Shown here: one piece after another, positions 1 to 64,000 of the stretch
How the letters are laid out: each line of letters starts with the position of its first letter
Position numbering within the stretch: position 1 is the first letter of the stretch
DNA from: Paragordius varius
Taxonomy: Eukaryota; Animalia; Nematomorpha
Assembly (NCBI GenBank): GCA_964247055.1
Contig: OZ176051.1
Span: 9,734,001-9,798,000 of the forward strand
DNA: 64,000 bases
Reading direction: 5' to 3'
The notes under the pieces: generated by a model
Database searches by the model: none
Told to the model about the DNA's origin: nothing
The model's input: the letters and a program-made list of their open reading frames with translations, nothing else
Translations under genes and position numbers: made by a program

Positions 1-1203
1 TTAAACGAATTAGGAGAAATAAAATCCGCTTTTGAAATAGATATTTATAAATCTTTTTTTAATTCTAAATATGCTAAAATAGTTATTTTTTTAGATTTTC
101 TCATTGTTAAAAAGAGAAAATAACCTATCTATTAAAACGGAGCCGGAATCCCTGCCAAAAACTTTAAAAAATGAAACCAAACTCTTTTCCTAAAATTTGA
201 TAAAACCCCGATCATTTCTGGTCTCCAAATATTTTTGGATTTTACTGCTGTAGTTCTATTGAAAAAATTCAATAAAACCTAATTGACCAAATTATCTTTT
301 AGGTAAATAAACCTATTGGTGCAACATACTTAAAATTAATTGAACAAAACAGATTAGTTTTTGTTCATTAAGTGTGTGGGAGGTTAAAAGGGAAAAAAAC
401 ATAAGAATCAATTAAAAGCCATTAGATTTAAGTTGCAATTTACATGTCTTTTAAGGTATTTATATTTGGGATATTCCCTTTGATATTCACGAAATATATA
501 CCAACTTAAGAAGGCTTGTACATGCGCTATGTTTATAGATTTACTTAAGTGCTCAACAAATTTTGCATTGCCATTATATTTTTACATAATTTAGAATAAA
601 ATATTACATATAATAATAAATAAAGTGAATGTTATTAATTAAAATACATATATTAGGCGGCCATAAAAAAGATTCCAACCAAACCAATAAAAAAGGCATT
701 AAAGTATATAAATTTGCATTATAATAAAAAAATATTACGAATTACGACAAATTAAATTGCAATAAATTGATCACATGCAAATGCAACCAACACAATATAT
801 GACAAGTTTTTATTAACACTCCATTACCTTTTGGGGTAGTTTTATATCCCAGAGCTGCTTGTCTTAAAAGTATATATGGTATTAGGCTGAATTTAAAATA
901 TGATTTATTTAGCCTTTTAGGCGCATTATAAAAACAATGTTCTAAAAAAATGTATAACTGTTAAAAAAATTCTTTCTTTAAACTTTTTTGCAGCCATTTT
1001 TTTCCTATAAATTTTTTTTCGCCATAATGCAACAGGAAAATAAATGTATATTATGGTTAGAAAATGTAAAAATTATTAAAAAATCTTCCCGGCTACATTT
1101 TACCAGCAAAAACTTGATATATTTTCATTTTATCAGCTCTTCTTTGCAATCTTGGAGGTGTTCCAATTTTAGACTCTAGAAGTAACAATACTGATATAAG
1201 TTA

Positions 1204-1565
1204 TATATACCATTTACAGTTCAAATTCACCCTTAAACAATTCAAATTCACCCTTGAACAATTCAAATTCACCCTTGAACAATTCAAATTCACCCTAAAA
1301 ATAAATTATGTGTTTTCGAACTAATATAACTCATTATTAATATAAAATATACCTTTATGGCATAATTAATTATTTTTTTCAGTATTATTTTAATTTAAAA
1401 CAAAATTTTATTTTTTAAAAATATATTAAAATATAGGTAATTTTTAATCTTAAAAATCATGTTATTTATTTGAGGGTGAATTTGAATTGTTCAAGGGTGA
1501 ATTTGAATTGTTCAAGGGTGAATTTGAATTGTTTAAGGGTGAATTTGAACTGTAAATGGTATATA
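1204..1565. mobile_element. MITE with ~90-bp TIRs, each containing 4 copies of a 21-bp-period subterminal repeat
   Basis: TATATACCATTTACAGTTCAAATTCACCC at the left end is the exact reverse complement of the right end. The unit TTCAAATTCACCCTTGAACAA is repeated in both arms. TA-rich flanks. Related copies at 25281, 26312, 28278 and 28799. Confidence 0.9.
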
Positions 1566-2317
1566 ATACCTGAAAACAAGGTTTAATAATTAATTTTGAC
1601 TAAAACAACTTTCAAAACTGGATTATTTACAAAATGAGCTCTGGATCCCAAAAGGTAAACTAGGACACAAAAGTGAAAGGTAATGGAGTATTAATACATT
1701 CATATTTTAACTTAAAAAAGACCACATTTTTAAAGTATTTAAGGAATGGGATTGGATGTTTTTTCTAACCTTTGGTTTCAATCCTTATTACAATGTCACC
1801 GTTTAATGTTTTAAAATATCATAAATATATTTAATTTGATTTTTTTAGACAAACTTATACAATATATTTTAATATTAACTGAAAAAGATACTGAAAACAA
1901 AAATGTTGGACCCAAAATCATTTTTATGGGACAGTTTTTAATAATATACAGACGACACAACATAATAAAAATGACTTAAAACCAATAATCAATTTGTTTG
2001 TTAAAAATATTTTAAATAGTAACTTATATCATAATGAGCATTTAATAAAAGTTTTAAAGATTAATTTTTTTAACAAAAAAATTCGCATATTAAAACATGA
2101 TATTTCGAAAGATATCACTTAAATAGGGAAAATAAAAAATAATGATGTAAAATGGTATTTTTAATTTTATAACTGACAATCGCAATGATAGAAAAAATCA
2201 ACGGTCAAGATGTATATTTTTTTAAAAACAATAGTATTTACAATATAACGTACAATTCTGTGTTATATATATATATATATATATACATCGATACACTTGA
2301 ATGGGTATGGTCTATCT

Positions 2318-2549
2318 CAGGGAAGTCCAACATAAATGGCTTTTTGGGCCGCATTTCAAAGATATATGGGCATTTAACCATAACACTGTAAAAACATTTT
2401 TTTCTTCGTTCTTGACAATTATATTGACATATTTCGTAAATTTGTGAAAGAAATAATCATTTTACTAAGATTCTGTGAGCATATTTTTTAAAAATTATGG
2501 AGTTCCTAATTTTTCGCGAGTACTCGGAGGGCCGTGTTGGACACCTCTG
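2318..2549. mobile_element. hAT (Buster/Charlie-like) MITE
   Basis: Ends CAGGGAAGTCCAAC ... GTTGGACACCTCTG; 8-bp flanks GTCTATCT/GTCTGTCT (7/8 match, TSD-like). Confidence 0.75.
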
Positions 2550-4996
2550 GTCTGTCTATGAACTGTTAGTAAGTTGCTTGGGTTTCGGATAATTTATTTA
2601 ATTGCCTTATATTAAAATTTCTATACGAAATTATTATTATTATTATTTATTGTATATACTATAATAAAACAAACCATCTTTGTTTAGCAATGTGTGCCGA
2701 GAAACAGTAAAAATTGAAATTATGCAAACAAAACCCATAAACTAAAAGACAAATAATTTTTGAATGAACTACTATATTTTTTAAACATTGGTAAATCCCG
2801 ACATAAAGTATATATTTAATTAAAAATTATTAGCGTTATCTATCTATTCTCTATTTTGCATTATAAACGATGATTTATATGCAAAAAATCAAGGTTTAAA
2901 AATCAACTTGTCTAAAATATGTATCTTTTAAATTTTACTTTTGGTCTGTATCCATTAATGATATTATTAAACGCCCATAATTAATACATTTAATTTTCTA
3001 AAATAATTTTAAATTAGGAAAAACATATTCAATCCATCCTGCCGAGGAATAACCGCCAAGCGGAGCCGAACAAATAGCTTACCATTTTCGTTTCCCCGTT
3101 CATATACTTGGAATGAGTTAAGACAGTACGCATTACATATACCATTTTGTTTTTATCAGGGGAGATCACGATTTGAATACAATTAATGCAATAACCAAAA
3201 AAATTTAAAAAGGATTACATAAATATGTTTTTTTTCTTTGTTTCGATTTTAAGGTTAACCTCATTTTTAATGTTTTATTTATTTTATTTCAAAAAATAAA
3301 AAAATTGTTATAAATTTTTTAGGAGAAAAGTAGCACACAATCAAATCATGCTATTTTAAATTTTTAACATTTCCAATTATTTCGGTTAGTTATAGAGGCA
3401 TTAGAAGCGTATCGCGTGTGAACTTTAAAACCGATAAAACAGAGTCAGTTTTAAATGTATGTTTGGCTGATATCTGATCAGGTATTGTAAAAACGGTTAA
3501 GGAGTCCATCCCTAAAGTAAGGATGTAAAATTTTTTAAGAATTTTATAAAAAAACTACTTGGTTAAACTATTAATAATACTTCCCTAATATTTTATGGCC
3601 GGACGCTTAAAATAGATATATAATGAAAACTGTTGAAGACCTTCTGAACTATTTTACAGCTTTAAATCTAATTTATTTTTTATTTTTAATATAAATATTC
3701 AATTTATATTTTGCGTATATATATAATTACATGTAATATACATTTTGTTTTTATCTATATAATCATAGGATTCATAAAAGCAAGTCCGCTTTACCCATTG
3801 AACTTATACATTTTTCAGGTGAAATTTTTTTTCCTAATTAAATATTTCTCATTTTTTACCTATATTATTTTAGATTATTTTGGAGACGATGATAGCGAGA
3901 ATAATGGAATTTAAATACAACTTCATGCTTAAATTTTTGTATTATTATTAGAGCGTCCTTTTTATAAGTTTTGAATCACATTTTTTATAATTTATACTAT
4001 CACTTTTTTATAATAATAAATGTTTGTGTACAATATTTCTCATACTGTTATGATAACCAGCAAAAGTCGTAACTATAATTTTATATTACTTGACCATTAA
4101 TTTAATATATTGTATGTATAAAATATATATTTTATATTAAATGAATGCGCTGAAGGCAAGCATTACATATTAGCTTCATGGTTTATAACCCATTAAGTAA
4201 ATGAACATTATTCTTTAAATGATTTTTTCCGAAAACGTTTCATAATATGATGTATTATTCTTTATGTTTGGGCTTAAATTTAGCATGACACCCATAAAAT
4301 TGGCACTAGTAAAAATACATATCATTAACACTGTTATTCGAAAAAAGCTAGATGAGAAAGCGTAAAATCCTTGAAAGCGAATTTCGAGATCCTCAATAAT
4401 TTTCATGCCAAAACGCTAAAGTTAGTTTATAACATATATGTAAATGCTTCTTTTTTAAAATTATAGATTAACTCACCTACAATTGTTAGTCGAGGCGATG
4501 CTGAGATCCAGCGCTTTTTTAATTAATTTTTGCATTTAGCCCTACCCCATTTTAAAACAATTTTATCCAAAAAGGTAAGAAAGCCCGAGCATATAAGAGT
4601 TTATTTAATTTGTTATAAATACTTCCATTATTCTAAATCTTTCTTAAAAAGTAAATTTAGTGAATTTTTAGTAATCCGGTAAGTATCATTTACTGGGCCC
4701 GTGGTGTTTAATCATAAATTCTTCCTAAAATAGCAGTCGAGAGTTTTTATATTTCCTGGGGTTTACTTTACTCAAAAGCGATTTAAAAATAACTTAGAAA
4801 TTGGTTTTTTAATTACAATATCATAAGATTAATGTATATATATGTGATTTGTTTATTAAACTAAATATTTTGCAATATATAATTGTCGATACCATTTTAT
4901 ACGTATTGAGTTACCCGTAAATAAATCATTTTCATCGTTTATCCAAGTTTAAGAATATTATGAATTCAAACTTTGTCAATACATATATATTTAAAG

Positions 4997-6135
4997 CAGG
5001 GGTGTCCAACGCACATCGTGGACCACATTGAACCCCAAACGCCGTCCGTATCACTACAAATCGCTATTTGAACTATCAAAGCGAGTGGTCCGAATTTAAT
5101 GTCTATAGAAATACTTTAAACTGCAATATTTTGGATAAATAATTTCGATTATAGTTCTTAATGAGATCATTTTTTGGTAATATCGTTTTTGACGGTTTAA
5201 ACTTAGGATCTTTAAGCACATTGAGCAAAATGATACGCGAAAATTGGTTTAGCTGTTTCATTTTGACACCAAGTTTTTTGTTCACGATGACATGAAGGGG
5301 TAGTTATTGACCACAGGTCTTCAAGTAATAAACCAATTGTTGTTTTGAAAGTTGTTTTGGATAAAAATTCAACTACCACTCTTTTTGTATCAGATAAAAA
5401 ACATTGGAATTCCTACAGGTAAGTGCTAAAATCCCAAATTTAAAGGCTCAACGCGATTTAAACAAACAGCTGATATATCACAATAAAACTAAAGATTTGC
5501 TAACGACGGCAATTCAAAGGTCTTTTAATGTTAATTATTAATAATATATACAGTTTTTGTCAGTTTTATTCACAATTTAAGAAAAAAAAATGAAAATAAG
5601 GATTTTTACAATTATATATTTTTGAAAAAAAATTGTACATTCTCCTAAAAAAGCTATCATATTTTTAAATTTGACCTAATCAAAATCTATTTAAATTCTA
5701 AATGGCGGGGTATGAAACTACCCAAAAGGTTAAATAATTTATTAGGGGCCAACATAAATAGCTGTGCGGGCCGCACTCAAAAACAAACAGGCGCGTATGG
5801 GCCATAAAAAACAAATATATGTTCTTTTATCATTGGAGTGTACAAATTTTAGAGCACACAATAAGCACTTATATCAACAATATTCAAAATTTAAAAATTA
5901 AATTTTCAATGGAAATCTAATATATCATTATATATAAACTACAAACACAATTCAATTTTGAATTATTGAAACATGTACTAAATAATTATATTTTTGATAA
6001 AAGATTTATATTCAATTTTATTTATATAACATGTTGAAGATATTTGTTTGAAATTATGTAATTCAATTTTTTGGTATGGTACAATATTTTTGTAAACGGC
6101 TCCAAGAGTCTCGTAGGGCCGGGTCTTGGGCACTG
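4997..6135. mobile_element. Degenerate hAT (Buster-like) non-autonomous element; right end uncertain
   Basis: Left end CAGGGGTGTCCAAC is shared with the MITE family. Candidate right end TTGGGCACTG; flanks ATTTAAAG/ATTCATAG (6/8). Confidence 0.4.
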
Positions 6136-7614
6136 ATTCATAGTGATAAAAATATTGAGGCTTGTGGTTTTTCGATGTAATATGTATGTGTTAAAAGCTT
6201 TTACAAATTTAATATAATATTTATTTTAGCAGGATAAGGATTCGTATTTAGGGGTTAGGATAAACTTTTGCACAAATTAGGAAAAAGGGTTATGGTTAAC
6301 TTTGTTTCAAATATAATGCTATTAATCAAATTAACTTTATATCAATAATAAATCCATGGAAAAAGATTCTAATATTCAAAAGAGATAATTAACAGTCCAT
6401 GACCTTTTAGGGTATTTTAGAGCTATTTAAAATTTAATATCTTAAAAATAAATAAGGCTTCACACTGAATTTAATGCTTTCTTTAGCCTTTTAGGGGCAT
6501 TTTAACTCAAACTTTTCGCCGCCATTTTTTCCTTATAGTTTGTGACTATTGTAACAAGCTACTAATAACCAAATTTTGACAAAAAAATTATATTTTATAA
6601 AAAGGATACTTTTTTAAAAATTTGGTTATTAGCGAAATTGTAGCGTACTTCTTACTAATTTGATGTATGAGGGAAACGGTATAAAACAAGTTAATCACTC
6701 TATATAATTCGATAATGCCGAACATTTCTATAGCACAGAATTTTTAGTAAAATGTCTTCATATTTATGTCAAATTTATTATGAGTTTTTTGCAGAAAATC
6801 AGATGAACCTTTATTTAAAACTGAAGCGATAGATATGTTCAGAAGTTCAAATTATAAAGAAAAAGTGTTTTGATATATAAAAGCGTTTCTATTCTTCCAT
6901 CATGCTTTAGTATGAGATACGCTTCAACAAAATTTTACTAAAAATTAAATTATATAGGTGTATAAAATCTTTTTTATGTATTTAGTATATATTTAATTTT
7001 TCGCATAATTAAGGCATTTTTGAGTTTATTGAAAGAGGTTGCGGATTTAAGATAACCGAAATCGGGAATTTAGGTTTCTAATTAAATTTTATAATTTTGT
7101 TTTGTATGCATGAGATATTATTAAAAAAATCTGCGAAAGTTTTTTCTTTTTATAATATGGAGCACTTATTACAAAAGCGTCAACAACGTTCTTTTACTCC
7201 TACAGACCTAAACAAAAGCACCATGATAATTTTGATACATTTTCATATAAAATTATACATACAGCAAGTCGTTTTTATACTTCCCCCACCTGATTTTGGA
7301 GGGATAAATGTTTTATAATTAGATATACAACAAATAATTAATTTTAAAAAGCTCTCAGGCTATATTTTAGCAGTAAAATATTTTAATATCAGCTGTTGGT
7401 TAATCGTGTTTTGGAAATGTCCCAACTTTAGACTCTACAAGTCACACAACTGTAAATAATGAATCAACTAATACATCAGGACAACGTGTGTAAATTAATA
7501 TTTACTTAAATAACATTTAAAACTATACTTTATTATAAAGAGGATGCTGGGGGGAAAACAAACCCAATGCGTAAACTAGGACAAAAAAGTGACTTATAGG
7601 GGATTACCAGTTTA

Positions 7615-8745
7615 CACTTGAATACAAAACACTCATTTTAGTCCTTCGATTCAAATTGGGCTAGTTGGATACCCCAGGCCTGTAAATCTAATACTTTAAA
7701 AAGTATGGAAGGAAACTGAAACCATGGCAAAATCTTGCACTTATATGACAATAATAAACCGAAATATATAAAAAATTGTATTCAAAAATACATGATATTT
7801 TGTTTTTAATTTAAAACCGAAAGGTATAAATTTCGCCAACGTGACATGTGTGAAATGGTAAAATAAAAATTATACAAAATAAATCCCTTTTTCTATACAT
7901 AAAGCTGGAAGTAATTAACACTTCGATTCAAATTGGGGTATCTACATACCCCAGACTAAATTTAAATTAATATTTTTGAAAAACTACTGAAGGAAACGGT
8001 CCCAATTTAAATTTATGCTTTTATCCTGATAAATATTATATAAATATGCCAAAACATCTTGATACAATTTTGATTTAAAACAAGCTCCATCTCAAACTAC
8101 TTCGACGCCATTTTTATTTTACAAAATTTTTGCAAAATATCGTCTTTATTTAATTTTAAGGGTAAAACTAAAGTTTTTTATATAAATTACATTAACATTG
8201 ATAGAAATAGAAAAAGCGGTTTAGTTTGTATAATTTTTCATTTTTACAATTTGACACATGTCACGTTGACGAAATTTTTATCTTTCGGTTTTAGCTTAAA
8301 ATAAGTAATATCAAGTATTTTTGAATAAAATTTTTTATATATATCGGTTTATTAATGTTAGATAAGTGCAAAATTTTGCCATGGTTTCGATTCCTTCTAT
8401 ATTTTTTAAAGAATTTAATTTTAAACAGGCCTGAGGTATCTAACTACCCCAATTTGAATCGAAGGACTAAAATGAGTGTGTTGTATCCAAGTGTTAAATA
8501 AAATATGAGCCTTAATTTTACCCTTAAAATTAAATGAAGACGATATTTTGCAAAAATTTTATAAAAATAAAAATGGCGTTTAAGTATTTAACATGGAACT
8601 TTTTTTTCACAACAAAATTTTATATAGATATTTTGGCTTATTTATATAACTTTCATGCGGATAAACCCCTAATTGGGACCGTTTCCTTTAGTATTTTAAT
8701 ACTAACATTAATTATGTCTGAATTACCTCAATTTGAATCGAAGTG
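7615..8745. mobile_element. TTAA-type (piggyBac-like) MITE, outer copy, interrupted by an inverted copy of the same family
   Basis: Ends CACTTGAATAC...GAATCGAAGTG. The halves 7615-7914 and 8498-8745 join to match the uninterrupted copy at 23017-23589. Confidence 0.8.
7919..8493. mobile_element. TTAA-type MITE, inner copy inserted in opposite orientation
   Basis: TTAA at 7915-7918 and 8494-8497; ends CACTTCGATTCAAATTGGGG ... GTATCCAAGTG. Confidence 0.85.
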
Positions 8746-8799
8746 GTAAATTATGAATTAAATGATTGCCGTTTTGTCATTATTTCAGGTCAAAACCAT

Positions 8800-9251
8800 A
8801 TGGAAGTAGTTGAGGATTGCAATGCATTGCTTAGCAACTGGGAAGTCTATGATCTTTTAAACGATCAGAAAAACAAACATTTTAAAAAGTCTAACGGTCA
8901 GTTAGCATCCACTATTGCTTATGAAACTCTGCAATACATGAAAGAATCACATATAGCTAATTTAGACAAAAACAAAATCCAAAATTTTATTACGGCTTTA
9001 AAACCATTTAATCTAACGAAAGCGGAAAAACTTACTTTACTTAATTTATGTCCTTCATCTCCTGTGGAGATACAATTGGTATTTTTTTTATTTTTAGTCC
9101 ATAATTGTTTTTTGATCTAATATATTTTATTACATTTATATAATAAAATTGTATCGTAAAAATATATTAGATAATCGAAGAAAGCGAAGAGCGGTTGACA
9201 GAGCACCAAGTTGAAGAATTGTTAAACATAATTCAACAATATTTGAAATAA
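8800..9251 (+). CDS. CRCP: RNA polymerase III subunit RPC9 / CGRP receptor component protein; exons 8800-9078 and 9171-9251
   Basis: Spliced peptide MEVVEDCNALLSNWEVYDLL...TIAYETLQY...LTKAEKLTLLNLCPSSPVEIQL|IIEESEERLTEHQVEELL matches the RPC9 motifs LSNYEV, LTKAEKL, VEIQL, EESEERL; GT-AG intron. Confidence 0.92.
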
Positions 9252-11219
9252 TATAATACCTTTATTTGTAAATTATAAGACATTTTTTATATTAGTCGAC
9301 ATCATTAGCAAATCAATTTCCTACAAAAATATTGATACTCAAGCACTTTTTTTTGTATCAAGGTGTATTTACCAGGGGCGCAGCTTTAGTTTTGTGCTAG
9401 TTAAACGCTTTTGGTTAAAAATTTCCTTGGAAAGTAATAAAAATCATTATTTAGTCCATATTGTCAATTCCGAATACTTCCAATCCACATTATATTATCA
9501 TAAATAGGACTCTTACCAGGGCTGATTAAAAAAGCGTTGATATTTCGCTTTTATAAGATTTCTAAAATTCTAAATCCTGTGTTCCCGTGATTTTCCGATA
9601 TTTTCTAAGCCACATCTGTTTTATGGATGGTGGGCCCTCCTGTTAATTAAAACCTACAGACGTAATGCCTTCAAAATATTCTGAAACAACTAGATCAACT
9701 CAGTTCCAAAATCAAATCCTGTGACTTATTTAGAGTGTGGGGCTATAACCAGGGGTTATTTTTTTAAGAAAAACAATGTGCTAAAATTGCTCCTTTATAC
9801 AATCATAAATCCATATGTGTTTGAGTTTCCCGCAAATTTTTAAAGCCACTTAACTTTTATATCTTGGCCTAATACAGAGAGTAAAGCCCTACCCATCGGC
9901 AAATTTATAAACGCATGGCTAAATTTTTTTAATCGAATTTAACTTTTTATATATATGTTATTAGGTGTTTTCCGAAATTCCCTATATGGTGGCTTATTTA
10001 ACAAAGAGTAAAAAACTATCCTGTACTTTCATTTGAGTAAAGCGCTCAATTATGTTTTTGCCTTAATTCAGGAAAAACTGAACCATTTCTGAATATGTAG
10101 GTTCCTTGTTTTTTTAATATTTGCTTTAAAAACATGTTGTCATACAATGGCGCATTTAGATTTAGGACCCTACCCAACGGCTGAACTGATGGTATAAAAA
10201 TGCTTTTATGTATAAAATAAATAAAAATCTATGAATTGTTATCATAAAACTGGGGATTGCTGGGATTATTATATTTCATAAACATTTCTAACTAAGGGAG
10301 CGGCTAAATACACAGGACGTAATTCAAATATTAAGCCGTCCGCGCTTAAAAGATTAAAAAATACTGAATTCGAATAGGTCCATATGTTTTTTGGAAAAGT
10401 TACATAAAGACAAGACTGAGGACTTTCTTCTAAAAACCTTGTTAGGCTTTTTGCATTCTGAACCGAGGGTATATTCCAAAATTGGCTTGCGTCATTTATA
10501 AATAATTAAATTTCTTTTATATGAAAAGGCACCTAGAAGTTTTCCGGTTATTTCAACAGCACTCTACATTTTAATTGATATATGCCCAAATGCATCATGA
10601 GAATTCAGAATTTTTAAATCAAATATATGGGTTTTTATCAAGACATTCCTTTGCACCCCTAATTTTGTGGTTATAAAAATGGAACTACAACCGTAACCAA
10701 AATTAATTCTGCCAAAATCTCCTTAAAATGGAATCCGGACCCGATCAAAAGCCGTTTATTTTCTCAAAAATTGGTTAAACAACACCGGCTCGATTCAATC
10801 CTTGATGTAATTTATCGTATTCGTTTATTTTTGACATTATACATGTATGACATTTCATTTTTTTCGAACATGAGTTTAGTCTTTTTCTGAGTCTAACTTT
10901 AGAATCATGTTGGTATGAAATTTGACGAAATATAAATATTAAATCTATACTCTACGCTTACTTTTTTCACATTAGTCATTTCTGATACTGCTTCAGAAAT
11001 GAAATAGCAAGGCTACAGGCCTCTTTTTGAATATTTTTTTGCCACTATATATAAGGTGACGAGATTTTTTGTAGGAAAAAGCGGGAAAAATCTAAGAAGG
11101 GGGGGGGGTCATTGGGGGGTACAACCAAAAATTTTTATACAAAAAATTTATTATTTATTTATTTTTAACACAAATATTATAAATATAAAAAATTTGTACC
11201 TCACAGGCTGTTTGTACCT

Positions 11220-12010
11220 TATTCAATAAATTTACATGTGCACGAACAAAGGGTGAAGTGATTGTAATATTCTAGAAAAAAATAATAAAGACGAAATCAT
11301 CACAAAGTGCGCTGGGTGATGCAAGAAGCGGCACAAAAAATATTTTTAACAATTTAGCGAATAATCTTAATCAAAACATATTGGCAGATACACAATGCTA
11401 TTCAAACAGCTACTGATTTGTTACCTTTGGATGTGAAAAATATAGATGTTAAAATGCTTGGATATTGTAGAACTGTTGGTTAGCTCTTTTGCCAGCCATT
11501 GAAATATTTATAAAAATGTGATCTCCTAGAATCCTATTTTTTATCACAGGACAAAAGTCAAAATTCCAAGTCAAAAAAGGTTAGAAAATAATTTTATACC
11601 ATTACCTAATCGCAATATTATAAAGCATCCAGAAAAACAAGGCTCAATGTATAGCCAGAATATAAAAATGATTTTACAAACAGAAACGATTATTTGGAAG
11701 ACAAGACGTTGTAATGACACTTTTTTATATTAAATAAATATATGAATGAAAACTTATATTATGGACAACAGGAAAAAATACGTAGGATAGAAATGGTTAA
11801 AATAATCATTTTTAACAAATTATGTTCCATAAAATAATATAATTGTAGTATTTGCATTATCTTTCCCTAAACCACTGCTATTGAACGCGTTTTTCCACAG
11901 TAAAGTAAGTAAGGACACGGAATCAAATTTAAATGTTGAATAAAAGCCATTTTATGTGTTCAAATATAATTTGACAAATTGAAGACTTATACAATATTTA
12001 AAGTAATTTT
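11220..12010 (+). pseudogene. Heavily degraded hAT transposase remnant
   Basis: Fragments KFTCARTKGE, HNAIQTATDLLP, WLALLPAI, IERVF, with many stops and deletions. Confidence 0.7.
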
Positions 12011-12059
12011 GTTAATTTTTTAACATAAAAACTTTATAAATATAACAAAATATTTTATT

Positions 12060-13800
12060 TTTTGGTATATTTTTTGAGTGAATGCGTTTTAGCAGATTGT
12101 CATCATTTTAAATATTGTAGAAGTCAAGAATTTGTCAAATTATTTTTGACAGATAAAACGGCCTTTAAAGTTTCAACATTTAAATTTGATTTTTCCGATG
12201 TCCACACCTGATTTACTGTGGAAAAAACACGCTCAGTAGCAGCGTTGGTTCCAGGTAAAGATAGTGCGAATCCACGATTTTTAAAATATTATTGTATGTA
12301 ATATAGGCTTCAAAATGATGAAATATTTCCAACCATTTCTTTTCTACTGTATATTTTTCTTTTGTCCATAATTTAAGTTTTTCATTATTAACATATCTAT
12401 TAATGATACTTCAGAAAAAAGATCATTTTCTGAAAGATTACTTTTTGAAAATTTTTGGGAGCATATATAATCAAATGATTTTTGAACATTGCACCAATTA
12501 AATTCTGATTATAATGTTATCCAATGAAAATGATCAATTTCATTGAATTGCGTCGTCCAGTCTTCCAAATAATCTTTACAGGTTGTATAAAACATTTTTA
12601 TATGGTACAGGATATCTTGGCGATTTATTAAGCCTTGTTTTTCTAAATTATTTATTATATTGCGGATGGTTAATGGTATAAAATTATTTTCTAACCGTTC
12701 TTGACATTGGAATTTTAGGTTACTAACTTCATTGGCTACTTCGATTGCCGAAATTTTGTCACCCTCTATAAATTTAATAACATTTTTAAAGAGAGAAGCT
12801 TGATTATGTAAGAATTCTAACTATATTTTTGAAGAATCACTTTCAAAAAACTTTTTTAAAGTTGTAGGACATTTGTCATGTGATAAAAAAATTTTTTAAA
12901 GGATCATACATTTCATTCTTTCGATAGCTGGCATAAAAGCTAACCAACGAGTTTTACAATATCCAAGCATTTTTTGATATTGAACTTCTGCATTTTCACC
13001 TAAGCGTTTCAACACGTACCGTGTATATATAAAAATAGAAATATATTTTAACAACTACATTTTCCACATCTAGGGGTAACAAATCAGCAGCTGTTTGAAT
13101 AGCGTTGTGTATTATATGCGCTGCACACCCAACGCCAATAATGTTTTGATTAAGATTATCTGTTAATTTATGAAATATATTTTTGTTCCCCTCCTTGCTT
13201 TTCCACCAAAGTTCTTATTGGTGTTGTCAGCGCAATATGCGATAGTTTTGTCTTTTAAATTATTTTCTAGAATATGCATTATTGAAGTAAATATTATTTC
13301 GGAATTTTCACCGGGTAGAGAAATTAAATCTAAATTTTAATTTTTACTCCGGTTTCTGAATCAAAATATCTTATCAAAGTGGGAAATAATTTTGTTTCAT
13401 GGTGATTTGATGCATCAGAGTATAGGGATAAGAAATAAATTTTCAGCAAATCTTTTTGATTTTCAGAAAATGCATGTGGCAAAAGGACATTGCACACAAT
13501 GGCTCCAGCCTTTGTGCGGGCACTATAAATTTTTTATGGAATAACGTGCGAATAACCTGTGAGGTACAGTCCATAGATCTAAAGGAATGATTGTGATTGA
13601 AAAGATAACACGCCCTCAGCTAGTGCCAAATTCTTTTCTTCCTCTCCAAAAGCGGTTTTTCGAAAAAAATCGCTCATTTTGTAAGATGATGCCGCCATAT
13701 CTAAACATTTTTTATGTTTCTGTGTTTCCATATGCTTTGTAATATCATGCTTGCCGCCATATGCTAAGGTGAATTCCCCCTCGCCTATAAGACATTTAAC
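12060..13800 (-). pseudogene. Degraded hAT transposase with C-terminal dimerization motif
   Basis: Minus-strand IGVGCAAHIIHNAIQTAADL, KTRWLAFMPAI, FALSLPGTNAATERVFSTVNQVWTSEKSNLNVETLKAVL (hATC-type motif). Confidence 0.8.
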
Positions 13801-13895
13801 AGATGATTCATTCTTTGTTTTTTTAATAAAAGGAAAATCTTTGATTAATTCATTGTTGACTACAACTTCTTTTTGTGCTCATATTTATAAACTAC

Positions 13896-14165
13896 TATTA
13901 GTATAATAAATATTATATTACCTTAATTTTCTATAAACATGTAAGGTACCGATTTGTGGTATCAATTTGTCTTTTAAGCTACCGATTTGTGGTATTAATT
14001 TGGCTTTTTAATAATGTTGGCAAGTAATAAATCTAAAATATTAGTATAATAAATATTATATTACCTTAATTTTCTGGAATAAACGTGTAAGGTGCCGATT
14101 TGTGGCAAATTTGTCTTATAATCTAGAGATTTGTGGTATAACTTGGCTTTTTGATAATGATGACA
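13896..14165. repeat. ~143-bp tandem duplication in the hAT subterminal region
   Basis: TATTAGTATAATAAATATTATATTACCTTAATTTTCT...GATTTGTGG starts at 13896 and again at 14039. Confidence 0.8.
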
Positions 14166-15215
14166 GTAGTAGTAGGAAGCAAAGTGTATAAACATATTAT
14201 ATAAATTCGAAAAAAATAAATATTTTTAATTTAAAAATAAAAAATTTTAATTTAATATTGAATAGATTAAAGATATTTAATGATAAAAAATTTAAAAAAA
14301 AATTTTTTTTATATAATCGTGAAAATGCGGGACATTTTAAAAACGTAGCGGGAGGCGGGACAAAGTGTGAAAAAGCGGGACGTCTGGTCACCTTACCTAT
14401 ACCTATACTGTTCCCCTCACGTTCTGTACAATTAGATTCTATGAAAAATATAATATTTCTTACTGCTACATCACATGATTGATCAAAATGTTAGAAAATA
14501 GTTATATTTAAAATATTTATTTTATGTAAGAAAACAGGAGTGTAGACTGTTGCTTTATACAAAAAAATTAAACTGCAATAACAATATGTATGCAAAAATA
14601 AACCACAAAATCTTGAACATTATCTTAAACTCGAAAATTAATGTTTCATCCAGATTTTTTTATAATCTAGGGTTTTAATTTCGTTCTATTTAAATATAGC
14701 TTAAATTATAATAAAATTTGTTCAGACCAAATTTGGATCAATAATTTAGTCATAAATTTTAAATTTCAAATTAATTTATAAAAATAGCTAAAACATGACT
14801 TTTGACACTGACCAAATAATTTAAAATATATCCTTGAAACGTTAGTTAGATTTAGGAGGTTATTGATAAAAAAACTTATTAGTTTGACACAATAATATAG
14901 ATATTGAAAAAAATATCCCGTATTTTGTTATGAAACCAATTATTTTTACTATTATGTGTGGTGAGTGTATATGATAACTTTCACACGACAGACGTTATGT
15001 GTGATTTTTAAAGAATTTCTTTAGTAATAACAAATAAACCACCTATTGACCTAGAAAACCAATTTTTCCAATATACACAAAGTCATGGTATATATTTGTT
15101 ATTCTTCTCAGTTAAATTTTAATACCTATAAAGTTATTTGAAACGTTTTTTTTTCATATTCTTGGAACATGCATATAGAATGTTAATTAATCGCTAATGC
15201 AAATTTTACGACAAT

Positions 15216-15923
15216 ATGACATCAATCGATGAATTTGAATCGCGCAAAAAACCAAATGTAAAAATTGGTCTTGCAGAAGAAGAAACTCAAAGTGTTGGAA
15301 TAACAACTAACCGCCCCGCAGGCAAATCTAGCAGACTCAATAAACAAGCCTCTTCCATGGGAGAAAAAGGTAATATTAAAAAAGGAAATTATAAAAACAA
15401 AACCTAAAAAGTAAAAAATCATTTTTTCATTTACTTAAAACTATCGTCTGGGTTGTGAAACACAGAGTAGAGATGTGAATTGGTAATACATTAATATCAT
15501 ATAGGTTACATTAAAAATATTTTTATATATAAGCAATATTTGTGTCTGTTTATTTTATTTAATAAATTTAATTATATTGTAGATATTTGACCGTTAAAAT
15601 TTGTCTCAATAGGTGTTGGTCAGCAACCCCCTATACCACAAATCCCTGTAAGCGGTTTCGAAAAATATTTACACAAATTCATGATCATAACGTGTGGAAC
15701 AGAAAAACGATTTAAACGCTTTTGTGAACACATTTTCGCCCTCTTTTTCCTAGCTATTTTAGGGGGCGCATTAGTTGGATTTTCACTGTATTACTTGTTT
15801 ATTTGGAGTCCTGGCAATATTTGCATGGATCGATTAAATATTAGCAGCGATTTATACAACAATGATACAGCTCACAAAATATTGAATCTCACTAAATGCC
15901 CGTACAGAATATCTAAATCTTAA
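15216..15923 (+). CDS. Uncharacterised single-pass (type II-like) membrane protein, ~155 aa; exons 15216-15369 and 15613-15923
   Basis: A phase-1 GT-AG intron joins the two track ORFs in frame. Hydrophobic HIFALFFLAILGGALVGFSLYYLFIW; two C-terminal Cys; sequons NIS, NDT, NLT; AATAAA just after the stop. Confidence 0.75.
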
Positions 15924-16047
15924 CCATAATTATCTATCAAAATAAATATTGTATAAAAAAATTTATTAATGAGTAAAAATGGTGTAATGACGGGAAATAT
16001 CACAATTGCAGTAAAATATTTTATACAAAGATATTAAAGATAAATAA

Positions 16048-16541
16048 CTAATCATATTTTCCTAATATATCTGTGTCTCTGAAAATATGGTATTCCTTAT
16101 CTTCAAATTTTACGGTCATTCCACCATATTCTGGCAAGAGTACTTTATCACCAACCTTTACACTCATTTGCATATGAGAACCTTTCTAAAATAAAAAAAA
16201 AGATTTTTTCACAAATAAAATAAATTAAAACTAAAAAGCTTACATCATCTCTGGAACCAGGACCAACAGCAATGACAGTAGCATTCAATACTTTCCCTTG
16301 AGATTTTTCGGGCAACATTATACCGCCTTTGGTTTTAGTTTCAGGTAAGAAACGTTCAACCAAAACACGATCAAACAAGGGTCTAAAGCGCTTCAAAACC
16401 ATTGAGGCCTAAAATTTTAGTTTAACAATATATTTTATGCCAATCATTAGATAAATCAGAAAAAAATTAGAGTTAAGTTATCATATATTATTCCAAAAAA
16501 TGTTTTTCATCATTTCAATATATAAAATTAATGCATACCAT
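16048..16541 (-). CDS. HSPE1: Mitochondrial 10-kDa chaperonin Hsp10; exons 16541-16539 (ATG only), 16408-16244, 16185-16048
   Basis: M|ASMVLKRFRPLFDRVLVER...GGIMLPE...VIAVGPG|KGSHMQMSVKVGDKVLLPEYGG...IFRDTDILGKYD*; canonical splice sites. Confidence 0.96.
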
Positions 16542-21632
<5,091 letters not shown>

Positions 21633-23016
21633 TAATCAACAAACCTGAAATGAAAATTGCGTTATTAAATAAAAACTAAAATATTTAGTTTTTTACCTAA
21701 ATACATACATTTGATGGTTTTACAAATCAAAAGGTTAACTAACATTTTTGGATACAAAATTAAGATATATCTCAAATTTATTAAAAATTTTAAAAACTAC
21801 AGCACGCTATTGTTTAAATATATATAAAGAATATTTTCACATTTATTCTTTGCAAAAATTTACACCAACTCTTTTTTTAAATATATATGAAAAGGGTTTA
21901 TAAACGAAAAATTGGTAAGTTATAAATTTCATGCATGCAAAAATTTTGATAGTGCATACACGCATTTTATTACTATTTGTGTTTTTTAATCAATGTGATA
22001 TTTTTTCCAATTTTATAGTCACTGTTTTTTCAAGTTTATTAACTATACAGACACCTATCATATTATTGTGATAATAACCTTTATACGATCAATTTTGAAA
22101 TTTGTATCATTTTTGTTTTTATATAGTCACATTTCAAAGTGTAAATAAAATTAAACTATTTTCTAACAAATATGCATTTTAGGGTGTATACAAAAGGTTA
22201 TTAATTCTCTGAAATAGAAATGGTATTGACCATATTAAATAATTTTGATCAAATAGGAAATATAGCATATCTGATGAGCTGATGATGGAGCATTATCGTA
22301 ACAATACTTTCATACTTTTGTCTATTTTCAGTCATTTGCATTTGTGTAGGTGTAGGAATGTATTTTTAAATTTTCAGATTCTATTAGATCAGCAAGAGTA
22401 GGACAGCGGCTTCGTTTTCGTCAACCGTTTACTTTTTCCCAGGAGTTTAAATGTCTAACGTGATTGATTGTGATAGTTTGTGTTCATTGATTTGTTTTTT
22501 TAAAGATCGGCCGGTATAATGCACTAAAAGCATCCTAATTTAAACGCTGTAATTGTTTTTTATCAGTTCCCAACTTAACATCCAAAAGGCATTATTATCT
22601 AATTAATTAAGAACATTCTTATATTTTGCTTTCGCTAAGGCTATTTTTAGCATTTATATTTGTCTTTTTATTTCGAAAGCTTTTTGGTATAGCTGCTTTA
22701 TTCCACATACTAAGTGTGTCGATGCGATAATTGAGCCCAAGTTGAGAATGGTTGAGGTAGCATCAACATAGGGAAGCGTTTATGAATAACTTTTTTGGAT
22801 TTCGTTTGAATCAATGGTACCGACATTGCCTTTTTAATGTAACGTAGATATGCAGTTTTCCGCATGCCGCTCTTAATTCGGAAATGCCGTTTTCGCTTAT
22901 TGTATGTTTGTAATTGCCTTTAAATAGCTTTAACTAATATTTTTTAGGATTTGTTAGTAATATTATTTAAGAGTAAACCATTATTTTTATGTCTCACTAA
23001 CTAGTTTTTTGATTAA

Positions 23017-23589
23017 CACTTGGATACAATACATTCATTTTAGTCCTTCGATTCAAATTGGGGTATTTAAATACCCCAGGCCTGTTTAAAATTAAATTCT
23101 TTGAAAATTATGGAGGGAATCTAAATGATGGCAAAATTTTGCACTTATATAACATCAATAAACCGATATATATATAAAAATTTTATTCAAAAATACTTGA
23201 TATTACTTATTTTAAGCTAAAATTGAAAGGTAAATATTTAGTCAACGTGACATGTGTGCAATGGTAAAATTAAAAAATAATACAAAATAAACCGCTTTTT
23301 CTATTTATATCAATGTTAGATGTAATTTAAATCAAAAATTAGCTTTAATTTTACCCTTATAAATGAAGACACTATTTTGCAAAAATTTTATAATATAATG
23401 GCGTCGAAGCAGTTTTACATGAAACTTTTTTTTTCAAAACAAAATTCTATTTAGATATGGCATATTTATATAATTTTTATTAGGATAGAAGCATAAATTT
23501 AAATTAGGACCGTTTACTTCAGTAGTTTATTAAAAATCCCAACTCAAATTTAGTCTGGGGTATTTAGAAACTCCAATTTGAATCAAGTG
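23017..23589. mobile_element. Uninterrupted TTAA-type (piggyBac-like) MITE, ~573 bp
   Basis: TTAA|CACTTGGATAC ... GAATCAAGTG|CTAA; subterminal inverted repeat TTCGATTCAAATTGGGGTA..TACCCCAG near both ends. Confidence 0.85.
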
Positions 23590-24926
23590 CTAAGTGCATT
23601 TTGTTGAATTCAGTAATTTTAAAAGATCCAATACAGAAGCATATCCAAAAATTGCTAAGAAGGAAATTTTATTAAATTTCGGCAAGATGTGTCAAATATC
23701 ACATTCCTAACTTTCCTCAACTTACTGAGAGGTGGCATATAATTAAAGTATATTAATACATTCTACGACATTAATACTGGTCTGTCAGGACGTTAAATCA
23801 GATTTTCTAAAACTTATTAATTAATATTAAAATGTCCACTTATATAATATATTGATTAATTTTAATATTAAATTATTTTTATCTTTTAAACTTAATCACA
23901 CAAGAGGCATTATACTCGGTTTAATATGTAGATATCTGCATGTGTCAAAGAGCTCTAAAATATTTGCCAAATATATTTTTCGGCCCGCCCTAATTTTTAG
24001 TAAATATTATACTGCTATGACGGTAAAGTTAAAAGAATTAGAAATGTTTTACAAAAAAATGGTTTGGAAATCTTCTATCGATATTAACAAGTTTTATGTT
24101 TTTAATTTGACGCCAGAGTGCGATTTTTAGCTTTTATTCTGGTTAATCTTTCTGTAAACCTCCGAAAAAACCTAAAACCTATAAAATAATATATTGCGAT
24201 TAGAATAATCATTATGCTATATTAAAACATAAATTAATTGCCTCGTTTACGTCTATCGTATTTATTTTTATTTGACCTAATATGTGATAAAAATACGATT
24301 TTTTGATTTTGACTAATAAAAAAAATTTAAATAACTTTATTTCTATAATTTTAACCGCATATCTCATTTTATTCTTCATTATTCTGAAGCTTTTGACTAT
24401 CTAATAATATATTATTCATTAACATTTATTTTTTGCTGCGCACCGTTAAACCTTACAAAGTTAGTCATGTCAATACAGAAAACATTTGAATTATACAAAT
24501 TTTTTACAAAAAATCCTATATATTACAAGTACTAATCCAATTAAATAAAAAGAATTTGCGTTTTCATTTTCGAAATACCAAAAATAATAGTTGAATTATT
24601 AAAGGATAATAATTTATGGGTAAATATTTGATTTGCGTATACTATACTGTCATTTCATAGTTTACTAAAGTTAACTAAACAGTGTTAAAGAAAATTCGGG
24701 GTATATTTATTGGCAACGACCCAAAAATAATATATTTTTTAAATATATTTGTTTGACCCGATTTCGCAATAACATTGGAGAAAAATAACTTTTTATTTAT
24801 TTAAAATATGTTATTTTTATGCAAGGACAACAAACAATCCTCCAAAATATCTCAACAAAAATTGTTATACCTCTATATATAACTTGATATATCCAACTAT
24901 ATTGTAATTCGATTTAATTTTTTACT

Positions 24927-27900
24927 ATGATTTTCTTTATTTTAATACCGTTAATACCATTTGTTGGAGGTAATGTAAAATATTTTTACAAATATATTTT
25001 TAAAAAAACTGTTTAATCAAAGTGTAAAATTATTAGTGTAATGTTCTGTTAAATTTGATGTATTAACTTTTAAGTTATATTTAGGTCTTACGGTGATAAC
25101 ATCGCCTTCAGTCTTTGTGGATCGCATAACATATGGACCGACGTCTCAAAAGAATATGGTAATTATTTGGAGGAATCCAACTATTTACTTGCAAGAAATT
25201 GTGCGTAAAAAACTTTATTCGGATGTATCTTTGTTAATCACGATAAAACCAGTACGGATCGATCCAGAGAGTATAATAATATATATATTTCAAATTCACC
25301 CTCAATTCAAACTCACCCTAAAATAAATTATGTGGTTTTTTAAGATTCTTTTATATTTTTAAAAAATAAAATATCGTAAAAATATACTAAAAAAATAATA
25401 ACGAATAGAATATTTGCCCAAAAACACATATTTTGTTTGGGTGAATTCGAATTGCAAATGGGATATATATATAGTCTAATCATTTTTTATTCGAATTACA
25501 GTAAAAATTAAAATCAGGCAGACAAAACATACAAACATAACGACAAATATTTTTGTTTTACTAAATTAAACAATTCACTTTTTTAAAATTAATGTTTTAG
25601 CTCTATAAATTATTTTATTACTATATATAATTAATTGTGTTACGAATATACATCTCTAATGACACTTTGATGTATCAAACAATGATTATATTTAATAAAA
25701 ATCAGTTTATAAAAGTCCAGCGCTACTTTAAAATATATGTTTAATTAAAATTTGACCTTCTATTTTTATTTAATGGATGGATATCTTACTTTTTAATTAA
25801 AATATATGGCATCGTATTCGCAATTTTTACCTGATAAAAATATATATGATTAAATATTATATTATAGAGAAAATGTATTGTATTCCATATTATAAATTAG
25901 CTATTAAATACGAAATGGTAGCATTCAGTCCAAAAAAATCAAAGGTGATCAAATTTACACTCAAGATGACTTATTCGAATTTGCAAGGTATTTATTATAT
26001 TAATTGTACTTATGCTACATATATTTTTTTCCCCAAATTTTACAATTATTTTCATTTAGAGTTGGAATTGAATGCCCGAAATATAAGATCTATATGCAAG
26101 ACTTATATGCTAAAAGGTATTATAGGGCCTGAATATTATATTTTAATTAAAATTCTTATTTATAGAAAACATAACTGCACCGCTAATTTCCTACAAAGTT
26201 TCCAATGTCACTTCTAGAAAAAATTATGTACTTAAGATGTATCATAATTCAAGTAAAATTTCTTCAATATTTTTTGCTATAATCGATATGTAATTATTTA
26301 ATTAACCATATTATACCATTTACGATTTAAATTCAATCTAAAATTCAAATTGATCCTAAAAATAAATTATGTGTTTTCGAACTTATATAACTCATACTAT
26401 TAATATAAAATATATTTTTACCACATAGTTCATTATTTTTTACCTATTATATTAATTTTACACAGAATTTTATATAATTATATTATGAAAAATAAAAGGT
26501 AATTTTTAATCTTGAAAAAGAACATATAATTTATTTTAGAGTGAGAATTTAAATTGTTCAAGGGTGAATTTATATTGTTCAAGGGGTTTAAACAATAAAT
26601 GGTATATTTTTGGGGTGTAGAATATGAAAGAACTGGAAAAATAAATGCCGGACTTGTCATAACATCTGTTTCTCCCAACAATACCATATACCTAGTTGGA
26701 GCTACAAAGAAAAATTCTACCCATACCTTTCACAGGGTAATCATGAAACCCAAACCACAACGCATAAAAAGAGGTGAGTTAGAGGGGTATTTGGGGTTTA
26801 TCTTAGATTAATTGTACATTTTTACTGTCTATCAAAAACTCAATAATATATTTACTGTTCATGTAGCTGATATGACAGGTATAATATGGCATGATTGTGT
26901 TAATTGTTAAACGGCATAACTTTTTTTGTCACAAATACTAACAAAATATCATTATGAAATATTTTTTTACCTAAATTTAACCTATCCTATTATATCTATT
27001 TTTTAGATTTATTCACTGGACCCTCTGAAGATGGTATGATATTAATTTTTATATGTGCTTTTAAAACATAAATAATAATGTGTCAATTAAATAATATTTT
27101 ATTTTTAACATTTCAAGATCTGCGTGAGTCAATTTTATCCTAAAAATAAAAAAAATTGCCAATCTTTTATTTAACTATTTATTTTATAAATATAGTTGAC
27201 TTCTTAGATGTTACCAATGATGAAATAAACGAGGTTCAAGGTAACAATTTTTTTTATATTTTGGTTGAGCAAATATGAATGTACATAAATAAAATTTGTA
27301 TAAACAAAACTCAAAATTCTAAATTTGTTTCGAATTTGGGTTATATACATAGTGGGGTTAAATATAAATTCAACCCTATGATAAGTTTTTTTCAAAAAAT
27401 ATCGAAATTCGGGTTTGGGTTAGCGGTTATCATACTGCAAAGTGCAATCATAACGCGAGCTTGTTTATAAATTTTAGTCAAATAAAAATTTTTGAACAGT
27501 CATGAAACTATATTAACCAGCTACCCTGCTTTTTTTAATATTAGTATGTTTATTTCATCGTGCACTGTATGAGTAACATTGCTATAATTAATTATTGCCT
27601 AATAGTAAATACAACAAAGGGCAGTATTATTGGCTTATAGTTATTCACTTTTTACTATTATTAACCAATAATATTGCCCTCTTTGTTGTATTTTGGCAAT
27701 AATTAATAACTTTCTAGCAATGTATATATACTTACTCATACTGTTATATTTTATCCATAAAATTGAAAGTATGAAATTTGCATTGTCGTAAAATATCAAT
27801 ATTATTTATTTTATGGTTAAGGCCCATTTATTTTTACGTACCGTATTTTAAGAATATATATATATATATCTTAGTTAAATTTTTTTAATAATACAATTGA

Positions 27901-30180
27901 TATGTAAGTAATGTTATCAAATTCTATCCAAATAATATTTGTGGTTGATTATACGATCACCCCATATATTTCATTTCTCGTGTGGTCATCTAGAAGTGGA
28001 AGAGAGCGACGTTGAAAGTGTGTATAGCGATGTGAGTGAAGCATTTAGCGATTTGCTGGAGGAGGAATCTGTGGTGGATCCAACGATAGAAGTTAGAGCA
28101 GCCCTACCATTACCACCGCCAGATTGGGGTTGGTTAATAATAAAAAAAGCAGAAATTATCTAATTTTTTTAGTTGGGTTAGGTTAGATTGATTGGACAAT
28201 ATTTGTAAAATAGTTGATTACTGACTGGATTGTATTTAATGTAAAATTATTACTGCGAATAATTATCCTTGCGGTAATATATACCATTTACACCTCAAAT
28301 TCCCCATTATTCATTAATTCAATGATTCACCCTTGAAGAATTTAAATTACCCTCAAACAACTCATACCTAAAATAAATTATGTATTTTGAATATTAAAAA
28401 CTAACTATACGTTTTATATTTTTAAACTATAAAATTTCGTTTAAAATAATTATAAATTTTGCCATAAAGAAATAATTCTTATTAATGATGAGTTATATTA
28501 GCCCGAAAACACGATTTATTTTTAGGGTGAATTCGAAATGTTCAAAGGGTAATTGGAATTGTTCAAGGTGAATATGAAATCAAGTATAAATGGTATATAC
28601 CAATATCAGGCTTTATGATTCATTAAAATAAACATTCATACTATATCATTAAATTATAAATTATTTTTTAAGATTTGGATTGATTTATAATACCTATACA
28701 TTATCATATATTCTTTGTTACAAATTAATGTAGTAGACGATTAACTTTTATATTATAACATATTTTATATAAGGTGTAATATGAATTGATAACCCAGATA
28801 TACCATTTACAATTCAAATTAACCCTTAAACAATTCAAATTCCCCCTAAAAATAAATTGTGTGTTTTTGGCTAACATATTCCTGATTAATATGAATATAT
28901 CTTTATGGCATAGTTTGTCATTTTTTAGTATTATTTTAATTTTAAACAAAAAACATATTTTATTTTAGGGTGAATTTGAATTGAGTGAATTTAAATTATT
29001 CAAGGGTGAATTTGAAGTGTAAATGGTTTATTATTTAGTTTTAGATACTTTAGATTGCAAAAAAATATATTGCAAACTTAGCATTTTTCTTTACGCTGTA
29101 ATGATTCTTTGAAAAATTTGAACTTTTTTACCATTTCATTTTTTGTGAGTCATTACATTTTGGGGTTTGGTATTGAACCCAAACTTATATATAAACTACT
29201 ATCAAAGTTTTTTGGTTACATTATGAAACATTGTTCTCCTGTTATCAATATAAATTATTTTTACAATTCAGCTTAGAGCAGGGGTGTCGAACACGTGGCC
29301 CTCCAAGTCATGTGTGGCCCGCGAAAAATTTGAAAATTCATTATTTGAAAGCAAAAGCTTACAAAGTCTAAATAATGATATATCTTAAACAAACTTTCTG
29401 ATAAAAACTCCATCCGACTGGCAATGAACTAAATGTTATATTGTGTTTGCATTTTACAGTCTTATGTTTGAAATCATATTTATGACTGTTCATATATGTT
29501 TCAAATACGCCCGCGAAGTCATTTGTGTTGACGCCCCTGTTCTAAGTCAAAATTTGATTCAACCTGGTTTAGAATTAATATATTAAAAATTTACTGTTAA
29601 TTGAATTAGAAAGCTTTCTAAGCTACTTATTTTTATATTAACTGTCATTAAACACTTCAAAAAATGGCGGCGAAAAAGTTTGAGATGATTTATTATCATT
29701 TTATAGGTTAAATTGCATGTTACAGTACAACTTTACCTATAATATTTTAGGATCTACAAAATTAGATCAATCCAATTTTAATAACAATGTCCGTAGAATC
29801 TTGAAAGTTATAAAACAACGGACATAACAAATTAAAACTTTTTTGAAACCTAAAATTAAATATCTATATATGACTTTTTTATTATTCATGATATTACTGA
29901 AACTTCATTGTTGTTCTTTCAAGCCCCTTTTAATTTAAGGCGATAATTAAATAGAGACAAAGCTTTGTAGTCTTTTGAGTATTTAATATATACCAAATTT
30001 ACATTGATTATGATTTTAATTATTTTAGATCAAGTTTCAACAAGTGACGGTAAGATTTTGTAACAACATTATATAATTATATTTTTCATTTTAATTTTTT
30101 TATAATTCAATAATTAATTTCTTTTATTGTGACCTTAGAATTTTTATCCGAAGCTAGCGGTATTATTACATAAATATATA

Positions 30181-30220
<40 letters not shown>

Positions 30221-33200
30221 CATATTGTGGTGTTGAGATATGAGAATATTATAAATAACAATCTAATTGCCATAAAAATGTGGAATATATAAAAAGCATA
30301 TGATTAATACTTTGAATTCTAGGGTTTAAAATTTGGACATCACGCAAAAATGAAATCATCATTTTGAAATTACTGTAAAATAACACAGTATCCACAAAAA
30401 TCCCGACGAAGCATATACATATTTTGTAGGAAAATATCAGGATTATCACGGTGATTTTGGTTTTAGCTTTTACGAATAATTTAAGAAAGTTATTTATGCT
30501 TTTGTGGTAAGTGCTAACCATGTCAAAAAGGGCAACATTTGCGCACACTTTTTTAAACTTTTATGCTTTAAAGTGCTTATAAAAATAAAGCATTTTTTTT
30601 AAAAAAAAATAATTTTTAGATGTGGGCTAGGAAAGTCCCATTTTTTGCTCTCCTAAAATGGGCTAGTTGTCTAAAAAAAGACTCAAAACTGTAATTGTGC
30701 ATTAAATAAATATATGCTAAATTTAATATTAGCCAAAAATATTTTTAAAAAAGCACACTTTTTTAAATATTAAATTTTTAGCAAAATTTTGTCAAACTTC
30801 GTACTGACGGTTAAATATATGGTATTATATAAACCTTATATAATTTGAGGATGCTGAACATTTCTTTTGCCTCATCAATTTGATTAAATTGTAATTCTTA
30901 ATTATGTTATATATCGATTGTGGTTAAACTAAATTTCACCAAAATTTAAATACAAAACCTTTAAATAAAAATTCAGAATAGAAATATTAATTACAGTATG
31001 TATTTCAATGGTGGCTTATTGCAAACTATAGTAGGGCAATTCGCGCAATAGACAACAAAATGTTGAATAAACAATTTTCCTTTCTTTTTTCCATACACTC
31101 CTGTGTTGCAAATTGCACTACTATACGATGAAAAAATAAGCTACCATTAAAATGCATATTGTATATCTGAAAGGTTTTTTGTAATATCTTAAGCGTTTTT
31201 ATACCGTTTCCTTTCCTCAGTATAGCATGAAATACGCTTCAACATAAATAAATTTTGAATAAGTTATATAACATTTTTCAGTCAATAGTAACACTTTTTT
31301 AACCAAAGCACCGTTTTTACAACCAAACGCAACTTAGTTCCGTTTGAATAAAAAATGTTGCGGCGTTTGGTTGAAAAAGTGTTTCTTTTGACTGAAAATC
31401 GTATATGCATTTTTAAAAAGTTAGTTGATATCAAATTTTTGCATATATTTAAATTTTTTATCGCGAATCCCGGTTTTCGCCTTTTCCTAAGAGACCTGAC
31501 CAATTTAAAAGAGATAAAAAAATTTGGACTTTTAACCCACATCTAAAAATAATTTTCCACATTTTTTTGCATTTTATATGTACTTTATATGATATATTTT
31601 AGTGATATTTTTTTGAAATGAAGCATTTAGCTTTCACCAAAAATTTTTTTTAAAAATTTAACCATTTCCTAATATGGAGCACTTAAAACAAAATTTTAAT
31701 AACTTTCTTAAATTACTCAGGACCAAAACATAAAGCACCCTTCCTGATACTTCCAATCAAATTATTTAGGATATTATATACCCCCGATTTAAAACACATT
31801 CTACTTTTATCATATTTTATATTGGCACTTTTTATTGAATTAAAAAATATTTTGTGACAAAATATGAATCAATTCACAATATACGTTTTATTAATTTTTT
31901 TGTAATCCACAGCACAGTTAATTACAGTAAAAATTAAAATACGGGCAAAACGTATAGAGACAATTTTTTTATCAAAATACAACCATACTATTCAAACATT
32001 AATTTATCCTATTTAAATCATTTAATCACAATCATAAAATATGTAATTGAGTGTGTTATCAATATACATGTCTATTTCATACTTTAGACTTTAAAACAAT
32101 GGTTATATAAAAAAAATAGTATAAAAAGTATGATTTTATTCTAGAAAAAAATATAGGTCTTTATATTTTTACGTTTTGTCCGTATAATTGTTTTTACTGT
32201 AATATCATTAAAAACCAGTCTCATATTTAATTTGTTGAATAATTTAATAAAACCGGGTTAAAAAACTACAAAAGATAATTAATCATTAATAATTTTTTAT
32301 GCATTTTTATAGAAGTAGATTATTGGGCCGATGTGTCGAGTATATACATTTAGTTAACCTTTTAGGCATCGCATCTGAAGATAACGCAGGTAAAATAAAG
32401 TCTTAAAAATAAAAAATAAATATATATCAAGGTAACTAGCCATAAATTGATTATAATTGGCATTACATGTCATATTTATGAAACTTTAAATTTTGAAAAT
32501 TTACATTACATAATCAACATATTATACATTCATTTCGTTAATTAAAAAAACTTTTTCTCATTCTCATTATTATCCTTAAAGAAGTATCCACCATTCTGAT
32601 TCCCAATATCTATAATTTATATTGGATGTTGAAATCTAGCGGTAATGCAGGTTTCAGGATAATCTAAAATTTTAATTCACCAGCAATAGTTAGCTGTTTT
32701 TTTATTGAATTTCGCAAAAAATTTGATTGATCAATAAAAATTCTAAGCATAATACTATCAAGATAAAATAATAATCAATTTAAAGAAAATTGAATAAGTT
32801 TGGAGTTATATTATATCACCTTGGTACCTAATATATATTTATGCATATCAATATGGGTATAAATAACCTCTCAATAAATAAGTCACAATCGATATAAATA
32901 TTGATATAATTACTTTAACATGTATTTAATTTATAAATGAAAGATTCAAATAAAACTTTAACCGTATACGAATGTAATTATTCATGGTTATCAGCAGTCA
33001 TCATTAAAAGAAGTTAGCTGTTTAATGTTTAATAATATCATCGGTATTATTTTTATAACTATTCGCTTAAAATTTAATAAAAAAATTATATGTTATACAT
33101 TTAATTTAGTGTATATACATATATCCTATATAAATTTTAGTAATAAGGTCACGGTGTATTAAATTATATTTTGATAGATATGTTTAAAATTTTTGTGGTG

Positions 33201-36200
33201 ATTTTAATTTTGGTTTTACCATTTTAGGAAATGTGCTAAGGGTGATTTCTCCATATCATAAAATAGCAAAATGGCGCTTTATGATAAGTTTTTTTACATG
33301 CTAAATTCTTAATCGACCTGGGTTGTAAAAACCTTACATATTTATTAAAAGTAGTGCTATGAGATTTTATATATAAGGTAGATTATGTTAAATGTTTCAT
33401 AGATTGTTTTAAGAATCAAATTTTGACAAAATATTAAAAGCATGTTTTTGATGGGGTTTAGAAGTATGATGGAAACGGAAAATAATTTAAATGTTCCAGA
33501 ATAGCTCTTCTAAATAATAAACTTTTTATCACGATAGTTTAAAACAAAAGAGTTAAAATAGTACCAAAAATATCAATGAAATCATAATTCAGCAATAAAA
33601 CCTAAACTTTTAATTGCTACAAGTAATTTTTGCCAATCTAAAAATTGAATTATGCAACACTGTCTAACAATATTTTAGCGTGTACTTATACCGTTCCACT
33701 TTAATTACTATAAAGTATGCAACAAAATATAAAGTGCTGTTTTATGTTTTGTTACCTAATCTAATAACGCGCAATCTCGGCTCTTTTGCGTTAATTTAAA
33801 AAAATGGCTCCTTTTAATAAATCAAACAAAAAATATAATTTTGAAAATATACAAAATATAGTTATATATATTTATAAATATTAATAAGTATAAATTAAAG
33901 CATTTATACCAATTTTTTAATAGGCGTTAACGATTTGTTAAGAAACATATATACAAAAGTCAAATATTTTTTTAAAATATCGTATACCCCAATTTTATGA
34001 GTGTAGTGTATAATTTAAAAATCGGGATATTTTTAAACCTTATATAAAATGAATTATCATATTATATCATTTTGTTTTGTATTGTACATATCTATATTTA
34101 GCCATCGATGGATTGGAACAGGGTAGTTATTAGATATAAATATTAAATTCATTATTTATATATGTGTTTTACTTTAAAATTGTGTAGGTTTTCAATTTAA
34201 GTGTTATTTTATTTATAAAATTTCTTAAGTTGTGTGTAAATAACGGCCATTTATAATAATTTATTTTATCTGTTCAAATAATTTTGCTGAAAAAATTAAA
34301 AAGTTTAAAAAATACGTCAAAAGTTTAAAACAGCTGTAAAAGCGCTCCTTAAACCGTTTCCAAAACGGTCACAATATTAATAAATTTAATTGCTGAATAA
34401 ATCATGTTTAAAGTAGTATAAGTATCGGTTTTTTATATTTCCAAACCTATAAATCTACTTTTGAAGTTTTAAACATATTTTGTAATTATTTTACTCGCCA
34501 AATACAAATCTTCGAAAGCTTCTAGTATTTTTTTAAAAAAAATCGTTATTAATCACTAACTAAAATGATAAAACTTTATACATTAACTCTATTTAAATTT
34601 TTGTTTGAATCGAGTTTAAGTAAAAAAAATTATTTTTTCATGCAAAGATTTGCAACAAATGGCTAATGTCGATGATAATGAAGAAGGACCTACAGATTTA
34701 AACGGTGGACCATCCGAGGAAAAACCGGGTTTAGTAATAATTTAAATGTTTCCAGATAACAATCAAAACAAGCAGGAAGAAAAAGATGATAGAGGTAGGT
34801 TATATTGTTATGTTAAACATTATAAATATAAACAGTTTAGAGCAAGGGTGTCCAACACGCAGTCTGCAGGCCTTATGCGGCTTCTTTCGGCCCGCGAAAA
34901 TTTTTTAAAAATAATAGAAAAATTTGTAAATATAAAATTACTATTTAATTTTAAGTATAATTGATATATAATCTAACATATTTAATGACAATGAGACATC
35001 AAAAGTGGTTGAAAAAATAGTAGTTTATATTGTGTTCGTAAATTTTTTGCATTCTTATGTATGAAATCCAAGTAATAATGCCCATTTTTAAATACGACCG
35101 ATCAGATATTTTTCTATAATCAGCCTGCAAAGCAATTTTTGTTGGATATCCATGGTTTAGATCTTTTTTAATTAAGGGTTAAGATTTAAATTGTATGAGG
35201 AGTTGTGAATGCCTTTACACTCGCCTGCTCATCGCTGACTCTGATGAGGAAAATTGCGTAGATTCGGCGTTAGAATTCTGCCACTTCACTGCCGAAAAAG
35301 TCCGGTTTTCTTTATTATATCAAAACAATTCACGTTATTATTTGTAACTTGATACTCTTTATTGGGTGGTGCCTATTTTAAACCAGCTAACTCTTATTTG
35401 AAGTTATAATTGTTAGTTAAACTAATAAGTGACATCTCTTAATATACAGTAAAAATTAAACATAAGACAAATGCTGTATTTAAAAAACCGGTATTTTTAT
35501 TTTTTTTAATACAAAAGTGTTTTTGACCTCAAGGATTTTATAGAGATATTGGTAAACACACAATAATATATTTTACAATATATATACATTTATATATATA
35601 TATATATATATATATTAATCACGTTCCTCACTAATCTTATTGTTATATTAATCTTCTATAGTAAAGATATCGGAAAATCAACCAAATGAAAATGTTCCCA
35701 AAGAAGAGGGTATCATAATCATTTATAACAAAATATCTAAATTGTTAAATTATAAAATTTGATCGACATCTTTAGAACCCAAACAAGGATCATCAAATGA
35801 GAGTAAGGAAAAATTTATTTTATTGGTTTGAGGATAAAATTTAGACATTTATAGTACATATCCGCTCAACTAAAAAATATAGCTATATTTTTTTTATTTT
35901 CTAGGAAATTTTATTTATTAATCCTATTATATTTATATATTATATAATTTAATAACTTATAACAATTTGAACTCAGGGTAGACACCCTATGGATTACATA
36001 ATATAATATCGAACTAAAAAATATTACCCAAACAGCTGAAATAGCAAAAAGAATCCTAATAAATGTATATGTCTTAAAATATTCTGTATAAAAGCAATTA
36101 TAGCCTGGACATTATAATTAAAACTAATGGCGTTCCCTGCAGAATAAAATTTGACCTTAACTCTTGTAAAGGACTTCATCTTATAATACTTACGAAACCA

Positions 36201-39200
36201 TATATAAAAAGTGGCTTCAACGGAAAATATCTCATATTATAAGACCACATGGATTAAATTATGGTTTAGGTCTACCCCTTAATAAGTAAAAAGTTTTAGT
36301 TTACCACCTTAACTCTTAGAAAAGGATTCGTCACCATTAGAAATGATTTTTTTAAAGCTAGATCAGCTATAATACAATAAGGATACCTAAGTCAGATGTT
36401 TCCTATAGAAACAACTGTTTCTGTTTTATTAATTATGAATTAAAAAATAGCATTAATTATAGCTTTGATTTAAATAAACATGGTATTTTCCAAAAATTTT
36501 GAATATAAAATGGCGTAATAGTTTGATGTAAAACTTTTGATTACAACAAAATTTAATATAGATATTTCGGCTCATCTATATAATTTTTATTAGTAGCATG
36601 AATTTAAATTTTCGTTCAGTAGTATTAAAGTTTTAACTTAAAAGGGGTATTTACCCCTATTAATCGAAATGTTAAGTTTCTTTTAAATATATATAAATGA
36701 TTTATAGCGCAGTTATTTTTATGTTTTAAGCATAGAAATTATACTTATAAATTTTTATTATAGGGAATGAGCCACGAATTGAAAATAGTCCCGAAGATAC
36801 AAATGACAAAAAAGGTAAATTAGTAAAACAATAAATGAATTAATATTTTTTTGGATAGCAAAATTATAATTAAATTTTAATCTTTATATGATTTGTATTT
36901 CATTAGCGCAAACTAAACCCTTTAACTAGAGTAGCCCCATTTTTCTATATTTTTCTTAAAAACTTCACAAGTGGTAATGTTTAACCATTAACCATCTCAA
37001 TCTCTAAATAGGTATAATTTAGTTAGGATTTATGAGGTTTATATCCCTAAATTTAAAAAACCTCATTCTTTGAGAGCAATGCCAAAAAAAATATTTCTAT
37101 TTTTCTTAAAAAATATTGAATAACTCTGAAAACGATTTTTTTGTCCATTTTTCACTTAAATTGCATAGAAGATAATATAATTGAATTTTTCATTTTTTTT
37201 AGTCACATTAAAATTGCCGGTGACACTTTATTTTTTCTTCATAATTTCGATTAAATATACTCGTTACAATGTAAAATTTCTGAATGTGTAACAGGCTTTT
37301 AAAATGTCCCATGTTTCAAGGCCAACAATATATAGAAGATTAGCATATGTAATTTACATATTTTGAAAAAAAATGTTTTAACTTTAAATATATATAATAA
37401 TATATATTATAACTAATTAATGAATTCTAGCTATTATATCTTAGTATGGGCCCAGTACACAAAATAGGGGTTTATTAAATAGTAAAAAAAATATATATTT
37501 TAGATACTAACATGTATCTGAATTTGTTTTTGGGCTTTGCTTGGTCAAAATTATCATTTTGTGGAACTACTTTCTCTTTGTCATAAAATAGCAAATTGTG
37601 CATATTTTGCTAATTAATTCTTTTAATTAAAGCTAAATCATTTCAAAAATATCATTAAGTTAAATTAAATTTATACTTAAAAAAACAGTATTTATAATAA
37701 ATTTAAATTGTAAACAGAGGCAAGTCGCACATTTGCGTAGATTGGCTGAGTAATGCTAGTTTATGACATTAAAAAATAGTTAAAAAATTTTCTAAATTCC
37801 TTCTGAAGAGGGCTTCATCTTATTTAAGAAATATGGTGGAAACGGTAAATTAATAAAATTTGCAATACTTTTACAATATATTTCGATGATGCTGAACATT
37901 TGTAACACCTCAAAATTTTGATCAAAATATTTTGCTTATTTAATAACAAATTAAATAAATGTGTTCCAAAAATTTTAACTTTAAAAAAGATAAACCTTAA
38001 AAATATGAGGTCATAAAAATTTTAATTAAATAATAAAAGCATTCAAATACCTTATCCATCAAATTTTTAATTTTTAATTTTTCGTAAAAAAAAATATTTT
38101 TTGATATTCAAACTAGCATATGATAAAAATTGTTCACCCACAATCTCAAATTAGGTTTTATAGTGAGTGGCCCAATTTAAGGGCATTTAAAAATTTGCGA
38201 CTTTCCGGAGTTCCGACTAACACTTAGAATTAATATCAGTTTTATAATTTATAATAAATAATGTTATTGGAATTAAGCATTTGGCTTTTACTCAATTATA
38301 TTTTATGTATGTAATTTTGATTTTCAATATTGTGTAATTGCCGCAAAAGTGCAATTTTTTTGGATTACTCGTAAGGCTAAACCAAAATCACCATAAGATT
38401 CCTGATATATGTATCTATTAAAATATATGTAGCTCCTAATATATTTTTTTATAATGTGTTATAAATTAAGTCTAAAACTAGGCACCTAAATTGATCCATC
38501 TTCACTATTTTTCATAGCAAAGCAAATTTAAATATGAATTAATTTAATGTAAAAATTGAGAATTTTTATATGTTTATTAGGGCTTGGAAACAAAACCTTT
38601 ATTTTGATTAACAGTTTTTCCTATTCGATATAAAAAATTTGAGGTAACTGGACAAAACTATTCCTTTAATCTGTTTTATTAACATGTATGATGTATACAT
38701 TATATAGTGGAATTACCCAAATCACCAAGGATCCCTAGAGCCAGGCAGATTAACCCACAAATACCTAGGGTATTAAATAACGCACTCACAAACGCTATCT
38801 CAAGTATTTTTATTTTTAAAATAGCTTAATACCATATATATTCTATATAACTTATATACAATATACATATATTGTAATAGCACAACTGAGCGCTATAGGT
38901 AAACAAAATTAATTTATATTAAAAAAATACTATTATATTCATTTTGCTTTTTTAAGCTGGAAAAGGTACCATGGGTGCTCTTGTTATAGGTGGAGGTTAA
39001 ATTGCATAATAAATCATCTTAGGTATCTTATTGACAGCAATCGGAGGTATTATTAATTAAAATTTTAGGTGCGATTGGGACCGTTTTGGGTGCAACAAAA
39101 TCAACTTTTTTACGTAAGGCATCTTTATTTATCTATATTTTATATACTGCACATTGCGTTTTAAATAAAAAGCTTAATTCTTGGATAGGTAGGGTGATGG

Positions 39201-39229
39201 GTTTCAGCATTCGAAAAGAGAAATGGTAA
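24927..39229 (+). CDS. Orphan micro-exon gene: signal peptide, FN3-like/beta-rich ectodomain, RIKR site, acidic microexon stalk, Gly-rich hydrophobic helix, basic tail
   Basis: Exons, all joined in phase 1: 24927-24969, 25085-25270, 25868-25987, 26060-26116, 26166-26252, 26621-26773, 26867-26878, 27007-27033, 27118-27123, 27208-27240, 30029-30049, 30139-30159, 32313-32339, 32366-32389, 34102-34122, 34648-34728, 34756-34794, 35662-35709, 35776-35802, 36764-36814, 38957-38995, 39023-39046, 39069-39113, 39189-39229. Weaker candidates: 27994-28128, 29751-29792, 32582-32641. Starts MIFFILIPLIPFVG; ends GALVIGGGILLTAIGGAIGTVLGATKSTFLRRVMGFSIRKEKW*. Confidence 0.75.
25281..25472. mobile_element. Short MITE of the 1204-1565 family, in an intron of the micro-exon gene
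   Basis: TTCAAATTCACCCTCAATTCAAACTCACCCTAAAATAAATTATG ... GGGTGAATTCGAA; starts about 10 nt after the donor at 25271. Confidence 0.7.
26312..26606. mobile_element. MITE of the 1204-1565 family
   Basis: TATACCATTTAC ... AAATGGTATA; internal sequence TAAATTATGTGTTTTCGAACT shared with the 1204 copy. Confidence 0.8.
28278..28599. mobile_element. MITE of the 1204-1565 family
   Basis: TATATACCATTTAC ... TAAATGGTATATA. Confidence 0.8.
28799..29030. mobile_element. MITE of the 1204-1565 family
   Basis: TATACCATTTACAATTCAAATT ... GGGTGAATTTGAAGTGTAAATGG. Confidence 0.8.
29279..29539. mobile_element. hAT (Buster-like) MITE
   Basis: CAGGGGTGTCGAACAC ... GTGTTGACGCCCCTG; both flanks have a central TA but are not identical. 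Confidence 0.7.
30994..31161. mobile_element. Palindromic Tc1/mariner-type MITE (TA flanks)
   Basis: TA|CAGTATG ... CATATTG|TA; second copy at 43138-43327. Confidence 0.75.
31925..32199. mobile_element. Tc1/mariner-type MITE (TA flanks)
   Basis: TA|CAGTAAAAATTAAAATACGGGCAAAACG ... CGTTTTGTCCGTATAATTGTTTTTACTG|TA; related ends near 25499 and 35448. Confidence 0.75.
34843..35154. mobile_element. hAT (Buster-like) MITE
   Basis: CAAGGGTGTCCAAC ... GTTGGATATCCATG; 8-bp flanks GTTTAGAG/GTTTAGAT. Confidence 0.8.
36480..36671. repeat. Degenerate half of the TTAA-type MITE
   Basis: Resembles 23380-23589 (AAAATGGCG..., GGGGTATTTACCCC, AATCGAAATG|TTAA). Confidence 0.55.
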
Positions 39230-39309
39230 AAGCCATATACGAGTAGCGAATGCCTTTAACACATAATCAACAAAAATTTTTTTTATTATTTTTAACATAG
39301 GTAAACTAA

Positions 39310-41385
39310 TACTGTGCGCAAAAAAGGGGGGTAAAAAATAAACAAACATGATTTTTATCTAGAATAATAAGAAATTCCTTGGAAAAGGAGGACCCCAAAA
39401 ATTTTGGGGCAAAAATGCGCCCCAAAATAAAAATATTCCATTTTTTCGTTTTTGACTAGTAGATTTTTGTCCATATTTTTAAAATTTATTGAGCAAACAT
39501 AATAAAACTTTTATATATTATATAAAACCAATATATTCTTAAAAATACATAAAATTATTTTAAAGTATCAATAATTTTTTTTATTCCACAAAAATAGAAA
39601 TTCGTAAATTTTATGACATTGTCAAAATATATTATAAAAAAATATTTGTAAGAAATCCATATTGTTATTATTATTTAAGTTTATGACTTATATATAACAT
39701 ACCAAAGAGTTTGTATATATAATAAAGAGTATGTATCCTTTTAAGTACTTAAAAAATTTGTATTTTTTGAAAAATTTTAGCGATTTTTGTTGCATTTTCC
39801 TCATCTGCTTCTCACTGTTTCATAAATACAGTATCAGTAATCCGCAATTTTCAAATGCGAATACTTAAAAATCCAATAAAACTTCCAGATTATGAAATTC
39901 CCTTTACTTTGGATAAAAGTATATATATATATATATATATTATATAACATAGTTAATAAATTCAATTGCAAATTGAATAAAGACCTTTTTTGCTATATAT
40001 ATGGAAGGTATCATCGCCCTACAAATTTGATTTAAATAACTGAACAAATAATTACCTATTACAACATGTATTTTGCTAAGAAATCAGTTCATTACAAGGA
40101 AATATGAGCCCACAGCAAGGTAATTATACTAATTCCGGTGGAGGGCTACAGACCAAGATGGAGAACGGTTCCATCAAACTCTCAAACATATAGAAAAAAA
40201 CTATACTAGTTCCAATAGTTGGTGAATACTATTGGAATCACTTTATGTCTGACTAATATATTCATTAAGTATAAATAAATTTAAATTCTTATATGAATTT
40301 TAAGTGTTGTTGTTGGGTTAGACTTGAAGAGATGTTGCAGGAGCAATTTTTGCAAATGAAGTTTGTATTTGACAATATCTTGATAAGACAGGAACATTTA
40401 TATTTTAAAATTTTGTAGAAACCTAATTAAATATTCTTATTGCAAAATAATGCTAAAAATTCTATCGAATAAAAATATATCCATTTATTATAAGTTTTTC
40501 AATATAAATAATTGTAATAATTGTTAGATTTATAATTTGGCAATAGAGTTTCTGGAAGTAGATTATTTACAAATGTCAGAATAATTTTGGTGCAAGGAAA
40601 ATTCTATTTTGTAAAATTACATGAAGAAAATATACGTGAATACAAATAAAATTTTACTTAAAAAGCTAAATATAGTGTATATAGCAAAAAAAGCTATTTA
40701 TATTTCCGATGCTGCTTTCTGTATATCAAGTTTAATTAATTTTATTATCTATAGATTAAATAGTATATAAACATTTATCCAAAGTAATGTAATGAGAATT
40801 TCATAATCTTGAAATTTTATTGGTTTTTTCAGTATTCTTGAAAATTGAGGATTACTGATACTGATACTGTATTTATGAAACAGTGAGAAGCATGTGAGGA
40901 AAATGTAACAAAAATCCCGAAAATTTTTCAAAAAATACAAATTTTTTGAGGGACTTAAAAAGATACATAGCCTTTATTATATATACCAACTCTTTGGCAT
41001 GTTATATATAAGTCATAAACTTAAATAATAAAAACAATATGGAGTTCTTACAAATAATTTTTTTATAATATATTTCGACAATGTCATAAAATTTACGAAT
41101 TTCTATGTCTGTGGAATAAAAAAAATTATTGATACTTTAAAATAATTTTATTTATTTTTCTTAAGAATTAATTAGGTTTCATATTATATATAAAAGTTTT
41201 ATCATGTTTGCTGAATAAGTTTTAAAAATATGGACAAAAGTCTATTTCTAGTCAAAATGAAAAAATGGAATATTTCCATTTTGGGGCGCATTTTTGCCCC
41301 AAAATTTTTGGGGTCTTCTTTTCCAAGGGATTTCTTATTATTCTAGATAAAAATCATGTTTGTTTATTTTTTTGTGCGCACTGTG
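39310..41385. mobile_element. Long-TIR (~610 bp) DNA transposon derivative, probably Chapaev3/CMC type
   Basis: 39310-~39925 is an inverted copy of ~40765-41385. Ends (T)ACTGTGCGCA ... TGCGCACTGTG with TAA on both sides. Core remnant GNMS..., DQDGERFHQTLKHIEKNY (40151-40204), then EYYW. Confidence 0.7.
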
Positions 41386-42400
41386 TAATAATACATTTGT
41401 AAATAATAGTCGTGTTTTGTATAAATCAAATATTAAATTTTTTTAACACAAAATGTTTTATTGCCTAATCATGTATAATAAACCAAAGAGATCCAATTTT
41501 ACTGATAAATTTTGTCTTATTTGTCTATTTATAGATTTATAAAACAAAAAATATATTATAAAAGCAAAAAATCAAAATCTTCCATTTTAAAATTTTAATA
41601 GCCGTTTTGAAATTAACTTTTTATATTATATCTTTTGGCATTTATTTCTATATATGGTTTTCGACCCCAAATCCAAATTCCAAAAGCTTATCTATTTGAC
41701 CAATTTGCAAAAAACCGTGTTATAGTAAGACCAACCGTAGAAAATTTAAAATTTTCCGACTAGCACCAAAAAAAATTAAGGATAGATTTGTATAAATGTT
41801 ATATAGTTAGGCATCTAAATTCACAAAATTTTTGTATAAAATGATAAGCTCTAATTTTGCAATATATGAAAGGAATAACTCGTAAGGCCTAAATCAAAAG
41901 CATACTAGAAATGCCATATATTTATACATCATATTGTATATTTTACTGAATAACTTCTTCCTCTGATTTCATACACTGCAAAATCTGACAAAAACAGTGT
42001 ACAGTCGTGCGGTCTATTCTCTATACCTGGCATATCCAACACAATTAGCTTCGCCGACCGCATTTATCTACATCATATGGGCGTTTATAAATATTTCATT
42101 GGATTTTAAACGTAAAACAGTAAAATGCAAATACGATAAAAAATGTTAATGTGTTGCAAATAGATGGTTCTTCTATCCTAAAATTTGTTTAACAAATATT
42201 TATAGGCCTGTTGACCGCGCATTGGATATATCAACTCTATACTATTATCTCTTACTTAATTTACTATTTTATAAAATAGCATCCAAAAGCAATGAGCTCA
42301 GTTTAGTTGCCATGAATGGTAGTTAATTTTTACTATATATATGTAAAAATTACGATATACGGTCATTACAGTAAAATACTAAATATATCTTGTTACATAG

Positions 42401-44092
42401 GTGTCCCTGGAGAAAAAAGTTTGACATTGTTTTACATTGATAGCTACAAACTTTGTACTCAAAATTCCGGCAAACGCTTCATTAGACCCAGAAAGTATGA
42501 AAATTTTTAAAATCTTTTTAGCACCAATAAAAAGGTTTGACAAGGAATCGAATAAGATATTTTATGATGAGATCTATCACGTGGCATCCTATTTAATTAA
42601 TCAAACTGAGGACTGTCTTTACATCAATATTAATATCCCAAACACAGGTATAATGATTTTAATTAACTTACATCTGCACCTATAACATGTTTAAATGACT
42701 TATGAAACGATTTTTATTTTGAGTTTTTCTCCTAGATCCCCCCAATTTTAGTTAAAATTAAATTATTATTATTTACTATACAGTATGTGACTTGATATTG
42801 ATATTAACTGACTGGCCATTAATAGGTCCACAATATATTCCTATTTTAGTGGACTGTGATAAATCAATATTAATTATTTTATAGTTGTGAACAAAGGTAA
42901 TTGCTTTGATCGCAAAGTACCAAACTATTGTACTCAAAAAATTGATGTGTGGCTCAATGATTCAATAAATCTTATCGTTGATTACGAGTTGCCCGAAAAA
43001 TTTTATAATTATTGTTCGGCGGTTGTAGATCTGTTTGGTATTCAAAGAAAGTTTGGTTCAATAAATTCCATACCGGTAAAATATTATAATAATGCAATAT
43101 TTATTAATTAATTAATTAATATGAAGAATAAGATATACAGTAGTAGGCATTTTAATAGTTGCTTATTTCACACTATAGTTGGGAAATTTGCAACACAATC
43201 GTGTATGGTAAAAAGAAATAAATGTAAATTGTTCATACCACATTTTGTCGTTTTTTCCATACACTACTGTGTTGCAAAATGCTTAACTATAACAGTGTAA
43301 AATAAGCAGCCATTAAAATGCATACTGTATTTGTTTAGGAGGCCCGATTGTTTGTGGAACATTTACAGCCAAGCTCATACTTGTTGCAAGTGGTTAATCG
43401 TCTTAGAGATTTGTTTTGCCAAATATATGCGGAATTTATCTGTAATTAGTTATTTACTTATATATTATGCCCCTTTCAGTCGTATTTTCACACTTAAACT
43501 AATATAAATGTAATCATAACCCAATAAAATACTTGACGTATATACGAAACACAAACCTTTGTCGTTATCACCTAATCTATTTTATATGTATGATAAAATT
43601 AATTTTGCTTATAACATGTTCAATAATCAAACAGTGCATTTTTTCCACCGTTTTTAAATTCAAATTTTTTAAAGAATACATGGAATTAGAGATGTAATCC
43701 CCTTTTAACCAATTATACTGAAATGGCTGATAACAAAACATAAATGATTATCATAATATATGATTAGAGAGTTAAAAGCAACAGGACAATGAATATCAAA
43801 ATAATAAATGTGGTTAAAAAAGAAAAAAATATTTTGGTTTATAAGTTATTAAGTAAAATCAAATATCGCATTTTTTTCGCGCATGGTATTGAATAAAATT
43901 TAGTATGATAGATAAAAATGCGTCAACCAAATTTATTTTCATATAATCAAACAATTTTACAAAAATTATCAACAAAGGGTCCTCGAAGAATTTACAAGGT
44001 TCTAACCAAAAAATTGTACTTTGGCGTCAAACTTAAATTATAAAAACTAGTTTTATGCGGTATTGATTTTTATTTTAACTATCTTGGATTTA

Positions 44093-44134
<42 letters not shown>

Positions 44135-45953
44135 CAGGGGTATCCAACACAAATGGTTTAGCGGGCCGCATTTCGGATCAAAAAATCCGACGGTCCGCAT
44201 TCGAAAAATATATGGGCATCCACGGATATTTTATTGGATTTTATCTATAAGAATGTAAACACTACGCATCATATTAACCATTTTTGCTGGTTCAGTGCCA
44301 AATTTATGAAAAATTTATACAAAAAATTTGTTTTTTTACATAAATTTTTTATATTTTGCATTCAAATTTTATCGCAGGCTGGGCCGTATGTTAGCTGCCC
44401 CTGATATATAATTTACCCCTATTATATTGCGCCAAAAATGATTTAGGCCTTACATAAATTTTTTTGATAATTTGCATCAAAGCGGAAGTATAGCGTCTTA
44501 TTTTTTTACATACTATTTCTATGCAATCCGATGCAAAAAAACAGTTTATATTCTAGCTTTTTTGATAATAATCAAATATTTTCACCTGGAATTTGGAATA
44601 AATATTTGCTTATATGCCATAAATCCCCAATTTTGGGCATATAACTCCTTGAATTGAAAACTATGCAGATAGTACTTTTTTGCATCGAATTGTATAGAAG
44701 AGTATGTATATAATTCACTATTCAAGTATAAAAATTTACGCCTACTTCGATTTAAATGCAAATTTCGAAAAAAATAGATAATTCATTTTAAACGCTATAA
44801 ATTATAAATTTCATACAAATAAATAATATTAAGGTAGTAAAATGGCAATCAACAATGTTTTTACTGTTCAAATTAGACGCCAAAGTCAATTTTTTTGGCT
44901 TAAATTCGGGTGAGTATTTCTGGTACTCTCTAAAAATTTATCATGTTTATCGATAATGTATTTAAGATCTCTAAGTTAGGTATAAACAAATTTAAAATAA
45001 TTTGTTTTTAATATATACCCGGACTAAATATCATTTGATAGCTTTTAGTTGTATTGTAATTAAACAATTTTTTGGTGAAAATTTAATTTTTCTTATCATA
45101 TATATTACATATAGTTGATGAAGATACTTTGCACGGTAATGATATATTTTTTTAGTAACATTGTGTAACCTAAGCTCATTCATTTATTATGTAAATTTAA
45201 TATTTTAGATTCGAAAAAAATAAATAATAAATTGTACGACGTGTCATACTTAAGTCAAATACATGTTTTTCTGTATTTAGAAACCGACAACATCATTCAG
45301 GACGATTACGTATGTGTGCATAATGAAACATTAGAAATATGCACAGCCTATTTGGAGTATTATCCAAATGTAGCCTATACTATTTTTGTTCAAGACAAAG
45401 AAATGAATATTATTTATGGAAGTAATGTCCATAAAAATCCTGTAAGTTTTGTTCTCATTTTTTACACAAACAAACTAAAATATTCCCATGTTGTGATTGC
45501 AATTGTTAAATCCGTGAAAGAATGATAAACAAAAATTAAATAAAAAATTAACTGAAAATTAATATTTATAAAATGAATAAATTATATGTGAAACCCTTTG
45601 TAAATATTAAGTGCATACAAGTTATGTACTTGTTAGCACTCATCAGTAGGACACAACTATTTGACATGGGGTTCTCGCATAACATTGTAATTTTGGTATA
45701 AATGCAGTCGGTCATACAAATATTAAATTAAACATATTTGAACGTAACTAAATTGATTTCGTTTGTCATTATTTCACACGAAACTGTTAACATAAAATCA
45801 TTTACCATTCCAATTCTATGTTGTAATTAGGGTTCCGAATGTCTTGAAGTTACTATAGATATCACAACTTTGGAGGTGGGACATGAATATATGGTGGGAT
45901 ATAAACCACATATATGCCCAACCAGAATGGGAACTTTAGTTTTTAACATATAA
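42401..45953 (+). CDS. Orphan, probably secreted FN3-like protein; likely paralog of the 24927 gene; 5' end unresolved (41866-42361)
   Basis: Exons 42401-42418, 42444-42494, 42522-42647, 42885-43037, 45209-45441, 45831-45953. FN3-like strands LEYYPNVAYTIFVQD and ITTLEVGHEYMVGYKP; many Cys and N-glycosylation sequons; DPE| intron position shared with the upstream gene. Confidence 0.6.
43138..43327. mobile_element. Palindromic Tc1/mariner-type MITE
   Basis: TA|CAGTA ... ATGCATACTG|TA; homologous to 30994-31161. Confidence 0.75.
44097..44132. repeat. (TA)n microsatellite; similar tracts near 2266, 30185, 35591, 39923 and 63383
   Basis: Uninterrupted TA dinucleotide runs. Confidence 0.9.
44135..44403. 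mobile_element. hAT (Buster-like) MITE inserted at the end of a (TA)n tract
   Basis: CAGGGGTATCCAAC ... CTGCCCCTG; identical 8-bp flanks ATATATAA. Confidence 0.8.
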
Positions 45954-48449
45954 TAATATATATGCTATACACATATTGTTAATTATTTAAAACTTAACGA
46001 TTGCTCTTATCAAACAAATGTCCAATCACTTTAATAGCTTAATATCTGGGATCAATCACATATAATAAATATTGGCATCTATTTACTTACTTTTATTTAA
46101 GGGAATGTTGAAAAACCAATTTAAGTAAAAAGCCATGTTTTTATGTACTAATTTACTAAATAACGCTAATATATTTGCATATTTTGTGTGTGAAAAAAAC
46201 TATAATCGGAAATATCGTTGATTCCATAGATTAATCCAATTTTTATGTTTTGATAGCCCAAGGATGGTTATATGGTTGGCGTATATAACCCAGAAATAAG
46301 TGTTCGATTATAATGGATAAATGATTTTTATTATTACCATATCTTATATTAATAGCGAGATATCGAACGTTATTTATAGGGGAGCTCAATCCAGCCTAAA
46401 AAGTTTGTTTTGTTTGACTGTAAATACCTAAAAATACTATGGATTTGTAATAGTCACTCAATTTTGATAATAAGTGTTAAAAAATGTCTTTGAAAAAAAC
46501 TAATTATGTCTAATACAAAAAACCCTCTATGTTTGGTTTATTCGTAAAAACTAAAAACTTATTGATTGGAATCTGAACATTTTTAGTTAATTGCAGATAA
46601 TTTAGGGCCTGTCTGATAAATAATTATACGAGGTGGGAGGTAAAAAAAGTGTCCTACTATCATCGGTGAAATTGTAAAAAATTTTCCACTTTTAGATAGC
46701 TAAACATGTTATTCGGAAATTTGTTACAAGGCCAACAGTTAACTTGCATTTATATGCACAAAAATCGGATGGTAAAAAGATATCCTAATAAAATATCCAA
46801 AGTATCAGGATTTTTATACTTTTGATTTTGGTGCTTACAAGAGAATTTTTTTGAATTTTTGTGGTAATTTTTGTCTATAACAATCTAATTAACGCAGATT
46901 TTTGATATTTTTTTTAAAGTTAACAAATTTTTTTTTTGGTAAAATTAAATGCTATATATGATAAATTATGACATCATTAAGGATAATTTTTAAACATACC
47001 TAATTTTGAAGCGTATTTTATGGTATTTTAGCAAGCAATATTAGTATAATAACGCTTTTATATATATTTATTAAACTTTTTAACATAAATTACTAATGAA
47101 TATCTTCACAAAATTTTAAAAAAGTTAGTATGCGTAAAATTTGGGTAAAATTTTGTTAAAAATTTATATTTATTTTGAGATTTTTAGAGGTATTTACCAC
47201 AAAAGGAAACTTTTTTATGATATTTGCAAGCCTCAAAACCAAATAAAAAGTATGGCATATCAGTGGTTTTTATTACGATATTATAGATGGAATCATAAGT
47301 TGTAAAAAATAAAATATAATGAATTACATATGTTTGACATTTTTGGAGGTATTGAGAGCGAGTGTTTCGAATAAAACGTAATATAGTCCAGATTGGGTGA
47401 TATATATTTTTGTACTCACAGTCCACAAAACATCAAGATTTACATTAAAAATCGAGTTATTATTTTATATGTCACAATATTACATAAGTAAAGCTTTTTA
47501 AATGGATTAAATACATTAAATATTTGATGATAAATTTGATTATAATAGGCCTAAGGTCGAAGCTTAATTGCTTATAATTTGTATTGATTTAACACTTCAT
47601 TAATTTTTCTAATTCGTATTCAAGATCGGTTTAAAAATAAAATTTAAAAAAGAATAAGATATGGAGCGAAATCAATCTTTCATAATCTTTTAAGGATATT
47701 CTGTAGGTTAATTTTTATGTTTTAAAGATATTAAATTAACAAAATAAATATGTTGTCATATTTCAATCATGAGACTAAAATAAACGACCACAATATACTA
47801 ATTATTTTAATTTTTGTTTATTTCGTTGGCATTTGGAATGATATATGCAGATTGGTATACATTGTTAAAAATCAATGAGTTAGTTCATAAAAAATTTAAG
47901 TCTATTTATAATTACGGCTTTCGTTTCTACAAATTTTAAATGAATGATAATTTTTACCTTCAAGCACTTATAGAGCCTTACGAAAACAAGGATAATTATT
48001 CAATATATAGAACAATTTAAGGACCTTATAACCTTTGAATGATTAATGGTATTAATAAACAAAATAGATAAAATAATTAATAAATTGCAAAAAAAATCAT
48101 CTTTTAAGTAAATGATATTATATAATTTCACTAAGATATTTTCCCAAAATTTGCGTGTTAGTTTTAATTAGAGATATTGGGCAAACCTTGGCACTCATTT
48201 AGCTTTATAGTTGTGTACCCCACTAGATTTTAGAAAATATTGGACCAAATTCAAAAATACCCATTCTTTAGCCATAGAGGCGGATGAGTCAATTTTTTTT
48301 TAAAATCATGTAAAATTGTGAAAAATTTTTATTTTAATATTTTTCGCCGCCATTTTTTGTCGCTAATATAATACACAAATATATAATATAATTACTGGAT
48401 ACGGTTTCTTGAAAATTTTTGAATTAGTTGTTTGAGCCGGGTTGATTTC

Positions 48450-48978
48450 TATTACTTTTGTTGTTTTAAAGTTAATTTTTATTCCGTATTTATCCTTTTC
48501 AATTGTAAAAAATTACAGAAATCTCTATACAGTCCTCAAATATAACTGTCACCTGCGTAATGAGTAAATGTAAGCAAGTTTTCTCCTATGTTGATGTTTA
48601 AAGTTTATGACATATTTCTTAGTATGCGAGATAGGCGTTAAAAGAATTGAAGATAGAACGCAGCCTTGGCGTAACCTGACTTGCACCTGACATGAATCTA
48701 CCGTGAGGTGCAGATCCTACAGCAGTGGAATTTAATTAAAAATATTATTGATTAGATGAGTTCTCCGAGTTGTTTTAGGGGTGTTTGTAATTTATTGTGA
48801 TGTATGGAATCAAAAGCTTTGGAAAAATCAGCCACATGTGCAGTTCTTTGTTTGCATATTATTACTCGGCATCCTCTTCCTTTTCGATAACCAGCCTGAA
48901 TCGTGGATATCTCAGGATCAAGAACATTTAGTCAAACCTGTATTAGGAAAACTTTGGACACCTGGTTATGAGCGATGA
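48450..48978 (-). pseudogene. RTE-clade LINE reverse transcriptase remnant, inverted 5' segment
   Basis: Minus strand: LDPEISTIQAGYRKGRG, DFSKAFDSIHH, RQGCVLS, YAGD (decayed YADD), GIKINFKTTKV. Confidence 0.8.
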
Positions 48979-49179
48979 AAATCAGATTAAAACCGTGAAC
49001 TGTTGTATGTATTTGGGGAGTATTATAAACAATGACAACAACTTTACTCCAGAAGTAAATTGTAATTTCCATTGCAAAAGCAGTTGCATTCAAACAAAAC
49101 AAGATTTGGACGTCGAACGAAATTAAAAACCAAAATCAGATTAAAGGCAACAATATTCCCTACATACTACATGGGTGCG

Positions 49180-49441
49180 TATAATGTATCGAATATAACG
49201 AATCGGTGATGACAAAACAAAACAATGATAATTTATTAAGAATTTAGATATATTTATACTTTTTGATTAATGATAATTTTAACATGCATGTGCGTCACAA
49301 TTATAAGAAATGTCTTTTATTCTACGAATATATATATAAGAATTCCACGAATAATGACGCACAAACATACACGTGCGATTAATATAAAAATATATGTAAT
49401 AAAATATAATGATGCAACGTTGTAGTATCCACTACATAACA
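49180..49441 (-). repeat. 3' LTR
   Basis: Base-for-base identical by eye to 53200-53461; element-strand ends TGTT...TATA. Confidence 0.95.
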
Positions 49442-52400
49442 TTCTCTTCCTCCTCTACAAAACGCTTCGGCGGTTTTCGAACTCGGTCTGGATACCGCCT
49501 GGGGGCCTCCCCCTGCTCAACATCCGATCTCAGTTGATCGGCATGTTTTCGCATCTCTTTTCCATCTTCATCCTTTACTTCATAGGATAACGGCCCCGTC
49601 CTTACTTCTACCGTACCCGGTCGCCATCCTCTTGATGTCTCGTTCTTTATAAAAACTGACTGATCCGGTGTGAATTCTCTTAAGGGTCTCGGTGGCGTAC
49701 TTTCTTTAGGCGTTTCTTTATCTTGCAACCAATTCAACGGTGTGTTGATGTTTCTCTTCAAAAACAACGATGCGGGGGTCGTCTTAATGCCATGAATTAC
49801 GATAGGCCAATAAAACATTATTTAAAGCCTCTTGACTCTTCACTCCAGGCATCATCGTGGAACGGAATCTCGACTTCAACGTATAAATTACTCTTTCTAC
49901 CAAACCATTTGTCCTTGGGTGGTAGGGAGCCGACGTCACATGCTTAATGTTCCAGTTTGTCATCTTATCCCGAAAATTGAACGATTTGAAATACGTAGCA
50001 TTATCAGATACTAGCATTCTTGGAAAACCAAAAGATGAAAACCATTTCTCCAATTGTTTCAGTATCACATCAGATGTAATACTGCTCAGTATCTCCACCT
50101 CCACCCATCTTGAGAACGCGTCAATCACAACCAACCAATATTTACCACACATGGGACCCGCGATGTCCACATGGAGTCTTTCCCATATTCCCACATTGAA
50201 GTTCCATTTATATACCGGATTCTCAGCCACGTTCGCTCTGTTCCTCTGACAACACTGACAGTCGTGTACTAACTTTTCAATGTCTTTATCCATTCCGGGC
50301 CAAAACACCAACGATCTAGCTGTGTTTTTCATAGCAACGATACCCGGATGTCCAACATGAAACCAAGCCAAAATTCGTCTTCGTGCAGCTGTTGGGATAA
50401 CCAACCGATCACCAACATATACGAAACCATCGGCTTGTTTGAGATCATTTCTAACGGGTTTGAATGCGGATAATTCCGGTGTTGACCAATCATTATTTTT
50501 AAGTGCCATACGTAGTCGTTTTAACAGTTTATCCTCCAAACAATCTTTTTTGATTTGCGTTTTATTTAAATTTAAATCCACGAATGCGATTTGTCGGATT
50601 TTTTCGGCCACATGTTCATCATCATCGTCTACGGATGTCTGACTCTTTTCGGGAAGTCTTGAAAACACATCGGCCATGTTTGTCGATCCCGCAATATATT
50701 TCATATCAAAATCATACGCGGCGGCCTTGTAGATCCATCTTAACAATTTACAGTTTTTAATATCACTTAACTTCCGATTGTTTCCGAATAAATGAACCAA
50801 CGGCTTATGATCTGACCAGACCTCACATTTCTGTCCATAAATATAATAATGGAATTTTTCTAAACCAAATAACAAAGCCTTGGTTTCCAATTCAATCACA
50901 GAATAATTTTTCTCTGCATTCTGGCATTTTCTTGATGCGAATGCAATTGGTACCATTCTGTTATTTTCCATTTGCAGAAGTACCGCTCCAAAGCCTTTTG
51001 TAGACGCATCCACTTGTATTATTGTTTTATTATTTATGTTATAAGTGGCCAGTAAAGATTCTCTTTATATTAAGTTTTTTGCTTGCTTGAATTCATTTTG
51101 ATGTTCTTGTGACCATCTCCATTCCTTTTTGGATCCTGTTAGTGCATGTAGATTACTAACTTTGACATGTAAACCAGGAATAAAACGTTCATAAAAATTG
51201 AGCAATCCCAAAAATGATCTTAACTCAGTTTTATTCGTGGGTGTTGCACATTTAGCAATGGCGTCGAGCTTATCTTGTACAGGACGGATTCCCTGTTTTG
51301 ATAACTCAAACCCCAAAAATTTTATATTCTTCTGATACAGCTTTAATTTATCTTTTCTTAGTGTAAACCCGCATTGTTGTAACTTTGCTAAGGTCTCGCT
51401 CAGATTTCTATCGTGTTCCTCTTTCGTTTTACCAACAATCAAAACATCGTCGAGATAAGCCATTGTGCCCCTGCAATCTTTGAGTACCTCATCCATTATT
51501 CTCTGGAAAAGCATGGGAGAAACCTTCAATCCAAATGGTAGGCGATTAAATTGGAAATATCCCATCGGGGTAGTAATAACTAAATATTTTTTACTTTCCA
51601 CATCCACCGGAATTTGAAGGTATGCGTCCTTTAAATCAATGGACGAGAACCATGTGGATCCCGCACATTTAGACGCGATCGTGTCAAATGTCGGGATAAT
51701 CTGAGATATGTTCTCCATCAAAGAATTGATAGTTACCCGGAAATCAGCGCACACCCTAATTTCCCCATTAGTTTTTACGACGTTAACCGTAGGAGTCGCC
51801 CATTCCACATGGTGTTGTGTTGGATCTACGGGACTCACTATTCCCAGGTCTATCAGTCTCTGTATTTCCATCTCTACTTTACTCTGTAGTGCCAATGGAA
51901 TTCGCCGTGCAGCGCAGACTTTTGGTATTGCATCTGATCGGACATACAATTTGACAGGATCACCGTTGTAACAACCCAATTTCCCGTTAAAGAGTTTTGG
52001 AAATCGCTTGAATACATTGTCATGACCATTATTATTATTAGATGTTATTTGATTAACACTCACGTTATCCGGTAAGGTCATGCCACAACCAATGATCCAC
52101 GGCAGCCCAAATATGGGAGATAGCTCTTCTTCCGTCACAAAACATTCTAATTTCTTCGTAATATTTCCCATTGTTACATTGACAACTGTTTTTCCCAAGA
52201 GTTTGATTGGGTTGTTTCCGTAGGAAGTTAATCTGGGAGCACTTTTTAGTAACGGTGCTCCCACCGTCTTCCAAACGTTTTTATTAATCAAAGAAGCAGC
52301 AGCTCCAGTATCAAAAACCATACTGACAGCTTGGCCATTAATCATAGCGCAAATGTTCGCTTGTGTGCCCCATTTATTATAATTAGCGTTTATATTATCA

Positions 52401-53188
52401 CTATATCGTTTCTTATGGCGACACATTGCCTGAAAATGATTTTTTTTATTACAATTGTGGCATATTTTTCCGAACGCGGGACATTGTTTTGGTATATGCG
52501 ATTTACCACATTTGCTACATCTCCGCTTCCATTTATTATTATTGCCATCATCATTTTTTTTATATTCCATATTATTACTCTTATGATTATTATTATTATT
52601 ATCATTCGACCGATTCTTTTGAATTTTGAGGATACTGCTTGACGACACATGGGAGGCAATATCGGCCCTTGCAAGTTCCTGAGCCAAGGCCATGTCGACA
52701 ATGGTGGTTAATGACACCGCCTTCCCATCACACTTTGCATCGGGGAATCGTGAATAAAGATCCACCTCCAATGATTGCAAGTTTAATCCAGCCACAAAAC
52801 TGTCTCTAATTCTCTCCTCCACCTCTGTTTGAAATTCAGCCTTTTCCGCCACACTCTTGACTCTTTGCAAAAATTCCGTGAATGTTTCTCCATCATTTCT
52901 CCGCAAACGAGCAAACTCAAACCTTGCAGCGAAGACAGACTTGGCAGGTGAGAAAAGTTTAAGACCAATGTCATGAATTTTAGACCAAGGAGCATCATCA
53001 ATTGATTCCGGAAAAATCATTGTTTCGATCTTATTAATTGTTTTAAGACCAGCTCCAGCCAAAAACAGTACTTTGATATTATCATCATTAATATCAACAT
53101 TTTTGGAGATCATAACTCTTTTGACATATCTGATATAGGTGGCAAAATCATAATTGTCATCGTATCCTTCGATTGAAATTTTTTCCAT
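49432..53188 (-). pseudogene. gag-pol polyprotein with one in-frame stop (51065-51067) and one frameshift (~49790)
   Basis: Zn knuckles CSKCGKSH/CHNCNKKNHFQAMC; protease FDTGA; RT YLDD; RNase H VDAS; integrase HVGH..C..C, DIAGP, SDNAT, GLVER. ATG at 53188 abuts the PBS. Confidence 0.93.
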
Positions 53189-53199
53189 CGTCGCCAGAA

Positions 53200-53461
53200 T
53201 ATAATGTATCGAATATAACGAATCGGTGATGACAAAACAAAACAATGATAATTTATTAAGAATTTAGATATATTTATACTTTTTGATTAATGATAATTTT
53301 AACATGCATGTGCGTCACAATTATAAGAAATGTCTTTTATTCTACGAATATATATATAAGAATTCCACGAATAATGACGCACAAACATACACGTGCGATT
53401 AATATAAAAATATATGTAATAAAATATAATGATGCAACGTTGTAGTATCCACTACATAACA
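53200..53461 (-). repeat. 5' LTR
   Basis: Identical to 49180-49441; followed on the element strand by TTC and the PBS TGGCGACG. Confidence 0.95.
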
Positions 53462-54079
53462 GTGCGAAAGCTGGACTCAAAAAAATATGTCGAAAGATTA
53501 ATTAATTTTTTTGAACTATGGGTTGGGATTGTGCAAACAAAATAATCAAAAATTATTAACTCCATTTTTTTTTAAAAAAATAATCCTGAAATGTCGCTGC
53601 TGGGCAGCCTAATACGCCAAAAACTATCCTATTTTAGCCACATTATGAGATTTAACTCACACTTGATAACTCACTTATGGAAAAAATCGAATGGTGCTTG
53701 TAAAAGAGGAAGAAAAAGAACTCGTTAGATGGATAACATCATCAAAGAAACAAACCAAACATTAGCCAAAATTCAAAAAATTTAATGTAAAATAAACTTT
53801 GGCTACTAATTTTTAATTTATCAAAGATATACCAATCATGTCCTGCCGTTCGATTAATAAGGTGATTGGCCACCCAATGCTAATTAAATATGTAATAAAA
53901 CCAATTTATGATTTTGCTTCAACAGTGTCCACAAAAAAATAACCTTATAATATATATATATTATATCTGATAGAAAAATGCATCATGATTATCATGTACA
54001 AAAATGCCGGGATGGCGCGATAAAAAATATAAATATTTGCTATATTTGATTTAACCTAAAAATATTTTTTAAAAATGAA

Positions 54080-55115
54080 TCTATATATTTATAAAAATGG
54101 AAAATGCTCGCTTTGTGATCTGGTACCGGAAAACCGGTAGACCTAATCTAATCCAAACTTCGAAAAAATATAATCATTAATGAATGCCCCGACAAAAACT
54201 TCGCCCTTTTTTTTGAAATAGGCCCCCAGTTCGATCCCACCCCGTGTGAAAAACGGTTTTTTTTGAAAACAGAAGTCCAAAAATCGTGTCTTTGAGACAA
54301 TTTTCCGTAGAACGTGTGGACCATTCAATTTCAATATGATTTTTGTTTACTTATTTTCGATCGCTCTGAACATAGTCGACTCACCTTTTTAATTTAGGCC
54401 CTCTTTTTACCCGCTACCCCCGTAAAATGCCATTTTTTTCAAAAAACAAAGTCCACAAAAATAATTTTTTAAATCTATTTTTCGCCCTAGGTATGAGACC
54501 GTAAAAATTCAATATGGATTCCACGTATTCCCTGTTGAAAGGGAAAAATTTTAGTCAAGCGTTTCTTTGATGATAGCTGCTGGGTAAGGAGCTACCCGCT
54601 AAAAACTGATTCCTCATGTAACTTTGTGATCTATTTCCGGAAAACCGGTGAACCCAATCAAATCCAAATATCGAAAAAATATAATCATTTATAAATGTCC
54701 CGACAATAGCTTCGCCCTTTTTTGGAATTAGGTCCCCAGTTCGGGCCTACCCCGTGTGAAAAATGGGTTAAGTCAATTTTTTGGAGAACGTGTTGGACCA
54801 TTCAATTTCAACTATGATTTTTGTTTACTTATTTTTGATCGCGCTGAACATAGTCGACTCACTTTTTTGATTTAGGCCCTCTTTTTACCCGCTACCCCCG
54901 TAAAATGCCATTTTTTCAAAAAAAACAAAGTCCACAAATATATTTTTTTAAATCAATTTTTCCCCGAAGTAAATAATATATTAGTATGAATGCACGTTTT
55001 AAAATTTTTATATATTCATATTTAAATAATGTTACGAAATAATCCACATACCCACCCCCCAATATAAGTCCGAAGGACTTCCTTGTGCTGCGTGGCAGCA
55101 CGAGATTTACGCTAG
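54080..55115 (+). mobile_element. Non-autonomous Helitron with an internal ~511-bp-period direct duplication
   Basis: A|TCTATATATTTATAAAAATG 5' end; GC hairpin CTTGTGCTGC-GTG-GCAGCACGAG (55082-55104) followed by CTAG|T at 55112-55115; repeats start at 54111 and 54622. Confidence 0.85.
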
Positions 55116-56423
55116 TACTTTTTATAAAAATTTAATTTTTTGCAAAATTTTGTTGAAATGAGCTTTTAACTATTTTTATTCATGATGCAAACGGTATAAA
55201 AACGCTTTTAGAATTTCAAAAAATACCTTTTCTGTATAAAATGATATACATTTTTATCGCTTCAGATTTTTTAATTAAAGTTTCGTTTACTATAAAAATT
55301 TTTTTTTAAAAAAAATAATTTATAAATTTGAGAACAAATATTTTAAAACTCAGGCGATAGAAATGTTCCGCATTATCGAATAATATAGAAAATTTTAATA
55401 TGCGTTTTTATACTGTTTCCATCATGGTTCATACTATGAAGTACGCTTAAACAAATTTGCCAAAAATAAAATTTTTATTATGTATTTTTTAAAATATCAT
55501 TTGTTGAGTGGAAAATTTAGCATCTCGGTATTTTTGCTTTTATTGTAAAAAACTAGTCCATTTTGGCAAAAACTTGGGACGGTTGGAGCTCTGATTTTTT
55601 TTATATATTGCTTTAAATCTATGGAGTTTATAATATATCTTAGTAGCATTTTTTTTAATGAAGCCTCTAGTTTTTACAAAAAAAAATTAAAAAAATGTGC
55701 TCAGATTGTGCCATTTCATGATATAGATCTCTTTCCACAAAAGTGGAAATACCTATCTTATATCACTTGTAAGGGCCAACACTAAAACACTCATGATAAT
55801 CCTGATACACTTTACTTCGTCTTAAAATAAATGTTAAATATATTTTTTTTCAAAAAATTTATCCAAATCGAAAAGCAAACAAATCTTTATTTAATCCGTG
55901 GTCCTACAATGTTATTTTACTTTTTATGCTATTTCACATTTTAGAGTAGGTATATATCCCAGAGCTTAATGTTGTAAATAAACTACAATAATGATATTTT
56001 AGTAATTTAGTTATCAAAGTTTTCTATCACATGAGAAAGCATTTATCTTTACAGTTTTGTGACTTCTATAAAATTGGGGCATTTCCAAAACACGATTGAA
56101 ATTAACAGTTCGTATTAAAATTAATATTATTATGTTTTTTACTTGTATAATGGAGTCTAAAACGTAGAAAAAATAATTATTTAAATTTTTTAACCATAAT
56201 ATACATTTTTTATGTATTAGTTACTCAAAAATTTACAGAAAATAACGCCAAAAAAGTTTGATATGGGATTTTTTCAAATAAAAGTAATAGGAGTATTTCA
56301 CATAATCAATATAAAATTAATTTTTCATTCAGAGCTTTTTATTGATGAAACATCTTTTGAAGCCGTTAAGTGACATCTTCTCATAATTTAACAATCTTTT
56401 TTTAAATTATACATATTGATTAA

Positions 56424-57583
56424 CACTTCGATTCAAATTGGGGTATCTAAATACCCCAGACTAAATTTAAATTAATATTTTTAAAAAATTGCTAAAGGAA
56501 ACGGTCCCAATTTAAATTTATGCTTCTATCTTGATAAAAATTTTATAAATATGCCAAAATATATAGATGAAATTTTGTTTTTTTTAAAAAAAGTTCCATC
56601 TCAAACAATTTCGACGCCATTTTTGATTTACGAAATTTTTGCAAAATATCGTCTTTTAACACTTCGATTCAAATTGGGGTATCTAAATACCCCAGACATA
56701 ATTTAAATCAAAATTTTAGAAAAACTACTGAAGGAAACGGTCCTGATTTAAATTTATGCCTCTATCCTAATAAATATTATATAAATATACCAAAATATTT
56801 TGATAAAATTTTGTTTTGAAAAAAAAGTTCCATCTCAAACTACTGCGACGCCATTTTTATTTTACAAAAATTTTGCAAAATATCGTCTTCATTTAATTTT
56901 AAGGGTAAAACTAAAGCTTATTTTTAATATAAATTACATCAAACATTGATAGAAATAGAAAAAGCGGTTTATTTTGTATTATTTTTTAATTTTACAATTT
57001 GACACATGTCACGTTGACTAAATTTTTACCTTTCATTTTTGCTCAAAATAAGTATTATCAAGTATTTTTGAATAAAATTTTTTATATATTTCGGTGTATT
57101 AATATTATATAAGTGCAAAATTTTGCCATGGTTTCGATTGCTTCCATACTTTTTAAAGTATTTGATTTTAAACAGGCCTGGGGTATCCAAATACCCCAAT
57201 TTGAATCGAAGGACTGAAATGAGTGTGTTGTATCCAAGTGTTAATTATAAGGGTAAAACTAAAGCTAAAATTTTATATAAATTACATCTATCATTGATAG
57301 AAATAGAAAAAGCAGTTTATTTTGTATTATTTTTTAATTTTACAATTTGACACATGTCACGTTGACGAAATTTTTACCTTTCGGTTTTAGCTGAAATATA
57401 GTAATATCAAAAAATTTTGAATAAAAAATTTTATATGTTTCGGATTAATGTTATATAAGTGCAACATTTTGCCATGGTTTTTCCTTCCATACTTTTGAAA
57501 GTATTTGATTTTAAACAGGCCTGCGGTATCCAACTACCCCAATTTGAATCGAAGGACTAAAATGAGTGTGTTGTATCCAAGTG
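56424..57583. mobile_element. TTAA-type MITE, outer copy, interrupted by a same-orientation copy
   Basis: TTAA|CACTTCGATTC ... GTATCCAAGTG|TTAA; the halves join at an internal TTAA. Confidence 0.85.
56660..57240. mobile_element. TTAA-type MITE, inner copy
   Basis: TTAA at 56656-56659 and 57241-57244; both termini complete. Confidence 0.88.
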
Positions 57584-57663
57584 TTAAAGGGACTTTTATG
57601 CAGTGAAAAAAAGTAAGTGTATTTTTGCCATAAGTTTAACTATTTTCCGCACTCCCCCCTTCA

Positions 57664-60600
57664 ATGCCTTCGGAAGCGAAAAAGAAAAAAGATGCAAAAA
57701 AGAAAGAAGCCGCAAAACAACGTTCTGCTGGAGCAAAAAAACCCAATACTACTGCCGCAAATGAAATCCCCGCTACACAAAACGGAACGTCAGAAATATT
57801 AAATGGGATTGAAACATTAGATATAAATTCAGTTTCTCCTCGAAGTGTTACGGGAGTTTTAGCTTCCCATCCAAAAGGCAGAGATATTAAAATTACCAGC
57901 TTATCTATTACATATTATGGAAATGAATTGTTAACCGATTCAACGCTTGAACTCAATTATGGCAACCGATATGGGTTTATTGGTAAAAATGGATCAGGTA
58001 TGTAATTTTTTTCCTATATAAATATTTTAATAATCACATATTATGTTATAAATAGGTAAGACAACACTCTTGAATGCCATTTCATCTCGGGAATTACCTA
58101 TTCCAGATCACATTGATATATATCAATTAAGCAATGAGATGGCCGGTAGCGATAAAACAGCCATTCAATGCGTATTGGAAGTTGATGCAGAGCGATTAAA
58201 ATTAGAAGAGGAAACTGAGTTATTGGCCCATGATGATACCCCAGGTTTTTATATTATTAAAAGTTTAGAAGTTATTTTCTTTGACAATGATTTTTTAAAA
58301 AATTATGATTTTATATAATATTTAGCTCAATTTTTCTTAGAAATATAATGAATAAAATATTTTTTTCTACTTATTTTATCAAAAATTTTAGGGACTAAAA
58401 TTGAAGTGATAATGGCATTTTTGTACTTTTGGGAATTCAAATTTGACATTTCACTAGATACTTTAATAATTAATTTAGAAATTATAATATATTTGTTATT
58501 TCTCATAAACTTTTTTTGATAAATATTTGTTGTACATGATACTATATATTATATTGCAGAAAGTCATCAACGCCTATTGGACATATATGAACGATTGGAA
58601 GAACTTGATAGTTCAAAAGCAGAAACGTATGCCGCCGGTATGTTACACGGGTTAGGTTTCACAAAAGAAATGCAGCAAAGAGAAGCCAAACATTTTTCAG
58701 GTTTATTTTTTGATTAATTTTTTCAAAATTTATTATAACTTTAATTACCATATTGGTTAAATTTATGGGTTTTTCCATTACTTTTAAACGTATTATATTG
58801 AATCTTGTGTGGCCTTTTTTCTTTTACTCCCAAAAATGTGAGTAAAAATGGTGCGCTTTTTTTCGAGCTAATATGCTTTATGGTTTTATATATCCTGTAT
58901 ATTCGGCTTGGTTTTATTAATAATGTGTAAAAGATATATAATTCTTGGGGAAAGTTTAGTTTTTCTTTGATTTTTATTGGTAAAATATCTATTTGTAAGT
59001 AATGTAGCGATTGTACCATATCCAAATAACTTTTAACAACTCTGTAGTAGGCGTATATTCGAGTTTTATATTGCTTTTATGTTAGGTGGTTGGAGAATGC
59101 GGATATCGCTGGCACGTGCCCTTTACCTTAAACCGACACTCCTTTTGTTGGATGAGCCTACCAATCATTTGGATCTTGAGGCTTGTGTTTGGTTAGAAGA
59201 GGAATTGAAAAAGTTTGTTTATATATTTTTCCCATTTATAATATTTCTTTGAGATTAAGTAAATCTAAGAATAAATTTTTAAAGTGTGATACAGTCATGT
59301 ATCCTTCATTTTTCAAAAATTTATTTTTTTCGGTAAATGGGTATAAATATTTGGTAAAGAATGGAAACAAGAGCTTTATGGTATTAACAATGTCATATTT
59401 ATTAAAAATATAAAAATTACCATAGAGCTCTTGTTTTTTCCATTCTTTACCAAATATTTATATCCACCCATTTAATGAAAAAAATATAAATTTTGAATAA
59501 AATAAACGGTACATGACTGTATGTATTTTTAAAAAATGACATAATTAATTTTCAATAACCAAAGTTATGTAAATTAATTGAATTATTTCTGGACAACTAA
59601 ATTTCGAATTCACTATATAATATAATTTTGACCCATGTTCGGGTAAGTATTACTTGCGTCCTTATGCTTAAATCCTTATGCCTACGTCCTTATGCTTACA
59701 CTTTTGAATAAAAATAATACATTCATCATAAGTTTGCTCCTAGTAGACTTATTAAAATTTCAAAGTGGCCTAACTTTAAAAATATTGTGAATTTCTGAAT
59801 TCTGTAAATTGGAGGAGAAAAAGTAAGGTATATTTAACAAATAATTTATAGGTTTGAGTAATGTTGCTTCAATCTTTTGGCATTAAAAGGGGTTTACACA
59901 ACCCCTGTTAAAAAAATAGAAAAATCCTAAAACATGCATACAAAATCAAAAGTTTTTTAGAAGAAATAGGTATGCATTTTATCCAACTATATTTTTAGAT
60001 TTTTTTGAGTTATCAAAATTGAAATATTTGCATACTCTGTGAAATAAAAAAATTACCCAGTTTTTGAATTCTTTAAATTGGAGATTAGAAAATAGTATAT
60101 ATAACAAATTATAGTTTTTAGAAATTGGAATAACCTCATATGCATCTTAGTGAACTAAGCTTCTTTAAAAAATATATTTGGAACACACATTCAAAATTTT
60201 TTAGAAGATATGCAATTGATTTAACTAATATTTATTTATTTGTTGTCAGAGCAATGCGTTAGTTTGTATATAAGCGTAATATTTATGATGCATTCCTTAA
60301 ATGTCCGCCAATTTTCACCCTTCATTTTGAAAACGCCATTTTTTATTACATCCTGATTTATATCCAAACATGCAAAACGAGGCCCGTGATTTGTTAATAA
60401 ACGTTTTAAAAAAGTAAAAAGAATTTATATTTCATAGATACCCTATATTGTATTCAAAAAGAAAACAAATCCAATTCGAGTTAAAGAAGATTGGGAGAAG
60501 CTTTATTTAGAAGTGAAAAAGGAATTGGATTATGACATAACATTAAACCAAATTATAAAAATTTTTAATAATATCAAGTACACTTTAAAGAAGAAGATTC

Positions 60601-63375
60601 AAAATTCTCCCAAAACTGGAAATCTTAATAGTTTGAAGCTCTTAGTTTATGAAAAAAATTATATTTGCTCCTAGAATATTCTTCTAGGAGCGAAATTAAA
60701 GGAGTACCGACACAATGTAACAATTTTGATATGATTGGTGTTTTTGTATTTTATTTAGTATCCATAAGATTCATTATGTGATTCCTCCTTATTTTTCCAG
60801 CCTCGCGTTCTTGTGCCGTTGTAAACGAATAATAATCAGGAAAAGCATCCAAATTATAAGGAGTTTCATCAACTTCCAAAAAATCATTACGGGCCTTCCC
60901 TATATTATAACTCCACATGAAAGAATTATGTTTGGTACATTGTCGGTGCTTAATTTAATTCGATTTCCTAAAATGGGAAATCGATAATTTTTTTTCATAA
61001 ATTAAGAGCTTCAAACTATAAAGATTTCCAGTTTTGGGAGAATTTTGAATCTTCTTTTTTAAAGTGTACTTGATATTATTAAACATTTTTATAATTTGGT
61101 TTAATGTTATGTCATAATCCAATTCCTTTTTCACTTCTAAATAAAGCTTCTCCCAATCTTCTTTAACTCGAATTGGCTTTATTTTCTTTTTTGAATACAA
61201 TATAGGGTATCTATGAAATATAAACTCTTCAAACTTTTTTAAAACGTTTATTAACAAATCACGGGCTCTCTCGTTTTGCATATTTCGATGTAAATCAGGA
61301 TGTAATAAAAAATGGCGTTTTCAAAATGAAGGGTGAAAATTGGCGGACATTTAAGAAATGCATTATAAATATTACGCTTATATACAAACCATCGCATTGC
61401 TCTGACAGCAAATAAATCTAAAGTATTAGTTAAATCAATTGCATACCTTCTAAAAAATTTTGAAGTGTGTTCCAAATATATTTTTTGAAGAAGCTTAGTT
61501 CACTAAGATGCGTATGAGGTTATTCCAATTTCTAAAAACTATAAATAATTTGTTATATATACATCATTTTCTAATCTCCAATTTAAAGTATTCAGGGTAG
61601 TTTTTTTATTTCACAAAGTATGCAACTCAAAAAAATCTAAAAAATATAGTTGGATAAAATGCATACCTATTTCTTCTAAAAAACTTTTGATTTTGCATGC
61701 ATGTTTTAGGATTTTTCTATTTTTTAACAGGGGTTGTGTAAACCATTCTAATGCCAAAAGATTGAAGCAACATTACTCAAACCTATAAATTATTTGTTAA
61801 ATATACTTTACTTTCTCTCCTCCAAGTTACAGAATTCAAAAATTCACAATATTTATAAAGTTAGGCCACTTTGAAATTTTAATAAATCTACTAGGAGCAG
61901 ACTTATGATGAATGTATTATTTTTATTCAAAAATGTAAGCATAAGGATTTAAGCATAAGGACGCATGTAATACTTACCCGAACATGGGTCTTTTTTTTAA
62001 AAAAGTATTTTACTAATTTTTATTACCCAATTACTCCTTTAAATTGTTTTCGGTTAAAATCAATTTTTATAGAGAAGAGATAATATATCTCTTGTATAAC
62101 TTAATTGTTTAACCAAATATAAATCAAATTTGTGCCGATTATCAAATTGTTTAGAATTTTATTTAAGAGCTAATTTATAGATGGTTACAGATATATTATA
62201 CCGTATATATAATTTATTATTTTTCAAATATGACGGCGATCTTGACACATAATTTTTATCTATTGTAAATAAATATGAAAAAAAATATTTTAAAATTATT
62301 TTAAATTTTTGTTGTTAGATATAAACGTATCCTAGTCATCATTTCTCACTCCCAAGATTTCCTAAATAATGTTTGCACGCATACCATTCACCTTGATAAG
62401 AAAAAACTAAAATTATACGGGGTATGAATTTTATTTTATACGATACGATTTTTTTGGAAACTTTTAATAAATACACTTATATAAATCATTTTAAGAGGAC
62501 ATTTTTTTATAATAATTAAATTTTTTTTAAGGGTAATTATGATACTTTTATACGGACACGAGATGAATTGTTGGAAAATCAAGCTAAACGTTACAATTGG
62601 GAACAGGCTCAAATATCACATATGAAGGTTTTTACAATGTGCAATTTTATAAAACTTCTTTAGAAATATTTTATTTTTGTAATTTACTTAATTTGCAAAA
62701 AAAAAGTTTAAATTGACCTATATTATTACACTGTTTTTAAAAATATTCAAAAATATTTATATTTTTTTTATCTGATATAAAATAATTTTTATATGAAAAG
62801 TTATTTTTAAATAAAAGATCATCAAATTTCAAACAATTATAACATTTTATTAATATATATAGTATAAACTTAATACTTTTAAAACAATTAATATCTTTCA
62901 TTTTATAGTTGCATTCGGTGATTATTGACTGATTATGATTATAATTGACTGCATTTTTAATCTGTAATAACGGTTTTAATTCTAAACGTTTGAAATGTTC
63001 CATTAATTATTTTTAGTCAATTCATAAATATTAAGAAATAAAATATTTTGTAATTTAGGAATATATAGCAAGGTTTGGACATGGGAGTGCCAAGCTTGCT
63101 AGACAGGCCCAAAGTAAAGAAAAAACGCTCAATAAAATGGTTCAAGGTGGTTTAACGGAAAAAGTTACATCAGACAAGGTATTTTTATAAATTATTTTTA
63201 TAAATTTTCTAATTTTATATATATATATATATTACGTTAGAATTTGAGTTTCTATTTCCCAAGTTGTGAAAAATTGCCTCCACCCGTTCTTCAAATTCAA
63301 AATGTTAGTTTCCGTTATTCGCCAGACAAAGTAAATTTTACATGATAATTAAACTTTTAAAACTGATTTCTGAAG

Positions 63376-63416
<41 letters not shown>

Positions 63417-63811
63417 TATAGAACTAAGCTAGCATAGAAATTTAAGGGTTTACAGTTAAAATTATGATTATAAAAAGAAGACATAAAGGAACAAATACAT
63501 AAAATTTATATTTTTTTGATACCCTATTGTTTTGGGTTGTTTAACATGGAATAGAGTTTTAAATTTTTGGTAACTCACTGAATTTACAATACTACAACCG
63601 TAATCACATTGGTTATAAAACGGAAAAAAATCAAGGATTTAAAATATTAAACATATTTTTTTGTTTGGTATCTTTTAATATTTTAACCTTTTTAACTTAG
63701 GAATGGATTTACAAAAATTTGGAGTTGGGCATGGATATGGATACTCGGATTGCTCTTGTTGGTCCAAATGGTGCCGGGAAGAGTACTTTTTTGAAGCTTT
63801 TGAGCGGCGAT
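57664..63811 (+). CDS. ABCF2: ABC-F family translation-associated ATPase ABCF2, 3'-partial; exons 57664-57997, 58056-58244, 58560-58700, 59086-59212, 62319-62421, 62532-62627, 63059-63178, 63241-63330, 63701-63811
   Basis: [19 protein letters not shown]-terminus; Walker A GKNGSGKTT; [15 protein letters not shown]; [12 protein letters not shown]; ISHSQDFL; [17 protein letters not shown]; second Walker [10 protein letters not shown]. Confidence 0.95.
59292..59519. mobile_element. Palindromic Tc1/mariner-type MITE in an ABCF2 intron
   Basis: TA|CAGTCATGTA ... TACATGACTG|TA with near-complete internal symmetry. Confidence 0.8.
59630..61990. mobile_element. PIF/Harbinger-derived foldback element with ~1-kb inverted arms, in ABCF2 intron 4
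   Basis: 59630-~60663 is an inverted copy of ~60985-61990 (GACCCATGTTCGGG ends, T-rich flanks). Each arm carries a Myb/SANT-like ORF. The spacer holds a minus-strand [23 protein letters not shown]...GKIRRNHI remnant. Confidence 0.8.
60955..61281 (-). CDS. Myb/SANT(MADF)-like DNA-binding ORF of the Harbinger-derived element; open in the right arm, stop at 60415 in the left-arm copy
   Basis: LLINVLKKF...[11 protein letters not shown]...[20 protein letters not shown] fits the Myb/SANT-like pattern. The C-terminal residues run out of frame over the arm junction. Confidence 0.55.
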   Translation of the reverse strand: MQNERARDLLINVLKKFEEFIFHRYPILYSKKKIKPIRVKEDWEKLYLEVKKELDYDITLNQIIKMFNNIKYTLKKKIQNSPKTGNLYSLKLLIYEKKLSISHFRKSN

Positions 63812-64000
63812 GTAATATTAAATATTTTATTAAACAATAAATTTTTTATAAGATTAGAATTGGAATCATTTTTCAAACTATTACAAAAAAAATGTTTTCT
63901 AAATTTATCTATTTTAACACTTTTTTTGTATTTCGGAGAAATGGTGATGATGTAATTGTTAATATTATTATAATTATTTACAATTTTATTATAGAAAATG

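Follow-up and report, generated by a model that had tools for sequence, protein, structure and literature searches.

An unrecorded gene in Paragordius varius, very likely a micro-exon membrane-protein gene cut into 24 mostly tiny pieces

Introduction

Schistosome micro-exon genes (MEGs) carry 10 to 20 very short symmetric exons of 6 to 81 nt, mostly of about 15 nt. Their products are small (189 aa or fewer), secreted and nearly all micro-exon-built, and the family has been described as Schistosomatidae-specific. The aphid bicycle (and megacycle) genes also contain many micro-exons, and nearly all of their internal exons start at codon position 2; the bicycle proteins are salivary effectors that are secreted and carry CYC motifs in pairs.

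Small symmetric exons are also found in the muscle-specific set of NCAM (15, 48, 42 and 3 nt), in exons A–C of CD45, in the acidic 5′ mini-exons of troponin T and in the 21-nt heptad exons of chicken BG genes. In all four cases, the exons are used in combination, and the segment that they encode, flexible or acidic, lies between folded or anchoring parts.

In this study, we analyzed a micro-exon locus in a 64-kb window of this AT-rich genome, the window being the whole stretch of DNA examined. Like the schistosome MEGs, it begins with a signal-peptide exon and continues in a series of very short exons (6 to 81 nt) with lengths that are multiples of three, its long introns are central and become shorter toward the ends, it is missed by ORF finders and automatic annotation, and the organism is parasitic. 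Compared to the MEGs, however, ordinary exons of 57 to 186 nt supply half of the coding sequence and encode a globular ectodomain (four internal exons of 87 to 186 nt together with exons 1 and 4), the product is a 410-aa membrane protein with a helix at residues 366–390 and a basic tail, and four introns are only 22 to 27 nt long. Membership in the schistosome MEG family was rejected on the share of exon sizes, the product size and the membrane anchor. The gene has a micro-exon architecture and stands outside that family. The initial annotation had proposed a MEG-like system of surface-protein diversification.

The locus also resembles the bicycle genes in having phase-1 introns, which is to say codon position 2 starts (23 of 23), a signal peptide, no detectable relatives and a gene structure by which alone it can be recognized. 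Unlike the bicycle proteins, its product contains just two cysteines and lacks the CYC motif, and it combines a membrane helix with a large ectodomain that is not micro-exon-encoded. By analogy with NCAM, CD45, troponin T and BG, its small symmetric exons may be viewed as encoding a flexible or acidic segment; those known families have three to six such exons, whereas this orphan gene has about 14, plus introns of 22 to 27 nt.

Reconstruction of the gene

A chain of 24 AG/GT-bounded exons, rebuilt from the sequence alone, joins in one frame on the + strand from 24927 to 39229. The joined frame is 1,233 nt or 410 codons long, with a single stop at 39227–39229. The rebuilt chain agrees exactly with the islands and internal exon sizes listed in the initial annotation and bears out its view that all introns are in phase 1 (23 of 23), and the peptides named there, i.e., the hydrophobic start, KPQRIKR, the Gly-rich helix and the RRVMGFSIRKEKW end, were all recovered in the product. 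The ORF list, as had also been pointed out, is nearly blind to the gene and holds only four fragments of it. The 11 exons no longer than 36 nt account for only 20% of the coding sequence; the share rises to 49% when all exons up to 81 nt are counted. The exons of the N-terminal half are as follows.

24927..24969, + strand: exon 1, ATG and a 14-residue hydrophobic signal-like peptide; donor GTAATG, phase 1
25085..25270, + strand: exon 2, 186 nt, first part of the ectodomain; boundaries TAG and GTATAA
25868..25987, + strand: exon 3, 120 nt, in-frame join
26060..26116, + strand: exon 4, 57 nt
26166..26252, + strand: exon 5, 87 nt, with sequons NIT and NVT
26621..26773, + strand: exon 6, 153 nt, C-terminal KPQRIKR; strong donor GTGAGT; ORF 26599–26811

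Only 12 ATG-started phase-1 candidates lie in the 3.4 kb before exon 2, and exon 1 is both the closest to it and the most hydrophobic among them; confidence in exon 1 is moderate because AT-rich DNA often gives hydrophobic peptides by chance. Exon 2 has 62 open codons, against about 8.8% stops among random codons as estimated from base composition. Exon 3 is one of two phase-1 open 120-nt AG/GT islands in 25271–39300 and the sole one in this part of the gene, and exon 6 is the only 153-nt candidate among such islands. If left unspliced, exon 6 reaches a frame stop at 26809–26811. Intron 3 (72 nt, before exon 4) is in frame and free of stops. Runs of the species labelled as RNA contained next to none of the words sampled from the 24.8–27.3 kb region in which the N-terminal exons lie.

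Small exons and their ranking

Downstream of exon 6, symmetric phase-1 open islands are abundant (290 in 26774–39300), and therefore the existence of a chain proves nothing by itself. AG..GT islands of at least 18 nt were ranked without regard to frame, on GC contrast, pyrimidine tract and donor match. The ranks given below are positions among the 2,497 islands of this frame-blind ranking; the 6-nt exon was placed in a separate ranking of 6- to 100-nt islands.

26867..26878, + strand: 12-nt micro-exon, boundaries TAG and GTATAA, flanking introns of 93 and 128 nt; weakly supported and frame-optional
27007..27033, + strand: 27-nt micro-exon, peptide LFTGPSED; rank 9
27118..27123, + strand: 6-nt micro-exon, donor GTGAGT, two flanking introns of 84 nt each; weakly supported; rank 3 of 1,981 (6- to 100-nt ranking)
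27208..27240, + strand: 33-nt micro-exon; alternative acceptor 27196 gives 45 nt, likewise in frame (27196–27240, 11th after de-duplication)
30029..30049, + strand: 21-nt micro-exon, boundaries TTTTAG and GTAAGA; rank 7
30139..30159, + strand: 21-nt micro-exon; rank 35
32313..32339, + strand: 27-nt micro-exon, followed by a 26-nt intron (32340–32365)
32366..32389, + strand: 24-nt micro-exon; rank 3
34102..34122, + strand: 21-nt micro-exon, GC 0.52 against 0.13 in the flanks; rank 5
34648..34728, + strand: 81-nt acidic exon with in-frame ATG 34659, weak donor GTTTAG, followed by a 27-nt intron (34729–34755); rank 400
34756..34794, + strand: 39-nt acidic exon; rank 36
35662..35709, + strand: 48-nt acidic exon; rank 126
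35776..35802, + strand: 27-nt exon, 66-nt intron upstream; rank 89
36764..36814, + strand: 51-nt acidic exon; rank 1, the top frame-blind island across 12.5 kb
38957..38995, + strand: 39-nt exon coding for the first part of the Gly-rich membrane helix, then a 27-nt intron (38996–39022); rank 14
39023..39046, + strand: 24-nt exon, mid-helix, followed by a frame-shifting 22-nt intron (39047–39068)
39069..39113, + strand: 45-nt exon coding for the last part of the helix and the first part of the basic tail, donor GTAAGG; rank 22
39189..39229, + strand: last coding exon, basic tail, stop TAA 39227–39229; ORF 39086–39229

The 17 internal exons downstream of exon 6 are without exception symmetric and in phase 1. 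The two smallest are individually at chance level, as 17 chance islands of 12-nt size were counted and 26 phase-1 open AG-N6-GT islands lie in 25271–39300. The block 32313–32389 (77 nt) ranks second as a whole and fits the frame only without its AT-rich 26 nt (GC 0.23). The four introns of only 22 to 27 nt have a GC content of 0.09 to 0.23, compared to 0.31 to 0.50 in the neighboring exons, and the frame needs their removal. The phase-1 frame is the only open frame of exon 34648..34728, and its low rank reflects the weak donor and probably also the neighboring exon in its flank window. The 75-nt intron before the last exon is in frame and stop-free, so that its retention would give the same C-terminus.

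Among the top 20 islands of the + strand, 14 to 15 are multiples of 3 in length, and 12 are both a multiple of 3 and phase-1 open when about four would be expected (background 0.19–0.21 for the two properties together; p 6e-5 to 2e-4). In the top 20 of the minus strand of the same DNA, six to eight are divisible by 3 and at most five are phase-1 open, with no excess. Nine of the 12 phase-1 islands at the top of the + strand ranking are model exons, either exactly or with the variant acceptor 27196, and of the top-20 islands outside the model, at least three fall in dispersed repeats. When the splice-consensus score was used alone (weights 0/5/1), the strands were not separated, which indicates that the frame-blind signal rests mainly on GC contrast.

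The splice sites of the model were also compared with those of decoys. A G at donor position −1 is present in 13 of 17 model donors versus 0.23 in 203 decoys (p 4e-6), a purine at donor +3 in 15 of 17 versus 0.48, and a pyrimidine at acceptor −3 in 14 of 17 versus 0.45; the pyrimidine tract scores 0.65 versus 0.50. These consensus features were ones that the initial annotation had left unnamed. With HSP60 and exons 1–6 as its training set, a codon-position model preferred the phase-1 frame in 15 of 16 micro-exons (decoys, 0.48), a result confounded by an exon choice that had favored acidic-looking peptides; for exon 35776..35802, the score favors no frame. Gly/Ala-rich hydrophobic octapeptides number six in the six frames of the window, and two of them lie in the helix exons, 97 nt apart.

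Collectively, these tests place most of the chosen islands far above chance level, with a quality that is seen on one strand and in one phase only. The statistics support a real + strand gene with an ordered layout in which small symmetric phase-1 exons make up the C-terminal 60% of exons. The exact exon set is uncertain because equally good symmetric islands are found at 27994–28128, 37809–37844, 38708–38803 and 38881–38898. It is very likely that the locus is an unrecorded micro-exon membrane-protein gene cut into 24 mostly tiny pieces.

Predicted product

The product has only two hydrophobic peaks, with 19-residue windows starting at residues 1–8 and 365–374. The ordered layout put forward in the initial annotation, from signal peptide through ectodomain, RIKR and acidic stalk to Gly-rich helix, is present in the joined frame. 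Residues 1–15 are hydrophobic, with a Kyte-Doolittle peak of 2.5 that heuristically marks a signal peptide, and they would be cleaved off. The mature protein would then begin with a basic ectodomain of about 200 aa (pI 10.2) without detectable relatives, built from five ordinary phase-1 exons. A search of 1.84 billion representative proteins with exon 2, the sole piece searched in full, returned no relative and no protein derived from a transcript, a Pfam search with single exons gave nothing above noise, and a look-alike search of the atlas for an FN3/Ig-like ectodomain was blank. An internal duplication was looked for between the ectodomain halves and none was found. Two of the adjectives once attached to this region are loosely founded: "N-glycosylated" corresponds to four sequons versus two expected (p 0.12), and "beta-rich" to a small excess in a crude strand propensity.

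The dibasic R-I-K-R motif closes exon 6 at the ectodomain/stalk boundary. Substrates of proprotein convertases such as furin carry R-X-K/R-R at an accessible lumenal or extracellular site. It occurs once, at residues 212–215, and a motif of this type arises in 6.6% of shuffles of the ectodomain and stalk residues. A furin-type convertase may cleave after it and free the basic ectodomain from an acidic membrane stub. The stalk that follows (149 aa, pI 4.05, 43 of 149 residues D or E) is presumably disordered and would come from about 14 symmetric phase-1 exons of 6 to 81 nt. The next segment is a putative Gly-zipper-like membrane helix of 25 hydrophobic residues (366–390), interrupted at the gene level by two ultra-short introns of 27 and 22 nt. 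The last 20 aa, with six K or R and one acidic residue, would form a cytoplasmic tail. If the two halves belong to one transcript, the signal peptide, the one C-terminal helix and the positive tail give a type I single-pass layout; both this topology and glycosylation are predictions.

One gene, two genes or chance islands

Judging from sequence, we consider it fairly probable that the locus is a single + strand gene, about 14.3 kb long, whose 410-aa product is a type I membrane glycoprotein with a single pass and the layout described above. Splicing in this form, and one common transcript, would be required, and the link between 27.2 kb and the exons at 30–39 kb appears to be the most economical reading. 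The locus could instead hold two genes, a live alternative that we regard as less likely. One would encode a secreted basic two-module protein from exons 1–6, perhaps with some micro-exons up to 34122; the other, starting at ATG 34659, would encode a 128-aa acidic tail-anchored protein with its acidic N-terminal region facing the cytosol and a helix 20 residues from the C-terminus. Tail-anchored proteins lack a signal peptide and have a helix near the C-terminus, within about 30 to 40 residues of the end; in the present sequence, a basic segment of 20 residues separates the helix from the stop. At ATG 34659, position −3 is A and +4 is G. The exon at 34648 has an AAG acceptor and ranks only 400th, and together with the later exons it forms a compact unit of 4.6 kb. 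However, that poor rank is partly explained, probably, by the next exon lying in the flank window across a 27-nt intron, along with the weak donor, and the phase-1 donor of exon 6 fits exon 34648 (phase 1 only, length divisible by 3) without an extra assumption. Furthermore, the high-ranking islands at 27007, 27196/27208, 30029, 30139, 32313/32366 and 34102 are all symmetric and phase-1 open and need coding partners both upstream and downstream, while no stop-bearing terminal exon for the first gene was identified between 27.2 and 34.6 kb.

A more radical reading, which we find very improbable, is that only exons 1–6 are real, ending at 26809–26811 in a secreted protein of about 227 aa, and that the downstream islands were fitted by chance. 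The ORF of exon 6 does continue to a stop, and 290 symmetric phase-1 open islands were available to choose from in 12.5 kb. Against chance fitting stand the strand- and phase-specific excess among the top frame-blind islands, the G at donor −1 (p 4e-6) and a Gly-rich helix in three pieces, and the donor of exon 6 is one of the two GTGAGT sites in the gene, the closest match to the animal consensus.

Implications of the micro-exon stalk

In the single-gene reading, the all-phase-1 design could let the stalk length vary via exon skipping. The initial annotation went further and proposed a MEG-like diversification system, in which any subset of the stalk exons can be left out in frame; in its fullest form, skipping in many combinations would give surface variants at the parasite–host interface. 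The presumed organism is parasitic, and the 17 internal exons after exon 6 all share the symmetric phase-1 structure, so that any subset keeps the frame; yet three of these encode the membrane helix and are not freely droppable, and the stalk is acidic and of low complexity, so that length would vary more among the variants than epitopes would. Skipping any series of symmetric exons leaves the frame intact, so the architecture permits variants without demonstrating them, and we consider this proposal distinctly unlikely.

In animals, exons for signal peptides and extracellular modules are usually in phase 1, as established in Patthy's work on exon shuffling. Uniform phase 1 is therefore no special device in itself, and this also weighs against the diversification proposal. 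Most simply, the micro-exon design is how this genome fragments genes for extracellular proteins, and a dedicated variation device is not needed.

Reconstruction of the exon chain

The initial annotation proposed that about 24 small islands on the forward strand, between 24927 and 39229, join into one open frame in which every intron is in phase 1. From the ATG at 24927, AG/GT-bounded islands open in phase 1 were sought at the exon sizes which it had given. The large exons each had a unique or near-unique candidate, and the small exons formed a consistent series. The 24 joined exons comprise 1,233 nt, or 410 codons, with a single stop codon at 39227-39229; all 23 introns are in phase 1, and the internal exon sizes agree one for one with those originally listed. 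Thus, the proposed chain was rebuilt as a whole: exons 1-6 (24927-26773), 17 small exons (the model micro-exons), and a last coding exon (39189-39229). The shortest intron has 22 nt and the longest 2,788 nt; four are ultra-short (26, 27, 27, and 22 nt). The gene is visible in the ORF list only as four fragments; the initial annotation had already remarked that the ORF track almost entirely misses it. Two introns, intron 3 (25988-26059, 72 nt) and intron 23 (39114-39188, 75 nt), are stop-free multiples of three; retention of either would keep the frame, and in the case of intron 23 would also keep the same C-terminus.

The window has about 25% G+C throughout, and its composition and repeat load are consistent with a published hairworm genome (26.9% G+C, 64% repeats, and 10,320 predicted genes). 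Its other recognizable features are as follows.

16.0-21.6 kb: HSP60 and HSP10 genes, head to head
49.4-53.2 kb: retrotransposon pol
From 57.7 kb: ABCF2-like gene

In the ABCF2-like gene, intron 1 (57999-58056, 58 nt) interrupts the glycine codon of the Walker A motif in phase 1, so that phase-1 G|GT splitting is also found in a conserved housekeeping gene of the window.

Statistical support for the exons

The existence of a chain is by itself worthless as evidence, because 290 symmetric islands (length a multiple of three) open in phase 1 are available between 26774 and 39300. Tests that are blind to frame were therefore used. All AG..GT islands of at least 18 nt were ranked on three measures (GC contrast with the flanks, pyrimidine content upstream, and donor match), and of each overlapping set only the best island was kept. 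Among the top 20 on the forward strand, 14 to 15 were multiples of three in length and 12 were open in phase 1, against a background of 0.19-0.21 (binomial p 6e-5 to 2e-4). On the opposite strand of the same DNA, 6 to 8 of the top 20 were divisible by three and at most five were open in any phase. Nine of the 12 phase-1-open islands are exons of the chain, while the second-ranked island consists of two model exons with their 26-nt intron unremoved, and at least three non-model islands of the top 20 sit in dispersed repeats. The result holds under changed weights provided that GC contrast is included; a crude splice-consensus score alone did not separate the strands in the same island ranking.

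Splice sites of the 17 model micro-exons were set against those of 203 decoys drawn from the same class of island. The donor -1 position is G in 13 of 17 model micro-exons versus 23% of decoys (p 4e-6), donor +3 is a purine in 15 of 17 versus 48%, and acceptor -3 is a pyrimidine in 14 of 17 versus 45%; pyrimidine tract content is 0.65 versus 0.50. A codon-position composition model trained on HSP60 and exons 1-6 favored phase 1 in 15 of 16 micro-exons versus 48% of decoys, a test which is partly circular because acidic-looking peptides had guided the original choice of exons.

Further evidence comes from the helix exons (38957-38995, 39023-39046, and 39069-39113). A count over all six frames of the window gives only six Gly/Ala-rich hydrophobic octapeptides; these exons hold two of the six, 97 nt apart. 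The three helix pieces occupy two different frames and can be joined only without the intervening segments of 27 and 22 nt, which are AT-rich (GC 0.22 and 0.09, respectively). Collectively, the ranking, splice-site, codon-position, and helix tests indicate that most of the islands are very probably real exons of one forward-strand reading frame, and that a real micro-exon-rich gene very probably exists at this locus. The 12-nt and 6-nt exons are excepted: their sites are good and the introns beside them are short (93/128 and 84/84 nt), but the chance islands of equal size, 17 and 26 respectively, are indistinguishable from them.

Candidate additional exons and repeats

The gene may have more than 24 exons. 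Three symmetric, phase-1-open islands outside the original chain (37809-37844, 38708-38803, and 38881-38898) are among the 20 best in the frame-blind ranking; the last, of 18 nt, ends 58 nt upstream of the first helix exon. The 2.8-kb intron 10 contains an acidic ORF (27939-28163, 74 codons) that is unique and GC-rich (0.47-0.58), with no Pfam match and no second copy elsewhere in the window. A 135-nt part of it (27994-28128) is AG/GT-bounded, open in the phase-1 frame of the gene, and stalk-like in composition. Its donor, GTTGGT, is weak, and read-through would meet a stop at 28161-28163. This part could represent an exon overlooked in the chain, or else an alternative end.

Several repeats are found in and next to the gene. 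A short GC-rich element (about 75 nt) is present twice, at 29270-29340 (intron 10) and 34838-34905 (intron 17); the copies share 74% identity over their alignment and account for two high-scoring non-symmetric islands. It looks like a small mobile element. A dispersed repeat family (28273-29034, with copies at 1200-1570, 25285-25454, and 26312-26569) occupies introns 2, 5, and 10 as well as sites elsewhere in the window, with 67-85% identity over the longer matches and up to 94% over short ones. Positions 37379-37415, in intron 20 of the model, entered window-wide counts only, and the local BLAST query left them out. Beyond the gene, inverted repeats of about 170 nt and 92% identity (39333-39500 and 41204-41372) bracket a segment of about 2 kb, starting about 100 nt past the stop codon; a DNA transposon with long terminal inverted repeats is the probable identity. 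By eye, a single AATAAA was noticed soon after the stop codon, at about 39338, within the left arm.

Predicted product

The 410-residue product has the following parts in order.

Residues 1-15: signal-like peptide, hydrophobic
Residues 16-216: ectodomain, basic (pI 10.2), with 36 Lys+Arg, two Cys, and four N-x-S/T sequons, all within residues 137-198
Residues 212-215: RIKR, in the last codons of exon 6 (26621-26773)
Residues 217-365: stalk, pI 4.05, with 43 Asp+Glu and nine Pro in 149 residues, GRAVY -1.5
Residues 366-390: helix, with eight Gly in 25 residues
Residues 391-410: tail, with six Lys+Arg

The signal-like peptide and the helix are the only two hydrophobic peaks. The split codons at the stalk junctions (introns 6 to 20) encode Asp or Glu in 8 of 15 cases, as the exons end in G and start with A. 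The RIKR site named in the initial annotation was found at the boundary of ectodomain and stalk; the motif arises in 6.6% of shuffles of ectodomain and stalk residues, and its exact placement at the boundary is suggestive but no more. The ectodomain had also been described as N-glycosylated: the four sequons are present, but their excess over the two expected is not significant (p 0.12).

Searches for relatives and transcripts

An exhaustive profile-free phmmer search of exon 2 (25085-25270) against 1.84 billion representative proteins found no true relative. Its single match, P0001, a repetitive translation of 4,487 aa aligned in five stretches at 24% identity, was rejected as an artefact. 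A word-index search was blank, Pfam searches of four single exons and two intronic ORFs gave noise only, an atlas look-alike search gave no lead, and exact-sequence look-up of a 123-aa ORF and of the first exon of HSP60 returned no record. Within the window, tblastn of the ectodomain matched only itself, and no second Gly-rich helix was found near the neighboring orphan gene at 41.9-46 kb. Internal duplication of the ectodomain was rejected, as its halves are dissimilar (p 0.36). DNA similarity between exons is weak (best z 4.7, on matches scoring 18-23), and the short G-P-S-E-D/E motif shared by the stalk halves (p 0.002) is too slight for a claim of exon duplication.

RNA-labelled runs of P. 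varius held next to none of the words sampled from the 24.8-27.3 kb stretch, which contains the N-terminal exons. Two runs of unspecified kind contain 20-24% of the words sampled there, which could reflect exons or thin DNA coverage. Three runs filed under three other organism labels (X5, X6, and X7) hold 5-18% of sampled 31-letter words of 24800-27300; the sharing could come from close relatives, host samples, or shared transposons.

One gene or two, and comparison with known systems

The locus combines an ectodomain, a convertase motif, an acidic stalk, a split helix, and four introns of 22-27 nt. We favor, with reasonable though not high confidence, a single gene for a type I membrane glycoprotein whose ectodomain stands on an acidic stalk anchored by the Gly-rich helix. 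The signal peptide would direct the protein into the secretory pathway, the Gly-rich helix would serve as membrane anchor, and the long, flexible acidic stalk would keep the basic globular ectodomain away from the membrane. Gly-rich helices of this kind pack against partner helices in other proteins. A convertase may cleave after RIKR and so shed the ectodomain. Since every stalk exon is symmetric, exon skipping could vary the length of the stalk without loss of frame.

In the two-gene reading, the second gene would encode a separate tail-anchored acidic protein of 128 aa and start at an ATG at 34659 that is well placed and in frame. However, between 27.0 and 34.1 kb lie six symmetric islands of high rank that require coding partners on both sides, and we regard this reading as unlikely. 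The fuller claim of the initial annotation was a diversification system like that of schistosome micro-exon genes (MEGs), with any subset of stalk exons open to in-frame skipping. In its most far-reaching form, which would imply an independent origin in a third parasitic lineage, the acidic stalk would be built from varying selections among about 14 frame-neutral exons (some of 6-12 nt, and some parted by introns of 22-27 nt), with many stalk-length or epitope variants of a cleavable, host-exposed ectodomain as the outcome. What stands of this claim is the micro-exon-rich gene itself, which is very probably real on the frame-blind and splice-site statistics; the diversification system appears quite improbable, and membership in the MEG family fails on the features described below. 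Over-fitting, in which exons 1-6 alone would be real, has an ample supply of chance-type islands to draw on but faces the same statistics, and is very improbable.

Compared to known systems, the architecture is like that of schistosome MEGs and of aphid bicycle genes, and in the latter the intron phase is the very same. However, only 20% of the coding sequence is in exons of 36 nt or less and the predicted product is large and membrane-anchored, which differs from schistosome MEGs, and the CYC motifs of bicycle proteins are absent. These differences set the gene apart from both families. Uniform phase 1 is usual in animals for exons of signal peptides and extracellular modules. Functionally, NCAM, CD45, and troponin T come closer as analogues, as they carry linker or acidic segments encoded by micro-exons. 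A search of the available paper collection turned up nothing on micro-exon genes in Nematomorpha.

Implications

If the model is confirmed, hairworms would be the third animal lineage with same-phase micro-exon genes, after blood flukes and aphids, with the design here accompanied by a membrane anchor and an ordinary folded ectodomain. The modelled gene brings together three extremes of splicing, namely exons of 6-12 nt, introns of 22-27 nt, and introns of 2-3 kb, and thus offers a compact case in which to test exon and intron definition by the spliceosome at both extremes of size. Furthermore, the locus illustrates why such genomes yield too few genes to gene finders and ORF tracks; one hairworm annotation contains only 10,320. 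For parasite biology, it puts forward a candidate orphan protein, either on the surface or shed, in which a convertase site is possible.

Follow-up and report, generated by a model that had tools for sequence, protein, structure and literature searches.

Candidate 22-27-nt introns in a lineage-specific gene of the horsehair worm Paragordius varius

The window analysed here, a 64-kb stretch of the very AT-rich Paragordius varius genome, carries the conserved genes HSPD1, HSPE1, CRCP and ABCF2 and a further gene that we reconstructed. This gene is most likely lineage-specific and built nearly entirely from frame-neutral exons, of phase 1-1 and 3n length. All 13 internal exons of the reconstruction have 3n lengths. 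Four larger exons (25085-26773) would encode a beta-rich, FN3-like ectodomain; RIKR stands at its end, and a consensus GTGAGT donor follows. A run of micro-exons of 27, 27, 24, 81, 39, 18, 39, 24 and 45 nt, each 3n and phase 1-1, includes those that would form an acidic, low-complexity stalk, and the predicted C-terminal tail is short and basic. The product would be a type I membrane protein with a signal-like N-terminus, an FN3-like ectodomain, an acidic stalk, a Gly-rich helix and a basic tail. A sequence-only reading of the window had proposed that four GT-AG introns of 22-27 nt interrupt this gene, and GT..AG stretches of 26, 27, 27 and 22 nt do lie where it placed them (Table 1).

Table 1. 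Exons and candidate introns of the reconstructed gene; bits are codon log-odds.
Feature	Position	Strand	Length (nt)	Sequence or product	Remarks
Exon 1	24927-24969	+		MIFFILIPLIPFVG	ATG and short hydrophobic N-terminus, putative signal peptide by reading; phase 1 end, donor GTAATG
Larger exon	25085-25204	+	120		3n, phase 1-1
Larger exon	26060-26116	+	57		3n, phase 1-1
Larger exon	26166-26252	+	87		3n, phase 1-1
Larger exon	26621-26773	+	153		3n, phase 1-1
Exon upstream of intron 1	32313-32339	+	27	VDYWADVS	AG/GT bounded; GC 0.44; phase 1 best, +3.5 bits
Candidate intron 1	32340-32365	+	26	GTATATACATTTAGTTAACCTTTTAG	GTATAT...TTTTAG; TTAAC puts A at -9; retention gives stop and frameshift
Exon	32366-32389	+	24	IASEDNA	Donor GTAAAA; GC 0.50; phase 1 best, +6.7 bits
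Exon, acidic stalk	34648-34728	+	81	LQQMANVDDNEEGPTDLNGGPSEEKP	Phase-1 frame alone open; +23.0 bits
Candidate intron 2	34729-34755	+	27	GTTTAGTAATAATTTAAATGTTTCCAG	GTTTAG...TTTCCAG; least secure of the four
Exon, purine-rich	34756-34794	+	39	NNQNKQEEKDDR	Donor GTAGGT; GC just 0.31; phase 1 best, +7.8 bits
Exon, membrane helix start	38957-38995	+	39	GKGTMGALVIGG	GC 0.49; +12.9 bits
Candidate intron 3	38996-39022	+	27	GTTAAATTGCATAATAAATCATCTTAG	GTTAAA...ATCTTAG; A at -7; immediate stop if retained
Exon, helix middle	39023-39046	+	24	ILLTAIG	GT directly after acceptor AG; phase 1 best, +3.7 bits
Candidate intron 4	39047-39068	+	22	GTATTATTAATTAAAATTTTAG	GTATTA...ATTTTAG; GC 9%; A at -7 to -10
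Exon, helix end and start of basic tail	39069-39113	+	45	AIGTVLGATKSTFL	Donor GTAAGG; +3.6 bits
Putative intron	39114-39188	+	75		3n, no stop; removal or retention both fit the sequence
Last exon	to TAA at 39227-39229	+		RVMGFSIRKEKW	Read from sequence; ORF end

The gene has no recognisable relative in the material searched. Exhaustive HMMER searches found no orthologue of the 50-aa exon in protein libraries that do not include Paragordius varius, and the earlier description of the gene as an orphan holds within those libraries. Their best matches to HSP60 exon 1 of the window reach at most 76% identity across its full length. The best signal from phmmer was a weak one, an E value of 1.3e-4 to FN3-like repeats of the bacterial protein P0002 over residues 10-35; a second match, to P0001, is a repeat artefact. 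Exon-by-exon Pfam searches returned nothing usable, and a word-based protein search gave no candidate for the terminal ORF at 39071-39226. Look-ups of exact products gave no match for the ORFs at 39164-39349 (- strand) and 26599-26808 or for HSPD1 exon 1. Within the window, whose local BLAST databases were masked with N at 37379-37415, we found neither paralogous micro-exons nor a shared module. The sole resemblance, a weak one, is between ITYGPTSQKNM of the first gene and IIYGSNVHKNP of a neighbouring gene, and GT comes next in both. The horsehair-worm genome literature examined makes no mention of introns.

What happens to the reading frame when the four stretches are kept or removed? Translation of the retained forms gives an in-frame stop in all four, as had been claimed, in the frame used by the sequence-only reading. 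Candidate introns 1 and 4 have lengths of 3n+2 and 3n+1, and candidate introns 2 and 3 are 3n with in-frame stops. Since the frames differ across candidate introns 1 and 4, a frame-changing removal is needed there. Removal yields VDYWADVS-S-IASEDNA at candidate intron 1 and ...PSEEKP-D-NNQNKQEEKDDR at candidate intron 2. Joined across candidate introns 3 and 4, the translation reads GKGTMGALVIGG-G-ILLTAIG-G-AIGTVLGATKSTFL, the continuous Gly-rich hydrophobic helix that had been predicted. All four stretches have the ends of U2-type introns: they start with GT and finish with AG, preceded by a pyrimidine run of 4-6 nt (TTTT, TTTCC, TCTT and TTTT). Possible branch adenosines can be read in each (TTAAC at -9, TAAAT at -10, TCAT at -7 and AAAA at -7 to -10, respectively), although such motifs are common in sequence that is 80-90% AT.

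The flanking exons look like coding sequence and the tiny stretches do not. As the training set for a codon-usage model we took 957 codons with homology support, from HSPD1, ABCF2 and CRCP in the window. Each of the seven flanking exons scored highest, and positively, in the phase-1 frame that the gene model requires, for which the chance expectation is (1/3)^7. Their summed log-odds of 61.3 bits compares with 11.0 +/- 7.8 for a matched non-coding null and was reached in none of 20,000 draws, with null pools that are small (3-22 segments each). The four tiny stretches scored negatively in all frames. Base composition separates the two as well: GC is 9-23% in the tiny stretches, 37.6% in the exons, 37.9% in validated coding sequence (1777 nt) and about 25% in the window. 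Validated coding sequence holds 41 GT..AG stretches of 20-30 nt, all with a GC fraction above 0.33, and no 22-nt window of it (0/1630) is as AT-rich as candidate intron 4. Taken together, the codon log-odds, the retention stops and the enumeration of junctions describe flanks that are coding in the frames connected by removal and interiors that are non-coding.

The membrane helix provides a further line of evidence. The exons that compose it encode 12, 7 and 14 residues, each too short for a membrane, so at least two of them have to be joined. With all three joined, MGALVIGGGILLTAIGGAIGTVLGA followed by TKSTFLR contains 28 uncharged residues and has a Kyte-Doolittle 19-residue mean of 1.99. 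Both tiny introns must be removed for a single-pass anchor with a glycine zipper to result (at least about 20 uncharged residues, small-xxx-small spacing and basic residues after). The window offers 1191 double-tiny-intron configurations, and this locus alone gives a membrane-compatible run. A screen of 6693 GT..AG intervals with lengths of 60-90 nt gives 16 with an inner membrane-compatible mini-exon, and ILLTAIG is the sole one of these 16 with at least 7 residues and a GC fraction of at least 0.4.

How many other ways are there to join these exons, and how often would the pattern arise by chance? Besides candidate intron 1 itself, the in-frame GT-AG joins between its two exons measure 8, 14 or 41 nt. 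Candidate intron 2 has nine such alternatives, of 39-108 nt, and a 22-nt variant (GTAATA..CCAG, 34734-34755) that shifts the frame. The alternatives at candidate intron 3 (33-72 nt) cut into coding-like sequence, and 39047-39068 is the sole in-frame GT-AG join between its two exons. In the window, 183 loci have an AT-rich gap between two GC-richer islets, and about 3% of these have GT..AG ends on either strand, which is the chance rate. The full pattern (AG, 3n exon, GT..AG of 20-30 nt, 3n exon, GT, open frame) has 31 candidates in 128 kb; in the 14.3-kb gene, four phase-1 candidates are seen where about one is expected, a modest enrichment (Poisson P about 0.02). Other pattern matches are repeat copies (7956, 8397, 11264, 13523 and 57492) or lie within the LTR retroelement. 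Codon usage, together with a membrane helix that reads through without a break, is stronger evidence than this bare-pattern enrichment.

The conserved genes of the window supply a local comparison. The sequence-only reading had placed only longer introns in them, and this was borne out where we checked: introns 1-8 of HSPD1 run from about 68-76 nt up, HSPE1 has a single short ordinary intron, and the ABCF2 intron at 58703-59085 is 383 nt long. Conserved-gene introns span 68 nt to several kb, and HSPD1, HSPE1, CRCP and ABCF2 contain no homology-validated tiny intron that could serve as a positive control. A tiny look-alike in ABCF2 (59063-59085) proved false, the real intron being the one of 383 nt; frame-fitting alone thus yields false tiny introns too. 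The donors of the four candidates (GTATAT, GTTTAG, GTTAAA and GTATTA) are the same in kind as the homology-validated normal donors, which are degenerate (GTATAT, GTTATT and GTACTA in HSPD1; GTTTAT in ABCF2). This comparison argues against a special splice signal and lends no support to the distinct splicing control that had been suggested as a possibility.

Intron lengths in the gene model are 22, 26, 27 and 27 nt, then 49, 58, 75 and 115 nt, and up to 5279 nt. A length gap is present, but the numbers are small, and a separate class of tiny introns is not supported at this point. The introns of 2.3-5.3 kb contain repeats that recur in the window. They support the earlier claim that tiny and kb-scale repeat-filled introns would coexist in one gene, provided that the tiny ones are removed as predicted. 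Overall, the sequence-only reading is partly supported.

With moderate confidence, we propose that the four stretches are genuine 22-27-nt GT-AG spliceosomal introns, a reading based on sequence, frames, codon bias and composition. Could the gene instead be real, but with no splicing between neighbouring micro-exons? Longer introns would then be used, such as 38996-39068 (73 nt, dropping the 24-nt exon) or 39047-39188 (dropping the 45-nt exon), and small exons would be skipped or alternated. In steric-hindrance models, an intervening stretch that is too short makes exons mutually exclusive, and the short spacers here would enforce such use. Every exon is frame-neutral, so the frame is kept whichever exon is skipped and any subset reads through; junctions 1-3 offer longer GT-AG options (33-108 nt), and the validated short introns in the window measure 49-76 nt. 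Even the helix without its 24-nt exon keeps a run of 20 uncharged residues. However, its hydropathy then falls to 1.48, no single helix exon can span the membrane, the longer introns would delete sequence of coding-like codon usage, and the neighbouring exons are dissimilar in sequence, unlike the usual duplicated mutually exclusive exons. We consider this arrangement unlikely.

The chance rate of GT..AG ends on AT-rich gaps and the convincing-looking false positive in ABCF2 raise another concern, namely an over-fitted model, in which some small GC-richer islets would not be exons or the gene would be decayed or unexpressed, and the GT..AG stretches would be chance occurrences in AT-rich DNA, picked for keeping a frame open. 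The intervals 32313-32389 and 38957-39046 are open unspliced too, in another frame, the purine-rich exon has at least two open frames, and there is neither a homologue nor a Pfam match in the searches described above. Set against this are the agreement of all seven exons on the same required frame, with a total far above the matched non-coding null, the helix continuity that is unique in the window, and the upstream exons with their weak FN3-like similarity and consensus splice sites; we judge over-fitting to be improbable. Assembly or sequencing errors, which would have placed spurious short insertions in continuous coding sequence, were considered since AT-rich long-read assemblies can carry indels, and nothing positive points to them. 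Four independent inserts of 22-27 nt that all run from GT to AG with a short pyrimidine run are unlike indel errors, and 92-97% of sampled 31-letter words of 33200-39199 are present in two runs of the likely source sample. Such errors are very hard to credit as the explanation.

If the four stretches are introns, how would they be removed? Each would be recognised across the intron, with borders marked by the sharp contrast between AT-rich and GC-richer sequence and a branch adenosine 7-10 nt upstream of the acceptor. The 73-nt stretch within the helix would consist of two introns (27 and 22 nt) and one 24-nt exon, and the two would be excised in succession because two spliceosomes cannot share 73 nt simultaneously. 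Since retention always leads to a premature stop, unspliced messages would be non-productive. Only tentatively, we extend this to a spliceosome for which introns of 22-27 nt would be routine substrates at any position in a gene and not just near its 5' end, including a pair around a 24-nt exon within 73 nt of helix-coding sequence, alongside introns of several kb in the same transcript, in a large, repeat-rich bilaterian genome.

The candidates are probably micro-introns akin to known kinds of short intron. The ciliates Paramecium and Nyctotherus have ultra-short spliceosomal introns of about 25 bp (PMC5014332), and the present candidates resemble them in being AT-rich GT-AG stretches of 20-30 nt that always give a premature stop upon retention. 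However, RNA has established the introns of those ciliates, essentially all of which are tiny, in compact genomes, whereas the candidates in Paragordius varius are predicted from sequence and would share a gene with repeat-carrying introns of 2-5 kb. Very short introns also occur in another animal lineage, represented by Dicyema japonicum, with a mean intron of 38 bp in a reduced genome of 67.5 Mb and 5,012 genes (PMC6736024). There the shortening is genome-wide, unlike in our window, given the intron lengths of its conserved genes. Human ultra-short introns, defined as those under 66 nt (PMC4463651), likewise form an unusually short subset with truncated pyrimidine tracts alongside long introns, and their SPF45/RBM17-dependent splicing (PMC8363638) shows that such introns can need a factor of their own. 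The human cases are about twice as long (43-65 nt), though, and the present data allow no inference of factor dependence; the donors are like those of normal introns.

In overall architecture, the gene recalls the micro-exon genes (MEGs) of Schistosoma mansoni, whose symmetric exons of 3-81 bp are separated by long introns of up to 5 kb (bioRxiv 10.1101/2023.06.21.545858). It shares with them very short symmetric internal exons between longer terminal exons, and also a signal-like exon 1, many frame-neutral 3n exons of 18-81 nt, kb-scale introns and a lack of homologues beyond its own lineage. It differs in having candidate introns of 22-27 nt besides long ones, larger FN3-like exons and a product with a membrane helix at its end. 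The two share no sequence similarity; HMMER searches with the 50-aa exon found no relationship to known MEG families.

If RNA confirms these introns, Paragordius varius would have spliceosomal introns about half the usual minimum length in animals, next to kb-scale, repeat-laden ones spliced in the same genome, and just one 24-nt exon would separate two of the tiny introns. On the wider, tentative reading, such splicing units would lie far below the limits of intron definition and exon definition assumed for animals. Confirmation would bear on how recognition of the 5' splice site and the branch site fits onto about 20 nt. Standard aligners and gene finders set a minimum intron of 20-50 nt or more. 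They would break or miss genes of this kind, leaving lineage-specific surface proteins of a parasite hidden. Either way, the case counsels caution in annotating Paragordius varius; the ABCF2 look-alike shows that fitting a frame can by itself yield a false tiny intron. Finally, the finding would bear on how micro-exon genes originate, and on the tentative reading the required sequential removal of neighbouring tiny introns would shape lineage-specific micro-exon genes.

The orphan gene of this window, here gene 1 (24927-39229, plus strand; species-specific), probably contains four genuine micro-introns, judging from its sequence. GT..AG stretches of the lengths and at the positions proposed by the sequence-only reading are all present (candidates 1-4 in the table), and each introduces an in-frame stop upon retention in the frame which that reading had used. 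All four are placed in the 3' half of the gene 1 model. Removing candidate 1 gives the join VDYWADVS-S-IASEDNA and removing candidate 2 gives ...GGPSEEKP-D-NNQNKQEEKDDR, while removing candidates 3 and 4 together yields, as had been predicted, the continuous helix GKGTMGALVIGG-G-ILLTAIG-G-AIGTVLGATKSTFL. Each candidate also has an A 7-10 nt upstream of its acceptor, which is weakly informative given the AT-richness.

Candidate introns, gene 1 exons and neighbouring features of the window
Feature	Position	Strand	Details
Candidate 1	32340-32365	+	26 nt; GC 23%; donor GTATAT
Candidate 2	34729-34755	+	27 nt; GC 22%; donor GTTTAG
Candidate 3	38996-39022	+	27 nt; GC 22%; donor GTTAAA
Candidate 4	39047-39068	+	22 nt; GC 9%; donor GTATTA
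Gene 1, exon 1	24927-24969	+	ATG start; encodes MIFFILIPLIPFVG
Gene 1, larger exons (n=4)	25085-25204, 26060-26116, 26166-26252, 26621-26773	+	
Gene 1, micro-exons downstream of the larger exons		+	27, 27, 24, 81, 39, 18, 39, 24, 45 nt
Adjacent orphan gene	42280-45953	+	two candidate tiny introns
Candidate intron, adjacent orphan gene	42419-42443	+	25 nt; donor GTTTGA
Candidate intron, adjacent orphan gene	42495-42521	+	27 nt; donor GTATGA
LTR-retrotransposon coding region	49432-53245	-	open frames of 726, 409 and 128 aa
Copies of one short MITE-like repeat	7915-8656, 57300-57620, 36430-36675		common stretch CACTTGGATACAACACACTCATTTTAGTCCTTCGATTCAAATTGGGGTAG
GC-rich repeat core	29272-29326, 34840-34898, 44140-44201		GAGCAAGGGTGTCCAACACG...GGCCCGCGAAAA-like; in introns of both orphan genes
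HSPE1	16151-16408	-	one intron, short and ordinary
HSPD1	16704	+	head to head with HSPE1, ~300 nt between

The gene 1 model was reconstructed from sequence. Its last larger exon terminates in RIKR, followed by a consensus donor, GTGAGT, and its final exon probably extends to a stop at 39227-39229. The modelled introns measure 115, 855, 49, 368, 233, 5279, 26, 2258, 27, 4086, 58, 27, 22 and 75 nt, and the long ones carry repeats, since 7-80% of their sequence is found again elsewhere in the window. We infer that gene 1 encodes a type I membrane protein with a signal-like start, a beta-rich ectodomain, an acidic stalk, a Gly-rich helix and a basic tail. A 50-residue exon weakly resembles the FN3-like repeats in a bacterial protein (E 1.3e-4); no orthologue of this exon was found among 1.84 billion representatives, and an exon-by-exon Pfam search of gene 1 gave no match. 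Exact ORF look-ups in protein collections gave none either, in collections from which the species is absent, so that they say nothing about expression; the best matches there to the HSP60 exon are at most 76% identical over full length. A weak resemblance to the adjacent orphan gene, described below, hints at an alternative phase-0 end, at 25158, for exon 25085-25204. Within the 2.3-kb intron, a 24-nt islet bounded by AG..GT (34102-34125; GC 0.5; open in phase 1 as IDGLEQG) is a possible further micro-exon outside the present model.

How easily could such patterns arise by chance? The window is very AT-rich, with a GC of ~25% outside the retroelement, in agreement with the assembly of Gordionus montsenyensis, whose GC is given as 26.9% in a paper that makes no mention of introns. 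An AT-rich gap of 20-30 nt between GC-richer islets occurs at 183 loci, ~3% of them GT..AG-ended on either strand. A strict pattern (AG, 3n exon, GT..AG, 3n exon, GT, with the joined frame open) finds 31 candidates in 128 kb; in the 14.3 kb of gene 1, four strict phase-1 candidates were observed against about one expected (P ~0.02). One convincing 23-nt look-alike in ABCF2 (59063-59085) adjoins the true acceptor and passes all composition and frame filters, but it is not an intron: homology places the true intron at 58703-59085 (383 nt). The remaining matches are repeat copies or lie inside the retroelement. Because the bare pattern is not rare, the ABCF2 look-alike is false and the other matches belong to repeats or the retroelement, frame-fitting is insufficient by itself.

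Stronger evidence comes from composition, codon usage, the junctions and the helix. The exons of the gene 1 model have a GC of 37.6%, matching the 37.9% of the homology-backed coding sequence of the window (1777 nt). That coding sequence contains 41 GT..AG stretches of 20-30 nt, all with a GC above 0.33, and candidate 4 is AT-richer than every 22-nt window of coding sequence. In a codon log-odds table built from 957 codons of HSPD1, ABCF2 and CRCP, with non-coding trinucleotides as the background, all seven exons flanking the candidates score positively (3.5, 6.7, 23.0, 7.8, 12.9, 3.7 and 3.6 bits) and highest in the required phase-1 frame, whereas the candidates themselves score negatively in all frames. 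Matched segments of non-coding sequence bounded by AG..GT, open and GC-rich, give 11.0 +/- 7.8 bits, and the summed score of the exons, 61.3 bits, was reached in 0 of 20000 draws from these small null pools.

In the main rival reading, transcripts omit or alternate the small frame-neutral exons and use only longer introns, for example one of 73 nt at 38996-39068. The internal exons of the model are indeed all 3n in length and all read in phase 1, and candidates 1-3 have other joins of 33-108 nt, but these remove coding-like sequence. Frames differ across candidates 1 and 4, and removal of 3n+2 or 3n+1 nt is therefore required; for candidate 4, the proposed 22 nt are the sole GT-AG solution for its junction. 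Splicing out candidates 3 and 4 together gives a helix of 28 uncharged residues whose Kyte-Doolittle mean is 1.99; skipping the 24-nt exon between them (39023-39046) lowers these values to 20 and 1.48. Among 6693 GT..AG intervals of 60-90 nt, 16 hold an inner membrane-compatible mini-exon, and only the 24-nt exon has at least 7 residues with a GC of at least 0.4. Similarly, across 1191 double-candidate configurations, a continuous membrane-compatible run arises at this locus only. We consider the skipping of exons unlikely, and the micro-intron explanation, taken as a whole, moderately probable. Our confidence is higher for the helix pair of 27 and 22 nt and lower for candidate 2.

A GT immediately follows both helix-region acceptors (AG|GTATCT at 39021-39028 and AG|GTGCGA at 39067-39074), so that a donor-like site is regenerated at each join. 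The 24-nt exon could in principle act as a recursive-splicing exon.

In the adjacent orphan gene, retention of the 25-nt candidate leaves the frame open, but shifted. Its IIYGSNVHKNP weakly resembles ITYGPTSQKNM of gene 1, with GT directly after each, which hints at distant paralogy. The GC-rich repeat core is probably another small transposable element, and the MITE-like copies imitate tiny-intron patterns on the minus strand. The LTR retrotransposon (GC 34-39%, against 25% in its surroundings) has the Pfam domain order aspartyl protease, reverse transcriptase, RNase H, integrase zinc-binding domain and integrase core. The head-to-head layout of HSPE1 and HSPD1 is also found in other animals.

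Among published introns, those of ciliates, at ~25 bp (PMC5014332), those of dicyemids, with a mean of 38 bp (PMC6736024), and the ultra-short human class of 43-65 nt (PMC4463651, PMC8363638) serve as comparators. A further comparator is the micro-exon genes of schistosomes (10.1101/2023.06.21.545858). Do introns this short need their own splicing signals? The donors of candidates 1-4 look weak, and 5' splice sites in this genome follow an unusually degenerate consensus. Homology-validated introns use GTACTA, GTATAA, GTTATT, GTGATT, GTAATT, GTAGTT, GTATAT and GTATGT in HSPD1 and GTTTAT in ABCF2. G at +5 is nearly missing across these nine donors, and T at +3 occurs in GTTATT (HSPD1 intron 3, 17569-17820) and GTTTAT. 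Since validated donors are as degenerate as those of the candidates, the tiny candidates need no special donor, and this likeness would speak against the distinct splicing control that had been suggested for them. For the calling of tiny introns in this genome, the ABCF2 look-alike provides a useful false-positive control.
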